Position numbers and translations under genes: made by a program
NCBI GenBank assembly: GCA_001871475.1
Contig: MNVE01000016.1
Location: forward strand, 197,343-261,342
Length of the DNA: 64,000 nt
From: Candidatus Micrarchaeota archaeon CG1_02_47_40
GTDB taxonomy: Archaea; Micrarchaeota; Micrarchaeia; Anstonellales; CG1-02-47-40
Reading direction: 5' to 3'
The notes under the pieces: generated by a model
The model's database searches: none
What the model was told of the DNA's origin: nothing
The model's input: only the letters and a program-made list of their open reading frames with translations
Shown here: piece after piece, positions 1 through 64,000 of the stretch
Layout of the letters: the number at the start of each line of letters is the position of its first letter
Position numbering within the stretch: position 1 is the first letter of the stretch

Positions 1-161
1 AGCTTTCTTCTTAGCTTTGAGGTTATGAGGTAATTCAGCATATGTTTAAGTTTTATACACAAACGTTTAAAAAACTTACACACTTGGCAGAATGAGGAAC
101 GCTCGCGCTAAGGGAAAGTGAAAAATAAAAAAAGAAAAAGTAGGGGAAAAAATCCCCTTAT

Positions 162-377
162 TCAGGCATTCTTCATCTTTGCTTCGCACACATAGCCCGC
201 GCTGTCAACGTAATACATGCAGCCTTTCTTCCTGTCAATCTTTTCGCCGCCTACCTTCTTCTTCCTTCCGCTCTTGTTGTGCTTCATCGGGGATGCCCAG
301 ACATAGCTGTCTTTGCCGAGGTAGTAAAGATAGCCGTCTTCCCTTCTTATCTTCTCTGTGCTTATTTTCTTTCCCAT
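162..377 (-). CDS. hypothetical small basic protein with internal duplicated G-x-YY...YV motif
   Basis: 71-aa ORF directly beyond the 3' flank of the TnpB element. Two similar segments (DGYLYYLGKDSYVW / KGCMYYVDSAGYVC). No family recognised. Confidence 0.3.
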   Translation of the reverse strand: MGKKISTEKIRREDGYLYYLGKDSYVWASPMKHNKSGRKKKVGGEKIDRKKGCMYYVDSAGYVCEAKMKNA

Positions 378-489
378 TTTTCTACACCTCCAAAAAAACT
401 AACAAGAGGAATACGAGGTGATGGTTTATAAGGGTTTCTCTCTCGGAGGGAAGGAGAGTGGAGAAAATACCAGTGGCATATTCCCATCC

Positions 490-1707
490 TTATCTGCTTG
501 GCTCTGGTGAGCCATCTGCGTGCACAAAGCGCACGTCCTGACGGCTCTGCTGTCGGAGTCTTGACGGCTGCGCCGTCAAAAAGGTGTGGGCTTCTTCCTT
601 CAATGACAAACCTATTGGTTCATCTCCAGAAGCGTTACTTCCTGCGTGCCCCGCAGTAGCTCTTATGAGTATATTTTGTGCAGCATTCAAATCTCTGTCC
701 ATGACCAGATTGCAGAAAGGGCAATCATGCGTCCTTACTGTCAGGTCTTTCTTGACAATTTCATGGCAGTTGCTGCACTCTTGAGTCGTATTCTTCGGAT
801 TTACAAACACAACCTCGCAACCGGCACTTTCAGCCTTGTAGCTCAGCATGTTTGCAAACATTCCCCAACCAGCATCATTGATTGACTTGCCAAAATTCTG
901 TTCTGCCATCTCCTGGCTGGCAAGTTTCTCCAATGCTATGAGGGAATATGAATTGACGAGTGAAGTGGTTGTCTTGTGGAGAAAATCAGCTCTTGTGTTT
1001 GCAACCTTTTCGTAGGCAATGGCAACCTTTCGTTTTGCTTTTCGGCTGTTTTTACCTCCTCTTTTCGCCATTGAAAACAAGCGTTGCAGCTTTGCAAGTT
1101 TCTCTTCGTGCTTCTTGAGATGTCTTGGATTTTTAATCATAGTTCCGTCTGAGAGAGTTGCAAGTGTTTTCAATCCAAGGTCTATTCCAATCTTTGCTCC
1201 AAGATTATGTCGTGTTTCTTTTGGAAGTTGCTCAACACAGAAAACGGCAAACCACTTTCCAGACGGCTCTCTCTTCAAGGAAAGTGTCTTGTTTGTTCCT
1301 TCAATCGTTCTGTGCTGTTTGATGTTGATTTCCCCAAATGGAGTGACTTTGAGTTTCTTTTCAAGCCAGAAACCAGACTGAGGGTAATTCAAACTTTTTA
1401 GTCTATCAAACGATTTGAAGCGAGGAAAGCCGCACTCTTTTCCTTTCTTTTTGAGTGCCACCATACGCCAAATTGATTTATTCAGGCGTTCCACCAGTTC
1501 CTGCCCGACTTGGGAATACAATTCGCTGTTTTTGCAAAAACTTCTTAGAGTTTTCTTTGTTGGAAACTTACCATAGTCCGAGTAGATTTTCTTTGTAAAA
1601 GCAAGCATCTCATTCCAAAGTTCCTTCTCTACCCAAAGGTGGCGCGCCATTTGCTTCTCCTGTTTTTTGGAGGGATATAACCTGAATTTGTATGCCCTTA
1701 TGCACAT
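490..1707 (-). CDS. tnpB: TnpB (OrfB) RNA-guided endonuclease, RuvC-like with zinc finger
   Basis: 405 aa. The N-terminus (MCIRAYKFRLYPSKKQEKQM) is typical of OrfB_IS605. RuvC-I is IGIDLGLKTLATLSDG, RuvC-II is LIALEKL, the zinc ribbon is CSNC...CPFC, and RuvC-III is DRDLNAAQNI. Confidence 0.85.
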   Translation of the reverse strand: MCIRAYKFRLYPSKKQEKQMARHLWVEKELWNEMLAFTKKIYSDYGKFPTKKTLRSFCKNSELYSQVGQELVERLNKSIWRMVALKKKGKECGFPRFKSFDRLKSLNYPQSGFWLEKKLKVTPFGEINIKQHRTIEGTNKTLSLKREPSGKWFAVFCVEQLPKETRHNLGAKIGIDLGLKTLATLSDGTMIKNPRHLKKHEEKLAKLQRLFSMAKRGGKNSRKAKRKVAIAYEKVANTRADFLHKTTTSLVNSYSLIALEKLASQEMAEQNFGKSINDAGWGMFANMLSYKAESAGCEVVFVNPKNTTQECSNCHEIVKKDLTVRTHDCPFCNLVMDRDLNAAQNILIRATAGHAGSNASGDEPIGLSLKEEAHTFLTAQPSRLRQQSRQDVRFVHADGSPEPSR

Positions 1708-1720
1708 GAAGAGAAGTTGT

Positions 1721-1770
1721 TTTGACGGCTTTATAAAGAAGAGGAGGGAGTAGAAGTCCGACCCAACCGA
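1721..1770 (-). promoter_or_regulatory. tnpB promoter: TATA-like CTTTATAAAG about 25 nt before the ATG, plus the upstream 16-mer CGGACTTCTACTCCCT
   Basis: On the minus strand the sequence reads GGTCGGACTTCTACTCCCTCCTCTT CTTTATAAAG ...ATG. The same 16-mer plus TATA arrangement recurs at 62292-62335 in front of the antisense intron HE gene. Confidence 0.45.
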
Positions 1771-1852
1771 TGGCGGCTACCATATCTTAAAACGCTCGCT
1801 TTCATCCCACCGCTAAATTGACGCTTTAAACCTTTCGTCCGTTAATATTTAC

Positions 1853-2086
1853 ATGAGAATGTTTGGTTTTTCCGTGGTGATCTTTCCCGAAGCCGGCTCT
1901 TATTCTGCGTGGTGCCCTGATTTAGATGTCGCCTCGCAAGGAGATACTTTAGAAGAGGCGATTGCAAATCTGAAGGAGGCGCTTGAGCTTCATGTGGAAT
2001 GCCTTTCACCGAGCGAACTACAGGAGATTAGGAAGCGACAAGGTACCAAGTTAATGACAACGATAGAGATACCTGTAAGCAATTGA
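1853..2086 (+). CDS. HicB-like antitoxin / UPF0150 family protein (no HicA partner seen)
   Basis: 77 aa. The segment YSAWCPDLDVASQGDTLEEAIANLKEALELHVE is typical of the HicB/UPF0150 fold. No HicA-like small ORF was found in the upstream 150 bp. Confidence 0.55.
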   Translation: MRMFGFSVVIFPEAGSYSAWCPDLDVASQGDTLEEAIANLKEALELHVECLSPSELQEIRKRQGTKLMTTIEIPVSN

Positions 2087-2099
2087 GAAAATTCTTGTT

Positions 2100-3053
2100 T
2101 CACTTCAATATTCCCATCTGCGCCAATAAGGCTTCCAACTGTATCCTCTCATTCGCCCCTTCCACCATCCTGAAATTGTACTCTCCTATCTTGTCAATCA
2201 GGTGCACTTTCTTCTCTTCTGAAATCTCAAGCGAGGGGACGGCGCGGTATATCTGCAGTAAAATATCTTCTCCTGACATGCCGTATTTTATGAGCAATTC
2301 ATCCAGATTTTTTCTCGCCTCAAGGAATTTCCCTGAAAGCGCAAGCTGTATCATCGCATCCACTTCAGCCGGCTTTGCGCGCGAGGCGATGCGGTAAATC
2401 AACTCGCTTGTTATTTTCTTTGAAGAGAAGGAAGCCCCCTGCAAGGCATTTATTGCCTTTCTCATATCTCCCTCGCTAATGTATATGAGTGTTTTGAGCG
2501 CTTCCTCATCCACCTGCAAACCTTCCGTTTTTGCAATTCTCTCTATCATCTGTTTTATTTCCCCCTCGGAAAGGGACAGGAAGCGGAAAACGGAGCATCT
2601 GCTCTGCAGGGGCTCTATTATTTTTGAGGAGTAGTTGCAGGAGAGTATGAAGCGGGTTATGGAAAGGTATTTTTCCATCGTGCGCCGCAGGGCGTGCTGT
2701 GCGTCCGAGGTGAGCGCGTCCGCCTCATCTAAAAATATTATCTTAAAGGGGACCGCCTCAAGCGCGACCGTGCGCGCAAAATCCTTTATCTTTCCCCTTA
2801 CAACATCTATTCCTCTTTCATCAGACGCATTCAGCTCTAAAAGAGAAGAGGAAAAATTCTCCCCGTACAAATCATGCGCAAGCGCAAGCGTAGCCGTCGT
2901 TTTCCCTATTCCCGGCGAGCCGGAGAAAAGAAGGTTGGGAAGGTTGCGGTTTTTCACAAAAGCGCGCAAAGAGGAAACTATGTGCGCCTGCCCTATTACG
3001 TCTGGCAGCGTTTTCGGGCGGTATTTTTCAGTCCAGGGGAGAACATCTTCCAT
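2100..3053 (-). CDS. rfcS: replication factor C small subunit
   Basis: Contains PWTEKYRP, the Walker A SGSPGIGKTT, the DEAD-like IIFLDEADALT, and the SRC motif (QSRCSVFRF). The likely start is MEDVLPW, internal to the ORF. Confidence 0.85.
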   Translation of the reverse strand: MEDVLPWTEKYRPKTLPDVIGQAHIVSSLRAFVKNRNLPNLLFSGSPGIGKTTATLALAHDLYGENFSSSLLELNASDERGIDVVRGKIKDFARTVALEAVPFKIIFLDEADALTSDAQHALRRTMEKYLSITRFILSCNYSSKIIEPLQSRCSVFRFLSLSEGEIKQMIERIAKTEGLQVDEEALKTLIYISEGDMRKAINALQGASFSSKKITSELIYRIASRAKPAEVDAMIQLALSGKFLEARKNLDELLIKYGMSGEDILLQIYRAVPSLEISEEKKVHLIDKIGEYNFRMVEGANERIQLEALLAQMGILK

Positions 3054-3128
3054 GAAAATCAGCTTGAGTCTATTTGGGAACAAATTATTATATAGCTTCG
3101 TTGCAATAATATGCTCCAGCAGGTGTAA

Positions 3129-3512
3129 TTGATGGATAAAAAAGAGAGCAGTGGAGTGAATTTTGGGGAAAAGGAAAGGGAAGCCGCATTTGGCGTGCTT
3201 ACCGCCCTAATCGCATTTCTGGCAATTTGGGCATTCAACCTTTTCGGGATGCAGGCATTGGGAGTGTGGGGCGGGGCGCTTGCGATGTGCGCTGCGCTTG
3301 TCGGGATGGCGCTGTTTGCAGGAATGGAAGTGGAGTTTGATTCCGGCAAGGCGGCAATGCTTGTTTTTGTGGCTGCGGTTTTGGCGTATTTTGCGGCAAC
3401 CGTACCTGTGTTTGGCGGGTTTTACTTTTTCAGGCTGGGGTTTCTTTTCCTTCTCTTTTCGCTTACAGCCCCTTTAAGTAGAAGCATAAGGAGAAGGCTG
3501 CTTGGGAAGTAG
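3129..3512 (+). CDS. hypothetical small membrane protein
   Basis: 127 aa with 3-4 hydrophobic helices. No recognisable domain. Confidence 0.35.
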   Translation: MMDKKESSGVNFGEKEREAAFGVLTALIAFLAIWAFNLFGMQALGVWGGALAMCAALVGMALFAGMEVEFDSGKAAMLVFVAAVLAYFAATVPVFGGFYFFRLGFLFLLFSLTAPLSRSIRRRLLGK

Positions 3513-3535
3513 GCGCTTGTACAGAGGTCAAATTT

Positions 3536-6500
3536 ATGCACAACCAAACGAAGCTTGAGGAGAACGTATTGGAGTTTTGGAAGGGGAAGGGCATTTACAA
3601 AAAGGCAAAGGAAAGGAATAAAGAAGGCGAAGCATTCTTCTTCTGCGACGGACCCCCTTATGCCACGGGGCAGATTCACCCAGGCACGGCATGGAATAAG
3701 TGCCTGAAGGATGCGGTTTGTAGATATAAGAGAATGCGCGGGTATAATGTGCGTGCGCAGCCGGGTTATGATACGCACGGGCTTCCGATAGAAGTGAAAG
3801 TTGAGCAGGAGATGAAAATAGGCGAAAAGAAGGAAATAGAGGAAAAAATAGGCATAGAAAAATTCGTGGGGAAATGCAGGGAGTTTGCCACCAGGCACAT
3901 TGAAGTGATAAGCGGGCAGTTTGAGCGCTGCGGGGTGTGGATGGATTTTGAGAACCCGTATATCACTTACAAAAACTCGTACATTGAATCCGCCTGGAAA
4001 ACGATTAAGGCGGCGCATGAAAAGGGATTGCTCTCGCGGGGAGTGTATGTGCTCCCATACTGTACGCGCTGCCAGACAACGCTTGCGAATTATGAACTTG
4101 AGTATGCTGACCAGACGGACCCGAGCATTTACGTGAAATTCAAGGTGAAGGGAAAGGAAAATGAATACCTTGTGATTTGGACTACAACCCCCTGGACGCT
4201 TGTCTCAAATATGGCGGTGATGGCGCATCCAACCCTGGAGTATGTAAAAGCGAAGGTAGGAGATGAAGTTTGGGTGGTTGCAAAGGAAAGGCTGGATGCG
4301 GTAATGGCATTTGCAAATTCCTCGGCAGTGGTGCTCTCGCAAGTATCGGGAAAGAAACTTGAAGGGACGGAATACGAACTTCCGCTTGCGGGAAAAATAA
4401 AAAAGGAGTATAATAGAAAAATGGTGCTCTCGGATGAGTTTGTCAGCGTGGAGGATGGAAGCGGCTTGGTGCACTGCGCTCCCGGGCACGGACCGCAGGA
4501 CTTTATCATAGGAAAACGCTTTGACATTGAAATATTCTCCCCTATTGATGCGGAGGGGAAATTCACGCAGGAAGCAGGCGAGTATGAAGGGATGGACACG
4601 CAAAGCGCGGGAAAGCGCATATTGGAGTATTTGGATGAAGTGAATGCGCTAGTGCATTCTGGAAAAATAGTGCACCGCTACCCGCACTGCTGGCGCTGCA
4701 AGACAAAACTTATTTACCTGACGACAGACCAGTGGTTCATTACAGTCAGCAGACTGAAGGAGAGGATGATGGAGGAGATAGAAAAATGCAATTTCACCCC
4801 TTCTTTTGCAAAAACAAGATTTTCCGATTTTGTGCGCGCCGCGCCTGACTGGTGCATATCGCGCCAAAGGTACTGGGGAATACCGCTTCCCATTTGGATA
4901 TGTGAGAAATGCGCGCATATGAAAGTGGTGGGCTCTGCCTCGGAACTGCCAATCAAGCTTGAGGATTTGCACAGGCCGCAAATTGACACTGTGGAATTTG
5001 AATGCGAAAAATGCAAGGGAAAGATGAAGAGGATTCCGGATATATTGGACGTTTGGTTTGATTCGGGAAATGCGGTGTGGGCGCAGTTTGAAGCAGGGGA
5101 GGCGCTTTTCCCCGCAAACGTGATAATAGAGGGGAAAGACCAGACAAGGGGTTGGTTTTATTCGCTTCTTGGCAGCGGGCTTGTGCTAAAAGACTGCATA
5201 CCTTACTCAAATTTAGTCATGCACGGCTTTTTCGTTGATGAGAAAGGGGAGAAGATGAGTAAATCAGTAGGGAATTTCGTGCCGCTTGAGGAGATAATGA
5301 AGAAAAACGGCTCTGATGCATTTAGGCTTTGGTGCCTCTCTTCCACCATCTGGGATGATTTGAGATTCAACTGGGATGAGATAAGGGAGGCGTCTGTGGC
5401 GCTTGGAATATTATATAATTTGGGGGCGTATTTGCAGAGATTTTACCCTGATAATAAATTGGAGAGGGGCAAAGCGGAGAAAGCAGAGGACGCGTACATA
5501 ATTTCAAGGCTGAATGAAACCGTGAAGGAGTGCACCGGTGCGTTTGAGGAGTACAGGGTGCATGATGCCGCAAAGCTTGCGCGCAGATTTGTCGTGGAGG
5601 ATTTGAGCAGATTTTATCTCAAAATTGCAAAAAAGAGGACGGATGAGGAGTCATTGGCTGCCGTGTATGAGTGTATGTTAACCTCGCTTCGGCTTCTCTG
5701 CCCCATTGCGCCTTGCACATGCGAAGCGGTTTATGGGGAGTTTTTCAAAAAGCATGAAAAAGAGGAGTCCGTGCACTTTTTGGGCTGGCCCGCTTTCAAT
5801 GAGAAGGAAATTGATGCCGTGCTTGAAAAGAAGATGATGGTTGCGCAGGCGGTAATAGCCGCCGCAACGAATGCGCGGCAGAAGGCGAATGTTAAGCTTC
5901 GCTGGCCGCTTGAGAAAATTTCGCTGGCGAGTACGCAAACTGAAGTGAGCAGTGCGGCAGAGGAGCTTTCAGGAATAATATGCGAAATGGCAAATGTGAA
6001 GCAGGTGGAGATTGGGAATGCGCCAAAAAGCAGCTTCTTCCTTGAGCCGAATTTCGCAAAGATAGGGGAGGCGTTTAAGGGGGATTCCAAAGCGGTGATA
6101 GAGGAGCTGGGAAAGATAGATGCAAAAACCGCAGCGGAGGCGCTCTCGCACGATGGGAAGTATGCTGTTTTGGGAAAATACGAGGTAAATAATGAGATGG
6201 TTGGAGTAAAGGAGGAAGCTGGCGGATATTCAATAGCTGAATTTGAAGGGGGAAAGGTTTATTTGAAAACTGAAATGAGCAAAGAGCTTTTGCAGGAGGC
6301 GTATGTGCGCGAGGTGGCAAGAAGGGTTCAGCAGCAGAGGAAAGGGATGAAGCTTGTTGAATCGGATAAGGTGACTTTGGAGATTGCTTGCAGGGGGGAA
6401 ATTAGGGAAATTCTGGAGCGAGGAGAGAAGGAAATTGTGCAGCAGGTGAATGCTTCTTCTGTTGAATTTGTTGAGAAGGCAAAAGGGAAGGAATCGGAAG

Positions 6501-6550
6501 AGTTTGAGATTGAAGGGGAGAAGGTAGGGGTAAGGGTGAAAAAGGATTAA
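3536..6550 (+). CDS. ileS: isoleucyl-tRNA synthetase
   Basis: 1004 aa. Class I HIGH-like PGTAWNKCLKD, WCISRQRYWGIP (IleRS editing/CP signature), KMSKS (EKMSKSVGN), and zinc cysteines (CWRC...CEKC). Confidence 0.9.
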   Translation: MHNQTKLEENVLEFWKGKGIYKKAKERNKEGEAFFFCDGPPYATGQIHPGTAWNKCLKDAVCRYKRMRGYNVRAQPGYDTHGLPIEVKVEQEMKIGEKKEIEEKIGIEKFVGKCREFATRHIEVISGQFERCGVWMDFENPYITYKNSYIESAWKTIKAAHEKGLLSRGVYVLPYCTRCQTTLANYELEYADQTDPSIYVKFKVKGKENEYLVIWTTTPWTLVSNMAVMAHPTLEYVKAKVGDEVWVVAKERLDAVMAFANSSAVVLSQVSGKKLEGTEYELPLAGKIKKEYNRKMVLSDEFVSVEDGSGLVHCAPGHGPQDFIIGKRFDIEIFSPIDAEGKFTQEAGEYEGMDTQSAGKRILEYLDEVNALVHSGKIVHRYPHCWRCKTKLIYLTTDQWFITVSRLKERMMEEIEKCNFTPSFAKTRFSDFVRAAPDWCISRQRYWGIPLPIWICEKCAHMKVVGSASELPIKLEDLHRPQIDTVEFECEKCKGKMKRIPDILDVWFDSGNAVWAQFEAGEALFPANVIIEGKDQTRGWFYSLLGSGLVLKDCIPYSNLVMHGFFVDEKGEKMSKSVGNFVPLEEIMKKNGSDAFRLWCLSSTIWDDLRFNWDEIREASVALGILYNLGAYLQRFYPDNKLERGKAEKAEDAYIISRLNETVKECTGAFEEYRVHDAAKLARRFVVEDLSRFYLKIAKKRTDEESLAAVYECMLTSLRLLCPIAPCTCEAVYGEFFKKHEKEESVHFLGWPAFNEKEIDAVLEKKMMVAQAVIAAATNARQKANVKLRWPLEKISLASTQTEVSSAAEELSGIICEMANVKQVEIGNAPKSSFFLEPNFAKIGEAFKGDSKAVIEELGKIDAKTAAEALSHDGKYAVLGKYEVNNEMVGVKEEAGGYSIAEFEGGKVYLKTEMSKELLQEAYVREVARRVQQQRKGMKLVESDKVTLEIACRGEIREILERGEKEIVQQVNASSVEFVEKAKGKESEEFEIEGEKVGVRVKKD

Positions 6551-7533
6551 ATTATTTCCCACCCGACTCCCCCGAAAAGCTCCCCTCCGAATATTTTTGC
6601 AAGATGGAATACCGCCACGGCAGTAATCAGCAAACCAAGCAGAGGCATTAGAATATTCTGCAGGAAAAGAAGGGAAAGTGCGCTGGAGTAAAGAGAAAGA
6701 AGCTCCGCCACCCTGTCAAGGAATCCCTCTTCGCGCAGATTTTCAACCTGCTCCTGTAAATTATCGCTCTCTTCAAAATTGGAGGTGGGAAGCGCGCCAA
6801 AATCCTCCCTGAAAGAAGAAACTGAAGAGGAAAGGGAGGTGAATGCCCCCCAGCCGTCATCCTCAACCGCCAATGAGAGGTAAATACAGAGGGGAAGGAA
6901 AATGTATGCGCCTATTGCCATTCCTAAAAGTGCGCCGCCTATCTTTCTTGTTGCAAAAAAGGAGCGGAACACTATGCCAAGGGGAAGAAGAAGCGCCATT
7001 GCGTAAGAGGAGATGAACTGCACCGCAAGAAGCTGTAAATTTAGTGAGAGCATTATCGCAATGAGCGAAAACTGGAATGAGCCGAAGGTGGAAACCGTCT
7101 GCTCAAGGGAGAAGAAGGGCGTTGAGGAGATTGACGCGAATGTGAATGAGAGCTTTGATGCAAACCCTATGATGTCTGCTGTGTGCAGGGTGGATTGAAG
7201 GAGGGAGGAAAGGGAAGAGTAAACTGCTGAAAGGGCGCAGGAGCAGATGTCTGCAAGGGTGGAGCCTGCGCAGCTGAAAATGGGGGAGGAGGCAGTTAGG
7301 GAGCCTGCAATTGAATCAAGAGTTGTAGTTATGGTGAAGGCGCCACCCACTATTGCGCCGTTTATTATAGACTGGAAAAGTTCCTCCGTTCCAAATGAGT
7401 AGAGGCGGCGCGAGGAGAATGCCTTTCCTATGCCTATCAATATTCCCGAGAGCATTATGGAGAGGAGCACTACGCTTGAGGCAATTGAATACGCTCCTTG
7501 TGCGAATTCAGGCTCAATAAAGCTCATGAACAA
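6547..7533 (-). CDS. hypothetical polytopic membrane protein
   Basis: 328 aa with many predicted TM helices. First of three consecutive membrane-protein genes. Confidence 0.4.
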   Translation of the reverse strand: MFMSFIEPEFAQGAYSIASSVVLLSIMLSGILIGIGKAFSSRRLYSFGTEELFQSIINGAIVGGAFTITTTLDSIAGSLTASSPIFSCAGSTLADICSCALSAVYSSLSSLLQSTLHTADIIGFASKLSFTFASISSTPFFSLEQTVSTFGSFQFSLIAIMLSLNLQLLAVQFISSYAMALLLPLGIVFRSFFATRKIGGALLGMAIGAYIFLPLCIYLSLAVEDDGWGAFTSLSSSVSSFREDFGALPTSNFEESDNLQEQVENLREEGFLDRVAELLSLYSSALSLLFLQNILMPLLGLLITAVAVFHLAKIFGGELFGGVGWEII

Positions 7534-7594
7534 ACACGCTTTTCAAAAACGCGCATTGCGCCTTGAGTTGCCAGGTATCGGACTTCTTTGGGTA

Positions 7595-7849
7595 TTAAGT
7601 CAGAAGATTCATTGAAGTGTTTCTTATCAAGACGGCGGCGCCGAGTATTGCTGCCACTATTATGCCGCCAACCAGCATCCCTATCGCAACTGTCTGCCAG
7701 CTGCCCTTCACTTCCGAGGGCTGTGTCTGCGCAACCCCGTATATTATGCCCCCGAGCACTATGAGAATAAGGGAAACCATCGGCCCTATGTTTGTTAGCA
7801 CTGACTGTATGCTGGCAAGAAGCGTCTCAACGTATGCCAACTCTCCCAC
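7595..7849 (-). CDS. hypothetical small membrane protein (2 TM)
   Basis: 84 aa with two hydrophobic helices. Confidence 0.35.
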   Translation of the reverse strand: MGELAYVETLLASIQSVLTNIGPMVSLILIVLGGIIYGVAQTQPSEVKGSWQTVAIGMLVGGIIVAAILGAAVLIRNTSMNLLT

Positions 7850-7858
7850 CCCCTAAAA

Positions 7859-8383
7859 TTATTTTTTTGAAATGAACGTGAATGCTGCACCGCCTACTGC
7901 TGCAAACAGGGCGGACATGATGGAAGTCGCACCGCCTATCATTATGATTACTCCAGAGTTCGTGAGCACGTCACCCATGCTTGAGGTTGTTGTCAGGATG
8001 CCGAGCAGACCCAGCCCCACGCCAAGCAATTCTAGTCCCACGCCCACTATGGAGCCGATAAGCCCGCTTATCGCGCCGGCGAATGCGTTTTGCACTGTAG
8101 TGAATGGGCGCCCCTCAAGGTTCCTTAGAGAAAATGCGCAGAAGATGCCGGCTAAAAAGGATGCAAAGCAGATTGCTGGCAGGAAAATCGCCCAGGAAAG
8201 GAGGTTTATGCCGGAAATGGGGATTATTGAAACAACAAGGCGCAGAAGATGGAACGCGACTATTATTGAGGCGCCCATGGAAGCGGCGATGAGCATGTTT
8301 GCGACAGGCCACATCTTCACGGAAGGAGTGTCTTTAGGTATCTGGTTTAGACCATCCGTTGGACGGGCGCTTGAAGAAACCAT
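7859..8383 (-). CDS. hypothetical membrane protein
   Basis: 174 aa, Gly/Ala-rich TM helices. Confidence 0.4.
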   Translation of the reverse strand: MVSSSARPTDGLNQIPKDTPSVKMWPVANMLIAASMGASIIVAFHLLRLVVSIIPISGINLLSWAIFLPAICFASFLAGIFCAFSLRNLEGRPFTTVQNAFAGAISGLIGSIVGVGLELLGVGLGLLGILTTTSSMGDVLTNSGVIIMIGGATSIMSALFAAVGGAAFTFISKK

Positions 8384-8445
8384 AGGGCATATAAAGGATT
8401 AATTATTTTTTAAATGTTGGGGTTCGCAATAATTCGGGAGATTGG

Positions 8446-9291
8446 ATGAGAATAGAGCTTGATGCTTCCAAGGATGCGAAAGAGAATGCCTCTGCCTATT
8501 TTGAAAAGGCGAAAAAGGCAAAGGAAAGGCTGAAGGGGGCAGAGGAAGCGCTCCTGCAGAGCAAAAAGGAGCTGGAAGCGCTTGAGAAGGAGGAAAAAAG
8601 CGAAGAGGGGAAAGAAAAGAAAGAGGAATACAAGATAAAGAGGAAGAAGGAATGGTACGAGCAGTTTCGTTTCTTCTTCACTCCTTCCGGGAAGCTGGTG
8701 ATTGGCGGAAGAAGCGCAAAGCAGAATGATTTGATTTATTCAAAATATCTTGAGGAGGATGACCTCTTTTTCCATGCGGACATACAGGGTGCGCCTGCGG
8801 TAATTTTGAAAGGGGGGAAGGGAAGCGGGACGGAAGAGGTGCAAGAAGGAACGGATGCGGGAGCGCGTGATGGAAGGGCAGGGGATGGGGCAAGTGATGA
8901 GGAGAAGATGCTAACAGCCCAGTTTGCCGCAAGCTATTCCTCTGCGTGGAAGGTGGGAGTGGCAGCAGTGGATGTTTATGCGGTGGGGAAAAAACAGCTC
9001 TCAAAGCACGCTTCAGGAGGATTTGTTGGGAAGGGGGGGTTTGCAATAGAGGGAGAGAGGGAATGGTTTAGGAAAACGCCCCTTGGAGTGAAGGTGTTTG
9101 TGCGGGAAGGAGCGCCTTTCGCAGTGCCGGAGAGAATGCAGGTGAAGGAGAAGGCGGTTTCCCTTGAGGTTGGGGGAAAGGATGAGAAGATGAAGGCGGC
9201 TAAAAAGATTGCAAAACTGCTCTCCTGTGAATTGGATGAGCTGATGCAGCTTCTTCCGTCGGGCGGAATGAGAGTGGTTTGGGGCGGCTGA
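8446..9291 (+). CDS. coiled-coil + NFACT-R (DUF814) domain protein, short Rqc2/CCDC25-like
   Basis: K/E-rich coiled coil, then WYEQFRFFFTPSGKLVIGGRSAKQNDLIYSKYLEEDDLFFHADIQGAPAVILKG, which is the DUF814/NFACT-R signature. It lacks the NFACT-N and HhH modules of full archaeal Rqc2 homologs. Confidence 0.6.
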   Translation: MRIELDASKDAKENASAYFEKAKKAKERLKGAEEALLQSKKELEALEKEEKSEEGKEKKEEYKIKRKKEWYEQFRFFFTPSGKLVIGGRSAKQNDLIYSKYLEEDDLFFHADIQGAPAVILKGGKGSGTEEVQEGTDAGARDGRAGDGASDEEKMLTAQFAASYSSAWKVGVAAVDVYAVGKKQLSKHASGGFVGKGGFAIEGEREWFRKTPLGVKVFVREGAPFAVPERMQVKEKAVSLEVGGKDEKMKAAKKIAKLLSCELDELMQLLPSGGMRVVWGG

Positions 9292-9297
9292 TGCGAA

Positions 9298-9840
9298 ATG
9301 GAAAGGAAGCAGATAGCCGAAGGAGTTTGGCAATTGCAAGAAGAGGGAACGCTTTGCACAAATGCTTATCTTCTTGAGAGCGGAGGGGGGAAGAGGTTGC
9401 TAGTGGATTCTGGATGCGGAAATCTGGATTTTGATTTCACGCCAGACATTTGCATACTTACACATGGGCATTTTGACCATACCGGGGGAGTTGAGAAAGA
9501 ATGGAAGAGAGTTTATCTGCATGTGAAGGAGTTTGGGTTTCAGGGAGCGTATATTCGCATACCGAAGAATGCAAAGAAGATTGATTTTGATGTTCTTTCG
9601 TTTCCCCCTTTTTCCCTTGAAATAATACACACACCAGGGCATACTCCGGGAAGCATCTGCATTTTTGAGAGGAAGAACGGGATTCTTTTTTCAGGGGATA
9701 CGAAATTTGCGGGTGAGGGAGTGGGGAGAACTGATTTAGGGGGAAGTGAAGAAGAAATAGAGGAGTCGCTTAAGAAAATTGAGGGAATACCCTACAAATT
9801 GCTCTGCCCTGGGCATAATGAATGCGAGGAGAGGGAGTAA
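9298..9840 (+). CDS. MBL-fold metallo-hydrolase
   Basis: Contains the ILTHGHFDHTGG motif. 180 aa. Confidence 0.7.
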   Translation: MERKQIAEGVWQLQEEGTLCTNAYLLESGGGKRLLVDSGCGNLDFDFTPDICILTHGHFDHTGGVEKEWKRVYLHVKEFGFQGAYIRIPKNAKKIDFDVLSFPPFSLEIIHTPGHTPGSICIFERKNGILFSGDTKFAGEGVGRTDLGGSEEEIEESLKKIEGIPYKLLCPGHNECEERE

Positions 9841-9843
9841 GGA

Positions 9844-10458
9844 ATGCAAAAAGAATACGGAAAACTGAAAGGGAAAATAGAAAAAAGGCTGAAGGAGTTT
9901 AGAGGGATTGGAAGGAGAGGAGGGAAACGCCTCTTCCCCGAACTCTGCTTCTGCCTGCTTACTCCTCAATCAAGCGCGAGAAAGTGCGATAAGGCTGTTA
10001 GGGGGATTGGCGTTTCGGGTTTGCACTTTGCTTCTGCAAAAAAAATTGCTCTTGTTCTGAAAGAATGCGGGGTGCGGTTTCACAATAATAAGGCAGGGTA
10101 TATCATTTGTGCAAGAGGGACTGATGTCGGCGGAGTAATCGCACTTGCGAGAAAGGATGCGAAGAAGGCGCGCGAGGTTTTGGTAAAAAACGTGAAGGGA
10201 TTGGGGTATAAGGAAGCCTCGCACTTTTTGAGAAATATTGGGTTTGGGGAGAATCTTGCAATACTGGATAGGCATATTTTGAGAAATATGAAAAGAGAAG
10301 GGGTAATAAGCGGGAAAGAGGCGGAGAAAGTTGCAGGGAGAAAGAAGTATCTTGAGCTGGAGAAAAAATTCATTGCGCTTGCAGGAAAAAAGAAAATCCC
10401 GCCTTCGCACCTTGATTTGCTCTTTTGGGCAAGGGAAACAGGGGAAATTTTCAAATAG
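9844..10458 (+). CDS. ogg: N-glycosylase/DNA lyase, archaeal Ogg2-type 8-oxoguanine DNA glycosylase (HhH-GPD)
   Basis: Contains GLGYKEASHFLRNIGFGENLAILDRHI (HhH plus catalytic Lys/Asp). About 200 aa, typical Ogg2 size. Confidence 0.65.
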   Translation: MQKEYGKLKGKIEKRLKEFRGIGRRGGKRLFPELCFCLLTPQSSARKCDKAVRGIGVSGLHFASAKKIALVLKECGVRFHNNKAGYIICARGTDVGGVIALARKDAKKAREVLVKNVKGLGYKEASHFLRNIGFGENLAILDRHILRNMKREGVISGKEAEKVAGRKKYLELEKKFIALAGKKKIPPSHLDLLFWARETGEIFK

Positions 10459-10599
10459 GGGAGCGGAATTCCACCCTACAGCGTTGCAGAAAAGTTCTGC
10501 AACACTTATTGCAAACCAGAAGACGTAGGAGGGTGAGAACTTAGTTGCATTACTTTTCTGGTTTGCAATAATTTGCTTTATAAACTGCTTTTTGCATAA

Positions 10600-10821
10600 G
10601 TGTTTTCTATGGGAAGAGAGGAGGGGTTAGAGAAAGACTCGCTGGACAAACGGAAGTTTGCCTTGGAGTTTGAGAATACCCTCTTAAAAGCAAAGGCGCG
10701 GGCATATTCAAAAGTTTCGTTGGAACGACCCCTAACCGATTCCCAGCATAAGGATTATGCGGATACTGTAAAAAAACTGCTTGGAAAAGATAAAACGAGG
10801 AATGTTATCAAAACTTTTTAG
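10600..10821 (+). CDS. hypothetical protein
   Basis: 73-aa ORF, no similarity recognised. Preceded by two nested hairpins at 10487-10567. Confidence 0.25.
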   Translation: MFSMGREEGLEKDSLDKRKFALEFENTLLKAKARAYSKVSLERPLTDSQHKDYADTVKKLLGKDKTRNVIKTF

Positions 10822-10830
10822 AGGGGGATT

Positions 10831-11790
10831 ATGATTCTTCTAACAGGCGCAACCGGTCGGCTTGGGGGGGCGGTTTTGGAGAAGCTGGTTAAAGGAAAGA
10901 AGAAGGTAAGGGTTCTGGTGCGGGATAAGGAAAAGATGGGGGGCTTAGCTAAGGGAGTTGAAATTGCAGAAGGAGATATTTGCAAGATGGAAAGTTTGAA
11001 GGGGGCATTTGAAGGCGTTGATTCCGTAATACACTGCGCCGGCAGCGTGAATTTTGCAGATGAAGAGGAAATGATGAGAATTAATGCAGAAGGAACAGGA
11101 AATGTGTTGCAGGCGTGCGCGGAAAGCGGCGCGAAAATAAAGCGTTTCATCCACTGCTCTTCTATTACCGTCTATGGGAAAAATATTGAAGGAAGGGAAA
11201 TTGGCGAGGAAGAACCTGCTCATCCTGACAGCATATACGCAAAAAGCAAGTATGAAGCGGAAGAGGAGTGTAAAAAATTTGCCGAGAAGTTTCCGATAAC
11301 GATTCTGCGCTTGGGAGTCATTTACGGAAAGGGGTTTGAAGCAGGGTATGGGGAAGTGCTGGAGAGAATAAGGAAGGGGGAGATGAAGGTAATTGGCAGG
11401 GGAGATAATGTCGTTCCCCTTGTGCATGTGGAAGATGCTGCGGATGCGATTGTAAAGGCGCTTGAAGGAAAGGAAAGGAAGGAGAAAAAAGGGAAAGAAG
11501 CAGGGGGAGGCGGGTGCAGGATTTACAATATTGTCGGAGAAAAGAAAACGCAACGCGAATTATATGAAATTTCTGCAGAAGCATTGGGAGTAAGCGCGCC
11601 AAGGGGAAGCGTTAGCGTATTTTTAGCAAGGATGATAGCAAATCTTTCGGGAAAGAGGGAGCTTTTAGAATACATGAACATTCTTTCTTCGGACAGGCAA
11701 TTCTCTGTAAAGAAGGCAGAAGAAGAACTGAAATGGAAGGCGAAAATAGGGCTTGGGAAAGGGATAAAAGGGGTTGTTGAGCACTTATAA
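10831..11790 (+). CDS. NAD(P)-dependent epimerase/dehydratase family protein (SDR)
   Basis: Begins with the Rossmann fingerprint MILLTGATGRLGGAVLEKL. Confidence 0.7.
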   Translation: MILLTGATGRLGGAVLEKLVKGKKKVRVLVRDKEKMGGLAKGVEIAEGDICKMESLKGAFEGVDSVIHCAGSVNFADEEEMMRINAEGTGNVLQACAESGAKIKRFIHCSSITVYGKNIEGREIGEEEPAHPDSIYAKSKYEAEEECKKFAEKFPITILRLGVIYGKGFEAGYGEVLERIRKGEMKVIGRGDNVVPLVHVEDAADAIVKALEGKERKEKKGKEAGGGGCRIYNIVGEKKTQRELYEISAEALGVSAPRGSVSVFLARMIANLSGKRELLEYMNILSSDRQFSVKKAEEELKWKAKIGLGKGIKGVVEHL

Positions 11791-11806
11791 GGAGAAGGTG
11801 ATTTTC

Positions 11807-12583
11807 ATGAAAGTTGAGCAGTATATTCACGAGAGAATTGCAAAGCAGGGAGCTATGCTCTTTTGCTTGATTGACCCGCTGGATTATCCTTCTTTAGAAG
11901 AGGCAATAAAGGCGGGAGTTGCTTCTGCAAAAGGAGGAGCAGATATAATTCTGGTCGGGGGAAGCATGGGGGTGCAGGGAGAGGCGCTGGATAAGGTGGT
12001 GAAGGGAATTAAGGAGAAAATCTCCGTTCCTTTAGTGCTTTTTCCCGGAAATATCACTACTTTCTCAAAATATGCGGATGGAGTTTATTTCATGTCAATG
12101 CTGAATTCAAGGAATCCGTATTGGATTACTGGAGCGCAGACTTTGGCAGCAGGAGAGGTTGCAAAGAGCAAGGTGGAGGCATTGCCTGTTGGTTATATTG
12201 TAGTGGAGCCTGGAGGAACCGTCGGCTGGGTTGGGGATGCGAAATTAATCCCAAGAGGAAAGCCCAAAGTGGCTGCTGCGCTTGCGCTTGCAGGGCAGTG
12301 CATGGGATTTAGGATGATACTCACGGATGCTGGAAGCGCGCCAAAGGAAGGGCATATTCCCGAAGAGATGGTAAGGGCGGTCGCGGGAGTGCTGAAGGTG
12401 CCTTATATTGTAGGGGGAGGAGTTAGAACACCGGAGCAGGCAAGAAGAGTGATTGCCGCAGGAGCGGATGCAATACAGGTGGGAACTGCGCTTGAAGAGA
12501 AGGGAGGAGTAGAAGAGAAAGTGAAGGAACTAAAAAAAGCGGTGCTGGAAGGGGCGAAGGAGAGAAAATTTAAGAAATGTTAG
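11807..12583 (+). CDS. geranylgeranylglyceryl phosphate synthase (PcrB/GGGPS family)
   Basis: Contains GADIILVGGS and a C-terminal phosphate-binding VGGGVRTPEQARRVIAAGADAIQVGT motif. Archaeal ether-lipid enzyme. The start was moved to MKVEQY to avoid overlap with the upstream gene. Confidence 0.8.
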   Translation: MKVEQYIHERIAKQGAMLFCLIDPLDYPSLEEAIKAGVASAKGGADIILVGGSMGVQGEALDKVVKGIKEKISVPLVLFPGNITTFSKYADGVYFMSMLNSRNPYWITGAQTLAAGEVAKSKVEALPVGYIVVEPGGTVGWVGDAKLIPRGKPKVAAALALAGQCMGFRMILTDAGSAPKEGHIPEEMVRAVAGVLKVPYIVGGGVRTPEQARRVIAAGADAIQVGTALEEKGGVEEKVKELKKAVLEGAKERKFKKC

Positions 12584-12631
12584 AATGAACGCAACTTATA
12601 CTATTTTATAATTATCGTTCATTATATATCC

Positions 12632-13276
12632 ATGGAAATCCCCCTGCAGAACAGATTGAAGAAGAAAGCGCACGTAGAGTTGGCTAGTTTGCAGGATGAG
12701 GCGGTTGAGATTATTTACTCTCTTTTTCCCAAAATAGTCTTTCATGGAGGAACCTGCATCTGGCGCTGTTATGGGGGAAACCGCTTTTCGGAGGATTTGG
12801 ATTTTTATCTTGCGGGTGAGAATTTTGAGGAAGGAAGCTTAAGGCAGGCGCTTGAGGGAAGGGGGCTTTCGCTTGTAAAATTCAAAAAGACGGCAAATCT
12901 TATTTTCGCAAAAATTTCCTCCCCTGAAGCGCAAATAAGGCTTGAGATAAACCTTTCGACAAAAAAAGAGGGACTGCTGCGCCCCTATGAAAAGGCTGGC
13001 GGCGCCGTTATGGAAGTGCTGTGCCTGCCTGCGGAAGAGCTGCTGATGGAAAAATTGTCCGCATATGAAAACAGAAGGCTCGTGCGGGATTTGTATGATG
13101 TGTGCCATTTGAGCAGGATTGCGAATGTGCACGAGAAGGAAGCGGGAAAAATAAAGAAATTCCTGCAGAATCCGCCAAAACCGATTGATGAAAAAAATCT
13201 GAAGGCGATTGTGTATATGGGAGCGGTTCCGACTTATGAACAGATGCTTGAAATGCTGCGAGGCAGATTTGCATGA
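12632..13276 (+). CDS. nucleotidyltransferase, AbiEii/AbiGii toxin family (DUF1814)
   Basis: Contains the DUF1814 NTase core GGTCIWRCYGGNRFSEDLDFYL. Its stop codon overlaps the start of the next gene. Confidence 0.7.
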   Translation: MEIPLQNRLKKKAHVELASLQDEAVEIIYSLFPKIVFHGGTCIWRCYGGNRFSEDLDFYLAGENFEEGSLRQALEGRGLSLVKFKKTANLIFAKISSPEAQIRLEINLSTKKEGLLRPYEKAGGAVMEVLCLPAEELLMEKLSAYENRRLVRDLYDVCHLSRIANVHEKEAGKIKKFLQNPPKPIDEKNLKAIVYMGAVPTYEQMLEMLRGRFA

Positions 13277-13866
13277 AATACCTAAAGGAATTCAGGGAAA
13301 GGTTTGCAAAAAGGGAAGTATTCACGTCGCGGGATGTAAAGATGTATCTTGGGGAAATGGGGGCATCGGATGAGTATGTAAATCTGCTTCTGCACAATTT
13401 GGTGAAAAGAGGGGAGATAAAGAGGATAAAGAAGGGCGCATACACTTTTTCGGATGAGATAACTTGTGTGGGGTTCGCGTATTCTCCTTTTTATTACGGA
13501 TTGCAGGACGCGCTTTCGGTGCATAATTTATGGGAGCAGGAAGCAAATCCGATAGTGATTACTCCAAGGAGAGTCAGGCAGGGGATGCGCTCTTTTGAGG
13601 GAAGGAATTATCTGGTTAGGAGAATTGAAAGAAAGATGTTTTTCGGATTTGGGCAGAAAAAATGTTCGGGAAGGTTTCTGCCGGTTTCGGATATGGAGAA
13701 AACTTTGATTGATTTTTTTTATTTCAGGGAGAGGCTGTCCGGGGAAGTGGTGAAGGAGATGAAGGGGAAGGTGAAGAGGAAGGTGCTTGAGGAGTATTTG
13801 AAGAGATGCCCGAAAAGGATTGCGGGAATTGTTAAAAATGCACTGCGCCATAAGGCAGTTGAATAG
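13273..13866 (+). CDS. AbiEi-like antitoxin / transcriptional regulator (wHTH)
   Basis: The N-terminal wHTH (FTSRDVKMYLG...LVKRGEIKRIKKGAYTF) is typical of the AbiEi/COG5340 family. It is translationally coupled to the NTase gene. Confidence 0.55.
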   Translation: MKYLKEFRERFAKREVFTSRDVKMYLGEMGASDEYVNLLLHNLVKRGEIKRIKKGAYTFSDEITCVGFAYSPFYYGLQDALSVHNLWEQEANPIVITPRRVRQGMRSFEGRNYLVRRIERKMFFGFGQKKCSGRFLPVSDMEKTLIDFFYFRERLSGEVVKEMKGKVKRKVLEEYLKRCPKRIAGIVKNALRHKAVE

Positions 13867-13872
13867 GAGGTT

Positions 13873-15477
13873 TTGCCTATGCCAAAAACGGAAAAAGATA
13901 TTTTTGTCTGCGACACTTCAGTAGTGGTGGATGGAAGGGTAGTTGAGCTTGTTAGGGAAGGGAAAGTGAAGGGAGTAGTAGTAATACCGAATGCTGTTCT
14001 TGCGGAGCTGGAGCATCAGGCAAATGCGGGAAAAGAAACCGGGTTTGCGGGATTGGGGGTTTTGCAGAAATTAAAGGAAATGCAAAAAGAGTTTGAGATA
14101 GAAATACAGATGAGGGGCAGCAGACCGTCTCCCTCGCAGATAGAGTATGCGAAAAGAGGGGAAATTGATGCGGAAATAAGAGGGATGGCTGCACTGCTTG
14201 GGGCAACGCTTATTACAGGGGATACGGTGCAGAAAGAAGTGGCGCTTGTGGAGGGGGTGAAAACACTCTACCTTCACACGCACGAGGTAGCAAAGGATTT
14301 GAGCTTCAAGAAGTATTTCGCTGAAGGGACGATGTCGGTGCATTTGAGGGCAGGCGCGATTCCGATGGCGAAAATAGGAAAGCCGGGAGCTGTGAAGCTT
14401 GTTCCCTGCGGGGAGGGAAAGCTGACTACTGATGATGTAAAGAAGATGGCAACGGAAATAGTGGAGGCAACGGAGAGGAATAAGGAGTATTATTTTGAAA
14501 TAGACAGGAGGGGAGCGGCAGTCATACAGATGGGAAGGTATAGGATAGTGATTACAAAGCCTCCTTTCTCTGATGGGTTTGAAATAACTTTAGTAAGACC
14601 AGTAATGAGCAGGAAAATTGAAGAGTATAAGATGAGTGAGAAACTAAAGGAAAGGCTTTCAAAACAGGCGGAGGGAGTTATAGTGTGCGGCCCGCCCGGA
14701 AGCGGAAAAAGCACCTTTGCGGCTGCGCTTGCGAATTATTACTCCTCCTTGGGAAAGATAGTGAAGACAATGGAATCGCCAAGGGATTTGCAGGTAGGGG
14801 ATGAGATTACGCAGTATGCTCCGCTGGAAGGGAAATTCGAGCTTACAAATGACATAATGCTGCTGGTGCGCCCTGACTATTCCATATATGATGAGATGAG
14901 AAAAACGGATGATTTTGAAGTGTATGCGGATATGAGGATGGCTGGCATTGGATTGGTGGGGGTGTTGCACGCAAACCGCACGATAGATGCTGTGCAGCGC
15001 TTCATAAACCGCATTGACTTGGGAGTGATTCCGCAGGTAGTTGATACGATAATAATGATTAGAGGAGGGGAAGTGGCGCAGGTGTATTCAATGAACTTCA
15101 AGGTGAAGGTGCCAACTGGAATGGTGGAAGAAGATTTGGCGCGCCCTGTAATTGAGGTAAAGGAGTTTGAAACCGGAAAGCTGGAGTATGAAATTTACAA
15201 ATTCGGGGAGGAAACGGTTGTTTTGCCTATTTCGGAGGAGATGGAGAAGGCAAGCGCGCGCGCTTCAGAGCCAATTGATGAGGAGGCAGCTGCGCAAAGG
15301 ATAGAGAAGGCGCTTGGAAGGATTGTAAAGCACGGGTATGAGCTTGAGTTTAGGGGAAGAAAGGCAGTCATACACGTGCACAAGAAGGATATACCAAAAA
15401 TTATCGGGAGAGGCGGAGAGAATATCTCGCGCATTGAAAAGGAAGTAGGAGTAAAAATTGACGTGAAGGAGATATGA
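13873..15477 (+). CDS. PIN domain - P-loop ATPase - KH domain protein (COG1855, PilT-like ATPase)
   Basis: The N-terminal PIN (IFVCDTSVV..D) is followed by a Walker A motif (CGPPGSGKST) and a C-terminal KH domain (IIGRGGENISRIEKEVGVKIDV). Confidence 0.75.
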   Translation: MPMPKTEKDIFVCDTSVVVDGRVVELVREGKVKGVVVIPNAVLAELEHQANAGKETGFAGLGVLQKLKEMQKEFEIEIQMRGSRPSPSQIEYAKRGEIDAEIRGMAALLGATLITGDTVQKEVALVEGVKTLYLHTHEVAKDLSFKKYFAEGTMSVHLRAGAIPMAKIGKPGAVKLVPCGEGKLTTDDVKKMATEIVEATERNKEYYFEIDRRGAAVIQMGRYRIVITKPPFSDGFEITLVRPVMSRKIEEYKMSEKLKERLSKQAEGVIVCGPPGSGKSTFAAALANYYSSLGKIVKTMESPRDLQVGDEITQYAPLEGKFELTNDIMLLVRPDYSIYDEMRKTDDFEVYADMRMAGIGLVGVLHANRTIDAVQRFINRIDLGVIPQVVDTIIMIRGGEVAQVYSMNFKVKVPTGMVEEDLARPVIEVKEFETGKLEYEIYKFGEETVVLPISEEMEKASARASEPIDEEAAAQRIEKALGRIVKHGYELEFRGRKAVIHVHKKDIPKIIGRGGENISRIEKEVGVKIDVKEI

Positions 15478-16070
15478 TAATCAACCTCCGGTCTGATTTT
15501 GAGGATGCTTTTCTTTCCGCAAAGAAAGCGCTTAAGGCAGGGAAGCTGATTATTTACCCTACGGATACGGTTTATGGGATTGGGTGCGATGCTACAAACA
15601 ATGAGGCAGTTGGAAAGGTTTATGAAGCAAAAGGAAGGGGCGAAGATTCTCCACTCTCCGTTGTGATGGCGGATTTGAAAATGATAGGGGAGTATTGCGA
15701 AGTGAGGCAGGTGGATGAAGTGTATATGCACGAGCATCTGCCGGGCCCTTATACTTTCATACTCAAGTGCAAAGAAGGAAAGGAATTGCCCGTATCGCGC
15801 AACGGGAAGATTGGCGTAAGGGTGCCTGACCATTTCTTCTGCATTACCTTGAGCAGGCAGTTGAAAGTGCCTATTGTTTCCACAAGCGCGAATTTGAGCG
15901 GGAAGCCCCCACCTACTTGTGTTGAGGAGATTGACAAGAAAATTGCAGACGCAGTCTCCCTTATTCTGGATGGGGGAAAATGCAAGCACTCAAAGCCCTC
16001 CACTGTTGTTGATTTGGTGGAGAGCAAAATTTTGAGAGCGGGAGCGGAAGGGGGAAGGAATCCTTTTTGA
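15474..16070 (+). CDS. tsaC: L-threonylcarbamoyladenylate synthase (Sua5/YrdC/TsaC family)
   Basis: Contains YPTDTVYGIGCDATN and a later ...SANLSG motif. YrdC domain only, no Sua5 C-terminal domain. Confidence 0.8.
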   Translation: MIINLRSDFEDAFLSAKKALKAGKLIIYPTDTVYGIGCDATNNEAVGKVYEAKGRGEDSPLSVVMADLKMIGEYCEVRQVDEVYMHEHLPGPYTFILKCKEGKELPVSRNGKIGVRVPDHFFCITLSRQLKVPIVSTSANLSGKPPPTCVEEIDKKIADAVSLILDGGKCKHSKPSTVVDLVESKILRAGAEGGRNPF

Positions 16071-16079
16071 ATCGGTATT

Positions 16080-16280
16080 TTTATGCCCGTTTATTTTGAG
16101 GCGTATGGCGAGGTTTTATTTGGAACGCGTATGAAATGCCCGTTTATTTTGAGCGGAGTTTAGTTTGAATGGAATTTATTTTGAGGCGGATTTGATATGG
16201 CTGTTTATTTTGAGTCGCTGGAGTTTGAACTTTTGGCGCCAAACGCCAAAATTCAAATTTTGACGCCCAAGCGTCAAAAG
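16080..16280 (+). promoter_or_regulatory. repeat/palindrome cluster: 4x (G/A)TTTATTTTGAG direct repeats and two tandem perfect palindromes
   Basis: The 18-mer ATGCCCGTTTATTTTGAG occurs twice (16083-16100, 16136-16153). Related 12-mers sit at 16174-16185 and 16203-16214. The palindromes are TTTTGGCG-CCAAA-CGCCAAAA (16231-16251) and TTTTGACGC-CCAA-GCGTCAAAA (16258-16279). Confidence 0.5.
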
Positions 16281-16853
16281 TTTGAAGTCTTTGAGGATGT
16301 TTACCCTCCTTCTGAAGAGAGCTTTCTTCTTGCGAAGTATGCAAGAAAGCTGAAGGGGAAAATATTGGAAATTGGATGCGGGTGCGGATTTCTTTCTGTA
16401 ATAAATGCGCAGGAGAATAGGGAGAATGAAGTGATTGGAGTGGATGTGAATGAAGAGGCGGTGAGAAATGCTAAAGAAAATGCGAAAAGGAACGGAGTAA
16501 AGAATTGCGTATTCGTTGAGGGAAATCTGTTCAGGGGAATAAATGGAAAGTTTGATTGGATTATTTCAAACCCGCCTTACCTGCCTACTGCAAAGAATGA
16601 AAAACTGCACGGGAAGATAAATCTTGCGTTTGACGGGGGGAAGGATGGAAGGAAGGTTATTGACCGGCTGGTGCAAGAGGCAGGGGAACATCTGAAAGAA
16701 GAAGGAGGACTGTTGCTCCTTGACTCTTCACTTGATGATACTAATAAAACGGTTAAAATGCTCAAAGAAGAAGGGTTTGCAGTTGAAGTCTTGGAAAAGG
16801 AAAGGCATTTCTTTGAGGAATTAAGCGTATTGAAAGCGGTGAAGGTTTTATGA
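16197..16853 (+). CDS. HemK/Mtq2-family N5-glutamine methyltransferase (release-factor methyltransferase-like); start uncertain
   Basis: Contains VYPPSEESFLL, the SAM-binding ILEIGCGCGFLSV, and the ISNPPYLP catalytic motif. The annotated first 30 codons overlap the repeat/palindrome cluster, so the true start may lie downstream. Confidence 0.7.
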   Translation: MAVYFESLEFELLAPNAKIQILTPKRQKFEVFEDVYPPSEESFLLAKYARKLKGKILEIGCGCGFLSVINAQENRENEVIGVDVNEEAVRNAKENAKRNGVKNCVFVEGNLFRGINGKFDWIISNPPYLPTAKNEKLHGKINLAFDGGKDGRKVIDRLVQEAGEHLKEEGGLLLLDSSLDDTNKTVKMLKEEGFAVEVLEKERHFFEELSVLKAVKVL

Positions 16854-17533
16854 AAGCAAAAAGCGTTAGGATTGTTTTGGTTGAGCCCGAATATGAAATA
16901 AATTTAGGGCATTGCGCCCGCGCGATAGCTAATTTTGGCTTTAGCGAGCTGTATTTGGTGAATCCGCAGTGCAACCATCTGGGTTTTGAGGCGAAGAAGT
17001 ATTCCAAACATGCCCTTGAGATACTGGAGAAGGCGAAAGTTGTGAAAAGCCTGAAAGGGGCGGTGAAGGGCTGTTCTCTTGTAATCGGCACGAGCGGCAT
17101 TCTCAACAGACACAAGGGAACGGTAAGGAACCCTATTTCGTCTAAAGAGATTGGAAAGGCAGTTGGAAAGGGAAGGATTGCAATTCTCTTTGGAAGGGAA
17201 GGCATAGGCTTAAGGGAAAAGGAGATAGATGCGTGCGATTTGCTGGTGCATATTCCAACGCACCGCACTTATTCTGTTATGAATATTTCGCATGCGCTTG
17301 CAATAATGCTTTATGAAATTTCCGCGCTGAAACTGCAGGATGGAAAGGAATTTGCGAATGAGAGGGAGAGAAAAACTGCAATAAAGTATTTTACTGAATT
17401 GGCAAAAAAGGCGGGAATGAGAAATCCCAGAAAAACTTCCACTGCATTCAAAAGACTGCTTGGGAGGGCAAACCCCACGAAATTGGAGATAAACTGCGTT
17501 TTGGGGGTTTTGAGAAGGATAGCCGAGGCATGA
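16850..17533 (+). CDS. SpoU/TrmH-family tRNA/rRNA 2'-O-methyltransferase (aTrmJ-like)
   Basis: Begins RIVLVEPEYEINLGHCARAIANFGFSELYLVNP. SPOUT fold with a C-terminal helical extension. Confidence 0.7.
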   Translation: MKAKSVRIVLVEPEYEINLGHCARAIANFGFSELYLVNPQCNHLGFEAKKYSKHALEILEKAKVVKSLKGAVKGCSLVIGTSGILNRHKGTVRNPISSKEIGKAVGKGRIAILFGREGIGLREKEIDACDLLVHIPTHRTYSVMNISHALAIMLYEISALKLQDGKEFANERERKTAIKYFTELAKKAGMRNPRKTSTAFKRLLGRANPTKLEINCVLGVLRRIAEA

Positions 17534-17585
17534 AAGAAAGGTTTATATTCTTTTAATACCAAAAAAGCATGAAAAAGGTATTAAT

Positions 17586-17792
17586 ATGACAAATATGAGC
17601 GTTAATTTTGAGGGGTATGTTGAGGAGGTGATGGGGAGGGCGATAAAGAGGGGAATTGTGAAAACGAAGATAGAAGCGTTGAGATTAGGGCTGATATTGC
17701 TTGATGAGAAGTTTAAACTGCATGAGAAAGAAGAAGATGGCGATGATGGAGATTATTTTGGGAAAAAAGAAATGCAGAAAATGAAAAAGTAG
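17586..17792 (+). CDS. ribbon-helix-helix antitoxin-like protein (orphan; paralog of 45963-46226)
   Basis: The N-terminal beta-strand plus two helices (MSVNFEGYVEEVMGRAIKRGIVKTKIEALRLGLILL) align with the RelE-associated antitoxin at 45963. It is followed by an acidic tail. Confidence 0.45.
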   Translation: MTNMSVNFEGYVEEVMGRAIKRGIVKTKIEALRLGLILLDEKFKLHEKEEDGDDGDYFGKKEMQKMKK

Positions 17793-17802
17793 CTTCTTTC
17801 TT

Positions 17803-18168
17803 TTACTTCTTCCTGCTTTTTACAATCTTCACTTTTGAAGGGGTAAGCAGTATCTTGTCGTTGTCAATGCGCGCGATGTCCCCGTTTGTCTTTACCACAT
17901 ACGTCTTCAGCTCGTCAATTATTCTCTTTAATTTGTTTGCCTGCTTTGCAATCGGCGTGACGTTAAGAAGCACTATGTTCTTCCTTTTGAGTTCGTCCTC
18001 TATTACGGAAATGTCCGCCTCACTTTCAAGAGCAATCGGCTTTACGTAAAAGTCGGCAGCTTCATGGAGCACGTCAACGTTTTCCATCTCAACCGTGTCC
18101 ATGTACTCCTCTATATTCATATCCTTTCCCAAACCCAGACCCCGCGAAATTTTTTCAAAGATGCCCAT
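17803..18168 (-). CDS. sepF: cell division protein SepF (DUF552)
   Basis: An internal Met gives a ~121-aa protein, MGIFEKISRGLGLG...YVKPIALESEADISVIEDELKRKNIVLLNV...ARIDNDKILLTPSKVKIV, matching the archaeal SepF architecture. The longer ORF with an upstream Met is probably an artefact. Confidence 0.65.
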   Translation of the reverse strand: MGIFEKISRGLGLGKDMNIEEYMDTVEMENVDVLHEAADFYVKPIALESEADISVIEDELKRKNIVLLNVTPIAKQANKLKRIIDELKTYVVKTNGDIARIDNDKILLTPSKVKIVKSRKK

Positions 18169-18293
18169 AATTGCCACCTCTAGTTTAGCATAAATTCTTG
18201 ATGAATACTGGAGATATTCACACAAAGGATTAATAAGGCTTTTCTTATAAATCTTCGCATAAGTGGGAAATCGGCGGAAAATAACGTGAGCGT

Positions 18294-19511
18294 ATGCCAT
18301 CTTTTTCTGAAATACTGCAAAGGCGCACCATCTTCAGGGACAAGGACGTCCTCTCTCCGCATTACGTGCCGGATGTGCTTCCTTTCCGCGAGGGAGAGGT
18401 GGAGAAGATAATGCTGGTGCTCTCGGGTGCGCTTAAGGGGATGCGGGCGGGAAATCTTTTTATATATGGGAAAACAGGCACTGGAAAAACCTGCTCGGTA
18501 AGACACGTCATGAAAAAATTCATGCAGATGGAAAGCCCGGCAAAAACTGTTTACTTAAACTGCCGCATATACAACTCAAAGTACAAGGTAATGCACAAGA
18601 TTGCAAAGGAATTCATTCCCGAGCTTGAGAAGAGCGGCTTTGGAATTTCATTGATATATGAGAAGCTGATCGAATGGCTGGCAGGCGGAAAAATACAGCT
18701 TATTGTGGTGCTTGATGAAATAGATATGGTAAAGGATTTGAATGAGCTGGTGTATACGCTTGTGCGCACCAATGATGAGCTTTTAGGGGGGGGAATTTCA
18801 GTTGTAGGCATCTCAAACCGGCTTTCATTTAAGGAGATGCTTGACCCAAGGAGCAAGAGCTCGCTTTGCGAAACCGAACTTACGTTTGCGCCTTATGACG
18901 CAGAGAAGATGAAGGCGATATTGAAGCAGAGGCTGGAGCAGGGGTTTGTGCAAGGCGCGGTTGATGAGTCCGCATTGAATCTGGCTGCAGCGATTGCTGC
19001 AACCGAATCAGGGGATGCAAGATACGCACTGCGCCTGCTTCTTAGGGCAGGGGAGATAGTGGATGCTGGAGGGGGGCAGAGGATAGATGACTCGCATGTT
19101 GAGGAGGCACGGCGCTCTGTTGAGGGAGATATGATAAAGGAAGTGATACAAACACTGCCCGAAAATCAGAGAATCGTGTTATATGCGGTGGCGAACCTCT
19201 CGCAGAAGGGAGGGAGGTACTCAAAGCTTGGCGGGAATGAAGATGGGGAAAATTTCCTCCTCTCCGGAGAGGTGTATGAAGAGTATAGCCGCGTGTGCAA
19301 TTCGCTTTGCGTAAAAAAGCGCTCTGCGCGCTGGTACCGTGAGTATCTGAATGAGCTTGAGATGCTTGGGCTGATTACCACCATTGAGAGCGGGAGGGGC
19401 ATGAGGGGGCACACGAGGCTAATAAAGCCCGGCTACCCTGCAGAAGAGCTAAAAAAGATTGTCTGGGAAACGATGGGTTTGGAAGAGGAAGGGAAAAAGA
19501 AGGAGAAGTAG
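18294..19511 (+). CDS. cdc6: Orc1/Cdc6 replication initiator
   Basis: Contains LPFREGEVEKI, Walker A IYGKTGTGKT, an AAA+ core, and a C-terminal winged helix. 405 aa. Confidence 0.9.
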   Translation: MPSFSEILQRRTIFRDKDVLSPHYVPDVLPFREGEVEKIMLVLSGALKGMRAGNLFIYGKTGTGKTCSVRHVMKKFMQMESPAKTVYLNCRIYNSKYKVMHKIAKEFIPELEKSGFGISLIYEKLIEWLAGGKIQLIVVLDEIDMVKDLNELVYTLVRTNDELLGGGISVVGISNRLSFKEMLDPRSKSSLCETELTFAPYDAEKMKAILKQRLEQGFVQGAVDESALNLAAAIAATESGDARYALRLLLRAGEIVDAGGGQRIDDSHVEEARRSVEGDMIKEVIQTLPENQRIVLYAVANLSQKGGRYSKLGGNEDGENFLLSGEVYEEYSRVCNSLCVKKRSARWYREYLNELEMLGLITTIESGRGMRGHTRLIKPGYPAEELKKIVWETMGLEEEGKKKEK

Positions 19512-19640
19512 GGTGGATTTGGAAGGGGAAATAGTAATGAGATTGAAAGAGGAAGGCAGAGAAGAAGGGAAGGAAAGAAGGGATGGGTTTGAATGAGGAA
19601 AGGGAAATTGAAGGGAAGGCGAAAAAGGGGAGATGAAAAA

Positions 19641-20036
19641 ATGAAAATGACTGCCATCATAATTATTGGAGTGGTTTTTCTTTCTTTTATTGCAGGATGC
19701 ATAACACAGCCGGAAAACTGCGCGGTTATTGCAAACAGCCAGGAGAGGATAAGGTGCTACGCTTCAAATGCAATGATAACCGCTTTTGGAGGGGAGGCAG
19801 ACAGCCATACTGCGGCGGCGGTTGAGTGCGAAAATATATACTCTCTGCGCGGCTATACGGAGTATGAGTTTGGGGAGGCGGAAGCGATGCAGGGGGCAGC
19901 CATGTGCATAAGCGAGGTTGCGATTGCGGTGAAAGATAACAGTGTCTGTGATTATTTGAAAGTAGAGTATTTTGCCAATTCGGACAGTGTTTATGATATA
20001 GAAATGCAAAGATGTTTGGAGTATTCTTCTAATTGA
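19641..20036 (+). CDS. hypothetical secreted/lipoprotein-like Cys-rich protein
   Basis: The signal peptide MKMTAIIIIGVVFLSFIAGC is followed by 8 Cys residues. A purine-rich tract precedes the gene. Confidence 0.35.
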   Translation: MKMTAIIIIGVVFLSFIAGCITQPENCAVIANSQERIRCYASNAMITAFGGEADSHTAAAVECENIYSLRGYTEYEFGEAEAMQGAAMCISEVAIAVKDNSVCDYLKVEYFANSDSVYDIEMQRCLEYSSN

Positions 20037-20038
20037 AT

Positions 20039-20341
20039 TTATGGCTTTTCCTGGTAAGCGTCTATGAGCTCAAGCGCCTTTTTTACGCTCATGCCCTCTC
20101 TTATCCCCAAATCTTCAGCCCACTGTGTGGCGCACTTCACTTTCGCCTTGTACATGTCATCGTAGCTTTTCACGCCGGATACGAAGCAGGCAATGTCCCC
20201 AAGCTTCTCGGCAGTCGCCTTGTCAATGTAGCTGCAGGCTACATAGCCGCTTTTCACTTTCAAAATAAGGAGAGGCACGTTGCCTAATTCAAAGCGGATT
20301 CCCGTGTACTTTTTTCCGTCCAAATCTACGGTCTCCTCCAT
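20039..20341 (-). CDS. hypothetical small protein (possibly DUF1805-like)
   Basis: 100 aa. The resemblance of LLILKVKSGYVACSYIDKATAEKLGDIACFVSGVKSYDDM to YunC/DUF1805 proteins is from memory only. Confidence 0.35.
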   Translation of the reverse strand: MEETVDLDGKKYTGIRFELGNVPLLILKVKSGYVACSYIDKATAEKLGDIACFVSGVKSYDDMYKAKVKCATQWAEDLGIREGMSVKKALELIDAYQEKP

Positions 20342-20415
20342 CTGGCCACCCCTCGCATTTCTTGCTTATCTTTCTTTTGGCAAAAAATGCCGAAAATATC
20401 AAAACTGCGAACTGA

Positions 20416-20679
20416 TTAAAACTGGTAAATGTTTCCTTCCCTTTTCTCATGCTGCCTTTGCGCTATCCTTTTTTTCTTCTCGTAAATCCTTAAGGATTTC
20501 GCGCATGAGGGGCAGTATTGGTTTTGGACGCGCGAGAACATCGTCACGTCGTCGTTGGTTTTCATGTCCGTTGAGAAAACCATTGTGCGGTCAAACTTAA
20601 CTGCCTTGTCGCGAGGCACCCTTCTGCCGCATGCGGTGCAGTTTAGGAGCCGCTCGCGCCCCCTTTTCTTCTTTCCCAT
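20416..20679 (-). CDS. rps26e: 30S ribosomal protein eS26
   Basis: The basic N-terminus, the CTACGRRVPRDKAVKF zinc knuckle, and the later YCPSCA motif match eS26. Confidence 0.7.
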   Translation of the reverse strand: MGKKKRGRERLLNCTACGRRVPRDKAVKFDRTMVFSTDMKTNDDVTMFSRVQNQYCPSCAKSLRIYEKKKRIAQRQHEKREGNIYQF

Positions 20680-20870
20680 TATTTCACCCTTATTGCGTAC
20701 TTGCCCGGGGCGCCTGCCCCGAATTTTTTTGCGATTTCGGATTTTTCAATGTCAAAGAATATTATCTGCCCTGAATGCTTGTCCGTCAAATCCTCGGAGT
20801 TGCACATCGGGCAGGTGTTCCCGGTAAGGAAAAGCAGTCTGCAGCTCTTGCATGCCTTGAATTTTTCCAT
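20679..20870 (-). CDS. spt4: transcription elongation factor Spt4 (RNA polymerase subunit E'')
   Basis: 63 aa with Zn-ribbon CKSC...CPMC, then GQIIFFDIEKSEIAK. Located directly downstream of rpoE'. Confidence 0.7.
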   Translation of the reverse strand: MEKFKACKSCRLLFLTGNTCPMCNSEDLTDKHSGQIIFFDIEKSEIAKKFGAGAPGKYAIRVK

Positions 20871-21098
20871 CTTTCATTCAACCCTTTTGCCCGCCTATTC
20901 CTGGCAGGAATTTTCCAATACCTTCATTACGGAAAGATTCTCCAAAAGCCTGCGCCTTGCAAGCCCGGAGAGGTCGGTGTCATATTTTTCAAAACCCCGC
21001 TCAATAATCTTTCCTATTCCCTTTTTGTAAGCTCCATTTTGGGGTTGGCTGCAACCCACTTTTGCTTGTGAAGCTGCTGCGGATTGACGCCCATCAAC

Positions 21099-21743
21099 TC
21101 ACTCCTCTTTCCTCTTTTTTGCCTTCTTCTCCTTCTTTTCTTCTTTTCCCTTCTCCTCCTTTGCCTCTTCCTTGGGGGCGCTCTTGCTCTTCTTCTCTGT
21201 TGCAGCAACCCATTCCTCTTTTCCAAGCCCTTCAGGTCTCATTGTAAGCCCTATTTTCGTGTCGGATATTGTGCCCTTCATGCTGACAGTTGAGATTTTT
21301 GCAAGCACCAAATCCTCCTTTTTGAGTATCTTCTTTGATTCCTTCCCCACAAAGGCAGGGGTTTTCTTGTTGTAATTCAAAAAGTCGTTTGCAATCTGCG
21401 AAAGATGCACCAGCCCCTCAATCGGCCCCAAGCCGAGGAAAGCGCCGAATTCAACCAATTCCGCAACCTGCGCCTCGCACACCTCGTTTATTTGAGGGAG
21501 GTAGGTAAGCGCATTGAAGCGCACATCGTAGTATGCCGCCCCGTCGCCGTGTATTATATTCCCGTCGCTTATTGCCTGCGCATTTCTTATGCAGAGCACT
21601 ATCCCCAAATCCCGGTCGCAGATGCGCTCGTACTTTTCCCGCAGTATCTGCGTTATCGCGTCGGGGAGCTTCATGGAGAAGAGTTTCGGCGGAACCCGCA
21701 CCCTGTCTTCAATCGCTATTTCTAAATACATATAAGCCACCAA
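21099..21743 (-). CDS. rpoE: DNA-directed RNA polymerase subunit E' (Rpo7) with unusual K/E-rich C-terminal tail
   Basis: The Rpb7-like N-domain and an S1 domain (GIVLCIRNAQAISDGNIIHGDG...EVCEAQVAELVEFGAFLGL) are present. About 40 residues of low-complexity AKEEKGKEEKKEKKAKKRKEE follow. Confidence 0.8.
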   Translation of the reverse strand: MVAYMYLEIAIEDRVRVPPKLFSMKLPDAITQILREKYERICDRDLGIVLCIRNAQAISDGNIIHGDGAAYYDVRFNALTYLPQINEVCEAQVAELVEFGAFLGLGPIEGLVHLSQIANDFLNYNKKTPAFVGKESKKILKKEDLVLAKISTVSMKGTISDTKIGLTMRPEGLGKEEWVAATEKKSKSAPKEEAKEEKGKEEKKEKKAKKRKEE

Positions 21744-22040
21744 AAAATGAAGTAGAGGGAATATTCTCGGTTCGTTTATAAATACCTTTCGCTTGCAGAG
21801 GGTTGGAAAAACACCAACTGCAACTGATTAATGAAGAAGCGCGCGTTTTCCCGCTCCGCCAGGACCGCCGGGTAATGGAAATGCCTTTCTTGCGTCCGCC
21901 CTGCATTGATTGCGATTTTTTTCATTTCCAGCAATTCCTGCCTTGCAAGAACCGCCGTCATAAGACCGCACAAATCAAGAATTATGCCTCTTGTGATTTA
22001 TAATGGTTTGGCATGGTAGTTATATGCTTCACTGCGTTTC

Positions 22041-24140
22041 TCATATCAGATGCAGCGCAAACTGCACGAACAATGCCGCGAAGAGCAGGGAGATTGTGTT
22101 GAGTATTTTTATGAGTGGGTTGAGCGCAGGCCCTGAAGTGTCTTTCAGCGGGTCCCCGACAGTATCCCCGACTACTGCCGCTTTGTGCGCCGTGCTGCCC
22201 TTCCCCCCAAAATTGCCCTGCTCTATGTATTTCTTCGCATTGTCCCAGGCGCCTCCTGATGTGGACATGAATACTGCCAGAAGCTGTCCGCAGACAAGCG
22301 CCCCTACAAGAAAGCCCCCTACTGCGGCAGGTCCGAGGGCAAACCCCATCACAAGAGGGGTGCCTACTGCAAGCAAGCCAGGCACCATCAGCTCGCGTAT
22401 TGCGGTGTTTGCGGAAATGTCAACGCATTTTGCGTAATCAGGCTTTGCCTTTCCTTCCATTATGCCCTTTATCGTTTTGAACTGCCGTCTAACCTCAAGT
22501 ATTATTTCATTAGCCGCCTTTGAAACCGCATTCATTGAAAGCGCGGAGAAGATGAAGGGAAGCGCGCCTCCTATGAGAAGCCCGAGAAGAACAGAAGGCT
22601 CCAGAAGATTTATTATCGGAATGCCGCTTGGGGAAAGTGCAAGCCCCTCTACGCCTAATTTCTCCGCAGAAATATTCACTTCCTGTGCAAATGCAAGAAG
22701 AAGCGCTAAAGCAGCCAAGCCCGCGGAAGCGATTGCGAATCCCTTTGTAGTGGCTTTCGTAGTATTCCCTACTGCGTCCAATTTATCTGTAATTTCGCGG
22801 TATTTTTCAGGCAGACCGCTCATTTCTACTATTCCTCCCGCATTGTCAGAAACCGGACCGAATGTATCTACTGCGACTATTATGCCCGTTAAGGAGAGCA
22901 TTCCCATCGTAGCTATGGCAACTCCGAATATTCCTCCGAATTTGAAGGAGAGGAGGATACCTACTGCAATTACGAGTATGTAAGGGGCAGTAGCTTGCAG
23001 ACCGACTGCAATGCCGCTTATTATGTTCGTGCCCGCGCCTGTTTGCGCCGCCTTTGCAATTGAGCGAACAGGCGGTTTGGTTGTAGAGGTATAGTAATCG
23101 GTAATGTATACTATGAGAAGAGAAACCGCCAGTCCGACTAAAAGGGAGAGGAAAACGCCAAAGGGAGAGGGCGCATTCTGCACGGGCGGAATAAGTGCCT
23201 CTGAAATAAAATAGAATGCTATTGCACAGATTATGGCGGTTGCAAGTATTCCGCGTGAAAGGGCTTCCATCGGGTCGCCTTTTTCTTTTACCTTCACGAA
23301 GAAGGTGCCGATTGCGGTTGCGATTATGCCTGTTCCTGCAATTATGAGGGGGAAAACTATTCCTGCTGCGCCGAAAACGAAATTCCCCAAAATCATTGCC
23401 GCTATTATTGTTACTATGTAAGATTCAAACAAATCCGCGCCCATGCCTGCGCAGTCGCCAACATTGTCCCCTACATTATCTGCTATGACTGCGGGGTTGC
23501 GCGGGTCGTCTTCAGGTATGCCTGCTTCTACTTTTCCAACCAAATCCGCGCCAACGTCTGCTCCTTTTGTGTATATTCCTCCTCCTACTCTTGCGAACAT
23601 TGCTATAAGGGATGCACCGAAAGCCATTCCTGCAATCATCTGCATCAGAAGGGAGGGGTTTGGGGTGATTAGGGAGGAGAAAAGCAAAAGCAAGCCTGAA
23701 ACGCCAGCCAATCCTAAGCCGACTACTGCCAAGCCCATTACCGTTCCCGCGCGAAATGCAACGGAAAGGGCGGCATTCAATCCATCTTTGGCAGCTGCGG
23801 CTGTGCGGACGTTTGCTTTTGTTGTAATGTCCATCCCTATGTAACCTGCTAATGCTGAAGAGAATGCACCCACGAAGAATGCGCCTGCTATCGCATACCA
23901 AACCGTATCAAAGAGGAAGCCGATTGCTGAAAAGAGAATGACTATGGCAACTGTAAATACTGCAACGTAAATGCTCTGCCTCTTTAGGTATGCGAATGCG
24001 CCTATGCGTATCGCTTCGGCAATTTCGCGCATTTTTTCATTTCCCTCGTCCAGCTTCATTATGCGCAAGTAAAGGAAAACGCTTGCGGCTATTGAAAAAA
24101 GCCCAAGAATGAATGAAAGCATTACCAAGTCTGTTTGCAT
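22041..24140 (-). CDS. hppA: membrane-bound H+-translocating pyrophosphatase
   Basis: 699 aa, polytopic. Contains the signature GIPEDDPRNPAVIADNVGDNVGDCAGMGADLFESY. Confidence 0.9.
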   Translation of the reverse strand: MQTDLVMLSFILGLFSIAASVFLYLRIMKLDEGNEKMREIAEAIRIGAFAYLKRQSIYVAVFTVAIVILFSAIGFLFDTVWYAIAGAFFVGAFSSALAGYIGMDITTKANVRTAAAAKDGLNAALSVAFRAGTVMGLAVVGLGLAGVSGLLLLFSSLITPNPSLLMQMIAGMAFGASLIAMFARVGGGIYTKGADVGADLVGKVEAGIPEDDPRNPAVIADNVGDNVGDCAGMGADLFESYIVTIIAAMILGNFVFGAAGIVFPLIIAGTGIIATAIGTFFVKVKEKGDPMEALSRGILATAIICAIAFYFISEALIPPVQNAPSPFGVFLSLLVGLAVSLLIVYITDYYTSTTKPPVRSIAKAAQTGAGTNIISGIAVGLQATAPYILVIAVGILLSFKFGGIFGVAIATMGMLSLTGIIVAVDTFGPVSDNAGGIVEMSGLPEKYREITDKLDAVGNTTKATTKGFAIASAGLAALALLLAFAQEVNISAEKLGVEGLALSPSGIPIINLLEPSVLLGLLIGGALPFIFSALSMNAVSKAANEIILEVRRQFKTIKGIMEGKAKPDYAKCVDISANTAIRELMVPGLLAVGTPLVMGFALGPAAVGGFLVGALVCGQLLAVFMSTSGGAWDNAKKYIEQGNFGGKGSTAHKAAVVGDTVGDPLKDTSGPALNPLIKILNTISLLFAALFVQFALHLI

Positions 24141-24238
24141 GCAAATCAGCCTCCCTAAGAGATTTTGTAATTTAAAGGCGAAGATTTAAAAAAGAAAAGG
24201 GAAGCCGAGAGTTAGCTGCTGGAGATAACTCCTTATGC

Positions 24239-24589
24239 TTAATTTGCGCCCTCCCCTTCATATCCGTCAATGTTCAGCCCCTCCGCCTGCTCAAAAAGAG
24301 AAGTGTAAAGCCCAAGCCTCTCTTCAAGGGAGAGCATCTGTTTTTTTCTCTCGGAGGGAACGGGCTTTGCAATTTCCGCCTTTTTATTTGCTTGTGCAAG
24401 CTGGATTGCGGAAACCGGCTCCATGGAGTTTATTGTGAGTGTTTGTATTGCCGCTTCGTCCTCCGACTGCGGTACTGAAGCCTTCACTATCGGAGGGGAA
24501 AGGAACGCGGAAATGGATTGGAATAGGAAAAAGAGAATCGCTAAAGAAAGCGCAAAAAAGATGAGTGTTGATATTCTCATGCAAGCCAC
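24239..24589 (-). CDS. hypothetical membrane-anchored protein
   Basis: 116 aa with an N-terminal TM/signal segment. Co-oriented with the next gene. Confidence 0.3.
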   Translation of the reverse strand: MACMRISTLIFFALSLAILFFLFQSISAFLSPPIVKASVPQSEDEAAIQTLTINSMEPVSAIQLAQANKKAEIAKPVPSERKKQMLSLEERLGLYTSLFEQAEGLNIDGYEGEGAN

Positions 24590-25416
24590 CTGAAGGACAT
24601 TTTTAGATTGTACAAAAGGCTCTGGAGCTTTTGCGCTGTTGGGTAGAGCTTGATGCTCTCAAAAACCGCCTCTGCGCGTGTAGAATACTCGCCTGCTTTT
24701 TCCTCTTTTTCCGCTTCTGACAGCAGTTTCCCGGCATTTTTTTGCGCGCAGAGAAGGTATGCTTCTTTCACCGCCAGCTTTGCCTTTGAAAGGTCGTTTT
24801 TGAGCATGTCTGCCGCAAAGGAGATTTCATGCGCTTGGCTTGCAAATGCGATGTCTGCCTCTTCCCTGTCTATTGAGGAATAAAGGGAATCTAGTTCAGT
24901 TTGTAATTTTCCATTTTCAATTTCTTCCGCACTTAATGCCTCTTTTGCAGCTTCTATGTTCAGCTTTGCAAGCCTGCAAGCCTGCCGTAAATAATATTGA
25001 GTTGTCTGGCGCAGATAGAGCCTTTCATCCTGCTCATCATAAACATAAGTTGTGTGCGAGAAATCCGTTCCGTAATCGTAATTATTTGAGCCTGCGTATG
25101 AGGAGATGGTGCTTATTGGAATGAAGCCGTCTTCATTGGCAGTTGGCGTGTTGTAGGACACCTCTTCGCAGTCGTTTTCGCTCCAGAAAACGTAGAATTG
25201 GCTTGGTGCATTTTCTTTTGAAGTTTTTTCCTCTTGTGTAATCCGCTTGTAGTGCTCAAGCCTCTGCGAGTAGGAAAGCCCGGCATTGTGAAAAGTCTGT
25301 GCTGCTTCAAGCACGAGTGCGCTTTTTTCCTTCACATTCACAAACCCCTTATCTTGGGCATAAGCTGGCAGTATTGCAAGCAGGAGGAATGCAGCCAAAA
25401 CAAATAAGATACGCAT
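24577..25416 (-). CDS. hypothetical secreted protein
   Basis: Signal peptide MRILFVLAAFLLLAILPAYAQ at an internal Met. No domain recognised. Confidence 0.4.
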   Translation of the reverse strand: MRILFVLAAFLLLAILPAYAQDKGFVNVKEKSALVLEAAQTFHNAGLSYSQRLEHYKRITQEEKTSKENAPSQFYVFWSENDCEEVSYNTPTANEDGFIPISTISSYAGSNNYDYGTDFSHTTYVYDEQDERLYLRQTTQYYLRQACRLAKLNIEAAKEALSAEEIENGKLQTELDSLYSSIDREEADIAFASQAHEISFAADMLKNDLSKAKLAVKEAYLLCAQKNAGKLLSEAEKEEKAGEYSTRAEAVFESIKLYPTAQKLQSLLYNLKMSFRWLA

Positions 25417-25463
25417 ATTTACACTGTTTATAATTATGAGAATGGTGGTTTTTAATCCTTTGG

Positions 25464-25874
25464 ATGGGCAATAGGAAGGATATGAGAAAGGTAATATTGG
25501 ATACGAACTTCCTTCTGATACCATTCAAATTCAAAATTGACGTGTTTGGGGAAATTGAAAGGCTAGTGGAGGAGCCCCATGAAATACTCGTGCCAAGCGG
25601 AGTGATTGGGGAGCTTTTGCACCTGCAGAGAAACAGGGGGGAGCTTGGAAGGAGCGCCAACTTTGCATTCGTGCTTCTTGAGAAAATGAGGACTGAAGGA
25701 AAAGTAAAGGAGATTGAAAGCAGGGGGGATGTAGACGGGTGGATTGGAAAGTTTGCCTCTGAGAATGAAGGAGTGATTGTGTGCACGAATGATATTTACC
25801 TTAAAAAAACGCTGCAGAAGATGAAATTGAAAACGATTGTGCTTCGGGAGAGGGGGTATCTGGCGCTGGTGTAG
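25464..25874 (+). CDS. PIN-domain nuclease (Fcf1/Utp24-like archaeal PIN)
   Basis: KVILDTNFLLIPFKFKIDVFGEIERL is followed by a Cys-containing C-terminus typical of small archaeal Fcf1-like PIN proteins. Confidence 0.5.
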   Translation: MGNRKDMRKVILDTNFLLIPFKFKIDVFGEIERLVEEPHEILVPSGVIGELLHLQRNRGELGRSANFAFVLLEKMRTEGKVKEIESRGDVDGWIGKFASENEGVIVCTNDIYLKKTLQKMKLKTIVLRERGYLALV

Positions 25875-25926
25875 AGACAGGGAAAACTATTTAAACAGAA
25901 AATAACTATTTATATGGGATTAAACT

Positions 25927-28434
25927 ATGGGAAAAATAAGAGTGGGAATAATAGGGGTGGGAAACTGTTTTGCAGGCTTGTATCAGGGAATTGAGTATTA
26001 CAGGCGGAATCCTGCAAAAAAGGTAATCGGGATAATGCACGAGAAGATGGGCGGCTATTCCTGCGAGGATTTGGAGTTTGTCTGCGCGTTTGATGTCGGG
26101 GAAAACAAGATAGGCAAGCCCCTGCACGAGGCGGTTTACTGCGAGCCGAACATGGTGCGCTGGCTGGAGGGGATGCCGCAGTCGCAATGTGTGGTTAGGG
26201 AAGCACCGGCGCTGGACGGGGTTGGGATTTGGGTGGCAAATAAAGTGAATCCCATAAAGAGCAAAAAAACTACGGAAGGGCTGAAAAGCGAGATACTGCA
26301 GGAAATTCGCAAAACCAAAACGGAAGTGCTTGTGAATTATCTTCCTGTCGGAAGCCAAAAGGCGACAGAGTTCTGGGCGGATATTGCACTGGAAGCAAAA
26401 TGCGCGTTTGTAAATTGCATGCCCGTATTCATCGCAAGCGGCAATGATGGATGGGGGGAAAAATTCGCAAAAGCAGGAGTGCCGATAATCGGGGATGACA
26501 TAAAGGGGTTGGTGGGCGCAACGATAGTGCACAGGACGCTTGCAAGGCTTTGTGATGAGAGGGGGACAAAGATTGAGAAAACTTATCAGATAAATGTTGG
26601 CGGCAACAGCGTAACCGGCGATCAGGAGATTCTGCTTTGGCACAATGGAAAAATGGTGAAAACAAAAATCGGAGATTTTGTTGACGGGCTTGTGGAAGTA
26701 TACGGACAAAAAAGAGGCGATGGAAAGGAAATTGTTGATTTGCGAACTGCTGGCCAGGATGTCAGATGCTTTACGATTGATGAAAACTTTAATGTCATTC
26801 TAAGCGAGGTTGCGGGGTTGATAAGGCACGGATTGTACGAGGAGCTCTACGAGATAGAAACGAATGAGGGAAGAAAGATAAAGATAACAAAGGACCATAA
26901 TGTTTTCGTGCTTAATGGCAAGGGAACGCTTGAAGAGGTTCCCGTGCGCATGCTGAAAGAAAAGGAGAGCATGATTGCGGTTCCGAAAGAGTTGAAACTG
27001 CCAAAAAGAGAGGAGGCGATGCGGGTAAGCCTTCTGCCGCATCTTAAAGAACTGTTTGCGCGCGGGATTGACACTGATGGAAATGTGATGGTGCATAATC
27101 ATCCGGAGATAAAAATACCTGTGGAATTTCCGATTAATGACGAACTTCTCCAGATTGCGGGGCTTTGGATTGCGGATGGCAACTTTGACAGAGAAGGCTC
27201 TGCCAACATAGAAATTGCGTGCGGCAACGATCCGGAATGCCTGGAATTGCTTGAAAACTTTGCATCGGCATATAACATAAACTGCAAGGTGCGCGGACAG
27301 AAGCAGGTTGCTGTCAGGATAATGTCCAAGACCATGACGAAGATATTCCGCCTCGCGCTTGGGCTTGGAGGCAACTGCTATTCAAAAAGGGCGCCGGAAT
27401 GGGCCTTTGACCTTTCTGAAAGACAGATTGCGCTTTTTCTGAGCGGCTATTTGAGCGGGGATGGATGTGTAACTGGGAAGCAAATAAGATGGACCACGGC
27501 ATCTGAAGGGCTTGCAGAGGACATCCGAACGCTGTTTCTTATGATTGGAATAAATTCCTCTGTTTTTAGGGAGGATTACGCAAACAAAAATGCGAAAGGA
27601 AGTTATAAAACGAATCTGGCTTACATCACTCACGGAATAATTTCCTCGAAGGAGGATATGGAATGTTTCGTTGAAAAGGTAGGTTTCATACAAAAATCAA
27701 AGAATATGGCGGCTTTGGATGCGTCGGCAAAATTGACGCGGGGAAGAACGCACCTTGTGCCTAAAACCGGGCTTCTTGGAAAATGGGGGATTAAATCAAA
27801 GGGATGGAACACCTTCGGCTCGCTTAGGGCGCACGTTATCGCTTCCCAACTGGATAAAATCAAGGATGAAAGAGAACGTGGCAGGATGTTTGCCATTTGC
27901 GAAGGAGGCACGCGCTTTCTGAAAATCAGGAGCATAAAAAAACTGGAAAGAAAGGCACAGCATGTCTATGATTTGAATGTGCCGGAATGCCAGCGTTTCA
28001 TATGCTCAAACATACTCGTTCATAATTCTGATTTTTTAAATATGAAGGAGCAGGAGAGGCTGGAAAGCAAGAAAATATCCAAAACGGAGTCGGTGCAAAG
28101 CCAGCTGAAGCAGAGATTGCCTGACCACGACATTTACGTCGGACCGAGCGATTTCATCCCATTTTTGGGGAATACGAAATTGATGTTCATGAGGATAGAG
28201 GGGCTCATGTGGGCGGAGAGGCCGTACAACATGGAAGTGCGCCTTGAGGTAGATGACAAGGCGAATTCCGCAGGTATTGTTATAGATGCAGTAAGGTGCG
28301 CGAAAATTGCGCTTGAGAGAAAAATTGGAGGCCCGATTGAAGCGGCGAGTGCTTATTTGATGAAGCATCCGCCGAAGCAATATTCTGACCCGCAAGCGAG
28401 GGAAATGCTTGAAGAGTTCATTAAGGGGGGTTGA
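25927..28434 (+). CDS. myo-inositol-1-phosphate synthase (archaeal MIPS) interrupted by an intein
   Basis: The N-extein (227 aa, MGKIRVGIIGVGNCFAGLYQGI...KTYQINVGGN) and the C-extein (135 aa, SDFLNMKEQERLESKKISKTE...) together give a ~362-aa MIPS. The ESKKISK segment corresponds to the catalytic lysine pair. A 473-aa insert separates the two exteins. Confidence 0.85.
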   Translation: MGKIRVGIIGVGNCFAGLYQGIEYYRRNPAKKVIGIMHEKMGGYSCEDLEFVCAFDVGENKIGKPLHEAVYCEPNMVRWLEGMPQSQCVVREAPALDGVGIWVANKVNPIKSKKTTEGLKSEILQEIRKTKTEVLVNYLPVGSQKATEFWADIALEAKCAFVNCMPVFIASGNDGWGEKFAKAGVPIIGDDIKGLVGATIVHRTLARLCDERGTKIEKTYQINVGGNSVTGDQEILLWHNGKMVKTKIGDFVDGLVEVYGQKRGDGKEIVDLRTAGQDVRCFTIDENFNVILSEVAGLIRHGLYEELYEIETNEGRKIKITKDHNVFVLNGKGTLEEVPVRMLKEKESMIAVPKELKLPKREEAMRVSLLPHLKELFARGIDTDGNVMVHNHPEIKIPVEFPINDELLQIAGLWIADGNFDREGSANIEIACGNDPECLELLENFASAYNINCKVRGQKQVAVRIMSKTMTKIFRLALGLGGNCYSKRAPEWAFDLSERQIALFLSGYLSGDGCVTGKQIRWTTASEGLAEDIRTLFLMIGINSSVFREDYANKNAKGSYKTNLAYITHGIISSKEDMECFVEKVGFIQKSKNMAALDASAKLTRGRTHLVPKTGLLGKWGIKSKGWNTFGSLRAHVIASQLDKIKDERERGRMFAICEGGTRFLKIRSIKKLERKAQHVYDLNVPECQRFICSNILVHNSDFLNMKEQERLESKKISKTESVQSQLKQRLPDHDIYVGPSDFIPFLGNTKLMFMRIEGLMWAERPYNMEVRLEVDDKANSAGIVIDAVRCAKIALERKIGGPIEAASAYLMKHPPKQYSDPQAREMLEEFIKGG
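26608..28026 (+). mobile_element. intein (class 1, with LAGLIDADG homing-endonuclease domain) within MIPS
   Basis: Block A is SVTGDQEILLWHNG and block B is ITKDHNV (TxxH). LAGLIDADG motifs are LQIAGLWIADGNF and FLSGYLSGDGCV. The C-terminus is ...ICSNILVHN, followed by a Ser as the +1 residue. Confidence 0.8.
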
Positions 28435-28593
28435 AGCCCTCAAGGGGAACACCGTGCAAGCAGGCTAAGTAAAATTTGTATTTACTCTGCTTTCACGGTG
28501 TTGGGGATGTGCCCCCCTTATGGGAATGAAGCATCCGCCGAAGCAATATTCTGACCCGCAAGCGAGGGAAATGCTTGAAGAGTTCATTAAGGG
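28360..28593 (+). repeat. 68-bp direct duplication of the MIPS 3' end (28360-28427 and 28526-28593) separated by a 98-bp hairpin-containing spacer
   Basis: ATGAAGCATCCGCCGAAGCAATATTCTGACCCGCAAGCGAGGGAAATGCTTGAAGAGTTCATTAAGGG occurs twice. The second copy ends in GGGATGAatc, where a stop codon overlaps the start of the AIPS gene. The spacer holds the inverted repeat AACACCGTG...CACGGTGTT. Confidence 0.8.
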
Positions 28594-29232
28594 ATGAATC
28601 AATTAAGAGATGAGGAAATGTTAAAGGAAATTGCACTTGGCAGAAAGATGTCGGAATGCGCAGGGGAGTTTTTTGCGCGCTTCCCGCTTTCTCCGAACCA
28701 ATGGACGCTTCTGTCCGTGCTTCTTGCGCTTGGCGGTTTTTTTGCTCTTTTGGGAAGGAATGTGACTTTTGCCGCTGCTTTTTTTCTCCTCTCTTTTTTC
28801 TGCGATTTGGTGGATGGCGCGGTAGCAAGAAAAAGGGGGGAAAAAACTAAGTTTGGCGCGTATCTTGACGGGATGTGTGATAGATATGTTGAGTTTTTGC
28901 TTCTTTTTGGGATGCTGTTTTACCCTCTTCCTGCATTTCTCCTGCCGACTTATGCCTGGCTTTTTCTCATTCTCTTTTTCGGAACGTGCATGACTGCCTT
29001 TGCAAAGGCGTATGCAAGCCATAGGGGCGCAATGGAGAGGGAAAAAGTAGATGCGATGAGCAGTGTTTTTCAGAGAAGCGAGAGGGGGTTTGTGCTTTTT
29101 TTGGCGCTTGTGATGCTTGCGTTTGATGCGCAGTTTGCAGTTTATCTTCTTGTGCTTGCCGCAGTTCTCTCAGCAATTGCAGTGGCGCAGATAATTTTGA
29201 AAGTGAAACGGGAAAATGCAGAGAAAGATTAG
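28594..29232 (+). CDS. CDP-alcohol phosphatidyltransferase: archaetidylinositol phosphate synthase (AIPS)
   Basis: Contains the motif D-x2-DG-x2-AR-x8-G-x3-D-x3-D (CDLVDGAVARKRGEKTKFGAYLDGMCDRYVE). Polytopic, and immediately downstream of MIPS as in the archaeal MIPS-AIPS pairs. Confidence 0.8.
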   Translation: MNQLRDEEMLKEIALGRKMSECAGEFFARFPLSPNQWTLLSVLLALGGFFALLGRNVTFAAAFFLLSFFCDLVDGAVARKRGEKTKFGAYLDGMCDRYVEFLLLFGMLFYPLPAFLLPTYAWLFLILFFGTCMTAFAKAYASHRGAMEREKVDAMSSVFQRSERGFVLFLALVMLAFDAQFAVYLLVLAAVLSAIAVAQIILKVKRENAEKD

Positions 29233-29274
29233 CGTGCTTTTTTTGAAAGTGAAATGGGAAAATACAAAAAAAGA

Positions 29275-30567
29275 TTAGCCTGCCTTTTGCCGCAACGCTG
29301 ACCTTCCCTTGGAAGTGATGCGGTAGAATACGAACTTCCTTCCCGGCTTTTCTATTTTCTCAACCAGGCCTGCCTGCACGAGGCGCTCAAGGTGCTCTGC
29401 AATCGTCGCCTTGCTTTTATCAAGCTTTGAGGAGAGGTCTGTAGGTATTTTTTCAACCTCTGAAAGCTCGGAGAGTATCCCCACGCGGGTTTCGTTTGAG
29501 AGCGCCTTGTGCACGTCGTAATCCATCATTTGGGGGCGGAAAAAAATCTGGTATATTATGAGCGCGAATGCACTGAAAAAAACAGCTCCTATGGCAAGCG
29601 CGGCTATTGTGCCGCTGATGAGCGCGGAATCATCTCCGCTCGGTTTTGTTTGGTTGGCATAGCCGCCGGAAGAATCTCCTGTGCCTTCAGGAGGAGTGGC
29701 TGCGCCAGTATTTCCGACTTGCAGTGTGCTGCCTGATTGTTTCATCCCTTCCCCAAGCGTGCCTTGGGTGCTCGTTAGCGCCGCAGTTCCCGTCTGTATT
29801 CCTATCCAGTTTCCATCAGGGCTTGCCTGGTAGGTGGCGCTCGCCCCGCTGCCAAGAGTGCTTTCAAGAACCTGTGCGACAATCTGCGCACTTTCCTGAC
29901 TCATTCCCGAACCGGAAGAACCCTGCGGAGGGGAAGGTGGAAGCTGCGTGCCTGATGTTTGTGATGTGGAAGTGCCACCGGTTGTTTGTGAATCTGATGT
30001 TTGTTCACTTGACGTTCCTTGCGGCGCTTGTGTGGTACCTGCACCCTGCGCTGCCCCTTCAGAACCGCCCGCGTATACTACTATGTCGCTGCCCCCGTCA
30101 AGCATGTCTTTTATAGATTGTATTTCGCTTCTCTCAAGCTTTTCAAATACCCCCCATTTTGAGATTGTTGAAAGCTCTTCTGCAATTGCGATTGTGAGCT
30201 TTTGCCTTGGGGTTCCTTGCGGGTAAGTGATTCTTACGAATCCGCCTTTTTGATTTTTCCCAACTGAAATGAAAACCCCGCTTAAGGAGGCGCTTTCATA
30301 TGCTACGCCGTATTCCCCTATTTCGGGCGCGTAAAGAAGGCTCATTTCCCTGCCGGTTAATTTTTCCGCCAGTGCGAGCTTCTCATCCAGCGCTTCCGGC
30401 GGGAGCCCTTTGAGGGAATCAACGTATGCGCTTAGGGGCTGGTTGAGTTTCCCTCCGAAATAAATTGAAATTTGCGCATTTTGCTGCGTCGCCCCTTCTG
30501 TTTGCTGGGCAAAAAGAAAGGAAAAAAGCAGTGAGAACGTGAATATGAATGCAAGGAATTTTCCCAT
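29275..30567 (-). CDS. membrane-anchored ArsR-family regulator: signal peptide, extracellular domain, Ser/Thr/Gly-rich linker, single TM, cytoplasmic wHTH
   Basis: The N-terminal signal peptide is MGKFLAFIFTFSLLFSFLFAQ. A ~150-aa S/T/G/Q-rich low-complexity tract follows, then the TM helix IAALAIGAVFFSAFALIIYQIFF. The C-terminal ArsR-type HTH is HKALSNETRVGILSEL...IAEHLERLVQAGLV. Confidence 0.55.
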   Translation of the reverse strand: MGKFLAFIFTFSLLFSFLFAQQTEGATQQNAQISIYFGGKLNQPLSAYVDSLKGLPPEALDEKLALAEKLTGREMSLLYAPEIGEYGVAYESASLSGVFISVGKNQKGGFVRITYPQGTPRQKLTIAIAEELSTISKWGVFEKLERSEIQSIKDMLDGGSDIVVYAGGSEGAAQGAGTTQAPQGTSSEQTSDSQTTGGTSTSQTSGTQLPPSPPQGSSGSGMSQESAQIVAQVLESTLGSGASATYQASPDGNWIGIQTGTAALTSTQGTLGEGMKQSGSTLQVGNTGAATPPEGTGDSSGGYANQTKPSGDDSALISGTIAALAIGAVFFSAFALIIYQIFFRPQMMDYDVHKALSNETRVGILSELSEVEKIPTDLSSKLDKSKATIAEHLERLVQAGLVEKIEKPGRKFVFYRITSKGRSALRQKAG

Positions 30568-30632
30568 GTAAAAAGTCTGTTTTTTGTGCTTTATAAACTG
30601 TTCGGGTTTTGTTCGGGAAACGCCATACTATG

Positions 30633-31835
30633 CTAGAGGTTCTCGTCAAGAACTTTGAGGAAAAGAGAAACGTCTGTAACTATCCCTATTGCCTGAGCGC
30701 TTCCCCTGTCTTTAAGCTTCACCACCGCAGCGGGATTTATGTCAACGCAAACCGTGATGGTGGAATCTGTCAGCATGTTGCCCACCCCTATTGAGTGCAG
30801 GGTGCTTGCAAGCATCAGGACAAGCTTCTTGCTCCGCACCGCCTCAAAGTATTTTTTTTGCGCTGCGCGCATGTCTGAAATGACTTCAGGCAGCGGCCCA
30901 TCGTCGCGAAGCGAGCCAGCCAATACATATGGAACGCCCTTCTTTTCGCACTCGTAGAATATGCCCGATTTCAAAACCCCGCTTTCATACGCCTTCTTTA
31001 TTGAGCCTGCGCGGTTTATGGCATTGATTGCGCGGAGGTGGTTGCTGTTCCCCTGCTGCAAAAACTGGCCGCTTTTATGGCACATTCCAAGCGTGGTTCC
31101 GAAAAGCGCCAGCTCAATGTCGTGCACTGCCGCCGCGTTTCCCGCGAGAATGAGGTCGCAGTATCCCTTTCTTATTATGCTTGAGAGGTGCCTGACTCCG
31201 CCCGTGTGGACTGCAACCGGGCCTATTATAAATGCGGTTTTTTCCTTTTTATTTTTCATTTCCTTCAGAAGGGATGCGACTTTTTTTATTTCAAGCTCCG
31301 TGTCCTTTTCGCTTGAAACATCGCTTTCCATGAATGAGAAGTCCGATTTTTGTGACACGCTGCTGGTTTGGGATTCTGCTCTTATGCCTTGTGTGCCAAC
31401 CACCACCATCTCCCCTTTCTTCACCTCGTTCTGCTTTTTGCAGAATGCTTCCCTTCCCCTCACCACTATGAGCTTGTCCATGCACAAATCCTGCACCGCC
31501 ACCCATTCGCCTTCTATGTTCAGAAATGTTTTCAGGTTGGTTGTGGAGTAAAAATCATCGGGTGCCACCTTATCCGCTGTTGCGGGAGAGAGGTGCGCCG
31601 GGGAGGAGAGTGGGAAGGTGGCGCCAAGCGCGCGCGCAGCCTTTGTTATTTTTGCGAGGTTCTCCCCGTCCGCGCTGATTGAAAGAAAAACATCAGAATA
31701 ATCCTCCTTCTTTTTACCTATCTGAACATGCTCTATTGAGAACTCTCCGCCGTGCTCATCCACAATATCAAGCAGTTTTGTAAGAAGCCCGGCGTCTATG
31801 AGATGCCCGGAGAGCTTTATCTTTTCCACAGCCAT
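30633..31835 (-). CDS. TIGR00300/LOR-SDH-like family protein (putative ornithine cyclodeaminase-like enzyme)
   Basis: 400 aa. The N-terminus MAVEKIKLSGHLIDAGLLTKLLDIVDEHGGEF and an internal GPVAVHTGG...ILAGNAAAVHDIE resemble the archaeal TIGR00300 family. The assignment is from memory. Confidence 0.45.
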   Translation of the reverse strand: MAVEKIKLSGHLIDAGLLTKLLDIVDEHGGEFSIEHVQIGKKKEDYSDVFLSISADGENLAKITKAARALGATFPLSSPAHLSPATADKVAPDDFYSTTNLKTFLNIEGEWVAVQDLCMDKLIVVRGREAFCKKQNEVKKGEMVVVGTQGIRAESQTSSVSQKSDFSFMESDVSSEKDTELEIKKVASLLKEMKNKKEKTAFIIGPVAVHTGGVRHLSSIIRKGYCDLILAGNAAAVHDIELALFGTTLGMCHKSGQFLQQGNSNHLRAINAINRAGSIKKAYESGVLKSGIFYECEKKGVPYVLAGSLRDDGPLPEVISDMRAAQKKYFEAVRSKKLVLMLASTLHSIGVGNMLTDSTITVCVDINPAAVVKLKDRGSAQAIGIVTDVSLFLKVLDENL

Positions 31836-31956
31836 ATTTTTCCCAAGCGGTTAATTGGCGCGGGGTAGTATATAAGCATTTTACTGGGAAGGGCAGGGAT
31901 TGCCAATAAGAAGGCGGAGGTAAAAATATTTAAAGCTGGCAGGGATAACTCAAGAC

Positions 31957-32145
31957 ATGGCAGATACAAAAATGAAAGCGCTTATGGCTATAGCGCGCCT
32001 GGTCATTGCGGCAATTGCGGGCGGGATGGTAGGGTACCTCCTTGACCAGAGCGAATGGCCGATGGATATTGTTGTTGGCGGGGGGATAATTTCGTTTGTG
32101 ATGGTATTCCTGCTGCTGACGAAGCTCAATAAAAGCGGGGATTAA
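31957..32145 (+). CDS. hypothetical small membrane protein
   Basis: 62 aa with two hydrophobic helices. Confidence 0.3.
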   Translation: MADTKMKALMAIARLVIAAIAGGMVGYLLDQSEWPMDIVVGGGIISFVMVFLLLTKLNKSGD

Positions 32146-32645
32146 GTTTTCCGCATCTGGCGCAGCATCTTCCTTATCTTCTTCTTCATGCTGATTGTTG
32201 CCTTTACCGCAACCACCCCTTTTTTCGGCTGCCCGTAGAGCACGCAGGAATTTTTTTTTGCAAAAAGGATTGCCGGGAGCGTCAGCAAATCTTCTTCCCC
32301 CTTCACCAAAATCGCGCGTTTCTTTCCCTTCTCAAGCGCGGCTTTTATTGCGCGGAGTGCTTCTGCTGAAATCGTCCCTGCCGTGTTTTTCACGCGCATG
32401 GGAGTTTTGAAATTCCCCTTTAGAAGGGAAATTGCCTTTTTTGCCGCCTTCTTTCTTTGTATGTGAAAATCAAAAACTGCCAAATTCGGCATTATCTTGT
32501 GCTTTAGGAGAAGGGCTGCCGTAGCATCCCCTACTGCCGCAATCGTCTTCTGCCTCCTTGCAAATTCAATGATAGTGCTGCCCCTCAGCAGTTTTCCAAG
32601 AGGTTTTTTCAGCATTTTTCGCAACGAGGGGGTGAGTTTTAGCAT
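32142..32645 (-). CDS. DUF359 protein, GTP-dependent dephospho-CoA kinase-like
   Basis: IAAVGDATAALLLKHKIMPNLAVFDFHIQRKK matches the DUF359 core (VGD...D.K.KR). 167 aa. Confidence 0.5.
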   Translation of the reverse strand: MLKLTPSLRKMLKKPLGKLLRGSTIIEFARRQKTIAAVGDATAALLLKHKIMPNLAVFDFHIQRKKAAKKAISLLKGNFKTPMRVKNTAGTISAEALRAIKAALEKGKKRAILVKGEEDLLTLPAILFAKKNSCVLYGQPKKGVVAVKATISMKKKIRKMLRQMRKT

Positions 32646-32766
32646 AAGGGAAGAGTAAGGGGGGGTAAATTAAAAGAATGCCTTTTTTAGGAATTTCGGA
32701 AAAAATGCGCGATAATTTTGTAAAAACGCAAAAGTATTTATAGTTTGGAGGGTAAATTACAAAAAT

Positions 32767-33807
32767 ATGGGGGAAAATAAGCTTGACGCGCTTGACAAGA
32801 GAATACTTTACGAGTTGGATGTTGATTCGCGCCAGCCGCTCTCGCGGCTTGCAAAAAAGATGCGCATGTCGGCGCAGAGGCTGGATTACCGGCTGAAGGT
32901 GCTTGAGAAAAGCGGGGTAATCATAAATTACTTCACCGTTATCGATTATCGGAAGCTTGGGCACTATCATTATTACGTGTACAACCTGCGCATCTACGGG
33001 CTTGGAACGACGGAGGAGGATGAGATGCTCAAAAAGCTGTCCGAGGTGCCGGAATGCACCCTCATTTTCAGGTGCGAAGGAAGATGGGACCTTCTTATCG
33101 GAACGGTTGCGAAAAGCGTTTTTGAGGCAAAGGAGAATTTCTCCCGATTCCTTGCGCCGTTCCGGGGGAAGATAGATGAAGGGACGACAATCATGCACAT
33201 AGGTGCGTACCATTACGGAAGCCGTTATCTGGTTGAGGGAGAATATAAGGAAGGCATGATTCGGACAAAATCCGAAAAGAAGGAGGAAAAATACGGGCTT
33301 ACAGGAGGGAGGATGGAGCCTGCCGACAGCGACGAGCTTGATGTGAAGATACTTAGGATACTCTCTTCAAACGCCCGCATGCCGACCATTGAGATTGCAA
33401 AGGCAGTTAATTCAACTCCTGAAACAGTTTCATACAGGATACGGGAGATGGAAAAGAAGGGAGTCATAAGATTCCACAGTGTGAATTTGAAGCACGGGCG
33501 CTACGGGCATAGCTATCACCGGATATATGTCAAGGTTGACAGGGGCTTTGTGAATGAGGAGGAGCTGATAGAATATATGAAGAGGTTTCCGAACCTGATA
33601 AGGCTCAATTTTCTTTTTGGCACCTATGACTTTTTGATTGACCTCGTGGTTGAGTCTGACGAGAAATTGAGGCTGATTTTCTCAACTATGAGGGAACATT
33701 ACAAGAACACGAATATGAGATTTGAGCCGTGCAGGATTTATACCAACTACAAGTTTGCCTATTTCCCGACGGATATGTTCATTGCGGGGAAGGCGAAAAA
33801 TCAGTAA
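32767..33807 (+). CDS. tandem Lrp/AsnC-type regulator (two HTH_AsnC plus RAM modules fused)
   Basis: Two repeats of LD..D..IL..L..D.R........L... are found (residues 8-60 and ~190-240). Each is followed by a putative ligand-binding RAM-like region. Confidence 0.6.
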   Translation: MGENKLDALDKRILYELDVDSRQPLSRLAKKMRMSAQRLDYRLKVLEKSGVIINYFTVIDYRKLGHYHYYVYNLRIYGLGTTEEDEMLKKLSEVPECTLIFRCEGRWDLLIGTVAKSVFEAKENFSRFLAPFRGKIDEGTTIMHIGAYHYGSRYLVEGEYKEGMIRTKSEKKEEKYGLTGGRMEPADSDELDVKILRILSSNARMPTIEIAKAVNSTPETVSYRIREMEKKGVIRFHSVNLKHGRYGHSYHRIYVKVDRGFVNEEELIEYMKRFPNLIRLNFLFGTYDFLIDLVVESDEKLRLIFSTMREHYKNTNMRFEPCRIYTNYKFAYFPTDMFIAGKAKNQ

Positions 33808-36107
33808 TACACTGCAAGCTCTACTGCTATTGGACCCTGTGTTGTCCTGTTGCTGAAGCAGATTGTACAGGGAGTTAAGTTTGTATTAAGCTTGAAATGT
33901 TCCTCGAGATTGACTGAGTTTGAAATGGGAGACGAACGCACAGTAATGCCGTTTTCAAAGCCATAGGTAACGCGCATGCCGTGCCTTGATTCCCCAAGGA
34001 AATCGGCATTGCCAACTAAACCGAGATTGGCGGAAGTCAGACTTAATGCCCCGCCTATTTTTATCTCTGGGGTCATCCTTGTCGGTTCTAAAATGAAAAT
34101 TGAATGCGAAAACGGTTGGATTTGCTCTTTCGCAACGAAACGCATTCCGCCGCTAAACGGAAGTTGAATGTATCCGAAGGGGAATGCGCTCTCCAGCAAT
34201 TTTTTCACGGAAGGCAAACCAGCATATTCGAGAATTCCGTCCGGGGGTTGGATTCCGAAGGAATTCTTGAATGCAAATGCATTGCATTCGGACATGAGTG
34301 AAAGAAGGTATTCTTCGCCTAAAAGTTCGTCTTTACAGCATATCCTGATTCCAAGACTGGAAAGTTTTTTTTGTCCGAAATCTTTTTCGATTGTTGCCAG
34401 TCGGTTCCGTATTCTTAAATCGGTTGGCGAGGTTTGTGCGATAATGGCTGATGAGCGGATTTTCGATTTCAAAAGCCCTGTTATTGCTTCGCTCCAGCTT
34501 TCCTTGCCGGGGGCAATGTCAGACAAAAACCCTTCGGAGATTATGCAACAGGAAATTTTATTCTTTTCAGTGACTAGTATGCCGGGTAGTGACTCGGAAT
34601 CCGTGACTTTGATTACCGCCATCCCTTCGATGTCCAGTTTTTGCAGAATTGTTTTTATGTGTGCATCCAACATTTCCGAGAACGGCCAGTCATTGTCAAT
34701 GACCAGAATTACTGTGTCGTGGTGGTTTTGTGTTGCGATATTTGGATAAAGCCCGGTTATCTGCCTTGTGGTGTCGACATCAAAAATGCGCTCTCCTGGC
34801 CGATTGGTAAAGTCGGAATATGCAAAATTCTTGAGCCCGTCGACAAGTGATGGAGGGAAGTAATTGAATATTTTGATTATTTTTGATTTTACTTCCGATG
34901 TAACGGACTTATCCTTTATTTTTTCGAAAAGGACTTCATAGATTTGTCGGTATTCGGAAGGCGGCAGTTTGTAATCGTGCATCCCCTCAAGGATGACCAG
35001 ATATGTGTCAAGAAGCGAATCTAGAATTCTGTCTTGCATCTTTAAACTCTCAAAAATTAAATCCCTTAACGGCTGGGAATTCGCAAAAACGAATCTAAGA
35101 AGCGCCGTTCTGATTGTTTCGTCTATGCGTTGGTTTGAGATTATCGAATTGGCGAATTCTGCTGGATTGGAGGTAAGAAAAGTTGAGAATGGCTTGCTTT
35201 TCAGCGTGCGCAGAACCGCTTCATAATTTCTGCCTCCGTTTCTCGAAAGGATGCCTAAAAGGCAGGTAGAAATGGATTTGATTGCGCCGGTATTGTCTTT
35301 AAATGGTGCGCAAAGGCGCAGAACAGCCTGCATAGCGGCTTCGCGCAACTCTTTGGAATCGTGTATGAGAAGTTCCATCAATAATAGTATGTCTGCACTT
35401 GTTCCAATTGAGGATAATGCGCCTATCGCGTATTTTGCAAGCGCAGTTCCCTTTGCCTGTCGGTCGATTATGTTTGTCATGAGTGCTATTCGTTCTGGTA
35501 TTGGAAGAGATTTGGTTCCAAGAATAGGGCAAAATCGCGATGCTATGTCTCTTTGTGCCTCCGCATCAGGTGCGTTTGCAATATGCGCAAGCCTAATCTT
35601 TGCATTTCGTATGCTCGCTGCGTATGCGCTAGTGTTTGGGTCTTCGGAACCAGTCAGGTAGAGAAGAAGGCTTTTTTCACCTTCTGCGCGCAGTTCAAGG
35701 CCGCGCTTTAGGGTTTCTCTTGAAGCCGTCCTGACATCTTCCTGCGGGAAATTTGAGAGTATCTCCAAAATCATTCCGGACGGAGCTTTTTGCCGGTTCA
35801 GCGCATCAATAAGCATGCTTACTGCCTGCGGATCGGTTTTCCCGATTTTTATTGCAAGAGAAACGGAGGCGGTAGAAACGTAGGTTCCCTCTTTGCTTTC
35901 GGGATGGTTAAGCCCTTTTATTAGTATGGGAACCGCGCCGCTCCCGAGGGTTATCATCTTGGAAAACGCATCTGAATTTCTGCTTTCAAGAAAAATCCCG
36001 TGTTTAAGCAGGGCCTGTTCAAGTTTTTTTATATTGGGGGGCGCCTTCCGGATACCAGTCAAACCTGGCTGGTCCTTGTGCTTTCCCGTATAACCGCATT
36101 CAAACAT
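33801..36107 (-). CDS. large HEAT/ARM-repeat protein, function unknown
   Basis: 768 aa. Repeated helical units such as GSGAVPILIKGLNHPESKEGTYVSTASVSLAIKIGKTDPQAVSMLIDAL resemble PBS-lyase HEAT repeats. Confidence 0.5.
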   Translation of the reverse strand: MFECGYTGKHKDQPGLTGIRKAPPNIKKLEQALLKHGIFLESRNSDAFSKMITLGSGAVPILIKGLNHPESKEGTYVSTASVSLAIKIGKTDPQAVSMLIDALNRQKAPSGMILEILSNFPQEDVRTASRETLKRGLELRAEGEKSLLLYLTGSEDPNTSAYAASIRNAKIRLAHIANAPDAEAQRDIASRFCPILGTKSLPIPERIALMTNIIDRQAKGTALAKYAIGALSSIGTSADILLLMELLIHDSKELREAAMQAVLRLCAPFKDNTGAIKSISTCLLGILSRNGGRNYEAVLRTLKSKPFSTFLTSNPAEFANSIISNQRIDETIRTALLRFVFANSQPLRDLIFESLKMQDRILDSLLDTYLVILEGMHDYKLPPSEYRQIYEVLFEKIKDKSVTSEVKSKIIKIFNYFPPSLVDGLKNFAYSDFTNRPGERIFDVDTTRQITGLYPNIATQNHHDTVILVIDNDWPFSEMLDAHIKTILQKLDIEGMAVIKVTDSESLPGILVTEKNKISCCIISEGFLSDIAPGKESWSEAITGLLKSKIRSSAIIAQTSPTDLRIRNRLATIEKDFGQKKLSSLGIRICCKDELLGEEYLLSLMSECNAFAFKNSFGIQPPDGILEYAGLPSVKKLLESAFPFGYIQLPFSGGMRFVAKEQIQPFSHSIFILEPTRMTPEIKIGGALSLTSANLGLVGNADFLGESRHGMRVTYGFENGITVRSSPISNSVNLEEHFKLNTNLTPCTICFSNRTTQGPIAVELAVYY

Positions 36108-36197
36108 TTCTGATACCTCCTGAAAACCAGTCCTTAATTTGGCATTTTAAGTTTATAATACTGACCGACCATGTAAATTAATACTTTCTTACTAAAA

Positions 36198-37181
36198 TCA
36201 GAGGGTTGGCGGTTTAGCGGATTTATCCGGAGAATGGTTAAGGCTTCTGACAAATGAAACTATTGTTCTAACGACTTCGTTTGGCTTTTCCGTTTTGGCA
36301 ACGTCCCATCTCTGCTCGGTTGCGATTACTCTTATTAGAGAATTGAAAAAGCTCGCGACCATTATCAGTGGGTAGGTAAGCTCTGCCGAAAGGAACGGGA
36401 TTGCCATGCAAATTATAAAATCAGCTGGGGATGTGAAAAGCCATGTCTTTATGGTGTTTATGCGGTAGTTCAGCATTTTGAGAGGGTCTTCGGATTCTGA
36501 TTGCCTTACTCTTTTCTCTATCAGTTTATCCCGGACAAAAATTGCCGCTTTTGAAAAGACCGGCATCCAAATCACCTGGAAAAAACCAAAAAGAAGAAGA
36601 CCTGAAAATATCTTCGGGCCGAATCCGTCCGTCATTGTGCGTATGATGTTCATCGCGTTTGAAGTGCCTATTCCGGAAACCACCCCGCCTACAAACGCCC
36701 CGAGAACAAGCGGGCGCCAGAAGAGCTTTACAAGAAGGTCAAGGGTGCTTTTTTCGTTTCCCCTAAGGGCGAATTGCGCGTAAAACTCGGAAAAGAATGT
36801 GGTCATTGCACCTATCGCCATTGAGTTTAGCGAGAGCACGGCGGGACCAAGCTTGATTAGAGGCGTAGCAAACTGCGATGAAACCTTATCAACCAGCCCC
36901 ACCATTGCAAGCCCATAAAGCGCAATGAAAGAAACACCGAAACCGATATCCTTTGCAGTGCCGGCATGTTTTAAGGCGTTGCCGGGCATATCATGAACTT
37001 CTTTTTTTGTGCTATTCCACGCAAGCGGAGCCGCTTCACGGTAATCGCACACCGCCTTTCTTATTTTATATGGAAGGAGTTTTGAGAAGAACGGATTGCG
37101 GCTATTGCGAATGCCAGTGCTTGTCGAGGCATCGGCTAATGATTGGCGAGTCAAAACTATTGCGTTTGGCGGTGGATGCAT
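36198..37181 (-). CDS. hypothetical polytopic membrane protein
   Basis: 327 aa with about 7 TM segments. Confidence 0.4.
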   Translation of the reverse strand: MHPPPNAIVLTRQSLADASTSTGIRNSRNPFFSKLLPYKIRKAVCDYREAAPLAWNSTKKEVHDMPGNALKHAGTAKDIGFGVSFIALYGLAMVGLVDKVSSQFATPLIKLGPAVLSLNSMAIGAMTTFFSEFYAQFALRGNEKSTLDLLVKLFWRPLVLGAFVGGVVSGIGTSNAMNIIRTMTDGFGPKIFSGLLLFGFFQVIWMPVFSKAAIFVRDKLIEKRVRQSESEDPLKMLNYRINTIKTWLFTSPADFIICMAIPFLSAELTYPLIMVASFFNSLIRVIATEQRWDVAKTEKPNEVVRTIVSFVRSLNHSPDKSAKPPTL

Positions 37182-37735
37182 TCAAATAACCCAGTTGCTT
37201 GTTCCTTTTCCTAAACTGCAGACTTCCATCTATACCCCTAGTATTATGTTGTCAATATTGGAGAATATAATACTTTTGGCTTTAGAAACCGTAAAGTATG
37301 CGGTGGAATAGATGTAGAAAAATGGCAATTCAAACCTAATTCTCACATTTTCTTTCCCGGAAACTTTTCCGGAATCAAATCCTTTATGTTCAAATAAGCT
37401 ATATGGCGCAGTATTGCATCAAGCCCTTTTACGCATTGCATTCACACACCCGCAAGGAGTAGGGAGGAGGAGGGGTTATATCTTGTTGCCAGCTTTTTTT
37501 GAGAAAAGTGGAAAGAAAGCAAGTGAATTTTCTTTTTTACAAAAGAAATTTGAAATATTTTTGTTTTTTACAAGAATAAAGTGAAATTATTTTGTTTTTA
37601 TCAGTTTGCCCTTCAGCATGCCCTTCTACTTGACCTGCGGCCAAGTCTTGACGCCTTCGGCATCAATCGGACATGTCTGTCGGAAACCGTTGTCGGCTTC
37701 GCCGGCAACCCTTCGGTTTCCTCCATCGGGCAAAT

Positions 37736-38449
37736 CTAAAAAACTGCCGGGCAGTTTTTTATCTCCTCAAAGCCCTTTTCTTTCCCAAGTATAAGTAAAT
37801 CGCACTTTGTAAAGATGCCGACCTCCAGCACGCCGGGAATGTTTTTCAGGCGCTCTTCATCCTTTTTTGCGTCAAGCACATCCATGTGCACATCCATGAG
37901 AAAATTCCCGTTATCAGTAATTACCGGCCCGATTTTTCCGCCGGAGCTTTTCCTGACTTCCGAACGCATCCCCATCTTCCTGAAATTGCGCAGAACGAGA
38001 GGGCAGGCAAATTCCATCACTTCAATGGGGACGGCAACGTTTGCAAGCGTCTTATGGTATTTCGTTTCATCGGCAATGAGGATAAATTTCTTTGCGTTGT
38101 AGGCGATTATCTTCTCGCGAGCAAGCGCCCCCCCTCCCCCTTTAATTGAGTTGAGCTTGGCATCCACCGAATCCGCGCCGTCTACTGCCAGGTCAATCTG
38201 CTCAATATGGTCAAGTGAAACGGTGTTGAGTTTTCCAAAGAGCGCAAGCTCGCGCGAATCGTGTGAGGTGCACACCCCTCGTATCCGCTTAAGTTTCCCA
38301 CTTCTGACCTTCTCGCAAAGAAGTTCAATGAAGTATTTTGCAGTTGTGCCGGTGCCAAGCCCGACCACCATATCATCTTTTACGTACGAAAGCGCGGCGC
38401 GCGCGGCATTTTTTTTCTCCAGCTCAAGATTAACCATATTGGGAATCAA
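37736..38449 (-). CDS. rpiA: ribose-5-phosphate isomerase A
   Basis: Contains GLGTGTTAKYFIELL, VDGADSVD and KGGGGALAREK motifs. Confidence 0.85.
   Translation of the reverse strand: MIPNMVNLELEKKNAARAALSYVKDDMVVGLGTGTTAKYFIELLCEKVRSGKLKRIRGVCTSHDSRELALFGKLNTVSLDHIEQIDLAVDGADSVDAKLNSIKGGGGALAREKIIAYNAKKFILIADETKYHKTLANVAVPIEVMEFACPLVLRNFRKMGMRSEVRKSSGGKIGPVITDNGNFLMDVHMDVLDAKKDEERLKNIPGVLEVGIFTKCDLLILGKEKGFEEIKNCPAVF
37738..37763 (-). terminator. hairpin plus T-tract terminator-like element at the rpiA 3' end
   Basis: Perfect palindrome AAAAACTGCC-CGG-GCAGTTTTTT immediately after the rpiA stop. Confidence 0.4.
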
Positions 38450-39783
38450 CTCCGTATCTTATTCATTCTCTCAATCTTGCGGTTTATAAGCGCTTTCGTG
38501 CCGATGTCGCGCCGATGGCGCAGTACTCCGGAAATGGAGGTGCAGCCATCCTCTGAAATGCGCTCCGCTTCGCTTATGCTTCCGGCAATTCCCAAAACCC
38601 CGATTGAGCGGGATTTCTGCGTGTAAATTTTCCCTTCTTTTTCATATACGGATGAGTAGTAAATCTTTGCATTTGACTTTGCAAGCGCTTCCCCGTTTAT
38701 TTTTATTTCCTCGTTTTCCTCTGATTTGCCCGGGTAGCTTTTTGGCACGAGGTATTTGCAGACTGTGGCTTTTTTTGCAAAAGAAATTGGGGTGTCTGCT
38801 AAGGTCCCTTTTGCCATTGATTCCATCACAGAATACAAATCAGCTTCAAGCAATGCAAGCGCGTTCATCGCTTCAGGATCCCCAAAACGCGCGTTGAATT
38901 CTATAACCTTTATCCCTTCCTTTGTTGCGATGAACTGCCCGTACAGAACTCCAGTAAATGAAGAAGATTCGCTTGAGAGTGCCAAAATTGTCTGTTGCAT
39001 AATGGAAACTGCAAAATCATATTCCTCCTGTGAAATGAAGGGAAGAAGGTGGTTTGCATCCGAGTAGGAGCCCATCCCTCCTGTGTTCGGTCCTGTTTCG
39101 TTTTCAAATGCGAGCTTGTGATCCTGAACAAGGAGCATGGGAATGAGCGTCTTTCCGTCGCAGAATGCCTGCAGGGTGAATTCCTCCCCTATGAGCTTTT
39201 CTTCTATAACCAATTCCTTCAGGCCGCCCATGTTTGACTGGAGAATTTCGCGCGCGTATTCCTTCGCCTCTTCTGCATCCTTTAACTGGACACCGACAAC
39301 TTTCACTCCCTTCCCGCCGGTGAGCCCGGAAGGTTTTACCGCTGCCTCGCCTTTCAGCGAATCTATGAATTTTGCCGCTTCATCCGCCCCCTTAAACACC
39401 CCGAATTTCGGGCTGCCGCCTATTGCGTATTTCTTCATCAAATTTCTTGCGAATGATTTGTCCCATTCAACGCGCGAGGCGGATTTTGTGGGTGATGCGC
39501 AGGGAATTCCTTTTGCAATGAGCGCATCGGAAACGCCTGCCTGCAGTGTTGCATCGGGTGAAGAGAAGGAAAGGGAAATTGAGTTTGCAACTGCAAAATT
39601 GACAATGGCGGCGCCATCGCATATATTCCCTATTTCGAATTTTCCGCCTGTTTTTTCGCAGAGTTTTGCGATGCCGGGGTTTTTTGCATTCATGAAAGCA
39701 AAAAGGGAAACGGAATTATTCCTGCAGATTGCCTCTGCTATTGCGTGCTCCCTTGCACCGTTGCCTACAAGAAGAAAGCGCAT
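38446..39783 (-). CDS. purD: phosphoribosylamine--glycine ligase
   Basis: MRFLLVGNGAREHAIAEA is followed by an ATP-grasp core. The ORF's 40-aa N-terminal extension was removed. The start abuts the purF stop. Confidence 0.85.
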   Translation of the reverse strand: MRFLLVGNGAREHAIAEAICRNNSVSLFAFMNAKNPGIAKLCEKTGGKFEIGNICDGAAIVNFAVANSISLSFSSPDATLQAGVSDALIAKGIPCASPTKSASRVEWDKSFARNLMKKYAIGGSPKFGVFKGADEAAKFIDSLKGEAAVKPSGLTGGKGVKVVGVQLKDAEEAKEYAREILQSNMGGLKELVIEEKLIGEEFTLQAFCDGKTLIPMLLVQDHKLAFENETGPNTGGMGSYSDANHLLPFISQEEYDFAVSIMQQTILALSSESSSFTGVLYGQFIATKEGIKVIEFNARFGDPEAMNALALLEADLYSVMESMAKGTLADTPISFAKKATVCKYLVPKSYPGKSEENEEIKINGEALAKSNAKIYYSSVYEKEGKIYTQKSRSIGVLGIAGSISEAERISEDGCTSISGVLRHRRDIGTKALINRKIERMNKIRS

Positions 39784-41228
39784 TATCCCAACTCCTCTTC
39801 CCATATTCTGCATCCCTTCAGTTTGCCGCCTTCTTTTTTTAGTTTTTTTGCAAGCTCCTCGCCTGTTTTGGTAGGGTATTTTCCGTTCAGGCAGCCGGCG
39901 CATATCTTATCCCCAAGCCCGATTGATTCGGCTAAATCATTGAAGTTCTGGAATGCGAGCGAATCCGCACCTATTTTTTTTGCAATCTCTGCAACGGAAT
40001 GGTTTGCAGCTATCAGCTCGGAATAGGTGGGCAAATCAACCCCGTAAAAGCATGGGGCGACTACGGGAGGGCAGGTGATGCGCACGTGCACTTCCCTTGC
40101 GCCCGCGTGCCGGAGCATTTCTATTATCGGGCGCGAGGTGGTGCCGCGCACTATGGAATCGTCTATCATCACCACGCGCTTGCCTTCCACCAAATGCCGC
40201 ACAGCATTCAATTTCAAATTCACCGCATCCTCCCTTTTTGCCTGCGATGGCATGATAAACGTCCTTCCAACGTAGCGGTTCTTCATCAGTCCTTCTATCA
40301 TGGGGATGCCGGAAGCTTCGGAAAAGCCAAGCGCCGCGGGGCGGGCAGTATCTGGCACCGGCACCACTATGTCCGCCTTTGCAGGAGAGCTTTTCGCAAG
40401 CCTTCTTCCCAATTCCACCCGGACTTCATAAACTATCTTTCCGTCTATGTTTGAGTCCGGGCGCGCAAAGTAAATGTATTCGAACATGCAGTGCGCGGGC
40501 TGTTTTTGCAGAACCACCTTGCGCTTCATTGTTCCCTTGCTGACTACCGCCACTTCACCCGGAGCAAGAAAACCGCCCAGCCTCATCCTATTCATGTCAA
40601 GCGCAACCGATTCCGAGGCGAAAATCACCTTTTCGGCATCCTCACCGAAGCAAATCGGCTTTATTCCGTGCGGGTCGCGGAATGCTACCAAATCCCCTTC
40701 CCCTGTAATGAGCACTGTCGCATATGAGCCGTCTATTTTCTCCATGCAGATTTTTGCGGCATTGAAAAAATCGTGCGTTTGCTCGTATGCTGATGCGAAA
40801 ATGTGCAAGATAACTTCCGCGTCGCAGGAGGAGCTTACCATCCTCCCTTGAATGGAAAGCTCGCTTACAAGCTTTGAGTAGTTTGCGATGTTGCCGTTGT
40901 GCGCAAGCGCAATCCCCCTCTTTGGGCTGTGAACCAGCAAAGGCTGTGCATCCTCCTTCGTGCAGCCGCCTATAGTGGGATAGCGCACATGCCCTATTCC
41001 GATGCTTCCGGAAAGGCTTTCCACGCTCTCGCGGTTGAATATGTCCGAAACGAGCCCCACTCCCGTCATGATGCGTATTTTTTTGGAATCGCTTGTGGCA
41101 ATGCCGGCGGAATCCTGCCCGCGGTGCTGGAGCGCGACAAGCCCATTGTATATCCTGAATGAAACGCTGTGCCCTATCTTTGAATAGACTCCAAAAATTC
41201 CGCAGGATTCTTTTTTTTCACAGTTCAT
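39783..41228 (-). CDS. purF: amidophosphoribosyltransferase
   Basis: Contains CGIFGVYS with an N-terminal nucleophile Cys after a short propeptide (MNCEKKES). PRT motif VVMIDDSIVRGTT. A 4Fe-4S Cys cluster is near the C-terminus. Confidence 0.85.
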   Translation of the reverse strand: MNCEKKESCGIFGVYSKIGHSVSFRIYNGLVALQHRGQDSAGIATSDSKKIRIMTGVGLVSDIFNRESVESLSGSIGIGHVRYPTIGGCTKEDAQPLLVHSPKRGIALAHNGNIANYSKLVSELSIQGRMVSSSCDAEVILHIFASAYEQTHDFFNAAKICMEKIDGSYATVLITGEGDLVAFRDPHGIKPICFGEDAEKVIFASESVALDMNRMRLGGFLAPGEVAVVSKGTMKRKVVLQKQPAHCMFEYIYFARPDSNIDGKIVYEVRVELGRRLAKSSPAKADIVVPVPDTARPAALGFSEASGIPMIEGLMKNRYVGRTFIMPSQAKREDAVNLKLNAVRHLVEGKRVVMIDDSIVRGTTSRPIIEMLRHAGAREVHVRITCPPVVAPCFYGVDLPTYSELIAANHSVAEIAKKIGADSLAFQNFNDLAESIGLGDKICAGCLNGKYPTKTGEELAKKLKKEGGKLKGCRIWEEELG

Positions 41229-41229
41229 A

Positions 41230-42024
41230 TTACAACAGCTCCTTTTGAATGTGTTTGACTGCATTCCTGAATATATGGATTCCCATCTGAGATTCCGCCG
41301 ATTCTCCGCGCGCAAAACGCGGATGATTCTCGGGAAAGATGTGGCATTCGGGGTGCGGCATCAGACCGAATACCTTTCCCGTCCTGTCGCACACCCCTGC
41401 TATGCCCTCCTGCGAGCCGTTTGGGTTGGCAGGGTATTCGGTTGCAATCTCTCCGCTTTGACTGCAATACCGCAATGCGATTTGCCCGTTTTCTTCCAGC
41501 CTTCTCATCACTTCCCCATCGCGCGCCATGAACCTTCCCTCTCCGTGCCTGACAGGAAGGTAAATCTTGCTGATGCCTTTTGTGAAGATGCATTTGCTTT
41601 TTTCCTCTTCCTTTAGGCAAACCCACCTGTCCCCAAACTTTCCCGAAGCGTTTGCGTAAAGCGTGGCTTCCTGCGCGTATTTTCCGCCCGTGTTTGGCAG
41701 CAAGCCAACCTTCACCAGTATCTGAAAGCCGTTGCATATTCCGATTATGAGCTTGCCTTGCCGTATGAACCCCTGCATTTCGTCCCAAAGGGAGTATTTG
41801 AGCTTGTTCCCATATGCCCTTCCCGAAGAAATGTCATCCCCGAAGGAAAACCCGCCGGGTATTGCCATGCAGTGGTAGTTTGAAAGGGAATCCTTTTTTG
41901 AGAGCAGGTCGGCCAGATGCACTATTCTTGCTTGCGCTCCTGCAAGCTCAAACGCATATTTTGTTTCTATTTCGCAGTTTATGCCAAATCCCGCCAATAC
42001 CGCGATTTTTGGTTTTTTTTCCAT
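41230..42024 (-). CDS. purQ: phosphoribosylformylglycinamidine synthase subunit I (glutaminase)
   Basis: MEKKPKIAVLAGFGINCE is followed by a GATase-1 triad region (GICNGFQ). Confidence 0.85.
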   Translation of the reverse strand: MEKKPKIAVLAGFGINCEIETKYAFELAGAQARIVHLADLLSKKDSLSNYHCMAIPGGFSFGDDISSGRAYGNKLKYSLWDEMQGFIRQGKLIIGICNGFQILVKVGLLPNTGGKYAQEATLYANASGKFGDRWVCLKEEEKSKCIFTKGISKIYLPVRHGEGRFMARDGEVMRRLEENGQIALRYCSQSGEIATEYPANPNGSQEGIAGVCDRTGKVFGLMPHPECHIFPENHPRFARGESAESQMGIHIFRNAVKHIQKELL

Positions 42025-42031
42025 CTATGCT

Positions 42032-45004
42032 TCACCAGTCAAGAGTCTTTTTCCAGGCTTCTTTGAGCTTTCCCAACTCTGCATTGAGTATTTCCTTCCC
42101 TTCAATTCCAGTTATGATGAGCTTTTCCTTATTTGTAGTCTTCCCTATTTTTGCAAAGGAGCTTTCCCGCATTATCTCCTCAAATTCTGCTTCCTTCCCT
42201 TTCTTCACGGAAATTATTATTCTGCCCGCGCTTTCAGAGAAGAGGAGGAAGTCGTTTCTTTTTTCCCCTTCATACGGGAGTTTCCGCAGGTCTATTTGCG
42301 CGCCTATCTCTCCTGCGAATGCGCTTTCTGCTGCGGCAACCGCCAATCCTCCGTCCGAACAGTCGTGTGCAGAAGAGATGATTCCTTTTTGCATCGCTTC
42401 GTGAAGTTTCGCATATGCCAGTGCAAATTCCCTTGCATTCACTTTTGGCGCCTTTCCCCATTCAATTTTGCGCAAAGAGAAATATTCGCTGCCTCCAAGC
42501 TCATCACGCGTCATGCCGAGGAGGTAGATAGATTCTCCTTCTCCCTTAAAATCAATCGTGACGGCTTTTGAAACGTCGGCGATATAACCAAGTGCAGAGA
42601 AGAGAAGGGTTGGAAGGATGGAAATTTTTTTCCCTCCACTCCAGAAATCATTCTTCATGCTGTCCTTTCCCGAAATGCAGGGAACGGAATATGCAAGCGA
42701 GCAGTCGTAAAGGGCTTTGCAAGCCCTGACAAGCTGTGCTAGTTTGTATTCCCCGTCTGGGGTTTTCTCCCCCTTTACCGGGTCGGGCCAGCAGAAGTTA
42801 TCAAGTATTGCAATTCTTGAAGGGTCCGCGCCTGTGCAGACTGCATTTCGCACCGCCTCATCAAATGCGCAAGATGCCATATCATACGTGTCAAAATCCG
42901 AGTAGCGGGGGCAGATTCCGTTTGATATAACCAATCCTTCCTGCGAAGAGAGTATTGGGCGCACCACCCCTGCATCGGAAGGACCGTCATTTTGCGCGCC
43001 GCTTAATGGCTTCACGCAAGAGCCTCCGCCAACCTCGTGGTCGTATTGGCGCACCACGTATTCCTTTGAGCAGATATCGTATGAGGAGAGAAGGGAAAGA
43101 AGTTCAGATTCAAGGTTGGTGGGTTGGGTAAGCTTTGGTTCTTTTTCACTTCTTTCCCCCCATTTCGCTTCCAGCTTCATCTGGGGCAATCCATTGTGCA
43201 AAAATTCCATGTTGAGAAAGGCGGCGGTTTTTCCATCATATTTCACGTGGAAAAAGCCAGAAGATGTGAATTTTCCGACAACGGTTGCTTCCACGCTTCT
43301 TTCCTTTGCCAGCTTCAGAAATGCGCCTGATTTTTCCGGCTCAACTGCAACGCTCATCCTCTCCTGCGCTTCGGAGAGGAGGATTTCCCATGGGTCTAAA
43401 CCCGGGTATTTCAGCGGCGCTTTTTCCAAATCTATTTCGCATCCGCCCGAGAGCTGCGCCATCTCCCCAAGCGAAGAGGAAAGACCGCCTGCTCCGTTAT
43501 CGGTAATTGCACTGTACAATCCCGCGTCCCTTGCCTCAAGAAGGAAATCATACATTTTCCTCTGCGTAATCGGGTCGCCTATCTGCACCGCAGTCGCAGG
43601 GGAGTGCTCATCCATCTGCATTGAGGAGAATGTGGCGCCGTGTATGCCGTCCTTTCCTATTCTCCCTCCCACCATTACTGCCAAATAACCCTCCTTCACT
43701 TCCTTCTTCTCGCTTGGCTTGCCGTTTATTTTTGCGGGAATTGTGCCGCCCGTTCCGCAGTAAACTAATGGGCGCCCTAAATATCTTTCATCAAAAACAA
43801 TGCAGCCGTTTACAGTTGGCACGCCTGTTTTATTGCCCCCGTGTTCCACTCCCCTTCTCACTCCTTCAAAAATTCTTTTGGGATGCAAAACTCCTTTTGG
43901 CAATTCCCCTGCAAAATTCGGGGGAGCAAAGCAAAAGACATCCGTGTTGAAGATGAATCTTGCGCCCATTCCCGCGCCAAGCACATCCCTGTTTACGCCT
44001 ACGATGCCCGTTAATGCACCTCCGTATGGGTCAAGTGCACTCGGAGCGTTATGCGTTTCCACTTTGAATGCGACATTGCAATCCTTGTTGAATTTGATTA
44101 TGCCCGCATTATCGGAGAATACGGAAACGAGCCAATCAACTTTCTTGCCGATTTCTTCGGTTGAGGCGCGTATGTAAGTATCAAACAGCGAATTTATCTC
44201 CTCTTTCTTTCCATTTTCCTCGTAAGTTATTTTCGCATTGAATATTTTGTGCTTGCAGTGCTCGGACCAGGTTTGCGCGATGCATTCTATTTCAACATCA
44301 GTGGGGTTTTTGGAGAGGGTATGCTGTTTGCGCTCGTTTTGGATGTCTTCTTTTCCGAAATGCCCCTTAATTGCATTCCATTCTTCATTTGAGAGGGCAA
44401 GGCATCTTTCCACTGACAGCTTCCCAAGCTCGCTTTGGGTTTTTTCCAGTATTTTTACTTCCTCTACTTTAGGCTCGTGCTTAAGCATTACTTTTGGCAC
44501 GGCAAGTGGGAAGCCTTTTTTTGAATCCCATTTTTCCCCTGAAATTATGGTGGAGCGTTCGATGAGGGGGTTGGAGAGAAGTTTCTCCGCTATCTCTTTT
44601 GCCTCTCCCTCACTAATTTTACCGTAAAAATAGTATTGGGTAGAGGTATAGGCACTTCCTTTCAGCTTCCGTTTAAGCACATCTTCTATTGCCTCTTTTG
44701 AGGTGGTGCCGACATTGTCCGTGACTCCGGGGCGGAAGCCGATTTCAATTGCGAATGTGAAGGATTTGTCTTTCAGCAGTGGCTCCCCGCAAGTATACCT
44801 CTCAACAACTGAATCGCAAAAGACGTTTTCGGAAAGGTTTTTCAGCTCTGCTTCGTTTAACTCCCCGTCAATAGTATAAGCAGAAACAGTATAAACGGAA
44901 GAAACAGAAGTTATTTTCAAATCCTCCCTTAACTGCTTTAAGACGCGGATGCCTCTCCCATCAAGTGAAGCGTCCTTTAGCCCGACCTCAATGCGAGATA
45001 CCAT
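42032..45004 (-). CDS. purL: phosphoribosylformylglycinamidine synthase, PurS-PurL fusion
   Basis: 990 aa. An N-terminal PurS-like ~80 aa is followed by PurL AIR-synthase-like duplicated domains. Confidence 0.85.
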   Translation of the reverse strand: MVSRIEVGLKDASLDGRGIRVLKQLREDLKITSVSSVYTVSAYTIDGELNEAELKNLSENVFCDSVVERYTCGEPLLKDKSFTFAIEIGFRPGVTDNVGTTSKEAIEDVLKRKLKGSAYTSTQYYFYGKISEGEAKEIAEKLLSNPLIERSTIISGEKWDSKKGFPLAVPKVMLKHEPKVEEVKILEKTQSELGKLSVERCLALSNEEWNAIKGHFGKEDIQNERKQHTLSKNPTDVEIECIAQTWSEHCKHKIFNAKITYEENGKKEEINSLFDTYIRASTEEIGKKVDWLVSVFSDNAGIIKFNKDCNVAFKVETHNAPSALDPYGGALTGIVGVNRDVLGAGMGARFIFNTDVFCFAPPNFAGELPKGVLHPKRIFEGVRRGVEHGGNKTGVPTVNGCIVFDERYLGRPLVYCGTGGTIPAKINGKPSEKKEVKEGYLAVMVGGRIGKDGIHGATFSSMQMDEHSPATAVQIGDPITQRKMYDFLLEARDAGLYSAITDNGAGGLSSSLGEMAQLSGGCEIDLEKAPLKYPGLDPWEILLSEAQERMSVAVEPEKSGAFLKLAKERSVEATVVGKFTSSGFFHVKYDGKTAAFLNMEFLHNGLPQMKLEAKWGERSEKEPKLTQPTNLESELLSLLSSYDICSKEYVVRQYDHEVGGGSCVKPLSGAQNDGPSDAGVVRPILSSQEGLVISNGICPRYSDFDTYDMASCAFDEAVRNAVCTGADPSRIAILDNFCWPDPVKGEKTPDGEYKLAQLVRACKALYDCSLAYSVPCISGKDSMKNDFWSGGKKISILPTLLFSALGYIADVSKAVTIDFKGEGESIYLLGMTRDELGGSEYFSLRKIEWGKAPKVNAREFALAYAKLHEAMQKGIISSAHDCSDGGLAVAAAESAFAGEIGAQIDLRKLPYEGEKRNDFLLFSESAGRIIISVKKGKEAEFEEIMRESSFAKIGKTTNKEKLIITGIEGKEILNAELGKLKEAWKKTLDW

Positions 45005-45013
45005 AGGAGATAT

Positions 45014-45625
45014 TTGCTTTTTAACTTTTTAATGGTTTTGCTTTGGTTGAAGAGAAGAGGAAATGTTATAATTCTGCTGCTCGTATTTAATGCCATGTCT
45101 GCCGGGCTTGCAAGGAAACCTTACGACGCGAAAATCGTCTTCGGGACAGCTTCCTTGTTTGTTTTTGCGATGCTTGGGATGTGGGCGGTTAATTTTGACG
45201 GATTTTGGCAGGGGGAAACGCCCATAAGCGCAAACATGATGGCAAACCAGACGCTTGTGCAGAATGAAACCAATCAGACAAACGCAACGGAAACTGCACC
45301 TCCAGTAATCTGCAACACCATCTGGAGAAAATGCTTTACCGGAGAGGAAGTGAAAACGGTAAAATGCTCAAGCGGATTTGAGAAGGTAGAGGAGTGCCCG
45401 GAAAATCCGTATGAGAAGAGAGTGGAGGAAGTTCCTTCTACAATAAGGTATTATGGATTATTCAAATGCTTCTGGGAAGTGAAGGAGAAATACGGCTACG
45501 GGAGGATGTTTGACCCGTTTGTTGTTTGCCAAAGCCAAACATATGGCTGGGACGATGCGTGCAAGTGCGCAGGCGAGATAGAAAGCTATGTTAGAACGTA
45601 TGGAAAACCTTCACTGCCAGAGTAA
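45014..45625 (+). CDS. hypothetical secreted Cys-rich, N-glycosylation-sequon-rich protein
   Basis: N-terminal TM/signal. Sequons NQT, NET, NQT and NAT. 10 Cys residues in the C-terminal half. Confidence 0.35.
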   Translation: MLFNFLMVLLWLKRRGNVIILLLVFNAMSAGLARKPYDAKIVFGTASLFVFAMLGMWAVNFDGFWQGETPISANMMANQTLVQNETNQTNATETAPPVICNTIWRKCFTGEEVKTVKCSSGFEKVEECPENPYEKRVEEVPSTIRYYGLFKCFWEVKEKYGYGRMFDPFVVCQSQTYGWDDACKCAGEIESYVRTYGKPSLPE

Positions 45626-45681
45626 ATAACGGCACTTCATTCATGAGCCTGGCAGGAAGGTTTTGGAAAGCCGAAGGTAAG

Positions 45682-45945
45682 CTAGAAAAGCCAGCGAATC
45701 TCCTTGTAGATTTTGTCCCTTTCCCCTACGCGGTAGAATTTAAGGACAGTTTCTTCAACTCTGAAAATTATGCGGAGCCTTCCGACGCGCGCTTTCTGCA
45801 CCCTGCTTGAGCGATGAAGAAATTCGAAATGAGATGGGTTGGCTTGAATTTGCTTGAGTTTTTTTAGGACTGCTTCTTCGTCTTCTTTGGCAAGGGACTT
45901 GACATCGGAAACGGATTTTTCGGTATAACCGCTGTTTAGTGCCAT
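45682..45945 (-). CDS. RelE/ParE-family toxin
   Basis: The C-terminus RVGRLRIIFRVEETVLKFYRVGERDKIY is typical of the ParE/RelE plasmid-stabilisation fold. Confidence 0.7.
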   Translation of the reverse strand: MALNSGYTEKSVSDVKSLAKEDEEAVLKKLKQIQANPSHFEFLHRSSRVQKARVGRLRIIFRVEETVLKFYRVGERDKIYKEIRWLF

Positions 45946-45962
45946 TGCAAAACCACGCGGGA

Positions 45963-46226
45963 TTACTTTGCTTTTATCCTTTTCTCAAATTCCTTCTGCG
46001 AATAGACTTTCATCTTTCCCTTTTTTATCAGCCCTTCCTGCCTTTGCACTTCGCGCACTGCTGATTCATCAAAGCGCCGCTCAATTTCATTGTCGTTGAG
46101 GTATTCCTCTTCCAGTTTGAGAACGCCGAGCCTAAGCGCCTCTGTTTTAGTTGAGGCAATTCCCCTTGCCACAAGCTCCTCAATTACGTTTGCAACGTGC
46201 CCGGTAAATCTTACAGTCAAATTCAT
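45963..46226 (-). CDS. ribbon-helix-helix antitoxin (partner of RelE/ParE)
   Basis: MNLTVRFTGHVANVIEELVARGIASTKTEALRLGVLKLEEE has the RHH layout. It sits 18 bp upstream of the toxin on the same strand. Confidence 0.6.
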   Translation of the reverse strand: MNLTVRFTGHVANVIEELVARGIASTKTEALRLGVLKLEEEYLNDNEIERRFDESAVREVQRQEGLIKKGKMKVYSQKEFEKRIKAK

Positions 46227-46269
46227 GTATTTTCACCGTATTTTATACCATAGAAATGAATTAAAAAGT

Positions 46270-46689
46270 ATGCATTGTAAAAAAAACTGCATGGGAGTGA
46301 TTACGGATACTGTCAGCAAAGTGCACCCAAAAGGGCATAAGAAAGTGTGCATCGGTTGGAGAGAGTTTGAAACACTTGTAAGAAGGCTTGCAAGAAAAGT
46401 GCCAAAGGAAAAAGTAAAATCCATTTATGCAGTACCAAGAGGCGGGTACCCTGCCGCCTGCCTCATGGCTCACCTGTTGAACCTCCCGATTGTGCAAAAA
46501 CCGGAGGGAGATTCGCTGGTAGTTGATGATATAGAAGATAGTGGAAGGACTCTTTCAGAATATTCCGGAATGAAGGCAGTGCCGATAAGCAAAATAAAGA
46601 ATACGAAAACCCTGTGCGCGGCAATTGTGCCTGTTTCGGAGTGGATTGTATTCCCTTGGGAGGCTGGCGGCGTCAAATCTCAGCCGTAG
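46270..46689 (+). CDS. phosphoribosyltransferase-domain protein (purine PRTase, Hpt/Gpt-like)
   Basis: PRPP-binding motif LVVDDIEDSGRTL. A flexible loop with YAVPRGG. About 140 aa after trimming the antisense-overlapping N-terminus. Confidence 0.6.
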   Translation: MHCKKNCMGVITDTVSKVHPKGHKKVCIGWREFETLVRRLARKVPKEKVKSIYAVPRGGYPAACLMAHLLNLPIVQKPEGDSLVVDDIEDSGRTLSEYSGMKAVPISKIKNTKTLCAAIVPVSEWIVFPWEAGGVKSQP

Positions 46690-47186
46690 CCGCAGGTTGC
46701 TGACTGGGGCTTGCATACGTAAGTTGGCGGGCTGGGGCAGCATTTTGTAAGGCTTGGCCTGCCTTGCGGGGGGCAGGGGTCGGGGGTGCATGGGTCCGGA
46801 GGGGCGACTACAGCTTCTTGGCAGGCAGTCGTCCAGCCGCTTCCGTACATTGCCTGCATTACAAATGGCCCGATAACTGAAACAAGTATTCCTATTAACG
46901 CGCCTACCAGCATTGCAGTTGCCCAGACGTTTGCCCTTGCGCGCGTTTCCGCGCCCATCATCTGCCCTCCGGCATAAACCGCTCCTCCTGCAACCACCAT
47001 GAGCATGGAAAGAATGGGGAGGAGATTGGCAAGAAAATCGCAGAGGGAGGCAAATGCCCCGCTGATGTTTGACATCTGGGAAAATGAAAGGGAGAGCATT
47101 GCAAGGAGGAGAAGGAGTGCGGCGGGCTTCATGCAGATAACGAAGCAACGAAAGGTTATTAATTTTTGGAAAGGAGATTTATGCAT
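46680..47186 (-). CDS. hypothetical membrane protein with Cys/Pro-rich C-terminal tail
   Basis: 3-4 TM helices, then PPDPCTPDPCPPQGRPSLTKCCPSPPTYVCKPQSATCGYG. Confidence 0.35.
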   Translation of the reverse strand: MHKSPFQKLITFRCFVICMKPAALLLLLAMLSLSFSQMSNISGAFASLCDFLANLLPILSMLMVVAGGAVYAGGQMMGAETRARANVWATAMLVGALIGILVSVIGPFVMQAMYGSGWTTACQEAVVAPPDPCTPDPCPPQGRPSLTKCCPSPPTYVCKPQSATCGYG

Positions 47187-48165
47187 GGCTTCTACTTACT
47201 CTGATGCGGGGATAGATGTGAAGAAAGCGGTTAGGATACACGAGGCAATGGCAAAGATAATTGCCGGCACTAAAAACGAATTTTGCGAGGGAGAGTTTGG
47301 ACATTATGCAGGAATTGTGAAAATCGGGGAAGAAATGATTGCGATTACAAATGACGGGGTTGGCAGCAAACTGCTTGTTGCACAGAAAATGAAGAAATTT
47401 GACACGGTTGGAATAGACTGCGTGGCGATGGTCGTGAATGATTTGATTTGCATCGGTGCAAAACCGATTGCGCTTGTGGATTATATTGCATTACAAAAAC
47501 AGGATGAAACACTTGTGCTTGAGTTGATGAAGGGGTTGGCGCAGGGGTGCGTGCAGTCTGGCTGCGCAATAGTGGGGGGGGAAACCGCCATTCTGCCTGA
47601 AATTGTGAATGGATTTGATTTGGAGGCAACTTGCATTGGAAGAGTGGAAGGGGGAGTGGTGGATGGGCGTATAGTAAAAGAGGGAGATGCGGTTGTGGGG
47701 CTTGCCTCAAGCGGACTGCATTCAAACGGATATACGCTTGCAAGAAAAGTTTTAAGCATGGAAAAGTGGGGGAAGGAAATGTTAACTCCCGCTACCATTT
47801 ATGTGAAGCCGGTGCTTGAAATGATTAAGGAATGTGAAGTACATGGGCTTGCGAACATAACCGGGGGAGCTTTTTCAAAAATGAGCAGGCTGACAAAAAG
47901 AAGCGGGTGCGGCTTTTTATTGGATGGGGTGCCGACACTCCCTCCGATATTTGCCGAACTGCGCAGAGGAGTGCCAAGCGATTACGAAATGTACCGAACA
48001 TTCAACTGCGGAATAGGGTTTTGCGTGGTGTGTGAAAAGGAAGATGCGAAAAAAGTGATTGCGGTTGCAAAGAAATATGGAATTGGTGCACAAGTAATTG
48101 GGCAGGCGATTGCAAAAAAAGACATTCTCTTGAAAAAAGATGGAAAGGAAATTTCACTCCTCTAA
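47185..48165 (+). CDS. purM: phosphoribosylformylglycinamidine cyclo-ligase (AIR synthetase)
   Basis: MASTYSDAGIDV, GHYAGIVKIG, and DGVGSKLLVAQKMKKFDTVGIDCVAMVVNDL are present. AAGGAGA lies upstream of the internal ATG. Confidence 0.85.
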   Translation: MASTYSDAGIDVKKAVRIHEAMAKIIAGTKNEFCEGEFGHYAGIVKIGEEMIAITNDGVGSKLLVAQKMKKFDTVGIDCVAMVVNDLICIGAKPIALVDYIALQKQDETLVLELMKGLAQGCVQSGCAIVGGETAILPEIVNGFDLEATCIGRVEGGVVDGRIVKEGDAVVGLASSGLHSNGYTLARKVLSMEKWGKEMLTPATIYVKPVLEMIKECEVHGLANITGGAFSKMSRLTKRSGCGFLLDGVPTLPPIFAELRRGVPSDYEMYRTFNCGIGFCVVCEKEDAKKVIAVAKKYGIGAQVIGQAIAKKDILLKKDGKEISLL

Positions 48166-49549
48166 AGTTTGGCTGTTTTTTTCCTTCATTTTGCTACTCC
48201 TCTTTCTCTCTCCCTTTTCCTTTGCCTCGCTTCTTGATGGGGCGGTGCAGAACAATACAGTTCTTGCGCCTTCTCTCTGGCATTTTACTGAAAATTACGC
48301 CGGCGCGCCTGAAAATTCACCAAGCGTTTCAGACCCGGTGATTTTTTCGCAGGCGAAGATATTTTCAGCAATTCCGCAGGTGGGGCAGAGGATAAATTCA
48401 GCGGAAAACACTTCAGTGCTTTTTGGATGGGGGGAGGCGCACGCAGAGGAGGTAAGCGAGAGCATCCCGAATGCGGACTGCCCTCCCACAGTAATAACAA
48501 TTGAGGCGCAGACTGCTTATGCCGATTTGGTGGCGGAATTCTCATTCTTCGGGGAGAACAGAAGTGTTGAAGTTGCTTCTCCGCTTGTGGGTGTACCTTT
48601 CTCTTCAGCTGAACTTGACCAAGAGCTGATTGAGAAGGAAGAAAATGAAACAATAGAAAATGAAATGCGTGTTGAGCTTTACGGCACGATAAATTTCCCC
48701 TATGAAAAAACCACCCAGGGATATGAGTATGTGTGCATGCAAAACTGCCAGGGGCAGGAAAACTGCACCACTTCCTGCTCCTGCGAATATTTTTCAAATA
48801 CGGAGCAGGTGATGTTCATAAGGGAGGTTTATGATAATGCTTCTTTCGAGATTGAAGCCGCCTACTTTCGCCACTTCGTGGCAAAGCCGGCGCTGCTTGT
48901 GAATGTGAAGGGGAAAAATCCGCTTGAGATTCTTGTTTTCTCAAGGGAGGGGATGCAAAATGTTGTTTTGCTGAAAGGAAATGAAATGCAGATGAATCAG
49001 ACAATGCATGGGTTTTTTGCGTGGGAGGATGAGTTTGGAGTGATGCGTGTTGAGGTTGGAAATGAGAGCGGTGAAAGCGAAGTAATGCATGAGAATTACT
49101 TTCTTTTTCCAGTGCAGCTGATAGGGGAGAACCTTACCTTTTCGCACCTTTACGAAATAAAGAAGAAAATGGATTTTGAGCGGGGCGAGAATGAGGTAAT
49201 GCTGAAAATGAGAAACGATTTTAGAAGGGAGAAAAACGTCTCTTTTTCAATTCAAACGAAGGAAAAAACCGCACTTATTGTTTCGGAGGGAGATGGGAGC
49301 GGCAATGGGGATTATGAAACAGTTTTGGTGGATGATGAAGGGCAGGAAATAGAGGGGAAAGAAGTTGAAGTAAGTGAAGACGAAAGCGCGTTCTCTGCGC
49401 GCTTTGAGGGGGATGAGGAGTATTTCCCAAGTGCTGGCGGCGGAGTTGAAAATGAGATGATTGGGGCCGGAGTTGAGGGGCTGGCGGGGGCGGGAGTTTT
49501 GCTTGCCGTATTAGTATTTTCTTTTTTTTCTCTGCACAAAAGGCATTGA
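48140..49549 (+). CDS. hypothetical cell-surface protein (signal peptide, acidic repeats, C-terminal TM anchor)
   Basis: The N-terminal signal is MERKFHSSKVWLFFSFILLLLFLSPFSFAS. The C-terminus is GLAGAGVLLAVLVFSFFSLHKRH. Multiple N-glycosylation sequons. Confidence 0.4.
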   Translation: MERKFHSSKVWLFFSFILLLLFLSPFSFASLLDGAVQNNTVLAPSLWHFTENYAGAPENSPSVSDPVIFSQAKIFSAIPQVGQRINSAENTSVLFGWGEAHAEEVSESIPNADCPPTVITIEAQTAYADLVAEFSFFGENRSVEVASPLVGVPFSSAELDQELIEKEENETIENEMRVELYGTINFPYEKTTQGYEYVCMQNCQGQENCTTSCSCEYFSNTEQVMFIREVYDNASFEIEAAYFRHFVAKPALLVNVKGKNPLEILVFSREGMQNVVLLKGNEMQMNQTMHGFFAWEDEFGVMRVEVGNESGESEVMHENYFLFPVQLIGENLTFSHLYEIKKKMDFERGENEVMLKMRNDFRREKNVSFSIQTKEKTALIVSEGDGSGNGDYETVLVDDEGQEIEGKEVEVSEDESAFSARFEGDEEYFPSAGGGVENEMIGAGVEGLAGAGVLLAVLVFSFFSLHKRH

Positions 49550-49552
49550 GCA

Positions 49553-50554
49553 TTACTGCCCGTTTTTCTTTATTGAACGCGTTATTGCAAGCTGTGCGAT
49601 TGCGTTTGAGCGCTCCATGGTGCGGAAAATCCCATCATAAATAAAATTGTGCGGGGTGTGGGAATTCGGCTGCTTCGCATCTGCTATTCCCTGCGAGATT
49701 TTCATGATTACTTTGTTTGCCTGCGCCGCATCCGATTCGAGGAATGCGCCGACCGCTTCGGAATATGCGCAAAGCGCGAGCGAATGGAGAGACTGGAGCG
49801 GTTCTGCATCTTTTGGAAGCATTTTCGCCTTTTCTTTTGAAAGCTTTTCCGCAGATGTGCGCGCATAGTCCCCTATCTTTTCTATGTTGCGCATCAGGAG
49901 TATGTAGTGAACGCATTCGTGCGGGAGCATCCCGAATGCCTGCATCCTGGAGGAATCGGAGAGTGCTTCCGTTGCCTGGCGCAATACTAAAGAGGAAAGC
50001 GAATCCACCTCCCCATCCATCTCAATTATGCTCCGATGCAGCTGCCCGCCTTCAAAAAGGCATTCCGCCAGGTCCTCGTGCATCTTGAAGGAGAATGTGT
50101 GCGCCCTGCGCACCGTTTTTTCTATTGAGAGGTTGTTTGGGGAGAAAAAATCCTGAACGGTTATCTCGTTATCCTTCTCTTCGGTTATCTGAAAGCCCGG
50201 CAGGCGCTTTACTTCTGAACTTAGAAGGACACTGGTTTGCGGGTTTATTTTTGCAGATGAAAAAAACTTGATGGAGGCGAATCCCCCTAGGTATGCAGAA
50301 AGAAGGAGCCGGTGGATTTCAATCGGGCTTTTGAGCACATCTAGGTTTATGTTTATCTCTTTTTTGTTTTTGGGAGGCTCGTCAAGGCGAAGTGAGAGGG
50401 AGCCGTCGGGAGTTTCCGCAATTATCGCCTGCCTGCCTGCCGAAACGTTGTTTTTTCTTGCCCAGCTTTTTGGAAGGGAAACTACGTATGTGGAGGTGCC
50501 GGTAAGCTGTATTTTGCGCCTATTGTGAGATAGGGGGTTTGTTATATTAATCAT
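49553..50554 (-). CDS. phoU: phosphate-uptake-regulator-like protein: N-terminal AbrB/SpoVT domain plus PhoU domains
   Basis: LTGTSTYVVSLPKSWARKNNV is an AbrB-type swapped-hairpin domain. Two PhoU-like helical repeats follow. Confidence 0.65.
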   Translation of the reverse strand: MINITNPLSHNRRKIQLTGTSTYVVSLPKSWARKNNVSAGRQAIIAETPDGSLSLRLDEPPKNKKEININLDVLKSPIEIHRLLLSAYLGGFASIKFFSSAKINPQTSVLLSSEVKRLPGFQITEEKDNEITVQDFFSPNNLSIEKTVRRAHTFSFKMHEDLAECLFEGGQLHRSIIEMDGEVDSLSSLVLRQATEALSDSSRMQAFGMLPHECVHYILLMRNIEKIGDYARTSAEKLSKEKAKMLPKDAEPLQSLHSLALCAYSEAVGAFLESDAAQANKVIMKISQGIADAKQPNSHTPHNFIYDGIFRTMERSNAIAQLAITRSIKKNGQ

Positions 50555-50704
50555 ATTCTGGTCGACTCCAGTATAGGTAAGTATAATGCAAAATGTATAT
50601 AAATGATTGTCTTTTTTTGAGAATTTTTTGTAAAAACAGGAAAAAATGAGTATTGTTTTGTGAAAATGAAAAAAACGTCCTTCTTTATTTTAAAGGAAGA
50701 AGAA

Positions 50705-50785
50705 AATGTTCTATATAGGGGTGAAAGATGATTTATAACATCTATATAGAAAAAATTGGGGAGTTTGAAGCATCTATATAGAGAA
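50705..50785 (+). promoter_or_regulatory. three tandem TATA-like boxes (TCTATATAG) spaced 32 nt apart, upstream of the 16S rRNA
   Basis: TCTATATAG occurs at 50710-50718, 50741-50749 and 50773-50781. A further TTTATAAAC lies at 51096. Confidence 0.4.
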
Positions 50786-52123
50786 TATAGTGCTAAATAC
50801 TGAAAGGTGAATGGTGTTTTAGTAAATAAATGTGGAAAATGGGCTCATGAGTGCTAGATTGATGTTTCCGTTCAAGCCGCATATGTTTGTTGCGATGTTC
50901 ATGTTCCTGTTTATAGTATATGCAGTAATGCAGAATGAATGGAAGGTGCGCGTCCTGATGCTTGTTCCGGTGACTGTGCTTTTTGTGGTGTTTGTAGCCG
51001 CCTTTGCCTGGGGGGTTAGGGAGGTTTCGGCGGAAGCGGTGAGAGAGTATAAGAAGAAGGAGAATGCGAAGGGAAGAGGGATTGCCACAAAAGCTTTATA
51101 AACAGACCGCGCCATAAACACTGCTACCGAATTTTAACGGTAAATGAGGGGCAGAACCTGGTTTTGCCCCCCTGGATGGAATGAAACCCTTAGGGGGTTC
51201 CATCTGCTGTGGAAATCCGAAGCTTTCGGATTTGACTTGCGCTTCAAGTGGAAAAAAAAGACAAGCAGCAAAATAGAATTGCTCCTTAATGCAATTCCCT
51301 TAAGAAATAAGGAAATGAACTTTTGCAACTCCAGTTGATCCTGCTGGAGGATACTGCTATCAGAGTCCGACTAAGCCATGCAAGTCAGCCCGCAACCATT
51401 GCGGACGGCGTAAGGCTCAGTAACACGTAGTCAATCTGCCCTTTGGACGTGGACATCCTCGAGAAATTGAGGTTAACCCGCGATAGGCCATCTATGCTGG
51501 AATGCTTGATGGTTTAAAGGTGCGCGCGAATTGGAGTGCGCACGCCGGAGGATGAGACTGCGGTTGATTAGGTAGTTGGTGAGGTAACGGCTCACCAAGC
51601 CGATAATCAGTAGGGGCGATGGGAGTCGGAGCCCCGAGAAGAGCACTGAGACAAGGGCTCTAGTCCTACGGGATGCAGCAGGCGCGAAACCTCTGCAATG
51701 CGCTAAAGCGTGACAGGGGGACTCTGAGTGGCGGAGAACTTAGTTCTCCGTCTTTTGACAAGCTTAGATGGCTTGTAGAATAAGTGCTGGGTAAGACCAG
51801 TGCCAGCCGCCGCGGTAATACTGGCAGCACAAGTGGTATCCACGAATATTGGGTCTAAAGAGTTCGTAGCTGGCTTGCTAAGTTCACTGTGAAATCTTGG
51901 AGCCTAACTCCAAGGCGTGCAGTGAATACTGGCAGGCTTGAGAGCGGGGGAGGCGTGGAGTACTTACGGGGTAAGGGTAAAAAGGAGAGTATTGAATGCC
52001 GTAATGCGCAATACTTTTCATTATAATCTCGTAATCCTGTAAGGACTCACAGTGGCGAAGGCGCCACGCCAAAACGCGTCTGACAGTGAGGAACGAAGGC
52101 TAGGAGAACAAATCGGATTAGAT

Positions 52124-52837
52124 TTGGAGCTAGGGAAACGCTAATAAATAACAACGGATTGATAGAATTATGAGATTAGAGCGCCGGGTAAGAGACCTCG
52201 TGAGTAAGCAGAAACGAAAGCCGCTTATGAAGGTTAAACTTCCAGTCGAAACAAGCCCAGAACTCTGTAGAGTGCTTGGCATTCTACATGGCGATGGGAA
52301 TATGTCTGGAAGACGAGTTTTGCTAACCGACGAAAACAGGGTGTTCCACAGAACGATACATAAACTGTTTAAAACGGTTTTTGGAATTAGGATGAATCTG
52401 TTTCACGACATAAGAAGAAATTCGTATTACAGTTATACGAAAAGTGTCTTGGTGTATCGTTTTTTGAACGAAATAATGGAAATGCCCTGCGGTCCAGTAA
52501 GACAAAATCTGAAGATTCCGTCTTATATGGAAAAGCTTGGTTTGAAACACCAAGCAGAGTATGTTGGCGGACTCTTTGACGCTGAAGGATGCGTCAAAAC
52601 AAGACAGGCCGAACTCAACCTCTCATCTACTTCAAAGAATATCTTCAAGTTTATTGGAGGGTTTTTGAAGAAGATTGGGGTGACGTACAGTACGTATGAG
52701 AGGAGAAGGCACAAAAATCCGGAATATGAGATATATGTTTATGGAAAAGACGACTTGAAAAAATTTTCAAGATATGTTTCTTTTTTGCATCCGTTGAAAA
52801 TGAAAAAGATGGCGAAATTTCTTTAGCTCCACTAAAA
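52124..52837 (+). mobile_element. 16S rRNA intron 1 (after GGATTAGAT, E. coli ~790 region) encoding a LAGLIDADG homing endonuclease
   Basis: The exon breaks after GGATTAGAT and resumes at ACCCGAGTAGCCC. The intron ends TGGAGCTA...TAGCTCCA are complementary (BHB-like stem). Confidence 0.7.
52170..52826 (+). CDS. LAGLIDADG homing endonuclease (double-motif) encoded in 16S intron 1
   Basis: Motifs LGILHGDGN and VGGLFDAEGCV. 218 aa. Confidence 0.75.
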   Translation: MRLERRVRDLVSKQKRKPLMKVKLPVETSPELCRVLGILHGDGNMSGRRVLLTDENRVFHRTIHKLFKTVFGIRMNLFHDIRRNSYYSYTKSVLVYRFLNEIMEMPCGPVRQNLKIPSYMEKLGLKHQAEYVGGLFDAEGCVKTRQAELNLSSTSKNIFKFIGGFLKKIGVTYSTYERRRHKNPEYEIYVYGKDDLKKFSRYVSFLHPLKMKKMAKFL

Positions 52838-53010
52838 ACCCGAGTAGCCCTAGCAGTAAATGATGCAGACTGTGGTGTTGCGTCAGCCTAGAGCTGGCGC
52901 AGTGCTGTAGCGTAGACGGTGCGAGTTTGGGTAGATGCGGATAAGATGCAGCAAACGCGCACCGGCGGAAGTCTTAAGTCTGCCACCTGGGGAGTACGAT
53001 CGCAAGATTT

Positions 53011-53052
<42 letters not shown>

Positions 53053-53461
53053 GCTGCGGTTCAATTGGATACAACGCCGGGAATATTACCAGAAGAGACG
53101 GCAGAATGATGGCCAGACTGAAGATCTTGCCTGACAAGCCGAGAGGTACTGCACGGCCATCGTCAGCTCGTGGTGTGAACTGTCCCGTTAAGTCGGGAAA
53201 CGAGCGAGACCCTTATGTACTGTTGCCAGCTTTCCTTTGCAGGAAGGCGCACTCTGTACAGACTGCCCGTGTTAAATGGGAGGAGGGAGAGGGCGACGAT
53301 AGGTCAGTATGGTCTGAATCTTCTTGGGCTACACGTGGCTTACAATGGCTGGGACAATGGGCAGCAACTCCGAAAGGAGAAGCGAATCTCACAAACCCAG
53401 CCCAAGTTCGGATTGAGGGCTGGAACTCGCCCTCATGAAGCTGGAATCCCTAGTAATCGCT

Positions 53462-54233
53462 TGTCAACAATCGAGGCAATCTAGCGAAATGTTTATATTG
53501 TTAGCCGCATTTATTCTTGCGGTTAACAGTATGGAAACTAACTGGAAGAAGAATCCCAAATTGCTACAGAAGATAAGGGCATCGTTAGGATTTTCTCAAA
53601 TAAAATTTGCGAGGTTTCTTGGAACGAAGCAAAGCACTTTAAGCGCTCTTGAGCGGGGCGCGATAAAGACGGTTTCTGAAGAAGCCGCCGAGTGCTTTGC
53701 CAAGAGGCTAAAAGGTGTGAAAATTGCATTTATGACTGAAAATGAAATGCAACGGAAACTTTTGCAAATATCGCAAAGAGGAAAGTTCAAGGGAGAATAT
53801 GCAAGAAGTATGGCCCTTAAAGTACATAGTAAAAATGCAGTTGAGAGTGCAAAATCCCAACCTCTTACAAAACAGGAGGAAAGGATAAATACACTTTTGA
53901 AGGAAAGCGGACTGCGCTATGAGGCTCATCCCGCAATTGACGCGGGGGGCATTTCTTTCGTGGCAGATTTTAAGGTAGAAAAAAATAGATGGATGATTCT
54001 TATTGAGGCTAAAGAATTTAGGACGAAATATAGATTGAAAGCGCCTATATGCGAACTTGCATACAAGGCTACGCGGATAAAACGCTTCAATAAGAATGTG
54101 ATGATGGTTGCAGTCGTAAGCGGAAGACTTATGCAATCTGAGAAAAAGATTCTTTCGGATGAGTTTGACGCTGTTTTTGAAGATGAAGGAAAAATATTAG
54201 AATTCGTAAATAGATTGCCTTGAGTGAACTCGA
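53462..54233 (+). mobile_element. 16S rRNA intron 2 (after CCTAGTAATCGC, E. coli ~1350-1360 region); boundaries +/-15 nt
   Basis: The exon sequence ...GAATCCCTAGTAATCGC is interrupted and resumes at ...GCGGTGAATACGTCCC. It encodes a non-LAGLIDADG ORF. Confidence 0.65.
53489..54223 (+). CDS. intron-encoded HTH (XRE-type) plus PD-(D/E)xK-like nuclease-fold protein (putative novel homing endonuclease)
   Basis: HTH_3-like LQKIRASLGFSQIKFARFLGTKQSTLSALERG. The C-terminal AIDAGGISFVADF...WMILIEAKEF gives a D...ExK arrangement. The ORF-track start at 53435 lies in the rRNA exon, so the start was moved to an internal Met. Confidence 0.5.
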   Translation: MFILLAAFILAVNSMETNWKKNPKLLQKIRASLGFSQIKFARFLGTKQSTLSALERGAIKTVSEEAAECFAKRLKGVKIAFMTENEMQRKLLQISQRGKFKGEYARSMALKVHSKNAVESAKSQPLTKQEERINTLLKESGLRYEAHPAIDAGGISFVADFKVEKNRWMILIEAKEFRTKYRLKAPICELAYKATRIKRFNKNVMMVAVVSGRLMQSEKKILSDEFDAVFEDEGKILEFVNRLP

Positions 54234-54400
54234 GCGGTGAATACGTCCCCGCTCCTTGCACACACCGCCCGTCAAATCACCCAAACGAAGTTTTGGTGAG
54301 GCTTTGCTTCTTGGCAGACCCGAACCAATTCGTCGCGAGGGGGGTTAAGTCGTAACAAGGTATCCGTAGGGGAACCTGCGGATAGATCACCTCCAATATA

Positions 54401-54466
54401 TTTTATCTTCGGATAAAATTGAGGAATAACAGCATGCGAAGTGCGCAAAGGAAGCCGATGTTTTTT
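54401..54466 (+). terminator. hairpin (TTTTATC-TTCG-GATAAAA) and oligo-T tract immediately after the 16S 3' end
   Basis: A TTCG tetraloop hairpin at 54401-54418 is followed by TTTTTT at 54461-54466. Confidence 0.4.
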
Positions 54467-54571
54467 ACTGTTCTGTCTATTCCATTACTTGAAGCGCAAA
54501 TTTTGTATTTTTTTATTTTGATTAGCGCAAGCCTTACGTGTTTAAATTAACCTTTACTGCAAAATCCCTTC

Positions 54572-55045
54572 ATGAAAATCAGCTTAACTCCGGAACTCTC
54601 TTACCTGATAGGGTTATGGCAGGCAAGGGGAAGCCAGGAGGGAGTAGGAATTTGCGGAAACAGGAGAGTGTGCGAAATCTTCCTTGAGGAAGCGCTGAAA
54701 ATCGGGATTGCAAAACCGGATAAAATACAGCTTAAGGAGGATAAGATATATTTTTACCATTCGGCTTACCGCGCGTTTTTTGAGGAAGTGCTGAAGGAGA
54801 GGCTTGAGAGGTTTAAGTACAAAAATGAGTTTGCCGCGCAATATTTGGCAGGTGTTTTTGACGGGTGCGGGGGGATTTTGGAGGATGGGAAGGGTGTGTT
54901 TTTTGCTTGCGGAAATAGGGAGGATGAAATGCTTTTGCTTCGCCTTGGGTTTAAGGCAAAAAAAGTCGGGAAGAGGATTATTGTGATTGGAAAGGAGGAG
55001 TTTTTGGGTTTTGTGAGCAAGTATTTGAAATATTTTGAATGGTGA
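54572..55045 (+). CDS. free-standing LAGLIDADG-like protein in the 16S-tRNA spacer (first motif degenerate)
   Basis: The second motif is YLAGVFDGCGGI. The first motif, YLIGLWQARGS, has lost the acidic residue. 157 aa. Confidence 0.5.
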   Translation: MKISLTPELSYLIGLWQARGSQEGVGICGNRRVCEIFLEEALKIGIAKPDKIQLKEDKIYFYHSAYRAFFEEVLKERLERFKYKNEFAAQYLAGVFDGCGGILEDGKGVFFACGNREDEMLLLRLGFKAKKVGKRIIVIGKEEFLGFVSKYLKYFEW

Positions 55046-55326
55046 GAAAATGCAACACCTGATGCGTTTTGATGCTGGTGCGTTCGCAAGGAGAATTGAA
55101 AAGATAGATATTGAAAAGTTGATGTCTTACGAAAATGCGCTTAGGGTGCGGATGAGATTCAGTCTTTCCAAGCCGCTGTCAGCACAGGAGGGAGAGAATG
55201 GGCGGGTAATCGCACGCTGGCGGCTGGTAGAGGAAGAGATTGGAAAAAGAAACGGAAAATGAGCAATTCGTGACAAACTTTTATAAATAAAAAGAAAGAA
55301 AATGTCTTTACAAACAATAGCGATTT

Positions 55327-55389
55327 GCAATGAGGGCTTTGTAGCCAGCTCATTGCAAAAATTTGAAAATCGCTCTGCGCGATTTTCAA
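55327..55389 (+). other. two adjacent perfect hairpins in the rRNA spacer
   Basis: GCAATGAG-(15 nt)-CTCATTGC spans 55327-55356. TTGAAAATCGC-TCTGC-GCGATTTTCAA spans 55363-55389. They are preceded by TTTTATAAATAA at 55280. Confidence 0.5.
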
Positions 55390-55531
55390 ATGAGGTGTAG
55401 AATTATGAACGGCGGGTGTTTTAGCATTAAGCAGAAAGGGTGGTGCGTTTTCTGAAGCGAAAGTAAGGAAGGAAAGCTCTAATTCTGAAAAGTCTTTAAG
55501 GGGAAGGAAGTGTTCTTTGAATGTTGAAGAA

Positions 55532-55672
55532 ATGCAGCAGTTAGTGAATACTGCATGCTCCAAATATTACTCCCTGCGGGAGCTTGGGGAAATGTTCGGG
55601 GTTTCGCGTTCTTCTGTGTGCAGGGCGCTGGAAAGGGCGGAAAGCCTGGGAATTGCCCCGCTTATTCTCTGA
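55532..55672 (+). CDS. 46-aa HTH peptide resembling a resolvase/sigma-r4 C-terminal HTH (possible gene remnant)
   Basis: MQQLVNTACSKYYSLRELGEMFGVSRSSVCRALERAESLGIAPLIL. In-frame stop 12 codons upstream, so this is not part of a longer ORF. Confidence 0.25.
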   Translation: MQQLVNTACSKYYSLRELGEMFGVSRSSVCRALERAESLGIAPLIL

Positions 55673-55958
55673 AATAAAAAAAATGATGTGATGAAGAATG
55701 GCTGAAATGAAGCCAGTAATACGGAAAAACGATTCAGGAATAAATTTCTTCGGCGCGGGACCCGGGGCGAATAGGTTTAGGAGAATCCGGCTGCCCCCGC
55801 CAGATGGGATAATGAAGCTGCCGCAAACCGCGAGTATTGCCAACGCAAAGGCAAATGAAGTGAAAGGAGCGCCATCTGAATGTTTTTACTTCGCGCCCTT
55901 TTGAGGGCGCGGGCAAAACCCTCCCCCTTTATTAACCTGTTTTGACAAAGAATACCAT

Positions 55959-57047
55959 ATGAATAGATTGCATAGATGTGTTGTTTCCATAGGGGGGGCG
56001 GGAAGGGACGGGATTGCCTGGATAAAGAAAATGCCAGCCGTGATTTTTCCTCCATTTCATCCGGCAAACTGGAAAAAACCAAGAAAGGGACGCTTGCCAG
56101 TTATTTCTGCGCCTCTTGCAGAAGATCTCTCTCGCCAAAAACCTGCGCATGTTCCTTTTTTCAGGCATGGCGGCGCCCCTAGAATACTGTCTGAACAGCA
56201 GTTCCTGAAGAACGAACCTTCTCCTTTTGCGGAAGGGCTGGAAAAGCAGGCGGAAGCGTATAATGGACTGGTCTTTGGCATTGCAAGCAGGCTTTGCGAA
56301 GAAAGGGCGGATGAAAAAAAGGAAATTGACGCTCTCCGCATGATTGTAAAGAAGATACGGAGAACCGTCAAGGTTGCGCATGACGCCGGGGAGCCTTTCC
56401 TCTCGGAATCGCTTGAAAGGGGAAATTGGAGCGCGGATTCGCTTGCGTTTCTTCTTTTTGACGTCTGCAGGAGCCTTAGGCTGGAGCCTAGAATGATTGA
56501 CACCCCGAACGGGCTGTTTGTGGCAAACGGAAAATTCGTGATTGACTCGGTTATGCTGCAGGTTATTTCGCGCAAAAATTTTGATGCGGAAAAACGACAC
56601 GTCTGCCGTGAGACTTCGGATGCGGTTGAAATGCAGTATCTTCATCATATGCACATTGCCTACGCAGGGGTTAAGGGCGATTTCTGGGGGGCGGTCAGGG
56701 AAGCCGATAGGGCGGCGAAGCTGAACCCGAACTGCGCCTGCGCGCAACTTGCGAAAGCCATGTTTTACGGGGAGGCGGGGGATTTTCGGAATGCCCTTGC
56801 ATGCTACAACAAGGCGCTGGAAATTGCGCCAGAAGAGGAAACCCTTATTCACGCGCGGGCTGTTTTTTTTGAGAAATTCGGCTGTTTTGAGGATGCGGCA
56901 GGCGGATATATGCGGCTGGCGCGGGCGCATCCGGAAAACTTTTCGTATAAGTTTATGCTTTATTATGCGCTGAAGCAGCTTGAACGCCTGCGCCGGGGGA
57001 GCTCGGATGCGGGCGGGCAAGAGGGGCGGAAGGCGCAGACCGCTTAG
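55959..57047 (+). CDS. hypothetical protein with C-terminal TPR-like repeats in a compositionally atypical (G+C-richer) segment
   Basis: Sequences AKLNPNCACAQLAKAMFYGEAGDFRNALACYNKALEIAPEE and FEKFGCFEDAAGGYMRLARAHPEN are TPR-like. Both strands carry a 362-aa ORF here; the plus strand is the protein-like one. Confidence 0.35.
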   Translation: MNRLHRCVVSIGGAGRDGIAWIKKMPAVIFPPFHPANWKKPRKGRLPVISAPLAEDLSRQKPAHVPFFRHGGAPRILSEQQFLKNEPSPFAEGLEKQAEAYNGLVFGIASRLCEERADEKKEIDALRMIVKKIRRTVKVAHDAGEPFLSESLERGNWSADSLAFLLFDVCRSLRLEPRMIDTPNGLFVANGKFVIDSVMLQVISRKNFDAEKRHVCRETSDAVEMQYLHHMHIAYAGVKGDFWGAVREADRAAKLNPNCACAQLAKAMFYGEAGDFRNALACYNKALEIAPEEETLIHARAVFFEKFGCFEDAAGGYMRLARAHPENFSYKFMLYYALKQLERLRRGSSDAGGQEGRKAQTA

Positions 57048-57086
57048 CTTTCTTTTTTAAACTCTTTTCAACAAAATATAATTAGT

Positions 57087-57223
57087 GGGCTCGTGGCGCA
57101 GCGGTAGCGCGCGTGCTTTGCAGTTGAGCAAGAGACGTCTTCTCAAACAAAAAAGCACGAGGCCGTGGGTTCGCGCCCCTAAAATTTTATTTTGGAGGCG
57201 GCTCAAAAATCCCACCGAGTCCA
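57087..57223 (+). tRNA. tRNA-Ala(UGC) with a canonical 37/38 intron (~30 nt) and a probable second intron in the T-loop (~34 nt)
   Basis: Acceptor GGGCTCG/CGAGTCC (G3:U70 Ala identity pair). D arm GCGC-AGCGGTA-GCGC. Anticodon stem CGTGC/GCACG with loop TTTGCA-[intron]-A. T stem GTGGG/CCCAC with loop TTC-[insert]-AAAT. Discriminator A. No encoded CCA. Confidence 0.55.
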
Positions 57224-57227
57224 CTTT

Positions 57228-57698
57228 TCATATCTTTATCTGATTTCCGCCATTGTCTATCGTGTAGTCTGAGTCGAACTTCTCAATCGCAAAGAGGATT
57301 TTTGCAAGCGTTTCCTTCCTGTTTCCGAATTTTGCCTCCGCGAGCGCATTCCTTATTGCTTCGCACAGCTTGACTATTCTGCCGGCTTCGTTCGCAAAAG
57401 ACGTGTCGGTTTGTGCCAGCTCTTTTTTCAGATTTTCAATTTTCGCCCGCAGTTTTCTTGTTTCTGCAGTTTCTCCGCTTTTTTGAGTGAGTTGCCGTAT
57501 GCGCCCCGGCACGCGGCATTTTCCCCCAACGCCCGTTTGGTGCGGCTCCGGTGCGGGCTTTATGCCGAAACGAATTCTTCTGCTTGTGGTTTCCCCGCCA
57601 GCTGTTTTTTGCGTGGAATGGCTCCATTTGTTATGCGCAGTTAATTTAGTCATGAATATCACCTGTGTTAGATTATGCACAAGCGTATTTATAAGCAT
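57228..57698 (-). CDS. hypothetical coiled-coil protein encoded antisense in the tRNA-23S spacer
   Basis: The C-terminal half (RKLRAKIENLKKELAQTDTSFANEAGRIVKLCEAIRNALAEAKFGN) is protein-like. A TATA-like TTTATAAAC lies ~38 nt upstream of the internal Met at 57698. Confidence 0.25.
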   Translation of the reverse strand: MLINTLVHNLTQVIFMTKLTAHNKWSHSTQKTAGGETTSRRIRFGIKPAPEPHQTGVGGKCRVPGRIRQLTQKSGETAETRKLRAKIENLKKELAQTDTSFANEAGRIVKLCEAIRNALAEAKFGNRKETLAKILFAIEKFDSDYTIDNGGNQIKI

Positions 57699-59912
57699 TG
57701 TCTTTTTGCGGGAAATTGGAGAAACCCCCAAGAAAGGTTTATAAACAAATCTCTGCTTAACATATGCCACCCTTTTGAGCCGGAAAGTTAAAGGAGAGGC
57801 TTAAACATCAGCGTCCCTCGTGAAGGGGTTGCGATGCATGAATTATCACCCCTTAGGGTAGGTAATCTCAAACGGGTTGACGCATCCTGATGTTTTTGGG
57901 AGCGGATTCCAAGAGTATGAAGAAAAGTCGCATTTACAAAGTAGTAGAAGAAAGGATATGATATGTTTGTTACTGCCGGGCAGTGGATAGCTTGGCTTGG
58001 GCAAAATGCGGATCGTGGCAAGCTGCGAAATGCTCGGGGTAGGCGCAGGCAGCCTGTAATCCCGAGGTAATCCGTTTAATACGCGGGGAATCGAAACATC
58101 CTATTACCCGCAGGAAGAGAGAACAATTGTGATTTGGTAAGTAAGGGCGACTGAAAGCCAAAAAGGGCAACCTGAATACCCAACTGTAAGGTTGGGAAGA
58201 TGTGGGGCCGCCAACAACGCAAGTTGTTGGGCTGTGCTCGCAAGAGCACTTAAGTAACATCCGCCGCACTAGGGGAAGCTCCTGAAAAGGGGCGCCAAAG
58301 AGGGTGAAAGCCCCGTACCCGAAAAGCAGGCGGAGAAAGGCACAAAGAGTAGCGTCCATTGAGTATTGGACGCAAATATGGCGGTATCGATCGCCAACCC
58401 TAAACATACCCCAAGACCGATAGCGAAGAAGTAGCGCGAGCGAAAGCTGAAAAGGACCCCGAAAGGGGTGTTAAAAGAACTTGAAACTGTCCGGCTACAG
58501 TTTGATGCGGCATGAAAGCGTTAATATCTCCCGAAGCTACCGACCGAAAGGAAGGGTGCGAGGGGGATTCAGCGGTGTCGCATCCTCCTTCTATAAGCAA
58601 GGGCCAGGGAGTTTCTACCTGCGGCAAGGCGAGAGCCGGAGCGAAAGCGAGTGCGAAAGCGCGAAACAGTCGTTGGTAGCAGACCCGAAGCTGATGTGAG
58701 CTATACGTGGATAGGGCGAAGCCGGCCTGACGGCCGGTGGAGGCCCGCAACCAGTGCTAGTATATTCTGCTTGGGTGATCTACGTATAGGGGTGATAGTC
58801 CAGTCGAACTCAGCAATAGCGGGCTCCCCCCGAAGTATATCTCAGTATAGCGCCGCGGGAGTTGTTGCGCAAGGTAGAGCACTGATCGGAGAGTACGGGC
58901 CCGAGAGGGCTCACTTTCTTGTCAAACTCCGAATTTGCGCAAAACGAAGAACGCGGCAGTAGGCTTCTCTCGGGTAAGCCGAGAGGACTTTACGGGAACA
59001 ACCGGTACCGCGGTTAAGGTCCCAAAATTCTGGTTAAGTGTGACTCTCAAGGGGTCTCCAGTCTAAGACAGCTGGAAGGTAGGCTTAGAAGCAGCCATCC
59101 TTCAAACAACGCGTAATAGCGGACCAGCCGAGATTGCGGACCCCGAAGATGCTCGGGGCTAAATCAGATACCGATACCGCGGAATGGCGCACTGTTAGGT
59201 GCGCGCAATTTGGTAGGGGGGCGAACCGGTCGGGCAGAAGCGCGGGTGTGAACTCGCGTGGACCGGCCGGCTATGAAAATCCTGGTATTAGTAGCAGCAT
59301 ATCCAGGCGAGAATCCTGGACGCCGAAAGTACACGGTTTCCTTGGCCATGTTCTTCAGCCAAGGGTAAGGCGATCCTAAGCACGAGGCTAATTGCCAACT
59401 GTGCAAAAGGGAAACCGGTTAAAATTCCGGTCCCGGATAGATAGGCGCGGCAACGCATGATGCGTTCCTGACGTTTTGGGGTAGGTGCAGTGGAGGAGAC
59501 TCCATTTAAGCAAGATAAGCCTTCGGAGACTCATTGTGAGGAGAAGAAGGCTAAATTTGCGAGCGGCCGCACGGTTGCGCCAAGCCCCGGAGCCCTTGAA
59601 AAGGGAACGCGTAACGATTCTATCCGACCGTACCTAGAACCAGTACAGGTGATACTGGCAGAAAAAGCCAAGGCGTGGCAGGACAACTCTCGTAAGGGAA
59701 CTTGGCAAGTTAGTGGCGTAACTTCGGGATAAGCCATGCCTGCGGGCCTTTGCGGGCCTGCAGGTCTCAGTAACAAGGGGAGACCGACTGTTTACCAAAA
59801 ACACAGGTCATCGCAGAGCCGAAAGGCTAAGTACGATGGCCGATGCCTGCTCACTACTGGTACGTTAAACTCCGGTTCAACGGAGCAAAGCGCCAGCAAA
59901 GAGCGGGGGTAA

Positions 59913-60504
59913 TCGTCAGTTCCAATTTTAAACATCAAATGAGCTTGGTTCCATATGCAGAAGTTTGAGGAGTATTTTATAGGCGCACTTCAAGATGCGT
60001 ACGTCGATGAAAAGCGCAATGAGATTCAGCTGTACCAAAAGAATAAGGAATGGCTCGATTTTATTAATGCCAATCTTAAGAAAGATTACGGCATTACTGG
60101 AAAGATTTTCAAAAGAGACGTTTACTTGCTTAGAAAAAGAAGCAAAGCGTTTGTTTTGAAAATTAAAGAGGCAAAAACTAGAATGAATTCTTTTGGCGCG
60201 GATTTCGTCGCAGGGCTTTTTGATTCGGAAGGTTCTGTTTACCTTTCAACAAAATCAAAAATACCCATCATTGATGTAACGCAATCCGAAAAAGGATTGG
60301 AATATCTTAAGTGTGCGCAAAAAATTCTTATGGAGAATGGGATTGATTCGAAACTGAATGGCCCATATAAACATAAGCATGGAAAACTCCTGCAATATCA
60401 TCTGCGCATATATGGAAATAAAAAATGTGGGATATTTTTTAGGTTAATTCCCATTTATTATAAGAATAAGTTTGAGAAATGCTCATTTTGAACTGACGAC
60501 CCCA
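59913..60504 (+). mobile_element. 23S intron 1 (between GGGGGTAA and ACTCTGACCCTCTTA; E. coli ~1915-1925 region)
   Basis: Flanked by complementary TCGTCAGTT...AACTGACGA. Contains a single-motif LAGLIDADG ORF. Confidence 0.7.
59955..60491 (+). CDS. LAGLIDADG homing endonuclease (single-motif, homodimer type)
   Basis: Motif FVAGLFDSEGSV. 178 aa. Confidence 0.7.
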   Translation: MQKFEEYFIGALQDAYVDEKRNEIQLYQKNKEWLDFINANLKKDYGITGKIFKRDVYLLRKRSKAFVLKIKEAKTRMNSFGADFVAGLFDSEGSVYLSTKSKIPIIDVTQSEKGLEYLKCAQKILMENGIDSKLNGPYKHKHGKLLQYHLRIYGNKKCGIFFRLIPIYYKNKFEKCSF

Positions 60505-60703
60505 CACTCTGACCCTCTTATTTGGCTCTTGCAAGAAATTGCCGGAGCTGATGTGAGATAGGTAGCGTAATACCTCGCCGCTTAATTGGTGGCTTGCATG
60601 AATGGCATAACGCGTCTCCCACTGTCCCTACGAGGGACCTGGTGAACCTACTACTCTGTGAGTATGCAGAGGACTTCTAGGGGGAAACGAAGACCCCGTG
60701 GAG

Positions 60704-61467
60704 TTGGAAACTACTCTCTACCACCGGAAAACTACCGTCTCGGGAGGTTTATAAACAAGGAGAAACGAAAGGGAAAACATATGTTTGAACTTTCTCCCTT
60801 GCTTGCCTACGAGACAGGTGTCCATCTTGGTGACGGAAACTTGACGTACAATAAAAAATGGAACCTTTACAGAATAACTTACGCAGGAAATTCGGAAACG
60901 GATTCCGAATTTTTTGAGTGCGTTCTTCCAAAATTGATTTTCGAAGTTTATGGAAAACGGGTGCGGATTTATCATCCAAAGGGCGAGAAAACCGTTCTTG
61001 TTGTCCTAAACTCAAAGGAAATCGCAAGGTTCAAAATGGATGCGCTTGGGCTTCCTTCAGGAAATAAAAATCAGCTGAAGGAATTTCCAAGGAAGCTTAA
61101 GGAAAAATATCCTGCAGATATTGTACGAGGTTTGGCAGACACTGATTTCTGTCTTTATTTTAAGGATAGGAATAAGGATGGAATTGCCGAGATTCCGATT
61201 ATTGAAGGGTGCTTCTCAAACGAAGCGTTCTGTTCGGAAATCTCGGGGATACTTTTCAGATTGGGGATATTGCATTCTACGCGCAAGGTTGTTTCGCATA
61301 ATAAATATGTGGAACACCGAATACGCGTTGAGGGCAAAGGTCAGTTTTGCAGATGGATGGAAAAAATCGGGTTTTGGAATCCGAAACATCTTGCAAAAGC
61401 AGATGATTATTTTGGGAATTTTCCGGCAGAGTTTTAATTTTTTTAAACCAGTTTCCGACGCGGATAG
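60704..61467 (+). mobile_element. 23S intron 2 (after GAAGACCCCGTGGAG; E. coli ~1950 region)
   Basis: The exon resumes at CTTTACTATAGCCTG. The flanks TTGGAAACT...CCAGTTTCC are complementary. A TATA-like GGTTTATAAACAAGG lies ~25 nt before the HE start. Confidence 0.7.
60781..61437 (+). CDS. LAGLIDADG homing endonuclease (double-motif)
   Basis: Motifs LAYETGVHLGDGN and IVRGLADTDFCL. Start at MFELSPLL; the upstream part of the ORF is rRNA exon. Confidence 0.75.
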   Translation: MFELSPLLAYETGVHLGDGNLTYNKKWNLYRITYAGNSETDSEFFECVLPKLIFEVYGKRVRIYHPKGEKTVLVVLNSKEIARFKMDALGLPSGNKNQLKEFPRKLKEKYPADIVRGLADTDFCLYFKDRNKDGIAEIPIIEGCFSNEAFCSEISGILFRLGILHSTRKVVSHNKYVEHRIRVEGKGQFCRWMEKIGFWNPKHLAKADDYFGNFPAEF

Positions 61468-61631
61468 CTTTACTATAGCCTGCTGTTGAGATACGGTGAT
61501 GGTCGCGGAGCGTAAATGGGAGCCGTTACGCTGCATCTTTCGGGGTGCAGATAGGCGACATTGTAACACCATTCGATCGTTATTGTATTTCTTACCGGAA
61601 GGGACCGCGGCAGGTGGATAGTTTGGCTGGG

Positions 61632-62364
61632 AGTCCGAAGATTTAAGGAAAACAGGAATCAAGCAATGCGTTCTTTCTCACGCCGAGATTCTTGGAACGG
61701 GAGTCGGAAATGCGACTCTCGTCCAGAAATCTGACTTTGGTTGAGAAAATGGAAAGCGAGCGCTTGTCATAAACGCGAAGCCCGTGCGTTGAATGTGAAA
61801 CTCTGATGCCCAAGCTTTCAAAGCAGTTTGAAAGTTGGCTGCGCAGATGAGGATTATAGCATGCGATGTCGATGACTCCGCGCGGATGCGAACGGTCTAT
61901 GGAAATTGAACCGTCGCAGGAGCAGTATGCGCGTAAAAATGCGCATGTAAAAGATTTGGAGAGAAGAATGCTGTTTGGAATTTTGCATTTGGGATGTGTG
62001 CCGTCCGCAAACGGAGCAGTCCTGAATGTTGAAGCTTCCGAAAGCAGTTTTTTTGCGATTGGCACCGAGAAAAACCTCGCTGATTTCGCAGAACCGCAGC
62101 GGTTATAGGAGAAATTTCTTTTTCCGAATTCGCAATTAGTGATGTGCCTGAAATAGTCAAGCATTCCTTCAACAGTATTGGTGAATTGGATGCAGTATGT
62201 CCGTTTTGACTTGTCAAAATAGAGTGAACCGTCTGAAAGAAGCATTGCAAATAGTTGTGCTAAATTTTCGTTCATAATAAAACGAAATGTTTTTTGTTTA
62301 TAAGGGTGCGCAGGGAGTAGAAGTCCGCACCCTCCGATTCCTGCTTACATCTTCGGACCAGCAA
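61632..62364 (+). mobile_element. 23S intron 3 (after GTTTGGCTGGG; E. coli ~2065 region) carrying its HE gene on the opposite strand
   Basis: The exon resumes at GCGGTACATCCTCGATAAGGAAACAAGG. Flanks GTCCGAAGAT...ATCTTCGGAC are complementary. A hairpin GGGTGCG-(15 nt)-CGCACCC lies at 62303-62333. Confidence 0.65.
61643..62275 (-). CDS. LAGLIDADG homing endonuclease (double-motif) encoded antisense to the 23S rRNA
   Basis: Motifs LLSDGSLYF and LRAYCSCDGSIS. 210 aa. Its own TATA (CTTATAAACAA) lies ~28 nt upstream on the minus strand. Confidence 0.7.
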   Translation of the reverse strand: MNENLAQLFAMLLSDGSLYFDKSKRTYCIQFTNTVEGMLDYFRHITNCEFGKRNFSYNRCGSAKSARFFSVPIAKKLLSEASTFRTAPFADGTHPKCKIPNSILLSKSFTCAFLRAYCSCDGSISIDRSHPRGVIDIACYNPHLRSQLSNCFESLGIRVSHSTHGLRVYDKRSLSIFSTKVRFLDESRISDSRSKNLGVRKNALLDSCFP

Positions 62365-62632
62365 GCGGTACATCCTCGATAAGGAAACAAGGATGCCCAA
62401 TGTTCAGCTTAGGTGCGTTAGAAATGCACCGTTAAGGGTAAAGGACAAATGCTGGACTGACTGTGTTCCTAATAGCATGGGACGCAGAGGCGAAAGCCGG
62501 GCCTAACGAACCTTGGCACCCTTTTGATGAGGGTCCAAGCTGTCAGACAAGCTACCCCGGGGGTAATTCCACCGGCGGAGTTTTTTGATTAACTGTCAGT
62601 GGAACTCCATACAGGCTCGTCGCGGGCGAGAG

Positions 62633-62880
62633 ACAAATCTCTCCCGATTTTTAATTTAAGGACGATGCTTAAAGGTGTCTTCTATTCTCTAAAGTATTTT
62701 CTGCATTGATATGCAATAGCAAACCCGGCATTCGGGTTTGCTAGCTGTGCCGCACGAAAAGCGTGCGGCACTAAAAAGAAACATCTGGGATACTAAAGGA
62801 TAGTTGAACCTTTAGGCTAGTGTAAGGTTTTCGATACGAAAACTATATCGTCTGGTTTATGGGAGGCATTTGCTCAAATA
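62633..62880 (+). other. 23S intron 4, ORF-less structured intron (between GCGAGAG and CCCATCGACCCCGCGG; E. coli ~2449 region)
   Basis: About 248 nt with no ORF. Internal hairpins include AAACCCG-GCATT-CGGGTTT and GTGCCGCACG-AAAAG-CGTGCGGCAC. Confidence 0.55.
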
Positions 62881-63000
62881 CCCATCGACCCCGCGGTTTG
62901 GTACATCGCTGTCGGCCTAGGTCATCCTGGCGGTGCAGGAGCCGCCAATGGTTGGGTTGTTCATCCATTAAAGACCTACACGAGCTGGGTTCAGAACGTC

Positions 63001-63731
63001 AAGTTGGGCGTTGCTAGGCCGCAAGGCCTTGATAAATAAAATTGGCTCATATCGGTGAAACCTCGCTTTAAAAATATTGCAGACCGCAATGTTTGCAAGA
63101 AAGCGTGGCAATACCGAGGGAAGGCGAGATTTGTGGATTCAACAATGCTTGCGTATATCGCAGGGTTCCTTGATGGAGATGGCAGTATCTTCTTTCAGAT
63201 AGTCAGAAGAAAGGACTACCGTCGGAAATTCCAGATAAGAAGCAGCGTTGCTTTTTATCAGAAGACGGATTCGTGCCGCATTTTAAAGTGGCTCAAGGGA
63301 AGATTGAAAGCGGGGTATATCCGCCATCGCAAAACAGGAATCAGTGATTATACAATTGTCGAATCAAAAGAGGTGGAAAGGATTCTTTCCATTCTACATC
63401 CGTACGTGAAACTGAAGAAAAGACAGCTTGAACTTGGTTTGAAAATTCTGCGCAAACTCAAAAAATCACAAAGCAATAAGGATTTTCTTGGAGTTTGCAG
63501 GCAAGTTGACAAGTTTAAGCTGTTGAATTATTCCAAGAAAAGGACAGTGACATGTTCGGTCGTAAGCAAATCTTTGCCCCTGTAGAGACTGAGGCAGAAG
63601 TGGTCCTGAAAGGAACACGAAAATGCCGAGAGTCCTGCCAAAGGGCAGGGCTAAGACGCCGATCTCCCATGCAGCAAGCGTGGGATGGTGGTATAGTCCA
63701 TGCCATTCCGAAAGGAATGGATTAAACATGC
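63001..63731 (+). mobile_element. 23S intron 5 at the I-CreI homing site (CAGAACGTC^GCGAGACAGTTCGG; E. coli ~2593)
   Basis: The exon breaks after GGGTTCAGAACGTC and resumes at GCGAGACAGTTCGGT. Confidence 0.75.
63055..63585 (+). CDS. I-CreI-family single-motif LAGLIDADG homing endonuclease
   Basis: MLAYIAGFLDGDGSIFFQI...AGYIRHRKTGISDYTI...LKKRQLELGLKIL...DFLGVCRQVDKFKLLNYSKKRTVT parallels I-CreI (LYLAGFVDGDGSI...GYVRDRGSVSDY...KFLEVCTWVDQIAALNDSKTRKTT). The functional start is probably the internal Met at 63145. Confidence 0.8.
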   Translation: MKPRFKNIADRNVCKKAWQYRGKARFVDSTMLAYIAGFLDGDGSIFFQIVRRKDYRRKFQIRSSVAFYQKTDSCRILKWLKGRLKAGYIRHRKTGISDYTIVESKEVERILSILHPYVKLKKRQLELGLKILRKLKKSQSNKDFLGVCRQVDKFKLLNYSKKRTVTCSVVSKSLPL

Positions 63732-64000
63732 GCGAGACAGTTCGGTAGTATCTCCTAGGAGTGTTTCCGCCTGAGAGGAAGAACCCTTAAGTACGAGAGG
63801 AACTTGGGTTCGGCGCCTCTGGTGTACCAGTTGTGCAAAGCACCGCTGGGCAGCTACGCGCTATTGGATAAGACCTGAAAGCATCTAAGGTCGAAGTCAA
63901 TCTCAAAACGAGGCGGATTGGGCGGTCGTAGCAGACGACTTTGATAGAAGGGGGGTGTAAGAGCTAAGCGCAAGCGAGGCTTTCAGCCTGTCCCTTACTA

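Follow-up and report, generated by a model that had tools for sequence, protein, structure and literature searches.

Does the long in-frame insertion in a MIPS (myo-inositol-1-phosphate synthase) gene of this archaeal DNA represent a working, mobile intein, and has an intein been described in such a host before? Among the archaeal intein hosts surveyed by Novikova et al. (PMC4760082), proteins of replication, recombination or repair make up 66.9% and those of nucleotide metabolism 8.3%, a bias against which MIPS does stand out as the unusual host that the initial annotation had taken it to be. The window, i.e., the whole 64,000-nucleotide stretch of DNA that was analyzed, comes from a Micrarchaeia-like (DPANN) groundwater archaeon. 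In it, an ORF on the plus strand (25927..28434) encodes an 835-aa precursor that carries an in-frame insert of 473 aa (nt 26608-28026), with the junctions KTYQINVGGN|SVTGDQEILL and FICSNILVHN|SDFLNMKEQE. Recomputation of the ORF, insert and junctions returned exactly the coordinates first assigned to the intein, as well as its position at NVGGN|SDFLNM, within the conserved catalytic Block D of the enzyme. It is very probable, on the sequence evidence presented below, that this is a genuine class 1 intein with a LAGLIDADG homing endonuclease lying in frame in the organism's single MIPS gene, and we infer that it both splices and is mobile.

The first step in this argument is that the flanks are parts of one enzyme. 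The N-extein (25927..26607, plus strand; MIPS residues 1-227, ending ...YQINVGGN with the first half of Block D; matched by PF01658 and TIGR03450) and the C-extein (28027..28434, plus strand; residues 701-835 and the stop codon) abut on the inositol-3-phosphate synthase Ino1 of M. tuberculosis (1GR0), with query residues 3-227 aligned to chain residues 15-233 and 700-834 to 233-367 (overall E = 2.4e-98). When joined, they give a single unbroken PF01658 match (E = 4.3e-32), and 120 intein-free orthologues are collinear with the spliced extein, bearing out the original expectation that the flanks make up one contiguous MIPS. Over its whole length, the spliced extein can be aligned with 1GR0 and with Micrarchaeota orthologues (e.g., P0272), which share with it Block D (N-x-G-G-N-x-D) and Block C (S-K-x-x-x-K) but are without the 473-aa insert. 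The residue at the +1 position is Met in M. tuberculosis, and in the 120 nearest intein-free orthologues it is Thr in 111, Ser in 8 and Ala in 1.

The identification of the host as MIPS (PF01658; EC 5.5.1.4) rests on a full-length match to PF01658, scoring 110.9 bits where the cut-off is 27, together with the presence of Blocks D (N..GN.D) and C (SKxxxK), as these are assigned in PMC5614600. The insertion cuts Block D two residues before the Asp (Asp702) that corresponds to yeast D356, a residue in contact with NADH in the enzyme of yeast. The catalytic Lys-x3-Lys follows as K715/K719 (28069-28083), i.e., at +15 and +19 from the junction and not at the approximately 12 residues given initially. 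At 397 bits, the spliced extein fails the cut-off of 638 bits of the NCBIfam equivalog TIGR03450; as this is the mycothiol-type INO1 model, the extein is to be seen as a member of the family and not as that equivalog, and its product may be inositol-3-phosphate or a related cyclitol phosphate. The gene that follows (28594..29232, plus strand) codes for a CDP-alcohol phosphatidyltransferase (PF01066, E = 2e-16), with archaetidylinositol-phosphate synthase as its best match (NF040950, E = 2.7e-29, below cut-off), and would use the MIPS product; the same pair of genes is also found in the empty-site locus L026 discussed below and in other loci.

The second step concerns the insert itself (26608..28026, plus strand), which Pfam, AF2 and Foldseek alike point to as a class 1 intein with an embedded double-motif LAGLIDADG endonuclease. 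Every intein block that had been claimed for it can be located to the base on the plus strand. Block A, SVTGDQEIL (26608..26634), opens with Ser1 (26608-26610), the first nucleophile, and alignment A1 shows no variation at its S, V and G; Block B, T94-K-D-H97 (26887..26898), provides the TxxH motif (A1 T101 and H104 invariant); and Blocks F and G, VYDLNV...FICSNILVHN (27964..28026), have V, Y, D and C, S, N, I, L, H, N invariant in A1. Block G (27997-28026) ends in H472-N473 at the C-terminal splice junction, and is followed by Ser+1, which is Ser701 of the precursor (28027-28029). The position preceding block G is often His in inteins; in the window intein it is Arg, and this Arg is conserved across the MIPS-intein family. 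The two LAGLIDADG motifs are LLQIAGLWIADGNF (27145..27186; A1 A196, D197 and G198 invariant) and IALFLSGYLSGDGCV (27427..27471; A1 G291, D292 and G293 invariant), and their respective acidic residues, Asp190 and Asp285 (A1 columns D197 and D292), both invariant, are the presumed metal ligands. Profile searches agree with this dissection at scores well above those of chance: the insert matches Pfam Intein_splicing (E = 5.5e-19) and LAGLIDADG_3 (E = 2.2e-17, covering intein residues 273-359), and NCBIfam intein_Nterm (TIGR01445) at 36.2 bits against a cut-off of 24.5.

Thus, removal of the insert restores the host, and Ser1, TxxH, His-Asn with Ser+1 and a Hint fold are found together, as befits a class 1 intein; likewise, two motifs each with a conserved acidic residue in a LAGLIDADG fold place the nuclease in that family. 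Class 3 inteins have no nucleophile at position 1 and initiate the reaction with an internal block-F Cys (WCT); here, every N-junction that was found has Ser1 (74 of 76 family proteins, the other two being fragments), and block F reads VYDL. Given that the window comes from a metagenome assembly, the insert might alternatively be no such intein but an assembly chimera, a non-splicing Hint or BIL-type domain, or a class 3 intein; yet records of the identical protein come from both NCBI and ENA, dozens of contigs assembled independently carry homologous insertions, the flanks rejoin precisely, and Ser1, TxxH, His-Asn and Ser+1 define class 1, leaving this reading with a negligible probability.

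The predicted structure likewise favors a genuine intein. The AF2 model of the insert (pLDDT 84, pTM 0.87, with pLDDT <50 for the last ~21 residues, including block G and the C-terminal junction) recovers both mini-intein and full intein structures in Foldseek searches, with I-DmoI and I-Tsp061I matching over the central domain. Its best matches are PI-PkoII (Thermococcus Pol, 2CW7), the TliVMA intein (7QSS) and PI-PfuI (RNR, 1DQ3); across these and PhoVMA (7QST), E ranges from 1.5e-25 to 8e-22 and TM from 0.6 to 0.75. All of them have in common with the MIPS intein a Hint domain split by a double-motif LAGLIDADG endonuclease and an extra region after the nuclease, and the relationship to 2CW7 is also detected by phmmer (E = 5.4e-18). 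However, identity to the archaeal Pol, VMA and RNR inteins is only 16-19%, both nucleophiles of the window intein are Ser, unlike in those inteins, and its host is a metabolic NAD-dependent cyclase as against the polymerase, ATPase or RNR that house the solved archaeal inteins.

Closer relatives were sought by sequence. An intein-only word-index search, limited in sensitivity, gave 21 matches and was replaced by an exhaustive search of 1.84 billion representatives, in which the nearest inteins in other proteins are 30-36% identical. The best non-MIPS matches are carried by archaeal type II/IV secretion ATPases (PilB/FlaI-like, PF00437): in the six that were examined, identity is 31-36% and the score 178-271 bits, with some alignments spanning the whole intein, but their host and insertion site differ from those of the MIPS intein. 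Since the MIPS-intein representative scores 582 bits and all others at most 271, the MIPS intein can be regarded as a separate clade. The NCBIfam models for intein-containing Tes (NF045703) and RtcB (NF038162) gave weak matches in the endonuclease region (E = 1.7e-12 and 2.8e-07), and IMG/VR, scanned for viral copies that might serve as a vector, yielded unrelated inteins alone, none of them above 34% identity.

At the identical MIPS site (GGN|S...HN|T/S-DF), inteins are found in at least 76 protein clusters and 24 GTDB species, with carriers among Micrarchaeota, Aenigmatarchaeota, Iainarchaeota, Hadarchaeota, the Asgard Hodarchaeaceae and Altiarchaeales, and also on contigs whose neighbouring genes are clearly bacterial. 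Wherever a C-junction was found, it carries HN (75 of 76 proteins, with one fragment lacking it); the +1 residue is Ser in the window and Thr (HN|T) in the other family members with a C-junction. The 473 aa of the window copy is the modal intein length in the family.

In the closest relatives the site is empty: each of the 120 nearest intein-free MIPS proteins, with 68-78% identity to the spliced extein, keeps GGN(T/S/A)DF unbroken. The empty site can also be seen in a largely syntenic setting, at locus L026, whose gene order is mostly common to the window (H+-PPase, PIN, MIPS, CDP-OH transferase, DUF359, HTH and an ORF of ~760 aa) and whose DNA around the junction reads TATCAGATAAACGTAGGGGGAAAT|ACTGATTTCATAAACATGAAGGAA. 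The PIN_9 gene upstream of MIPS in the window (25464..25874, plus strand; PF18477, E = 1.2e-19) has the same position in the intein-free locus L026 and in L027. Within the Bilamarchaeaceae, an occupied allele (P0009) exists alongside empty ones (P0276, P0383). In a distance-based test of incongruence, as distinct from one of full likelihood, a four-cluster bootstrap returned the topology AC|BD for the exteins in 200 of 200 replicates and AB|CD for the inteins in 200 of 200. The hallmarks of homing are thus seen together: a single fixed site, close relatives with empty alleles and a history independent of the host gene. Derivatives at this site that have lost the endonuclease core, and the conservation of the endonuclease domain, both described next, also mark the element as mobile.

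The state of the endonuclease bears on whether that mobility might be over. The window copy could be the decaying or inactive remnant of a homing element, which either still splices or sits in a pseudogene, with a dead endonuclease, and is itself only a vertically inherited relic; degenerate relatives of this kind do exist, in that the endonuclease core is deleted at the same site in L021 (885 nt) and L023 (765 nt), L019 is shortened and L011 is frameshifted. The L011 frameshift was not counted as decay, since its place within a poly-A run makes an assembly error possible. The window copy, however, is of full length at 473 aa, has neither stop codon nor frameshift, and retains both catalytic Asp and all the strongly conserved positions of the LAGLIDADG domain, making a relic quite improbable here. 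Across the family, mean pairwise identity is 0.57 in the endonuclease domain versus 0.49 in the N-terminal Hint part, and a nuclease domain whose conservation is no lower than that of the splicing domain shows the nuclease to be under constraint.

The same data weigh on another alternative, namely that the intein has been domesticated: immobile, it would gate MIPS and inositol-lipid synthesis by splicing conditionally, in response to temperature, redox state, salt or a metabolite. Its position in the active site implies that an unspliced precursor should be inactive, two Cys of the intein, C54 and C466, are invariant across the family, and the allele persists in many lineages; moreover, a regulatory function has been suggested for other inteins (PMC4760082; PMC11409957). 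Nevertheless, a strongly conserved endonuclease domain is unneeded for purely regulatory splicing, and the sporadic distribution, the empty sites in the closest relatives, including the largely syntenic empty locus, and the conflict between intein and extein histories all argue otherwise. Further, both nucleophiles being Ser or Thr, there is no Cys1/Cys+1 redox switch, and such a regulatory role is accordingly held to be unlikely.

An intein that splices and homes would then operate as follows. The 835-aa precursor would be translated, and at Asn227-Ser228 Ser1 would bring about an N-O acyl shift; the resulting ester would be handed on to the hydroxyl of Ser+1 (Ser701); Asn473 would cyclise with the help of His472, releasing the intein; and an O-N shift would restore a normal Asn-Ser peptide bond, leaving a 362-aa MIPS with Block D intact (N-x-G-G-N-S-D). 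Because the split in Block D lies 15 and 19 residues ahead of the catalytic Lys-x3-Lys, inositol phosphate should not be made unless splicing takes place, and this product presumably feeds the inositol-phospholipid synthase encoded 160 nt downstream. The released intein, in turn, would act as a site-specific DNA endonuclease on intein-free MIPS alleles, cutting the highly conserved sequence that encodes YQ(I/L)NxGGN|(T/S)DFLNM, and the repair that follows would copy the intein in. Homing of this kind would account for its sporadic occurrence, its single fixed site and a history unlike that of the host gene.

How far such movement has carried the element is less certain. There is about an even chance that the MIPS intein has crossed the boundary between the domains, with one lineage, the 'AB type', occupying the same MIPS codon in two unrelated bacterial genome sets (one labelled Patescibacteria), in Micrarchaeota and in other archaea, and having a history independent of the host gene. 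If so, DNA exchange and homing would be taking place between ultra-small archaea and bacteria in common groundwater habitats.

As to whether the insertion site is new, the suggestion to that effect holds only in part. Full-text searches on intein terms in one literature library found no paper pairing an intein with MIPS, and Novikova et al. 2016 (PMC4760082) nowhere use the word 'inositol' in their main text. At the same time, public databases already contain the allele, in at least 76 clusters, some of which bear the JGI label 'myo-inositol-1-phosphate synthase/intein/homing endonuclease', so that 'new insertion site' has to be read as undescribed and not as unseen. What we have is, then, a real intein of ordinary mechanism at an apparently undescribed insertion site. 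The names under which most of these proteins stand at NCBI are 'LAGLIDADG family homing endonuclease' or 'hypothetical protein'. The curated 'intein-containing' exception models of NCBIfam cover Tes, RtcB and GyrA, and RecA also has an intein-containing model; a search of NCBIfam matched none for MIPS, which explains these names. As a consequence, metabolic reconstructions based on annotation may wrongly score inositol synthesis as absent.

Inteins in metabolic enzymes do have precedents in GlmS, UDP-glucose dehydrogenase and PEP synthase of M. jannaschii. Together with RtcB and the tetraether lipid synthase, for which NCBIfam holds the intein-containing Tes model mentioned above, they show that metabolic and lipid-pathway enzymes can be occupied, though all belong to host families different from MIPS. 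The list of intein hosts thus gains an enzyme of lipid-headgroup and osmolyte pathways, a counter-example to the archaeal rule of replication, repair and nucleotide-metabolism hosts that bears on whether the bias in hosts reflects function or only opportunity. With at least 76 clusters, full-length, endonuclease-deleted and empty states, and carriers in both Archaea and Bacteria, the family also allows the homing cycle and spread between lineages to be studied in uncultured organisms of the DPANN and CPR type. As a family whose nucleophiles are all oxygen (Ser1 with Ser+1 or Thr+1), with many natural variants, it could also serve protein engineering.

A few minor observations concern composition and the rest of the window. 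GC3 is 0.50 in the intein versus 0.57-0.59 in the exteins, and composition was dropped as a sign of foreign origin, this difference being only modest. No further inteins were found in five of the window's larger ORFs (IleRS-like, FGAM synthase, H+-PPase, a PIN/ATPase/KH protein and a 768-aa ORF). A relationship between the MIPS-intein endonuclease and the LAGLIDADG ORFs of the rRNA introns was rejected (best BLASTP match 25% identity, E = 0.002); the LAGLIDADG-rich rRNA introns themselves are indeed present in the same window, as had been noted from the outset.

The open reading frame at 25927–28434 (+) encodes an 835-aa MIPS (myo-inositol-1-phosphate synthase) precursor, and its translation places an insert of 473 aa at nucleotides 26608–28026, exactly where the initial annotation had put an intein, with splice junctions KTYQINVGGN/SVTGDQEILL on the N-side and FICSNILVHN/SDFLNMKEQE on the C-side. 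Against Pfam, Inos-1-P_synth is split in two in the precursor, which also matches Intein_splicing (E = 5.5e-19) and LAGLIDADG_3 (E = 2.2e-17); the intein N-terminal domain likewise scores over its NCBIfam cut-off. Each of the previously listed intein motifs could be located: Ser1, the TxxH of block B (T94-K-D-H97, residues 94–97), LAGLIDADG motifs at intein residues 180–193 (Asp190) and 274–288 (Asp285), and the terminal His472-Asn473 before Ser+1, which closes block G. Block F reads VYDLNV. The proposed host is also borne out: the joined flanks give a single continuous PF01658 match (E = 4.3e-32), and among solved structures they align, in two segments that abut, with inositol-3-phosphate synthase of M. 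tuberculosis (1GR0, chain 15–233 and 233–367; E = 2.4e-98), with the middle part of the precursor matching the intein endonuclease PI-PkoII. The insert is a LAGLIDADG intein in MIPS, predicted from its sequence to splice and to cleave.

Work combining comparison and mutagenesis of MIPS defined Block D as N-x-x-G-N-x-D (N229, G232, N233 and D235 in M. tuberculosis; N350, G353, N354 and D356 in yeast) and Block C as S-K-x-x-x-K (lysines K369 and K373 in yeast), with D356 contacting NADH and both lysines the substrate in the yeast structure (PMC5614600). The intein has the Block D Asn on one side and, on the other, the residue preceding the Block D Asp. The NVGGN/SDFLNM site upstream of K-x3-K stands as annotated, and the distance of about 12 residues needs correction: in precursor numbering the lysines are K715 and K719, at +15 and +19 relative to the junction. 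The active site would presumably be disrupted in the unspliced precursor.

A search with the precursor recovered 75 clusters (90% identity) of proteins of 600–905 aa with the same three Pfam domains, and a cluster look-up added a 76th member. The insert occupies the identical place in 76/76, and Ser1, His-Asn and a hydroxyl residue at +1 mark every junction found, three of the proteins being fragments missing one junction. Full-length inteins cluster at 465–488 aa, and conserved positions fall mainly in the two LAGLIDADG motifs and in blocks A, B, F and G. Among intein-bearing MIPS with a C-junction, the first C-extein residue is Ser in the window (TCT, 28027–28029) and Thr (ACN) in all others. 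The spliced extein's 120 nearest relatives (68–78% identity) are all intein-free MIPS of ~360 aa with the empty-site sequence GGN-T/S/A-DF (111 Thr, 8 Ser, 1 Ala); since Ser occurs in 8 of these 120, Ser+1 looks like ordinary host variation.

Of 1.84 billion representatives searched exhaustively, 3,400 matched at E < 1e-3, with a sharp drop from 582 bits for the MIPS-intein representative to 271 bits for the next match; six of the next-best matches were looked at (31–36% identity), all of them inteins in PF00437 secretion/pilus-type ATPases. The AF2 model of the intein (pLDDT 84, pTM 0.87; last ~21 residues of low confidence) resembles PI-PkoII, the TliVMA and PhoVMA inteins and PI-PfuI (TM 0.6–0.75), followed by PI-SceI, mini-inteins and I-DmoI. 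Its architecture is conventional, as is the mechanism by which it would splice and cleave. Also encoded in the window (13873–15477) is an intein-free PIN + T2SSE-like ATPase + KH protein, whose subfamily is not necessarily that of the T2SSE-family ATPases carrying the nearest non-MIPS inteins; an ORF resembling it, opening by appearance with PIN-like sequence, lies just downstream of MIPS at locus L021.

The earlier suggestion of a possible new insertion site holds for the literature, where our search found no paper joining an intein with MIPS, and is tempered by the JGI pipeline, in which some members already carry the label 'myo-inositol-1-phosphate synthase/intein/homing endonuclease'. In the main text of the survey by Novikova et al. 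(PMC4760082), replication and repair account for 66.9% of archaeal intein hosts and the word "inositol" is absent. NCBIfam models of intein-containing proteins exist for Tes, RtcB, GyrA and RecA, and no such model matched for MIPS. Inteins in metabolic enzymes are already known; the MIPS site and intein clade are apparently undescribed so far, with an ordinary mechanism. NCBI names several of the precursors (P0009, P0029, P0031, P0039, P0041, P0058, P0062, P0065, P0072) 'LAGLIDADG family homing endonuclease' or 'hypothetical protein', concealing the enzyme in annotation-based pathway calls.

The family bears several signs of a mobile homing element. Occupied and empty alleles coexist within Bilamarchaeaceae, and an Anstonellales MAG (L026) has an intein-free MIPS in a locus largely syntenic with the window (H+-PPase, PIN, MIPS, CDP-OH transferase, DUF359, HTH regulator and a ~760-aa ORF, with a few extra genes in each). 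Junction DNA was recovered in both states, with high conservation at the protein level. Mean pairwise identity is 0.57 in the LAGLIDADG domain, 0.49 in the N-terminal Hint part and 0.41 in the post-nuclease segment, and the nuclease, with its predicted cleavage activity, appears to be under constraint. Decay is seen at the same site: the LAGLIDADG core is deleted, with the splicing domain and post-nuclease segment kept, in L021 (2347–4323; intein of 885 nt, ~295 aa) and L023 (932–2800; 765 nt, ~255 aa), and in L019 (2326–4752) the intein is shortened to 436 aa. Because these derivatives all retain the conserved post-nuclease segment (KVGFIQ...), it may be part of the splicing domain or a DNA-binding appendage. 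At L011 (~2400–3850) the intein frame shifts in a poly-A/Lys run (IYGKKK...), either a genuine inactivation or a homopolymer assembly error.

Intein and host have conflicting histories. In distance-based four-cluster bootstraps of four host groups, the exteins give the pairs AC and BD, and the inteins the pairs AB and CD, each in 200/200 replicates. Consistent with this, P0043 combines a Micrarchaeota-type extein (67% to group C) with an AB-type intein (65% to A, 44% to C), and P0020 shows the converse.

The most interesting feature of this intein is its distribution across domains. With each GTDB species represented by one genome, a scan turned up 24 loci, labelled in the MAG records as Micrarchaeota, Aenigmatarchaeota, Iainarchaeum, Hadarchaeum, Hodarchaeaceae (Asgard), Altiarchaeales and, in two cases, bacteria; one bacterial record is labelled Patescibacteria. 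Groups A and B lie on bacterial contigs. Flanking group A (P0024, P0040), which was assembled independently several times, are UvrA, GroES/GroEL, LemA and an M48 peptidase, with UvrC, DnaG primase and sigma-70 additionally on the P0024 contigs. Group B (P0055, L013, L023) has a PadR regulator at its flank; nearby, L013 and L030/L031 also encode EF-P, complete with the bacterial C-terminal domain, and L030/L031 encode PriA and a formyltransferase-C domain as well. Across L033/L034, L036/L037, L030/L031, L013 and L023 there are two gene orders, UvrA-GroES/EL-LemA-M48-MIPS and EF-P/PriA-PadR-MIPS, and L013 has a CDP-OH transferase close to MIPS. The same intein lineage has archaeal neighbours in P0043 (CTP-dependent riboflavin kinase) and P0056 (CDC48, RadA, class I LysRS), and thus a single lineage is present in both Archaea and Bacteria. 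The intein alone may have crossed, or the whole MIPS gene may have done so, followed by intein exchange among bacteria; the bacterial exteins are similar to archaeal ones, in a comparison whose intein-free set was biased to the window's relatives. At the bacterial locus L036 (1263–2474 and 10743–11709), small GIY-YIG and HNH nuclease ORFs immediately follow the intein-bearing MIPS, and a 403-aa ORF upstream has faint LAGLIDADG and HTH matches; this is possibly a hot spot for elements of the homing type.

The SSU and LSU rRNA genes of the window are archaeal, and the nearest MIPS relatives are Micrarchaeia of the order Anstonellales, Bilamarchaeaceae among them; the identical protein occurs on a 240-kb contig from a groundwater metagenome (ENA ERZ909571 / SRR1534154). 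A CDP-alcohol phosphatidyltransferase gene 160 nt downstream of MIPS, best matching archaetidylinositol-phosphate synthase, forms with it what looks like an inositol-phospholipid module. The rRNA genes (51328–53558 and 57974–64000) exceed their Rfam models by ~750 nt (SSU) and ~3 kb (LSU) and therefore contain several insertions. As noted initially, this context is LAGLIDADG-rich: ORFs inside the genes match LAGLIDADG Pfam models at 52170–52826, 59955–60491, 61643–62275 (− strand) and 63055–63585, and another (60658–61437) has such motifs by eye, without a Pfam match. These nucleases showed no specific kinship to that of the MIPS intein. The ~4.4 kb between SSU and LSU (53559–57973) holds protein-size ORFs at 53435–54223, 54572–55045 (LAGLIDADG-like motifs, without a Pfam match) and 55959–57047, so the rRNA genes may not be arranged as a compact operon.

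Follow-up and report, generated by a model that had tools for sequence, protein, structure and literature searches.

At this locus, the archaeal 16S rRNA gene is interrupted within the loop of helix 43 by an insertion with an open reading frame (ORF). The question is what kind of element this is, and whether its protein is a homing nuclease unrelated to the LAGLIDADG enzymes. A preliminary description, made from the sequence, had proposed a 16S intron of the BHB type encoding an HTH joined to a PD-(D/E)xK-like nuclease. The analysis below leads us to regard it as probable that the protein is an HTH plus Vsr/DUF559-like PD-(D/E)xK homing endonuclease, representing a new family that mobilises BHB introns.

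The window, that is, the whole stretch of 64,000 nucleotides analysed here, fits an ultra-small DPANN archaeon. At 90% identity, the intron protein clusters with OIO20833.1, a protein of 230 residues from Ca. Micrarchaeota archaeon CG1_02_47_40 named 'hypothetical protein' at NCBI, and 100% identical copies occur on two JGI metagenome contigs. The 16S gene has at least two interruptions:

51328 to about 54394, + strand: archaeal 16S rRNA gene (Rfam RF01959, 1102 bits)
52124–52837, + strand: 16S intron 1, with a LAGLIDADG_3 ORF and a canonical BHB junction
53470–54229, + strand: the intron studied here, BHB type, 760 nt, in the helix-43 loop (from folding and covariation)

The 3′ end of the gene reads ...GGATAGATCACCTCC, and the 23S gene lies downstream (57974–64000). 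Removal of intron 1, with the cut after the second bulge nucleotide, restores GGATTAGAT joined to ACCC. LAGLIDADG introns are also present within the same window. The intron studied here is the second insertion and is located immediately ahead of the universal CGGTGAATACG.

The helix-43 insertion and its predicted splice junctions

On the Rfam model, the insertion site lies at about position 1325, which we take to be about 1363/1364 in E. coli numbering. The junction is composed of the following elements:

53458–53463, + strand: outer helix h (the native helix-43 stem), 5′ strand CGCTTG; pairs with CGAGCG at 54231–54236
53464–53467, + strand: central 4-bp helix H, 5′ strand TCAA; pairs with GTGA at 54224–54227
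53468–53470, + strand: 5′ 3-nt bulge CA^A, read by hand; predicted 5′ splice site after 53469
53471–53483, + strand: intron-internal helix h′, 5′ strand; pairs with 54211–54223
54224–54230, + strand: helix H 3′ strand GTGA (54224–54227) and 3′ bulge AC^T (54228–54230); predicted 3′ splice site after 54229

The layout is thus CGCTTG-TCAA-CA^A-h′ ... h′-GTGA-AC^T-CGAGCG, in which two 3-nt bulges are separated by a 4-bp helix, a near-canonical BHB motif. In the minimum-free-energy fold of the junction, 53456–53463 pair with 54231–54238, and h′ forms 13 continuous pairs. The 3′ strand of h′ consists of the last ORF codons and the stop codon. Helix H comprises three Watson–Crick pairs and one A.G in the window; relatives have U.G, C-G or G-C as their fourth pair (UCAU/GUGA, UCAC/GUGA and UCAG/CUGG, respectively). 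A YAA 5′ bulge is also found in relatives, and all helix-43-site relatives for which the 3′ junction was read retain GTGA or GTGG and, after it, an A-N-T bulge.

Covariation was assessed on six independent introns at the helix-43 site, using junction constructs that lean towards the BHB structure because they were assembled by hand. In these constructs, 95.4% of cells are paired, 9 of 18 pairs are compensatory and none of 500 shuffles reaches the observed value; sliding the helix partners abolishes the signal. Outer helix h is paired in 100% of cells across the six introns, with one compensatory pair, and h′ shows changes on both sides in 7 of 8 scored pairs across relatives. The layout of GTGA/GTGG, A-N-T and stem is seen in about ten further loci. 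[quoted passage not shown] The BHB assignment of the preliminary description is thereby upheld. Its boundaries (53462–54233) are not, as its 5′ end falls in the exon stem of helix 43.

Excision at the predicted sites, placed after the second bulge nucleotide as in intron 1, would leave a loop of 7 nt (UCAACAU), the same length as that of the uninterrupted gene next to a free-standing relative, L006 (CGCGTG-TCACTAT-CGCGCG; loop UCACUAU). Judged by predicted loop length, removal of the intron would thus restore a normal rRNA. Intron ends placed on the TCGAG direct repeat (759 nt, leaving an 8-nt loop) were dropped, the BHB ends giving the 7-nt loop found at L006. The predicted spliced junction reads TCAACA joined to TCGAGCGG (also written as TGTCAACA joined to TCGAGCGGTG), the predicted circular intron junction ...GAGTGAAC joined to ATCGAGGC..., and the predicted intron-less target site ...AATCGCTTGTCAACA joined to TCGAGCGGTGAATACG.... 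From this structure, we infer that the element is a spliceable BHB intron. Its non-coding part is limited to 61 nt ahead of the ORF and 6 nt past the stop codon.

The intron-encoded protein

The intron ORF and its associated features are as follows:

53484–53499, + strand: BRE/TATA-like element, GCGAAA (53484–53489) and TTTATATT (53492–53499), 39 nt upstream of the ATG
53502–53525, + strand: conserved hairpin/inverted repeat TAGCCGCA-N8-TGCGGTTA, between the TATA-like box and the ATG
53531–54223, + strand: intron ORF, 230 residues plus stop (from homolog starts and the NCBI record), with HTH, linker and predicted PD-(D/E)xK nuclease
53564–53692, + strand: XRE/Cro-type HTH, residues 12–54 (Pfam HTH_3, E 8.4e-7)
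53777–53803, + strand: linker motif R83-G-K-F-K-G-E-Y-A91 (family consensus RGxFxGEYA)
53867–54220, + strand: predicted PD-(D/E)xK nuclease domain, residues 113–230 (from the model and conserved residues)
53876–53878, 53966–53968, 54005–54007 and 54011–54013, + strand: candidate catalytic codons E116, D146, E159 and K161, respectively

The ORF-track frame (53435–54223) holds exactly the two peptide strings quoted in the preliminary description, QIKFARFLGTKQSTLSALERG and VADFKVEKNRWMILIEAKEF. Its nominal start at 53435 lies inside the exon and was rejected, as the preliminary description had recognised in calling for an internal start at 53489 or 53531. The former is disfavoured because one relative (L002) lacks an ATG at the equivalent position, and both the homologs and the NCBI record (230 residues) match 53531. 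Two homologs of 61–63% identity start at the equivalent of 53531, upstream of which their sequence is non-coding; the product is therefore taken to be 230 residues long, and ATG 53531 is most likely the start codon.

Full-length ORFs are intact in all 17 close loci (28–100% identity). Against the 61–63% homologs, pN is 0.22–0.25 and pS 0.84–0.87, with synonymous sites saturated; dN/dS is 0.25 for the closest (97%) copy and 0.12–0.20 for more distant pairs. Because intact homologs occur in 16 other loci at the same site and pN is far below pS, this is not a chance ORF, and its pattern of substitution is that of a live gene under purifying selection. Disruption in related copies, which the preliminary description had named as the mark of a decaying remnant, is thus not what is found.

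The N-terminal HTH passes the Pfam gathering threshold (29.4 bits for HTH_3, cut-off 23), in agreement with the XRE type given in the preliminary description, and had a pLDDT of about 80–85 in the first AlphaFold model. A profile search of the PDB relates it to 434 repressor, MBF1-like proteins and the controller (C) proteins of restriction-modification systems (C.BclI 2b5a, 3clc). The middle of the protein, previously described as unstructured, is predicted to be helical and contains the RGxFxGEYA motif, in which R83, G84, F86, G88, Y90 and A91 are invariant in nine close relatives and G84 is near-invariant in 25.

In an alignment of 25 divergent members, T113, E116, D146, F147 and E159 are invariant, and position 161 is K in most and T in one subclade (ExT instead of ExK). 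The conservation of D and ExK residues that the preliminary description wished to see checked is therefore present, with the exception of that subclade. In a first AlphaFold run, based on four sequences, the C-terminal half had a pLDDT below 50 and was left out of the fold search. With 46 sequences, residues 75–230 were modelled with a pLDDT of 89.2 and a pTM of 0.80. The model has an alpha-beta-beta-beta-alpha-beta topology, which contains the core of the PD-(D/E)xK fold. D146 lies just ahead of one core strand and E159-x-K161 on the next, adjacent strand (model strands 73–77 and 80–88). The acid at strand 2, the (D/E)xK at strand 3 and the glutamate in helix 1 that typify this superfamily are thus recognised by conservation and by strand positions in the model. 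Fold comparison gave the following scores:

PspGI: 11.4
Can2: 11.0
Bax1: 10.9
VC1899: 10.8
AF1548: 10.5
BstEII: 10.3
NgoMIV: 10.0
I-Bth0305I catalytic domain: 9.3
Vsr: 8.3

Foldseek returned AF1548 (1.8e-4), then Cdn1, Can2, Bax1, Card1, NucS, the restriction-like domain of the R2 element, XisH and Hjc; structural neighbours among viral proteins are DUF559, PD-(D/E)XK proteins and restriction enzymes. [quoted passage not shown] DUF559 itself matches weakly in 5 of 46 relatives (best 2.9e-4). Because the fold matches and the weak sequence signals agree, the restriction-endonuclease core anticipated in the preliminary description is borne out rather than refuted, and its reading of the ORF as an HTH plus a PD-(D/E)xK-like nuclease is supported by the HTH_3 match, the modelled fold and the conserved residues.

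Curated models place the domain outside named families. Scans of the window protein against Pfam, NCBIfam, PADLOC and PHROGs returned the HTH only, the nuclease domain staying below every curated threshold. The Vsr and DUF559 models (PF03852, PF04480) gave no match to the window protein even at E ≤ 10, and the I-Ssp6803I family (PF11645) was absent from the Pfam scan of the window protein and from the best 25 of 44 families for the 46 relatives. PDB sequence searches gave sub-significant nuclease hits only, and a deeper profile was dominated by HTH hits. Vsr/DUF559 is the closest group within the PD-(D/E)xK superfamily, and by curated models the window protein is not a member of it. We describe the C-terminal domain as a predicted restriction-endonuclease-fold nuclease, with a putative nuclease activity.

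Upstream of the ATG, the positions of the purine-rich element and of the A/T octamer are kept in 12 related loci, the free-standing copy L006 included. The pair (GCGAAA and TTTATATT) resembles an archaeal BRE/TATA promoter and would be expected to act as one. The inverted repeat that follows was folded with RNAalifold on 12 sequences, giving 11 pairs, five of them compensatory, with G.U pairs present. Its 3′ arm and the next bases resemble the exon-2 sequence past the insertion site (GCGGTGAATA / GCGGTGAATAYG; exon-2 target-side sequence GCGGTGAATACG), with 7–11 of 13 positions matching (mean 8.6, about 3 expected by chance). The repeat may be an operator that mimics the target half-site of the enzyme, a relic of invasion, or a means of alternative pairing at the RNA level.

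Family distribution and competing explanations

Among 1.84 billion cluster representatives, an exhaustive profile search (E ≤ 1e-3) returned 53 proteins. Such a search was needed to delineate the family, a word-indexed protein search having found three homologs only. In most of the 51 members inspected, an HTH is followed by a linker and a C-terminal domain (30 of the 46 scanned match HTH_3); a few have tandem C-terminal domains. The helix-43 site with the same BHB is occupied in 16 of the 17 close relatives (listed as L001–L005, L007 and L012–L022), in hosts whose flanking 16S sequences are only 77–91% identical and which are labelled as MAGs of Nanobdellati, Micrarchaeota and DPANN. The remaining relative, L006, is a free-standing gene; the 16S gene about 150 nt upstream of it has an empty helix-43 site. 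One relative, L008, has a 30-nt ORF-less mini-intron at the helix-43 site.

More distant members are found at other 16S sites: P0021 at CGGTAG^GTCAG (about 1197–1205) with a BHB-like junction, in a gene that also has a 30-nt ORF-less BHB mini-intron at the helix-43 site; P0017 at about 890; and P0022 at about 908. Yet others lie outside rRNA. The gene for the tandem-domain member P0020 is an ordinary chromosomal one, flanked by FEN1/TYW2 and a peptidase gene, and P0034 has no rRNA nearby. Free-standing copies include L006 and L023, the latter among housekeeping genes. The family thus occupies four 16S sites (helix 43 and three others), with empty and ORF-less alleles and with free-standing copies. 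Homing endonucleases would be expected to show such a combination of several conserved rRNA sites, free-standing copies and empty or ORF-less alleles. Between copies, the identity of the protein follows that of the host 16S to a moderate degree (r = 0.55). Part of the pattern is therefore due to vertical descent, and vertical inheritance rather than recent homing could account for much of the distribution; this comparison does not settle the choice between vertical and horizontal transmission.

The mechanism that we favour would begin with the folding of the pre-rRNA, in which the helix-43 stem, the 4-bp helix and the long intron helix would frame the two 3-nt bulges. These would be cut by the tRNA-splicing endonuclease of the host, and the exons rejoined by its ligase into a normal 7-nt loop; because this loop would be restored, the intron should cost the ribosome little. 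Expression of the ORF would rely either on its own BRE/TATA-like promoter or on the intron RNA after excision. The XRE-type HTH, probably together with the RGxFxGEYA linker, would recognise the intron-less 16S rDNA site, which the metal-dependent PD-(D/E)xK domain (E116, D146, E159 and K161) would cut, probably as a dimer; repair from an intron-bearing copy would then copy the intron in. The existence of tandem members hints at two nuclease domains in the functional unit. As for the palindrome that follows the TATA-like box, it may serve as an autoregulatory operator. Counting against this reading are the free-standing members, the ExT subclade, the sub-threshold nuclease domain and the A.G mismatch in helix H. 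In a more far-reaching version, the family would found a seventh practical class of homing endonuclease, in which an XRE-type HTH with a Vsr-like PD-(D/E)xK domain mobilises BHB introns among DPANN 16S genes and controls itself via an operator that copies the exon half-site GCGGTGA(A)TA; we advance this version tentatively and give it rather less than an even chance.

A regulatory role of the protein is possible, because XRE-type HTHs are typical of repressors and an operator-like palindrome lies at the ORF. Taken further, the protein could be an intron-resident regulator or RNA-processing helper, with an HTH that represses at its own palindrome or at other host promoters and a nuclease fold that binds or cuts RNA (as a maturase or in pre-rRNA processing) or dimerises, the intron being kept mainly vertically on account of the protein's acquired usefulness. 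The kinship of the HTH with repressors, antitoxins and restriction-modification controller proteins would suit such a role, as would the TATA-like box and the inverted repeat that immediately precede the ATG here and in the free-standing copy, the intact ORFs across deep host divergence with the correlation to host 16S (r = 0.55), and the free-standing paralogs in housekeeping contexts. However, the complete E-D-ExK set is conserved, which a scaffold role would not need, and the nearest structural relatives are DNases. Occupation of four highly conserved 16S sites with ORF-less or empty alleles is the pattern of a site-specific DNA invader, and BHB splicing, performed by the archaeal splicing endonuclease, needs no maturase. 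We consider this explanation unlikely.

Still less probable is that the insertion is not spliced, but is an intervening sequence or expansion segment that either stays in the 16S rRNA or is cut out with the ends left unjoined, so that the rRNA is fragmented, with the ORF as a selfish free-standing nuclease gene that the loop tolerates. Homologs do occur outside rRNA (L006, L023), the surface loop of helix 43 would tolerate insertions more easily, the central helix has a mismatch in the window and splicing is deduced from structure. Yet the BHB geometry, with its 3-nt bulges 4 bp apart, is compensatory in six introns and visible in about ten more, and the predicted cuts restore the exact 7-nt loop of an uninterrupted relative. 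Moreover, to judge by the canonical BHB of 16S intron 1, the host evidently splices such introns. It is very improbable that the ORF lacks a present function, whether as a decaying remnant or as a spurious frame. Homing endonuclease genes frequently degenerate after fixation, and database names for the family are limited to 'hypothetical protein' and 'HTH transcriptional regulator', but the ORF is intact in the 17 loci, the substitution values given above (pN 0.22–0.25 with synonymous sites saturated; dN/dS 0.12–0.25) reject decay, the catalytic residues are invariant and the predicted fold is confident.

If the homing reading is correct, at least two unrelated lineages of nuclease have settled in protein-spliced BHB introns, which would bear on the spread and persistence of such introns in the very small genomes of DPANN archaea. 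Enzyme engineers might also take an interest in the family, as it would offer a compact and modular nuclease, specific for rDNA, whose recognition and cleavage domains can be separated. The intron lengthens the gene just upstream of the 1390–1400 region, which we take to be the target of universal 16S primers, and, together with other insertions in the operon, it may help to explain why such organisms are missed or mis-assembled in 16S surveys. The main audience would be specialists in mobile introns and in nuclease engineering.

Relation to known systems

The niche of the window intron is one that it shares with LAGLIDADG introns, examples of which among archaeal rRNA BHB introns are I-DmoI, I-PorI and the Thermoproteales 16S introns. 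In both cases, the ORF nearly fills a BHB intron of about 0.7–0.8 kb and ORF-less mini-introns occur at the same sites (PMC4496867). By contrast, the fold and catalytic chemistry of LAGLIDADG enzymes are unrelated to those of the window protein, and the helix-43 site (about 1363/1364) is not among the Thermoproteales 16S intron loci listed (374...1391; PMC4496867). In the studies consulted, endonuclease ORFs identified in archaeal rRNA introns are LAGLIDADG throughout (PMC4496867, PMC6125680), where the preliminary description had said almost always. The latter study covers Micrarchaeota MAGs, apparently of the same genome series as the window, and examined them for group I introns only. The literature searched, the coverage of which is incomplete, contains no description of an intron family combining an HTH with a PD-(D/E)xK domain. 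Among homing endonucleases of archaeal rRNA introns, the window protein most likely represents a kind not described before.

Similarity to restriction-modification systems lies in the pairing of an XRE-type HTH with a restriction-fold nuclease and in a palindrome beside the promoter, as in C proteins and their PD-(D/E)xK enzymes. In the window, however, HTH and nuclease are fused in one polypeptide and the gene lies inside an rRNA intron; no methyltransferase gene overlaps the intron, the intron itself being the region examined. By analogy, control of the gene might resemble that exerted by C proteins.

The recognised families of homing endonuclease number only about six (PMC3943268), and PD-(D/E)xK members are already known: I-Ssp6803I and I-Bth0305I, in bacterial and phage group I introns (PMC3943268, PMC3424549). 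I-Ssp6803I (PF11645), from a cyanobacterial tRNA group I intron, is, like the window protein, intron-encoded and of restriction fold and D...ExK type, with a conserved structural RNA gene as its target (for the window protein, a predicted one) (PMC3943268, PMC3424549). The Vsr/DUF559 group already includes a homing endonuclease (PMC3424549). The I-Bth0305I/Vsr/DUF559 enzymes are 'EDxHD' homing endonucleases, whereas the window family has a classical D...ExK. It also differs from the I-Bth0305I group in its DNA-binding part, which is an XRE-type HTH with the RGxFxGEYA linker, and in its location in protein-spliced archaeal BHB rRNA introns instead of self-splicing group I introns. In its putative action, the window protein thus resembles the I-Ssp6803I, DUF559 and Vsr enzymes, and by sequence it forms a family of its own. 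The 'new type' of the preliminary description accordingly holds in a narrower sense: a restriction-fold homing enzyme as such has bacterial precedents, and what looks new is the combination of that fold with a BHB intron and an HTH.

Two endonuclease types in one 16S gene and insertions across the rRNA genes

Besides the HTH-nuclease intron, the 16S gene of the window carries an upstream intron of 714 nt, inserted inside GGATTAGAT^ACCC. This is a textbook BHB intron with the layout TTAG|AT^T|TGGAGCTA ... TAGCTCCA|CTAA|AA^A|CCC, and its ORF matches LAGLIDADG_3 (Pfam, 1.5e-16). Two unrelated endonuclease types are therefore present in a single 16S gene. The spacer between the 16S and 23S genes (54395..57973) is unusually long, at about 3.6 kb, and contains protein ORFs; a scan of the whole window with ARAGORN gave no tRNA. 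The 23S gene (57974..64000) exceeds 6 kb owing to insertions.

Insertions and ORFs in the rRNA genes and spacer of the window
52124..52837, upstream 16S intron (714 nt)
52170..52826, LAGLIDADG_3 ORF of the upstream 16S intron
54572..55045, 157-aa ORF with the LAGLIDADG-like motif LAGVFDGCGG, about 180 nt past the 16S 3' end
55517..55672, 51-aa HTH ORF, spacer
55959..57047, 362-aa ORF with a TPR match, spacer
59955..60491, plus strand, LAGLIDADG ORF, 23S insertion
60658..61437, 259-aa ORF, 23S gene
61643..62275, minus strand, LAGLIDADG_3 ORF, 23S gene, antisense to the rRNA
63055..63585, plus strand, LAGLIDADG_1 ORF, 23S insertion

The 157-aa spacer ORF has no Pfam match and a sole match to phrog_31548 (E = 2e-4); it may be a spacer homing endonuclease gene, either free-standing or degenerate. 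The 259-aa ORF likewise has no Pfam match. The LAGLIDADG_1 ORF possibly corresponds to the LSU/2593 group I intron, which is listed for a Micrarchaeota contig (PMC6125680).

Variation in the nuclease family and in its upstream hairpin

In one subclade of the HTH-nuclease family, which includes P0017, P0022, P0023, P0030, P0020 and P0024 among its named members, the ExK of the catalytic strand is replaced by ExT, often with a K or R located 2–3 residues further on. Several proteins (P0020, P0024, P0028, P0033, P0037 and P0043) have two nuclease domains in tandem, and P0020 (locus L023) is free-standing, with housekeeping genes around it.

Upstream of the ORF lies a hairpin (53502..53527 in the window, counted with the bases that follow it) whose 3' arm, extended by those bases, resembles the 16S exon-2 sequence GCGGTGAATAYG adjoining the insertion site, with 7–11 of 13 matches across the window and the equivalent positions in the related loci L004–L007, L014–L017 and L021; the 5' arm is the reverse complement of the 3' arm. 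This likeness may stem from an operator that mimics the target, from a relic or from an RNA switch. No ATG lies directly 3' of the hairpin in L004 (3911..3990), L005 (3778..3900) or L007 (3797..3950). In these three loci the reading frame is open across the hairpin, with a conserved translation 'NH..GDY', and translation may actually begin at TTG, ATA or ATT, or further downstream.

A mini-intron and a group I intron in related loci

A 30-nt BHB mini-intron without an ORF (L008, ~4920..4950) occupies the 16S helix-43 site identical to that of the HTH-nuclease intron of the window, with the layout TCAG|GA^T|TTTGTTTATT-TAT-AATAAACAGA|CTGG|AA^T. The same 16S gene also holds the family member P0021, at a different site, and two LAGLIDADG introns. 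In L001, the 16S gene is interrupted close to its 3' end, inside GTATCCGTAG[...]GGGAACCTGCGG, by about 47 nt (~889..935); this short insertion may be another mini-intron. L004, from a DPANN MAG, combines an HTH-nuclease BHB intron in the 16S gene with a group I intron in the 23S gene (8288..8547; Rfam RF00028, 66 bits), and has both types in one rRNA operon, a co-occurrence reported for archaeal rRNA genes (PMC6125680).

Follow-up and report, generated by a model that had tools for sequence, protein, structure and literature searches.

Between the 3' end of the 16S rRNA gene and tRNA-Ala lie a LAGLIDADG-fold gene (o157), a doubtful ORF (o75/o70), a pair of perfect hairpins in the leader of a small helix-turn-helix (HTH) ORF, a second small ORF (o68) and a tetratricopeptide repeat (TPR) gene that is shadowed by an antisense ORF of equal length; the 23S rRNA gene follows tRNA-Ala (Table 1). 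The window, i.e. the whole stretch of Micrarchaeota DNA that was analysed, is 64 kb long. Identical sequence of the interval was found in at least five independent assemblies, and an assembly artefact is therefore ruled out. The spacer as a whole has a G+C content of 0.4675, the same as the window mean (0.470). An Rfam scan of 54300-58050 (E ≤ 10) returned only the rRNA ends, a weak tRNA match and two chance snoRNA matches; group I introns were absent, and the hairpins matched no known RNA family. The first-pass annotation had taken these features together for a single cassette, either an integrated mobile element in decay or an island gained by horizontal transfer, and all of the parts that it named are indeed present where it placed them, among them two perfect hairpins 3' of a TATA box, a small HTH peptide, a TPR-repeat gene and more than 1 kb of DNA open on both strands.

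Table 1. Features of the 16S to 23S interval and its borders, in window coordinates.
Feature	Position	Strand	Remarks
Putative 16S promoter AAAGCTTTATAAACA	51090-51104	+	224 nt 5' of 16S; function suggested by motif
16S processing stem, 5' strand	51237-51275	+	Cofolding pairs it with 54459-54499
16S rRNA 3' end	54395	+	Rfam model positions 1381-1478 = 54300-54395
16S 3' trailer	54396-54519	+	Stem 3' strand 54459-54499, then T-run
TATA-like box TTTAAATTAA	54541-54550	+	26-27 nt 5' of o157 ATG
o157, LAGLIDADG-fold protein	54572-55045	+	157 aa; I-DmoI-like, without canonical catalytic acids
o75/o70, doubtful ORF	55035/55050-55262	+	75/70 aa; no homologue in any locus
Conserved promoter-like element CAATTCGTGACAAACTTTTATAAATA	55264-55289	+	Kept in L008, L012 and L093
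Hairpin pair, perfect	55324-55391		Lineage-specific insertion of ~70 nt in HTH-unit leader
Conserved block of ~50 nt or 16-codon ORF (MNGGCFSIKQKGWCVF)	55405-55455	+	Kept in L008 and L012
Small helix-turn-helix ORF	55517-55672	+	51 aa from TTG, 46 aa from ATG at 55532
o68, small conserved ORF	55698-55904	+	68 aa; 5' of TPR gene
TATA-like box TTTATTAA	55928-55935	+	27 nt before TPR-gene ATG
In-register antisense shadow ORF	55932-57020	-	362 codons
TPR gene	55959-57047	+	362 aa; possibly inactivated transglutaminase-like N-domain, C-terminal TPR repeats
TATA-like box TTTTTTAAA	57053-57061	+	30 nt 5' of tRNA-Ala
tRNA-Ala(TGC)	57087-57223	+	Two introns: 57123-57153 at position 37/38, 57174-57207 in T-loop
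Putative 23S promoter AAAGGTTTATAAACA	57733-57747	+	212 nt 5' of 23S; same motif as 16S promoter

The motif AAAGNTTTATAAACA occurs just twice in the 64 kb (51090 and 57733) against a chance expectation of 0.08, and the two copies stand before 16S and 23S. Cofolding brings the flanks of 16S together in a stem of, in order, 13 perfect bp, a 3-nt bulge, 4 bp and a 5-nt bulge, resembling a bulge-helix-bulge motif. Behind the stem come T7 (54508-54514) and T4 (54516-54519), a putative terminator, and the trailer elements CTTGAAGCG and the T-run are kept in relatives L008 and L012. At the tRNA-Ala promoter TTTTTTAAACTCTTTTCA is kept in L007 and L012. These elements suggest that 16S, 23S and tRNA-Ala each have their own promoter, and a linked operon with a single promoter, and neither terminator nor promoter between its genes, does not fit the locus when judged on sequence alone. 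In the proposed scheme 16S would be transcribed from its own promoter at 51090, set free at the bulge-helix-bulge-like stem (51237-51275 / 54459-54499) and terminated at the T-run (54508-54519), the spacer protein genes would give short, mostly leaderless mRNAs each from its own TATA box, and tRNA-Ala and 23S would start from the promoters at 57053 and 57733, respectively.

A true internal transcribed spacer, in which 16S, the ORFs, tRNA-Ala and 23S come from a single pre-rRNA that carries the ORFs as passengers, would agree with the placement of every spacer ORF on the rRNA strand and with the order 16S, tRNA-Ala, 23S, which is that of the classical euryarchaeal operon (PMC8997704). It is nevertheless quite improbable, given that T7 follows the 16S processing stem immediately, that the rRNA promoter motif is repeated before 23S, that TATA boxes before o157, the TPR gene and tRNA-Ala are conserved, that a 180-aa ORF between tRNA-Ala and 23S runs in the opposite direction, and that relatives have large opposite-strand genes in the same interval. 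Unlinked rRNA genes are reported to be common in DPANN archaea, and split or unlinked organisation is described for Thermoplasma and for many DPANN and Asgard genomes (PMC8997704). As in those genomes, protein-coding genes part 16S from 23S, each of which has its own putative promoter and processing helix; unlike in those genomes, the rRNA genes have remained neighbours and the order 16S, tRNA-Ala, 23S is kept over 3.6 kb. The locus looks like an expanded operon that is breaking up, rather than a set of fully dispersed genes. In relatives the 16S-23S spacer can be compact (~330-1300 nt in L067, L016 and L034) or extend up to 11 kb (L012).

The first protein gene of the interval, o157, has no LAGLIDADG match in Pfam or NCBIfam at E ≤ 1, and a PDB sequence-profile search yielded no matches, LAGLIDADG chains included. 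The AlphaFold model (pLDDT 96) has its secondary-structure elements in the expected order, and its top Foldseek matches are I-DmoI, E-DreI and PI-SceI (E = 5e-5, TM 0.6-0.68); both methods support a two-fold alpha-beta-beta-alpha-beta-beta-alpha architecture with the LAGLIDADG helices at the interface. Like I-DmoI and the archaeal rRNA-intron endonucleases, o157 is monomeric, with two motifs and a pair of such halves, and some of its homologues likewise reside inside 16S insertions. Unlike I-DmoI-type enzymes, it has no Pfam LAGLIDADG match, position 8 of both motifs is non-acidic family-wide, motif 1 of the family is basic (GLW-R/K-K-x-R), and most copies are free-standing beside purM and apparently vertically inherited across the phylum. 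The distance of 26-27 nt between TATA-like box and ATG implies a leaderless o157 mRNA.

The protein database holds 49 homologues of o157, and relatives are present in the genomes of at least 98 Micrarchaeota species; motif counts were made on 83 family members and locus counts on 86 loci. Position 8 is R, A, S, N, C or T in motif 1 and V, A, C, S, T, I or M in motif 2, and never acidic in any of the 83 sequences. The position-6 Asp of motif 2 (D97) is invariant, and 73/83 retain an acidic residue and the glycine after it (E/D23-G24). The gene has a homing-endonuclease ancestry, which bears out the first-pass annotation in part, and o157 probably no longer cuts DNA; family copies inside 16S insertions have the same non-canonical motifs, so that loss of nuclease activity in o157 stays tentative. 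The gene is under purifying selection: 25 of the 35 differences from L093, the closest relative, fall at third codon positions, and 20 of the differing codons are synonymous against 11 nonsynonymous. Codon usage is typical of the host (z = +1.4), whereas ORFs of rRNA introns are atypical. Thus of the degenerate LAGLIDADG gene described by the first-pass annotation, the loss of the acidic residue from motif 1 stands, but the gene is not decaying.

In 47 of the 86 loci purM adjoins the o157 homologue, while in three (L016, L034 and L067) the homologue lies inside a 16S insertion; group I introns were sought around these intron-borne copies and none was found. All 16S-linked copies form one clade, with the gene either inside the insertion or just 3' of 16S (window, L008), and locations follow clades. 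With one occurrence per locus set in at least 98 species, the single copies, stable purM synteny and clade-wise locations look like vertical inheritance. This distribution makes it unlikely that o157 and its promoter are an active, free-standing homing-endonuclease cassette that moves itself and has its target sites within or beside rDNA, and the absence of an acidic residue at position 8 of either motif and the host-typical codon usage weigh in the same direction. Several observations would suit such a cassette, namely the I-DmoI-like fold, the homologues within 16S insertions, the retention of E/D23-G24 and D97, and the comparison with L093, where 92% identity covers exactly promoter plus ORF (54539-55041), with sharp break points, homology beginning at 54539 and an unrelated upstream flank. 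Homology with L093 resumes 3' of o157, however, at the HTH promoter, which indicates the same locus on that side of the gene.

We infer that o157 is a domesticated nucleic-acid-binding protein rather than a decaying homing endonuclease. Domesticated, non-cutting LAGLIDADG proteins include bacterial WhiA and the organellar intron maturases, which combine a LAGLIDADG scaffold devoid of catalytic acids with purifying selection and binding of host nucleic acids. The scaffold without catalytic acids and the purifying selection recur in o157, but it has no extra HTH domain as in WhiA and, unlike the maturases, no group I intron partner, which was looked for at 54300-58050 and in relatives. More speculatively, and on balance doubtful, the family as a whole may be domesticated and non-cutting with a retained role in rRNA gene or pre-rRNA biology, e.g. 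binding of rDNA or of insertion-bearing pre-rRNA; if true, this would explain why one clade keeps o157 tied to 16S, inside the insertion or behind the terminator. The family is undescribed, lacks a Pfam model, spans at least 98 Micrarchaeota species and has no canonical catalytic residues, and is the one part of the locus worth follow-up. Its location inside 16S, behind 16S or beside purM, according to clade, offers a natural series leading from intron endonuclease gene to host gene.

Downstream of o157, o75/o70 has neither a Pfam nor a PHROG match and was rejected as a gene, being not conserved in L093 and atypical in codon usage (z = -1.55). The promoter-like element that follows includes the TATA-like TTTTATAAATA (55279-55289), 5' of the hairpins. 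The latter (55324-55359 with an 11-bp stem and 55361-55391 with a 13-bp stem; folding z = -4) are absent from the same place in L093, L008 and L012, and neither has a second copy in the window; the pair is a recent small palindromic insertion, ~70 nt long, into the HTH-unit leader. Pfam matches of the HTH peptide are generic and sub-threshold (HTH_23, E = 3.4e-5; GntR; HTH_50), and a homology search with it returned no candidates. In L008 and L012, ORFs of ~100 aa located 3' of the o157 homologue share 60-65% identity with it in their C-terminal part; in the window no canonical start codon spans the whole conserved part, and the window ORF may be truncated. The HTH gene is next after the o157 homologue in L008, L012 and L093, and in L008 that homologue is directly 3' of the 16S trailer, as in the window. 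Together with its conserved promoter and leader, the HTH gene belongs to the same conserved neighbourhood as o157.

The remaining genes are shared with L007, where the order o68, TPR gene, tRNA-Ala is repeated with both promoters at ~50% protein identity. At the same place as o68, L007 has an ORF with 45% identity over 55 aa, and the 50 nt before the TPR-gene ATG are ~90% identical. TPR_1 matches the TPR protein at E = 2.9e-5, below the Pfam cut-off, and the orthologue P0002 passes several TPR cut-offs; the protein model shows helical hairpins over residues 222-350, and TPR structures come up in the fold search. For the N-domain, a PDB profile search was negative and Foldseek matched the TPR part only, while Transglut_core2 (PF13369) was the sole match for four of five relatives, with a best E of 0.0066, below cut-off. 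Where remote relatives keep a Cys and a His, the window protein has Ser and Gly. A transglutaminase-like N-terminal core followed by TPR repeats is also the layout of SirB1/COG2912 (Transglut_core2 + TPR_9), and TPR_9 is the best TPR match in P0002, but unlike in SirB1/COG2912 every N-domain match is sub-threshold. The TPR protein thus appears, from these matches, to join an inactivated transglutaminase-like domain with TPR repeats, a combination that suggests a protein-binding adaptor. With o68, the TPR gene constitutes a lineage-specific module 5' of tRNA-Ala.

Both strands are open over the TPR gene, at 55959-57047 (+) and 55932-57020 (-), for 362 codons each. The sense ORF contains no TTA, CTA or TCA codons, although the pooled rate predicts 8.3 of them (P about 2e-4), and in L007 the equivalent antisense frame stays open over 298 codons, as might be the case if the antisense ORF were a real overlapping gene. 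Such a gene is scarcely credible: identity by sense codon position (0.65/0.68/0.51) follows a sense-strand coding pattern, protein identity is 37% for the antisense but 48% for the sense product, antisense codon usage has z = -2.0 and there is no family match. Furthermore, other window genes likewise have such codons at only 0.5-1%, and their antisense frames stay open for runs of 170-290 codons. The candidate was rejected on codon-position pattern and codon usage, and the 1-kb antisense frame is a shadow ORF, a by-product of codon choice.

It is also rather improbable that the block as a whole is an integrated mobile element in decay, or an island that reached the rRNA spacer by horizontal acquisition, although parts of it could be read in that way. 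Mobile introns typically encode proteins with the LAGLIDADG fold, the HTH peptide shows a weak resemblance to HTH domains of the transposase type, and the o68/TPR module is nearly without relatives (two close and four remote among 1.8 billion representative proteins). L012 carries defence-type cargo at the same interval (AbiEii, RelA/SpoT and Schlafen-like genes). The TPR ORF does have the higher G+C content reported by the first-pass annotation (0.524, z = 2.26; windows of equal size give 0.471 ± 0.024 and reach 0.543 at most, and only 0.7% of them are as rich as the ORF), but the rise is marginal, within the range of other genes, and does not extend to the spacer overall. Codon usage is typical in the TPR gene (z = -0.05) as in o157, so that neither measure marks the DNA as foreign. 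The att-like duplication envisaged at the ends of the block was not found, as no direct repeats pair 54395 with 57086 in a search of 50900-58000. Pfam, NCBIfam and PHROGs revealed no integrase, recombinase or transposase in the spacer ORFs, no PHROG match was to a family of known function, and phage blastn returned nothing.

Moreover, each module has syntenic orthologues in relatives, 40-50% diverged in protein sequence, and o157 is held by purifying selection. The relative order 16S, LAGLIDADG-fold gene, tRNA-Ala recurs in L012, L022 and L044. The o68/TPR module is seen only in the window lineage and L007, with L012, L022 and L044 having different genes there; the interval is thus plastic, and an old acquisition of the module is possible. 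The comparison with relatives that the first-pass annotation proposed cuts both ways, in that o157, the HTH gene and o68/TPR are shared while extra genes such as the L012 cargo vary. Most of the refuting conditions that it had set nevertheless turned out unfavourable to its single cassette, which, whether inserted, decaying or acquired, is not borne out, and the features described here together are no single element of that kind. An inserted mobile cassette of 2.7 kb between 16S and tRNA-Ala is probably not what is present, the small genes there being found in related genomes too. Instead, 54396-57086 is likely to be ordinary Micrarchaeota chromosomal DNA in which 16S, tRNA-Ala and 23S have come to be transcribed as separate units and are parted by protein genes. 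The apparent rRNA-operon island would then be largely a normal, partly broken-up DPANN rRNA locus, which is useful for the annotation of rRNA operons, ITS regions and "insertions" in metagenome-assembled archaeal genomes.

The tRNA-Ala(TGC) gene at the end of the interval exposes a gap in tRNA finding. Unspliced, it was missed by ARAGORN and scored 22.9 bits with the Rfam tRNA model, below cut-off; once 57123-57153 and 57174-57207 are removed, ARAGORN reports a perfect cloverleaf with G3:U70. A metagenome scan with the tRNA-promoter pattern for more TPR/tRNA-Ala junctions recovered the same contig only. Multi-intron tRNA genes in archaea are known mainly from Thermoproteales; as in these, a canonical 37/38 intron is combined with a second intron at a non-canonical site, in the T-loop, but here in a DPANN lineage. 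The mature tRNA sequence is identical in L007, and L012 and L022 also have versions of the gene with two introns. Comparison of the window with L007 shows 94% conservation of the T-loop intron, whereas the anticodon-loop intron has been replaced entirely. This tRNA-Ala is the only tRNA identified in the 64-kb window.

At least five assemblies made independently contain the DNA of this region; since two of them (L001, a 240-kb contig, and L002) cover 16S through 23S, the 16S-23S arrangement is no artefact of assembly. Rfam starts an archaeal 16S at 51328 and a 23S at 57959/57974, the latter extending to the end of the window. Both are far longer than the models because they carry ORF-bearing insertions, and Rfam puts the 16S 3′ end at 54395, as in the first-pass annotation. 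With tRNA-Ala starting at 57087, the spacer is therefore 54396-57086 (2691 nt). A 15-mer, AAAGNTTTATAAACA, occurs exactly twice in the 64 kb (chance expectation 0.08), once upstream of each large rRNA gene. The 16S leader pairs with its trailer in a helix whose 13 perfect bp are followed by a 3-nt bulge, then 4 bp, then a 5-nt bulge, and this on paper resembles a bulge-helix-bulge site; T7 and T4 runs follow the trailer stem, and the trailer elements are kept in the related loci L008 and L012. Both o157, the LAGLIDADG-fold gene, and the TPR gene have a TATA-like box 26-27 nt upstream of the ATG, kept in relatives, a spacing that would imply leaderless mRNAs. Judged from sequence, 16S, tRNA-Ala and 23S look like separate transcription units. 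In this DPANN archaeon the rRNA locus is partly broken up, an organisation of known kind. The gap between tRNA-Ala and the putative 23S promoter contains an opposite-strand ORF of 180 aa, which public annotations give as 141-167 aa; none of the loci compared has a homologue, and its only Pfam match is weak and coiled-coil-like.

The spacer had been read at first pass as a 2.7-kb cassette, either a decayed mobile element or an acquired island. Every feature listed is present, and the TPR DNA is indeed G+C-richer (0.524 versus 0.471 ± 0.024 in same-size windows, z = 2.26), but the shift is modest, several ordinary genes reaching 0.51-0.52; 0.7% of windows are as G+C-high as the TPR ORF (maximum 0.543), and the whole spacer, at 0.4675, equals the window. 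No att-like repeats were found at the borders, no integrase or transposase among the spacer ORFs, and no PHROG match to a family of known function or phage DNA match in the spacer. Nor is codon usage foreign, being typical in o157 and the TPR gene as against z = -1.3 to -1.5 in the rRNA-insertion ORFs. The reading as one cassette, decayed or acquired, is thus unsupported, except for the homing-endonuclease descent of o157 and the plasticity of the interval.

The most interesting content of the region is the LAGLIDADG-fold family of o157. Pfam, NCBIfam and PDB sequence-profile searches do not recognise o157. A protein-database search gave 49 homologues (42-94% identity), every one with a source name being from Micrarchaeota or Anstonellales, and relatives occur in the genomes of 98 species, almost all of them labelled as Micrarchaeota. 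Its AlphaFold model (pLDDT 96) has two alpha-beta-beta-alpha-beta-beta-alpha halves, and the closest PDB folds are I-DmoI, E-DreI and PI-SceI, so the assignment to the LAGLIDADG fold is right. The gene had been called degenerate; the motif 1 acid is missing and motif 2 is non-canonical too, but in all 83 family members compared (motif 1, [ILV]-I-G-[LF]-W-[RK]-K-x-R; motif 2, L-A-G-x-F-D-[ASG]-x-G) catalytic position 8 is non-acidic in both motifs, so the missing acid is a property of the whole family and not decay in this genome. D97 (position 6), W16, G24, G26 and N85 are invariant across the 83, and E/D23 is kept in 73. To gauge selection, o157 was compared with its closest relative, at L093 (92% identical in nucleotides): third codon positions account for 25 of the 35 differences, and the differing codons divide into 20 synonymous and 11 non-synonymous; codon usage (z = +1.4) is among the most host-like of the window. 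The gene descends from a homing-endonuclease gene, and belongs to an undescribed, phylum-wide LAGLIDADG-fold family in which DNA cutting has probably been lost.

Among 86 loci surveyed, the o157-family gene most often stands about 700 nt from purM in divergent orientation (47 loci); it lies within a 16S insertion in three (L016, L034, L067), 160-180 nt behind 16S in three (the window, L008/L009) and 3-8 kb behind 16S in three (L012, L022, L044). Around the other 30, the DNA examined contains no purM or 16S. All 16S-linked copies form one clade in a neighbour-joining tree. L008 shows the same succession as the window, a 16S trailer, then a TATA box, then the o157 homologue; its 16S is ~86-97% identical over aligned blocks and its protein 59% identical. 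The 16S-o157 adjacency is therefore old. The three loci with o157 inside 16S have compact 16S-23S operons; the insertions are ~560-660 nt long and the o157 motifs are equally non-canonical there. In the window itself, 6.4 kb separate o157 from the upstream purM, a distance occupied by a 469-aa ORF, a PhoU-family gene and 16S.

The upstream flank of o157 in L093 is unrelated, starting exactly at the TATA box, and the 92% identity (window 54539-55041, L093 672-1174) runs from that box to the stop codon. Neutral flanks should still align at ~20 synonymous changes per 157 codons, so both edges look like break points. L012, of the relatives with long contigs the closest, has 11 kb between 16S and 23S (4646-15905) in the order 16S, o157, HTH, tRNA-Ala, 23S, with defence-like cargo (AbiEii, RelA/SpoT and Schlafen/AlbA_2-type genes) between the conserved anchors, while L022 and L044 have an opposite-strand HEAT-repeat gene between o157 and tRNA-Ala. 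The varied content of these loci and of L016, L034 and L067 indicates that junctions at conserved anchors act as insertion or rearrangement points.

Within the rRNA genes, the ORF in the second 16S insertion (262 aa) encodes an XRE-type HTH_3 domain (Pfam E = 9e-7) instead of a LAGLIDADG endonuclease, and the 16S of L034 contains a weak relative (26% identity). The 23S carries at least four insertions with ORFs, within 59955-63585. The literature reports group I introns in the rRNA of Micrarchaeota from Crystal Geyser genomes (PMC6125680); an Rfam scan at gathering threshold gave none in the window's 23S.

Coordinates of features in the window and in related loci (L numbers)
Feature	Position	Strand	Remark
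purM	46999-48165
AAAGNTTTATAAACA copy 1	51090		224 nt upstream of 16S
16S leader / trailer strands of helix	51237-51275 / 54459-54499
Second 16S insertion	~53441-54223
262-aa HTH_3 ORF	53435-54223
T7 and T4 runs	54508-54519
o157	54572-55045		LAGLIDADG-fold gene
Imperfect 24-nt direct repeat	55033-55057 / 55515-55539		o157 stop/o75 start; HTH ORF start
Promoter-like element	55264-55289		CAATTCGTGACAAACTTTTATAAATA
Hairpin 1	55324-55359		11-bp stem
Hairpin 2	55361-55391		13-bp stem
tRNA-Ala gene	57087-57223; L007 1709-1870; L012 12032-12305; L022 12040-12225		two introns, anticodon loop and T-loop
tRNA-Ala intron 1	57123-57153		position 37/38
tRNA-Ala intron 2	57174-57207		T-loop
180-aa ORF	57228-57770	-
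AAAGNTTTATAAACA copy 2	57733		212 nt upstream of 23S
23S insertion ORF	59955-60491		LAGLIDADG_3
23S insertion ORF	60658-61437		no Pfam match
23S insertion ORF	61643-62275	-	faint LAGLIDADG_3
23S insertion ORF	63055-63585		LAGLIDADG_1
Hairpins behind 23S	L001 18100-18250		window-equivalent 64058-64205
o157 homologues inside 16S	L016 10001-10462; L034 10001-10456; L067 10001-10468

The 362-aa TPR protein does have C-terminal TPR repeats. Its only close relative in 5.8 billion clusters is P0002 (~50% identical), on L007, where the order is as in the window: o68 homologue (a small spacer ORF), conserved promoter, TPR gene, conserved tRNA promoter and tRNA-Ala. The o68/TPR module may date from an old gain specific to the lineage. 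For the N-terminal 244 residues, 1.8 billion representatives yielded four remote relatives, and three of these share the layout of N-domain then TPR repeats. Four of the five N-domains match only Pfam Transglut_core2, all sub-threshold (best E = 0.0066), and the Cys and His of the remote relatives are Ser and Gly in the window protein, which together suggest an inactivated transglutaminase-like domain joined to TPR repeats, a combination likewise found in SirB1; a fold search gave no confirmation of the N-domain assignment. Both strands are open for 362 codons, as first noticed, but identity to L007 by sense codon position (0.65/0.68/0.51) indicates that the plus strand codes. The antisense ORF, in register with the sense codons and atypical in codon usage (z = -2.0), exists because the sense ORF lacks TTA, CTA and TCA codons, for which P ~ 2e-4 at the pooled rate of 2.3%, although per-gene rates vary widely (0.5-5.8%); other window genes have antisense open runs of 170-290 codons.

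ARAGORN detected no tRNA anywhere in the 64-kb window. Removal of two segments from the sequence starting at 57087 yields a perfect tRNA-Ala(TGC) with G3:U70, and in L007 the mature sequence is identical and the introns occupy the same two sites. The two T-loop introns are 94% identical, the two anticodon-loop introns entirely different (31 nt in the window, 57 nt in L007). No further tRNA turned up in the window. A TATA-like TTTTTTAAA lies 30 nt upstream, and the block TTTTTTAAACTCTTTTCA at this promoter is kept in L007 and L012.

Downstream of the o157 homologue, where contigs reach, L008, L012 and L093 keep the promoter-like element, a ~50-nt block (55405-55455) and the HTH ORF (60-65% identical). 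The ORF is present as described; its peptide has only sub-threshold, generic HTH matches. The conserved part of its frame reaches upstream of the first canonical start codon; the gene may be shortened in the window or expressed in an unusual way. In the window and L012 the block can be read as a 16-codon ORF (MNGGCF...) with a TGA stop; the HTH frame, +1 relative to it, is open from 55409 to 55672 with no canonical start before 55517. Possible readings are a leader peptide, an RNA element and an arrangement for frameshifting or reinitiation. The neighbouring o75 has no homologue in the relatives' loci, gives way to other sequence in L093 and has atypical codons, making it doubtful as a gene, and the imperfect direct repeat at its start (83%) is probably chance. 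The two perfect hairpins described at first pass are present and fold with z ~ -4 on either strand; L093 runs straight from ...AGCGA to GGTGCAGAATTAT, so the pair is a ~70-nt insertion specific to the window lineage. Similar perfect hairpins, at least four in a run, cluster directly 3′ of the 23S end, several with TTTGAAA/TTTCAAA arms like spacer hairpin 2, and may be a small palindromic element family or 3′-end structures.

Follow-up and report, generated by a model that had tools for sequence, protein, structure and literature searches.

The textbook archaeal rRNA operon has a spacer tRNA-Ala without introns, which is freed from the rRNA precursor; crenarchaeal rRNA operons are not known to contain a spacer tRNA. 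The closest described counterparts of the interrupted gene reported here are the disrupted tRNAs of ARMAN-2 (Candidatus Micrarchaeum acidiphilum), which carry T-loop and multiple introns, together with the epsilon2 endonuclease (EndA) of that organism, which cleaves relaxed BHB motifs (Fujishima et al. 2011, PMC3239211; PDB 4FZ2). Among them, tRNA-Pro(GGG) is interrupted at 53/54 and 59/60, and tRNA-Cys(GCA) has an hBH motif at 59/60. Variants of the EndA specificity loop are widespread in DPANN (PMC5829648). Within the Thermoproteales (TACK), three introns, at 25/26, 37/38 and 56/57, interrupt the tRNA-Pro(UGG) of Pyrobaculum islandicum (Sugahara et al. 2007, cited by PMC4090602), and 56/57 is already listed as an intron site (PMC4090602). 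Ectopic T-arm introns are also known from nuclear tRNAs of Cyanidioschyzon merolae (PMC9602550, PMC3728597).

We analysed a stretch of 64,000 nt of DNA (hereafter the window) that contains a tRNA-Ala(UGC) gene between the 16S and 23S rRNA genes. The gene order and strand are those of the canonical archaeal 16S - tRNA-Ala(UGC) - 23S operon; unlike in that operon, the tRNA gene has two introns, lies 2.7 kb past the 16S and has promoter-like and terminator-like signals of its own. It shares with ARMAN-2 the phylum, the combination of canonical and T-loop introns with more than one per gene, relaxed BHB motifs that need a broad-specificity EndA, and a disruption that makes standard tRNA finders miss the gene. 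It differs from ARMAN-2 in the isoacceptor, tRNA-Ala(UGC), in the position between 16S and 23S, in the 56/57 site with its HBh' motif, and in the host, which belongs to a lineage of neutral-pH groundwater and shares only 71-90% 16S identity with the sampled relatives at the compared loci (blastn). The P. islandicum gene, as described in PMC4090602, resembles ours in combining 37/38 and 56/57 introns and in having relaxed HBh'/hBH motifs at non-canonical sites. It differs in its lineage (Thermoproteales, TACK), its (alpha-beta)2 EndA, its three introns and its different isoacceptor; nor is a link to the rRNA operon expected, as spacer tRNAs are not known from crenarchaeal operons. The genes of C. 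merolae likewise combine BHB-dependent T-arm introns with anticodon-loop introns; their host and endonuclease are eukaryotic and the lineage is unrelated. The first-pass annotation of the window had proposed a tRNA-Ala(UGC) split by introns in the anticodon loop and the T-loop, and this is borne out by the conservation of the exons, by covariation that spans the inserts and by BHB-type motifs located exactly where the junctions require them. On these three lines of evidence, we consider it very likely that the tRNA-Ala(UGC) gene is functional and that both of its interruptions are BHB-type introns spliced by proteins.

The gene occupies window positions 57087-57223 (+) and comprises three exons (36, 19 and 17 nt) and inserts of 31 and 34 nt, in the order GGGCTCGTGGCGCAGCGGTAGCGCGCGTGCTTTGCA (31 nt) AGCACGAGGCCGTGGGTTC (34 nt) AAATCCCACCGAGTCCA. 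Direct reading and ARAGORN assign to exon 1 (57087-57122, +) the acceptor 5' strand, the D-arm, the anticodon stem 5' strand and loop positions 32-37, with the anticodon UGC at 57119-57121 (+). Intron 1 (57123-57153, +; 31 nt) sits at the canonical position 37/38 and has a strict hBHBh' motif. Exon 2 (57154-57172, +) contains position 38, the anticodon stem 3' strand, the variable loop AGGCC, the T-stem 5' strand GUGGG and U54, U55 and C56. Intron 2 (57173-57206, +; 34 nt) lies at T-loop position 56/57, between UUC and AAAU, and has a relaxed HBh' motif. Exon 3 (57207-57223, +) provides T-loop residues A57-U60, the T-stem 3' strand CCCAC, the acceptor 3' strand CGAGUCC and the discriminator A73; CCA is not encoded (direct reading, ARAGORN). 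The insert sizes and sites had been anticipated as about 30 nt after position 37 and about 34 nt within the T-loop, and the present coordinates make them exact. When spliced, the 72-mer gave a perfect tRNA-Ala(tgc) cloverleaf in ARAGORN, with 7/4/5/5-bp stems and 7-nt anticodon and T loops. U33, anticodon UGC, A37, G3:U70 and discriminator A73 are all present in the spliced tRNA, in agreement with the canonical cloverleaf that had been read from the letters. Of the alanine identity features, G3:U70 is invariant in all 10 distinct homologues, and UGC and A73 are read directly.

Detection of the gene depended on the removal of the inserts. No correct tRNA was called by ARAGORN on the unspliced DNA, with or without intron mode and also at a lowered threshold. 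When insert 1 alone was left in and intron mode was on, ARAGORN still recognised the tRNA and reported a 31-nt intron in it; when insert 2 was left in, it found no tRNA match. On the Rfam tRNA model the native gene scored 22.9 bits, against a threshold of 29, and the alignment borrowed a false 3' acceptor strand from insert 2. Standard tRNA finders therefore miss this gene because of its two short introns, in the anticodon loop and the T-loop. A scan at a permissive threshold found no further tRNA-like fragments in the first 51.4 kb of the window. Through contigs bearing the 362-aa ORF that neighbours the tRNA gene, we reached four independent assemblies, namely ENA ERZ909571 (240 kb), Logan SRR5036775, JGI 3300004208 and NCBI GCA_002762955.1. 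The last of these is Candidatus Micrarchaeota archaeon CG11_big_fil_rev_8_21_14_0_20_47_5 (NCBI; taxid 1974421, DPANN, phylum now called Microcaldota). The 137 nt of the tRNA region agree byte for byte in all four assemblies, so the region is not an assembly artefact.

Relatives were collected by a pattern scan of metagenome contigs, which yielded 23 loci; Rfam split a bacterial group, adjoining bacterial 23S, from the archaeal loci. A pattern scan of a genome collection with the degenerate GGGCNNNTGGCGCAGCGGTAGCGC gave mostly actinobacterial matches and none archaeal among the matches listed. A 157-aa ORF from the 16S-23S spacer, used as a query for orthologous loci, led to L154 and L160, and its homologues led to no further 56/57 orthologue. 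All 72 exon bases are the same as in the window in L007, L154, L136 and L141. In the orthologous gene of L007 (L007:1709-1870), the flanking DNA is 66-81% identical to that of the window and the neighbouring TPR protein is 50% identical; its anticodon-loop insert is 56 nt long and unalignable with the 31 nt of the window, and its T-loop insert equals the 34 nt of the window except for GCTC -> GCCT (32/34 identical). L154, a third close relative, has a 116-nt anticodon-loop intron and an unrelated 85-nt T-loop insert at 59/60. L136 (2346-2558) and L141 (minus strand, ~1341-1601), both with a compact 16S-23S spacer, are without the anticodon-loop intron and carry T-loop inserts of 141 and 189 nt respectively, apparently at 59/60, a register that is not unique there; Rfam mis-calls these two genes as 69-nt tRNAs of 38.7 bits. 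Among the other archaeal loci, T-loop inserts of 30-48 nt occur in L129, L145, L133 and L147, a 37/38 intron only in L128, L132 and L134, and no intron in L130, L135, L143, L146, L148 and L160, which scored 72-76 bits on the Rfam tRNA model where scanned. Across the genes with identical exons, the anticodon-loop intron thus measures 31, 56 or 116 nt or is missing, and in the T-loop there is a 34-nt intron at 56/57, one of 85-189 nt at 59/60, or none. To test for transposition, we looked for further copies of the two introns in the window and all archaeal loci; only the orthologous L007 copy was found. Judged from these alignments, the inserts are dispensable and turn over fast, which is intron-like behaviour.

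Covariation was examined in an alignment of 10 distinct spliced homologues in which cloverleaf pairs were counted. Results showed that 99% of cells form standard pairs and that seven stem pairs have two-sided changes. Some of these pairs belong to the anticodon stem and the T-stem and span an insert; in the T-stem, covariation across the insert is seen at 49:65 and 50:64. The observed covariation score was reached in 0 of 500 shuffles, and slid controls gave 35-55% pairing. By this comparative measure, the three pieces are parts of one selected tRNA. A chance resemblance of the exon-like pieces to a tRNA is next to inconceivable, as the low specificity of BHB scans is all that speaks for it; it is refuted by exons identical to those of bona fide orthologues and by the 72-76 bits that intron-less versions reach on the Rfam tRNA model. 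Another reading takes the locus as a decaying or disrupted pseudogene whose work is done by a separate intact tRNA-Ala(UGC) elsewhere, and can point to the failure of standard tRNA finders on the gene and to the abundance of mobile elements in the window. We regard it as highly improbable, since conservation of 72/72 exon bases against 66-81% in the flanks, conservation of the promoter-like block, a pairing-preserving change in the intron 2 splice helix and the maintenance of every stem by covariation across homologues all argue against decay.

The first-pass annotation had suggested a search for BHB motifs at both junctions, and the outcome was a strict motif at the first and a relaxed one at the second. 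We took the BHB register from PMC4090602, in which the central 4-bp helix lies at 32-35 and the cut falls after the second base of the 3-nt bulge. Intron 1 has a strict hBHBh' motif, in which h is the 5-bp anticodon stem and H is formed by UUUG (57117-57120) with CAAA (57148-57151). CA|G and AA|A form its bulges, and UUGAG/CUCAA, with one extra A, forms h'. Its helix lengths are H=4, h=5 and h'=2 (5 if a 1-nt bulge is allowed). For intron 2, H is formed by G51, G52, G53 and U54 (57167-57170) with GCUC (57201-57204), i.e., two G-C and two G-U pairs; the 5' splice bulge is UC|G (57171-57173) and the 3' cut falls within AA|A (57205-57207). Its h' pairs CGCC (57174-57177) with GGCG (57197-57200), and a 7-bp hairpin lies further in. 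The outer helix of intron 2 is a single U50-A58 pair, which falls short of the strict BHB definition; with H=4, a 3-nt 5' bulge and h'=4, the motif conforms to the relaxed HBh' definition (PMC4090602, PMC3239211). In L007, the change of GCUC to GCCU turns G51-C and G52-U into G51-U and G52-C, and all four H pairs are kept.

In shuffled versions of intron 2, H=4 together with h' of at least 4 occurred in 0.17% at the fixed junction and in 0.7% in any register, and in shuffled versions of intron 1 the BHB features occurred in 0.95%. A bare BHB scan of the 137 nt gave about 47 candidate motifs, so a BHB motif alone is weak evidence; because the unrestricted scan is nonspecific, the weight rests on the coincidence of the motifs with the tRNA-defined junctions. 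The structure-defined cuts at both introns give exactly 7-nt loops, with the T-loop reading UUCAAAU, as in L136, L141 and L154. A group I intron was considered for these inserts and rejected, since they are just 31 and 34 nt long, against more than 200 nt for group I, and 51300-64000 holds no RF00028 match at E<=1.

The run of five A's makes the 3' junction of intron 2 ambiguous from the letters alone, and both inserts could be introns with the T-loop one cut in another register, at 57/58, which would give the loop UUCGAAU, or at 59/60, the site used in most relatives. Among the homologues, UUCGAAU occurs more often than any other T-loop, and the 59/60 register would leave the 5-bp T-stem as the outer helix, with H=3. 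When the eight registers that restore a 7-nt T-loop were compared, H=4 with h'=4 was found only at 56/57; the 57/58 register has H=1 and h'=0, and the 59/60 register has h'=0 and a loop UUCGCGU without A58. Four relatives with identical exons have the UUCAAAU T-loop. We consider a cut in one of these other registers quite unlikely.

Removal of the 34-nt T-loop insert has also to be weighed against its retention, by which the mature tRNA would carry an extra hairpin in an expanded T-arm. In the minimum free energy (MFE) fold, the T-stem is kept and insert 2 forms a self-contained hairpin; the insert keeps 32/34 positions in L007, where intron 1 cannot be aligned with that of the window, and the BHB motif of the insert is of the relaxed form only. 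Essentially all tRNAs keep the T54-A58 and G19-C56 elbow contacts, and a retained insert would break both by parting C56 from A57-A58. Relatives with identical exons have a different insert elsewhere in the T-loop, or none, which is unexpected for a functional expansion, and the structure-defined cuts of insert 2 restore exactly 7 nt. In our estimate retention is decidedly unlikely. The predicted energies of the BHB folds are as follows. The T-arm BHB conformer lies 1.8 kcal/mol above the local MFE, and in the ensemble of the free RNA the intron 2 helix H has a probability of 0.24 versus 0.55 for the T-stem. The double-BHB fold lies 5-9 kcal/mol above the global MFE. The exact H register of intron 1 has a predicted probability below 0.01 and is disfavoured because the A-run allows slippage. 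As modelled, the folding energetics are permissive, not decisive.

From these features we infer the signals for transcription, the cleavage and ligation themselves and the identity of the enzyme, in the following pathway. Transcription would probably start from the gene's own TATA-like promoter and end at the T-run. EndA would cut intron 1 at 57122|57123 and 57153|57154, in both 3-nt bulges of the strict hBHBh' motif. At intron 2, the T-stem 5' strand G51-U54 would pair with the intron's GCUC and not with its usual partner; the 5' cut would fall at 57172|57173, in the UC|G bulge beside the CGCC/GGCG helix, and the 3' cut at 57206|57207, two bases past the central helix in the open A-run. An RtcB-type ligase would then join the three exons, so that the T-stem could form and the loop UUCAAAU be restored. 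CCA would be added, and AlaRS would read G3:U70. A broad-specificity EndA, of the epsilon2, (alpha-beta)2 or loop-bearing alpha4 type, would be required because the T-loop motif is relaxed, and an enzyme of strict specificity is not expected to cut it. Given the phylum, and by analogy with ARMAN-2, this enzyme is most likely the three-unit epsilon2 EndA. A Pfam scan of 39 window ORFs revealed no EndA (PF01974). A query with the ARMAN-2 epsilon2 EndA, mostly rebuilt from the PDB alignment, gave more than 1400 protein matches, and all 120 of those listed are 368-406 aa long. The named matches are mostly labelled Micrarchaeota, and none among the 120 listed is labelled as the window's genome.

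The conservation of intron 2 between the window and L007 (32/34) exceeds the expectation for a freely evolving intron. Both changes preserve pairing, while the anticodon-loop introns are unalignable and the flanks are 66-81% identical, and on these grounds the intron might have some separate function. The central helix of its motif and the T-stem are in direct competition (0.24 vs 0.55), which would suit a selected checkpoint of folding or maturation; alternatively, the excised intron might yield a stable, possibly circular, functional small RNA. We put forward such a role as an unlikely but conceivable addition to splicing.

The 16S rRNA gene upstream (Rfam) extends over 51328-54395 (+), with its 3' end corrected by blastn against relatives and reading of the terminus. 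One 16S intron lies at ~52124-52837 and contains a LAGLIDADG ORF (52170-52826). The Rfam 16S 3' end at 53558 was rejected as an alignment artefact, as relatives join window position 53469 directly to 54230. The true terminus ...GATCACCTCC lies at 54384-54395, and a longer reading, ...GGAACCTGCGGATAGATCACCTCC, ends at 54395. Relatives without the segment and the true terminus at 54395 together identify ~53470-54229 (~760 nt) as a further 16S intron; it lies just upstream of the GGTGAATACG region and carries an HTH_3-domain ORF (53435/53489-54223). The 23S rRNA gene (57974-64000, +) is ~6 kb long against 2958 positions of the Rfam model, and its inserts contain LAGLIDADG ORFs. The rRNA inserts amount to ~1.5 kb in the 16S and ~3 kb in the 23S, and the LAGLIDADG ORFs of the 23S region are at 59955-60491, 61643-62275 (-) and 63055-63585. 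No strict BHB was found at the two homology-defined 16S junctions, and no Rfam group I match in 51300-64000. Group I introns have been reported in rRNA genes of Crystal Geyser Micrarchaeota (PMC6125680). The remaining window genes are ordinary archaeal housekeeping genes, e.g., RFC, Cdc6, GGGP synthase, Rpo7 and Sua5. An IS605 OrfB/TnpB-type transposase (Cas12f-like TNB domain) and an AbiEii/AbiEi toxin-antitoxin pair were seen at 490-1707 (-) and 12632-13866 (+).

The gap between 16S and 23S, from 54396 to ~57958, measures 3.56 kb and holds conserved protein genes in addition to the tRNA, which follows behind them, 2.7 kb past the 16S end. The 157-aa ORF (54572-55045) shows LAGLIDADG-like motifs by eye and has no Pfam match; it belongs to a conserved Micrarchaeota family with 49 homologues, which usually adjoin an AIRS gene, away from rRNA. 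The other is the TPR protein gene (55959-57047); in L007, a homologue 50% identical to it is encoded beside the orthologous tRNA. A TATA-box-like element, TTTTTTAAA, was read directly at 57053-57061 (+); its centre is ~30 nt ahead of the tRNA's 5' end. L007 and L154 both conserve the block CTTTTTTTAAACTCTTTTCA, other flanking DNA being 66-81% identical, and most archaeal homologues have A/T-rich boxes at about -30. We infer from this that TTTTTTAAA is the tRNA's own archaeal promoter. The T-run CTTTTC (57224-57229, +) directly follows the discriminator and would be an archaeal oligo-T terminator; T-runs also follow the tRNA gene in L007, L154, L129, L133 and L143. The conserved TATA-like box, the T-run and the conserved protein genes between 16S and tRNA argue for separate transcription, and the tRNA-Ala(UGC) gene probably forms a transcription unit by itself. 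Between the tRNA and the 23S, a 180-aa minus-strand ORF (57228-57770) takes up most of the gap; it has no significant Pfam match and does not resemble the ORF that follows the tRNA in L007, so it may be spurious.

In L136 and L141, the layout is compact, with the tRNA ~250 nt after the 16S and 560-620 nt before the 23S, and because these two loci keep the 16S-tRNA-23S arrangement, the gene in the window is a spacer tRNA by position and ancestry. The placement inside an rRNA spacer that the first-pass annotation had assigned to it therefore holds for position, between 16S and 23S on the same strand; as for transcription, the 3.56-kb gap with protein genes and a tRNA that is probably its own unit set it apart. 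The note had also called such a double-intron tRNA notable, which overstates the case, as 56/57 was already a known intron site (PMC4090602). Our literature search found no publication on an intron-bearing tRNA-Ala between 16S and 23S in DPANN. Since disrupted tRNAs and an epsilon2 EndA are known in the phylum and 56/57 is a known position, the tRNA-Ala(UGC) with two introns is a new instance and not a new kind, and the understanding of how archaeal tRNA introns work is unchanged by it.

The gene matters in practice for annotation. As ARAGORN and Rfam miss it and Rfam also mis-calls truncated versions in relatives, automatic annotation would score the window's genome and several related Micrarchaeota as being without tRNA-Ala(UGC), and such a false absence would bias inferences of completeness and codon usage for DPANN genomes. 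The identical mature tRNA, with a T-loop intron at 56/57, at 59/60 or none and with or without an anticodon-loop intron, also forms a compact natural series that serves the study of BHB intron gain, loss and turnover and of the substrate range of epsilon2-type endonucleases.

Several further observations were made at the comparison loci. An Anstonellales relative (L151-L153:5740-5885) has a tRNA-Met(CAT) with a 71-nt anticodon-loop intron (ARAGORN intron mode). The bacterial tRNA-Ala(UGC) genes of L131, L137-L140, L144, L149 and L150 lie upstream of bacterial 23S and have the exact archaeal-looking D-arm GGCGCAGCGGTAGCGC. Group I introns were seen in the 23S of L144 and at 6633-7393 of L149, between its 16S and 23S matches. 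In L154, the tRNA-Ala 3' end with its trailer (GAATCCCACCGAGTCCATTTTATTTTTCTT) recurs as a 30-nt direct repeat (12288-12317 and 13958-13987) on both sides of a 1.65-kb insert; the insert encodes a SLFN_AlbA_2/HATPase_c_4 protein and has the appearance of an element that integrated at the 3' end of the tRNA.
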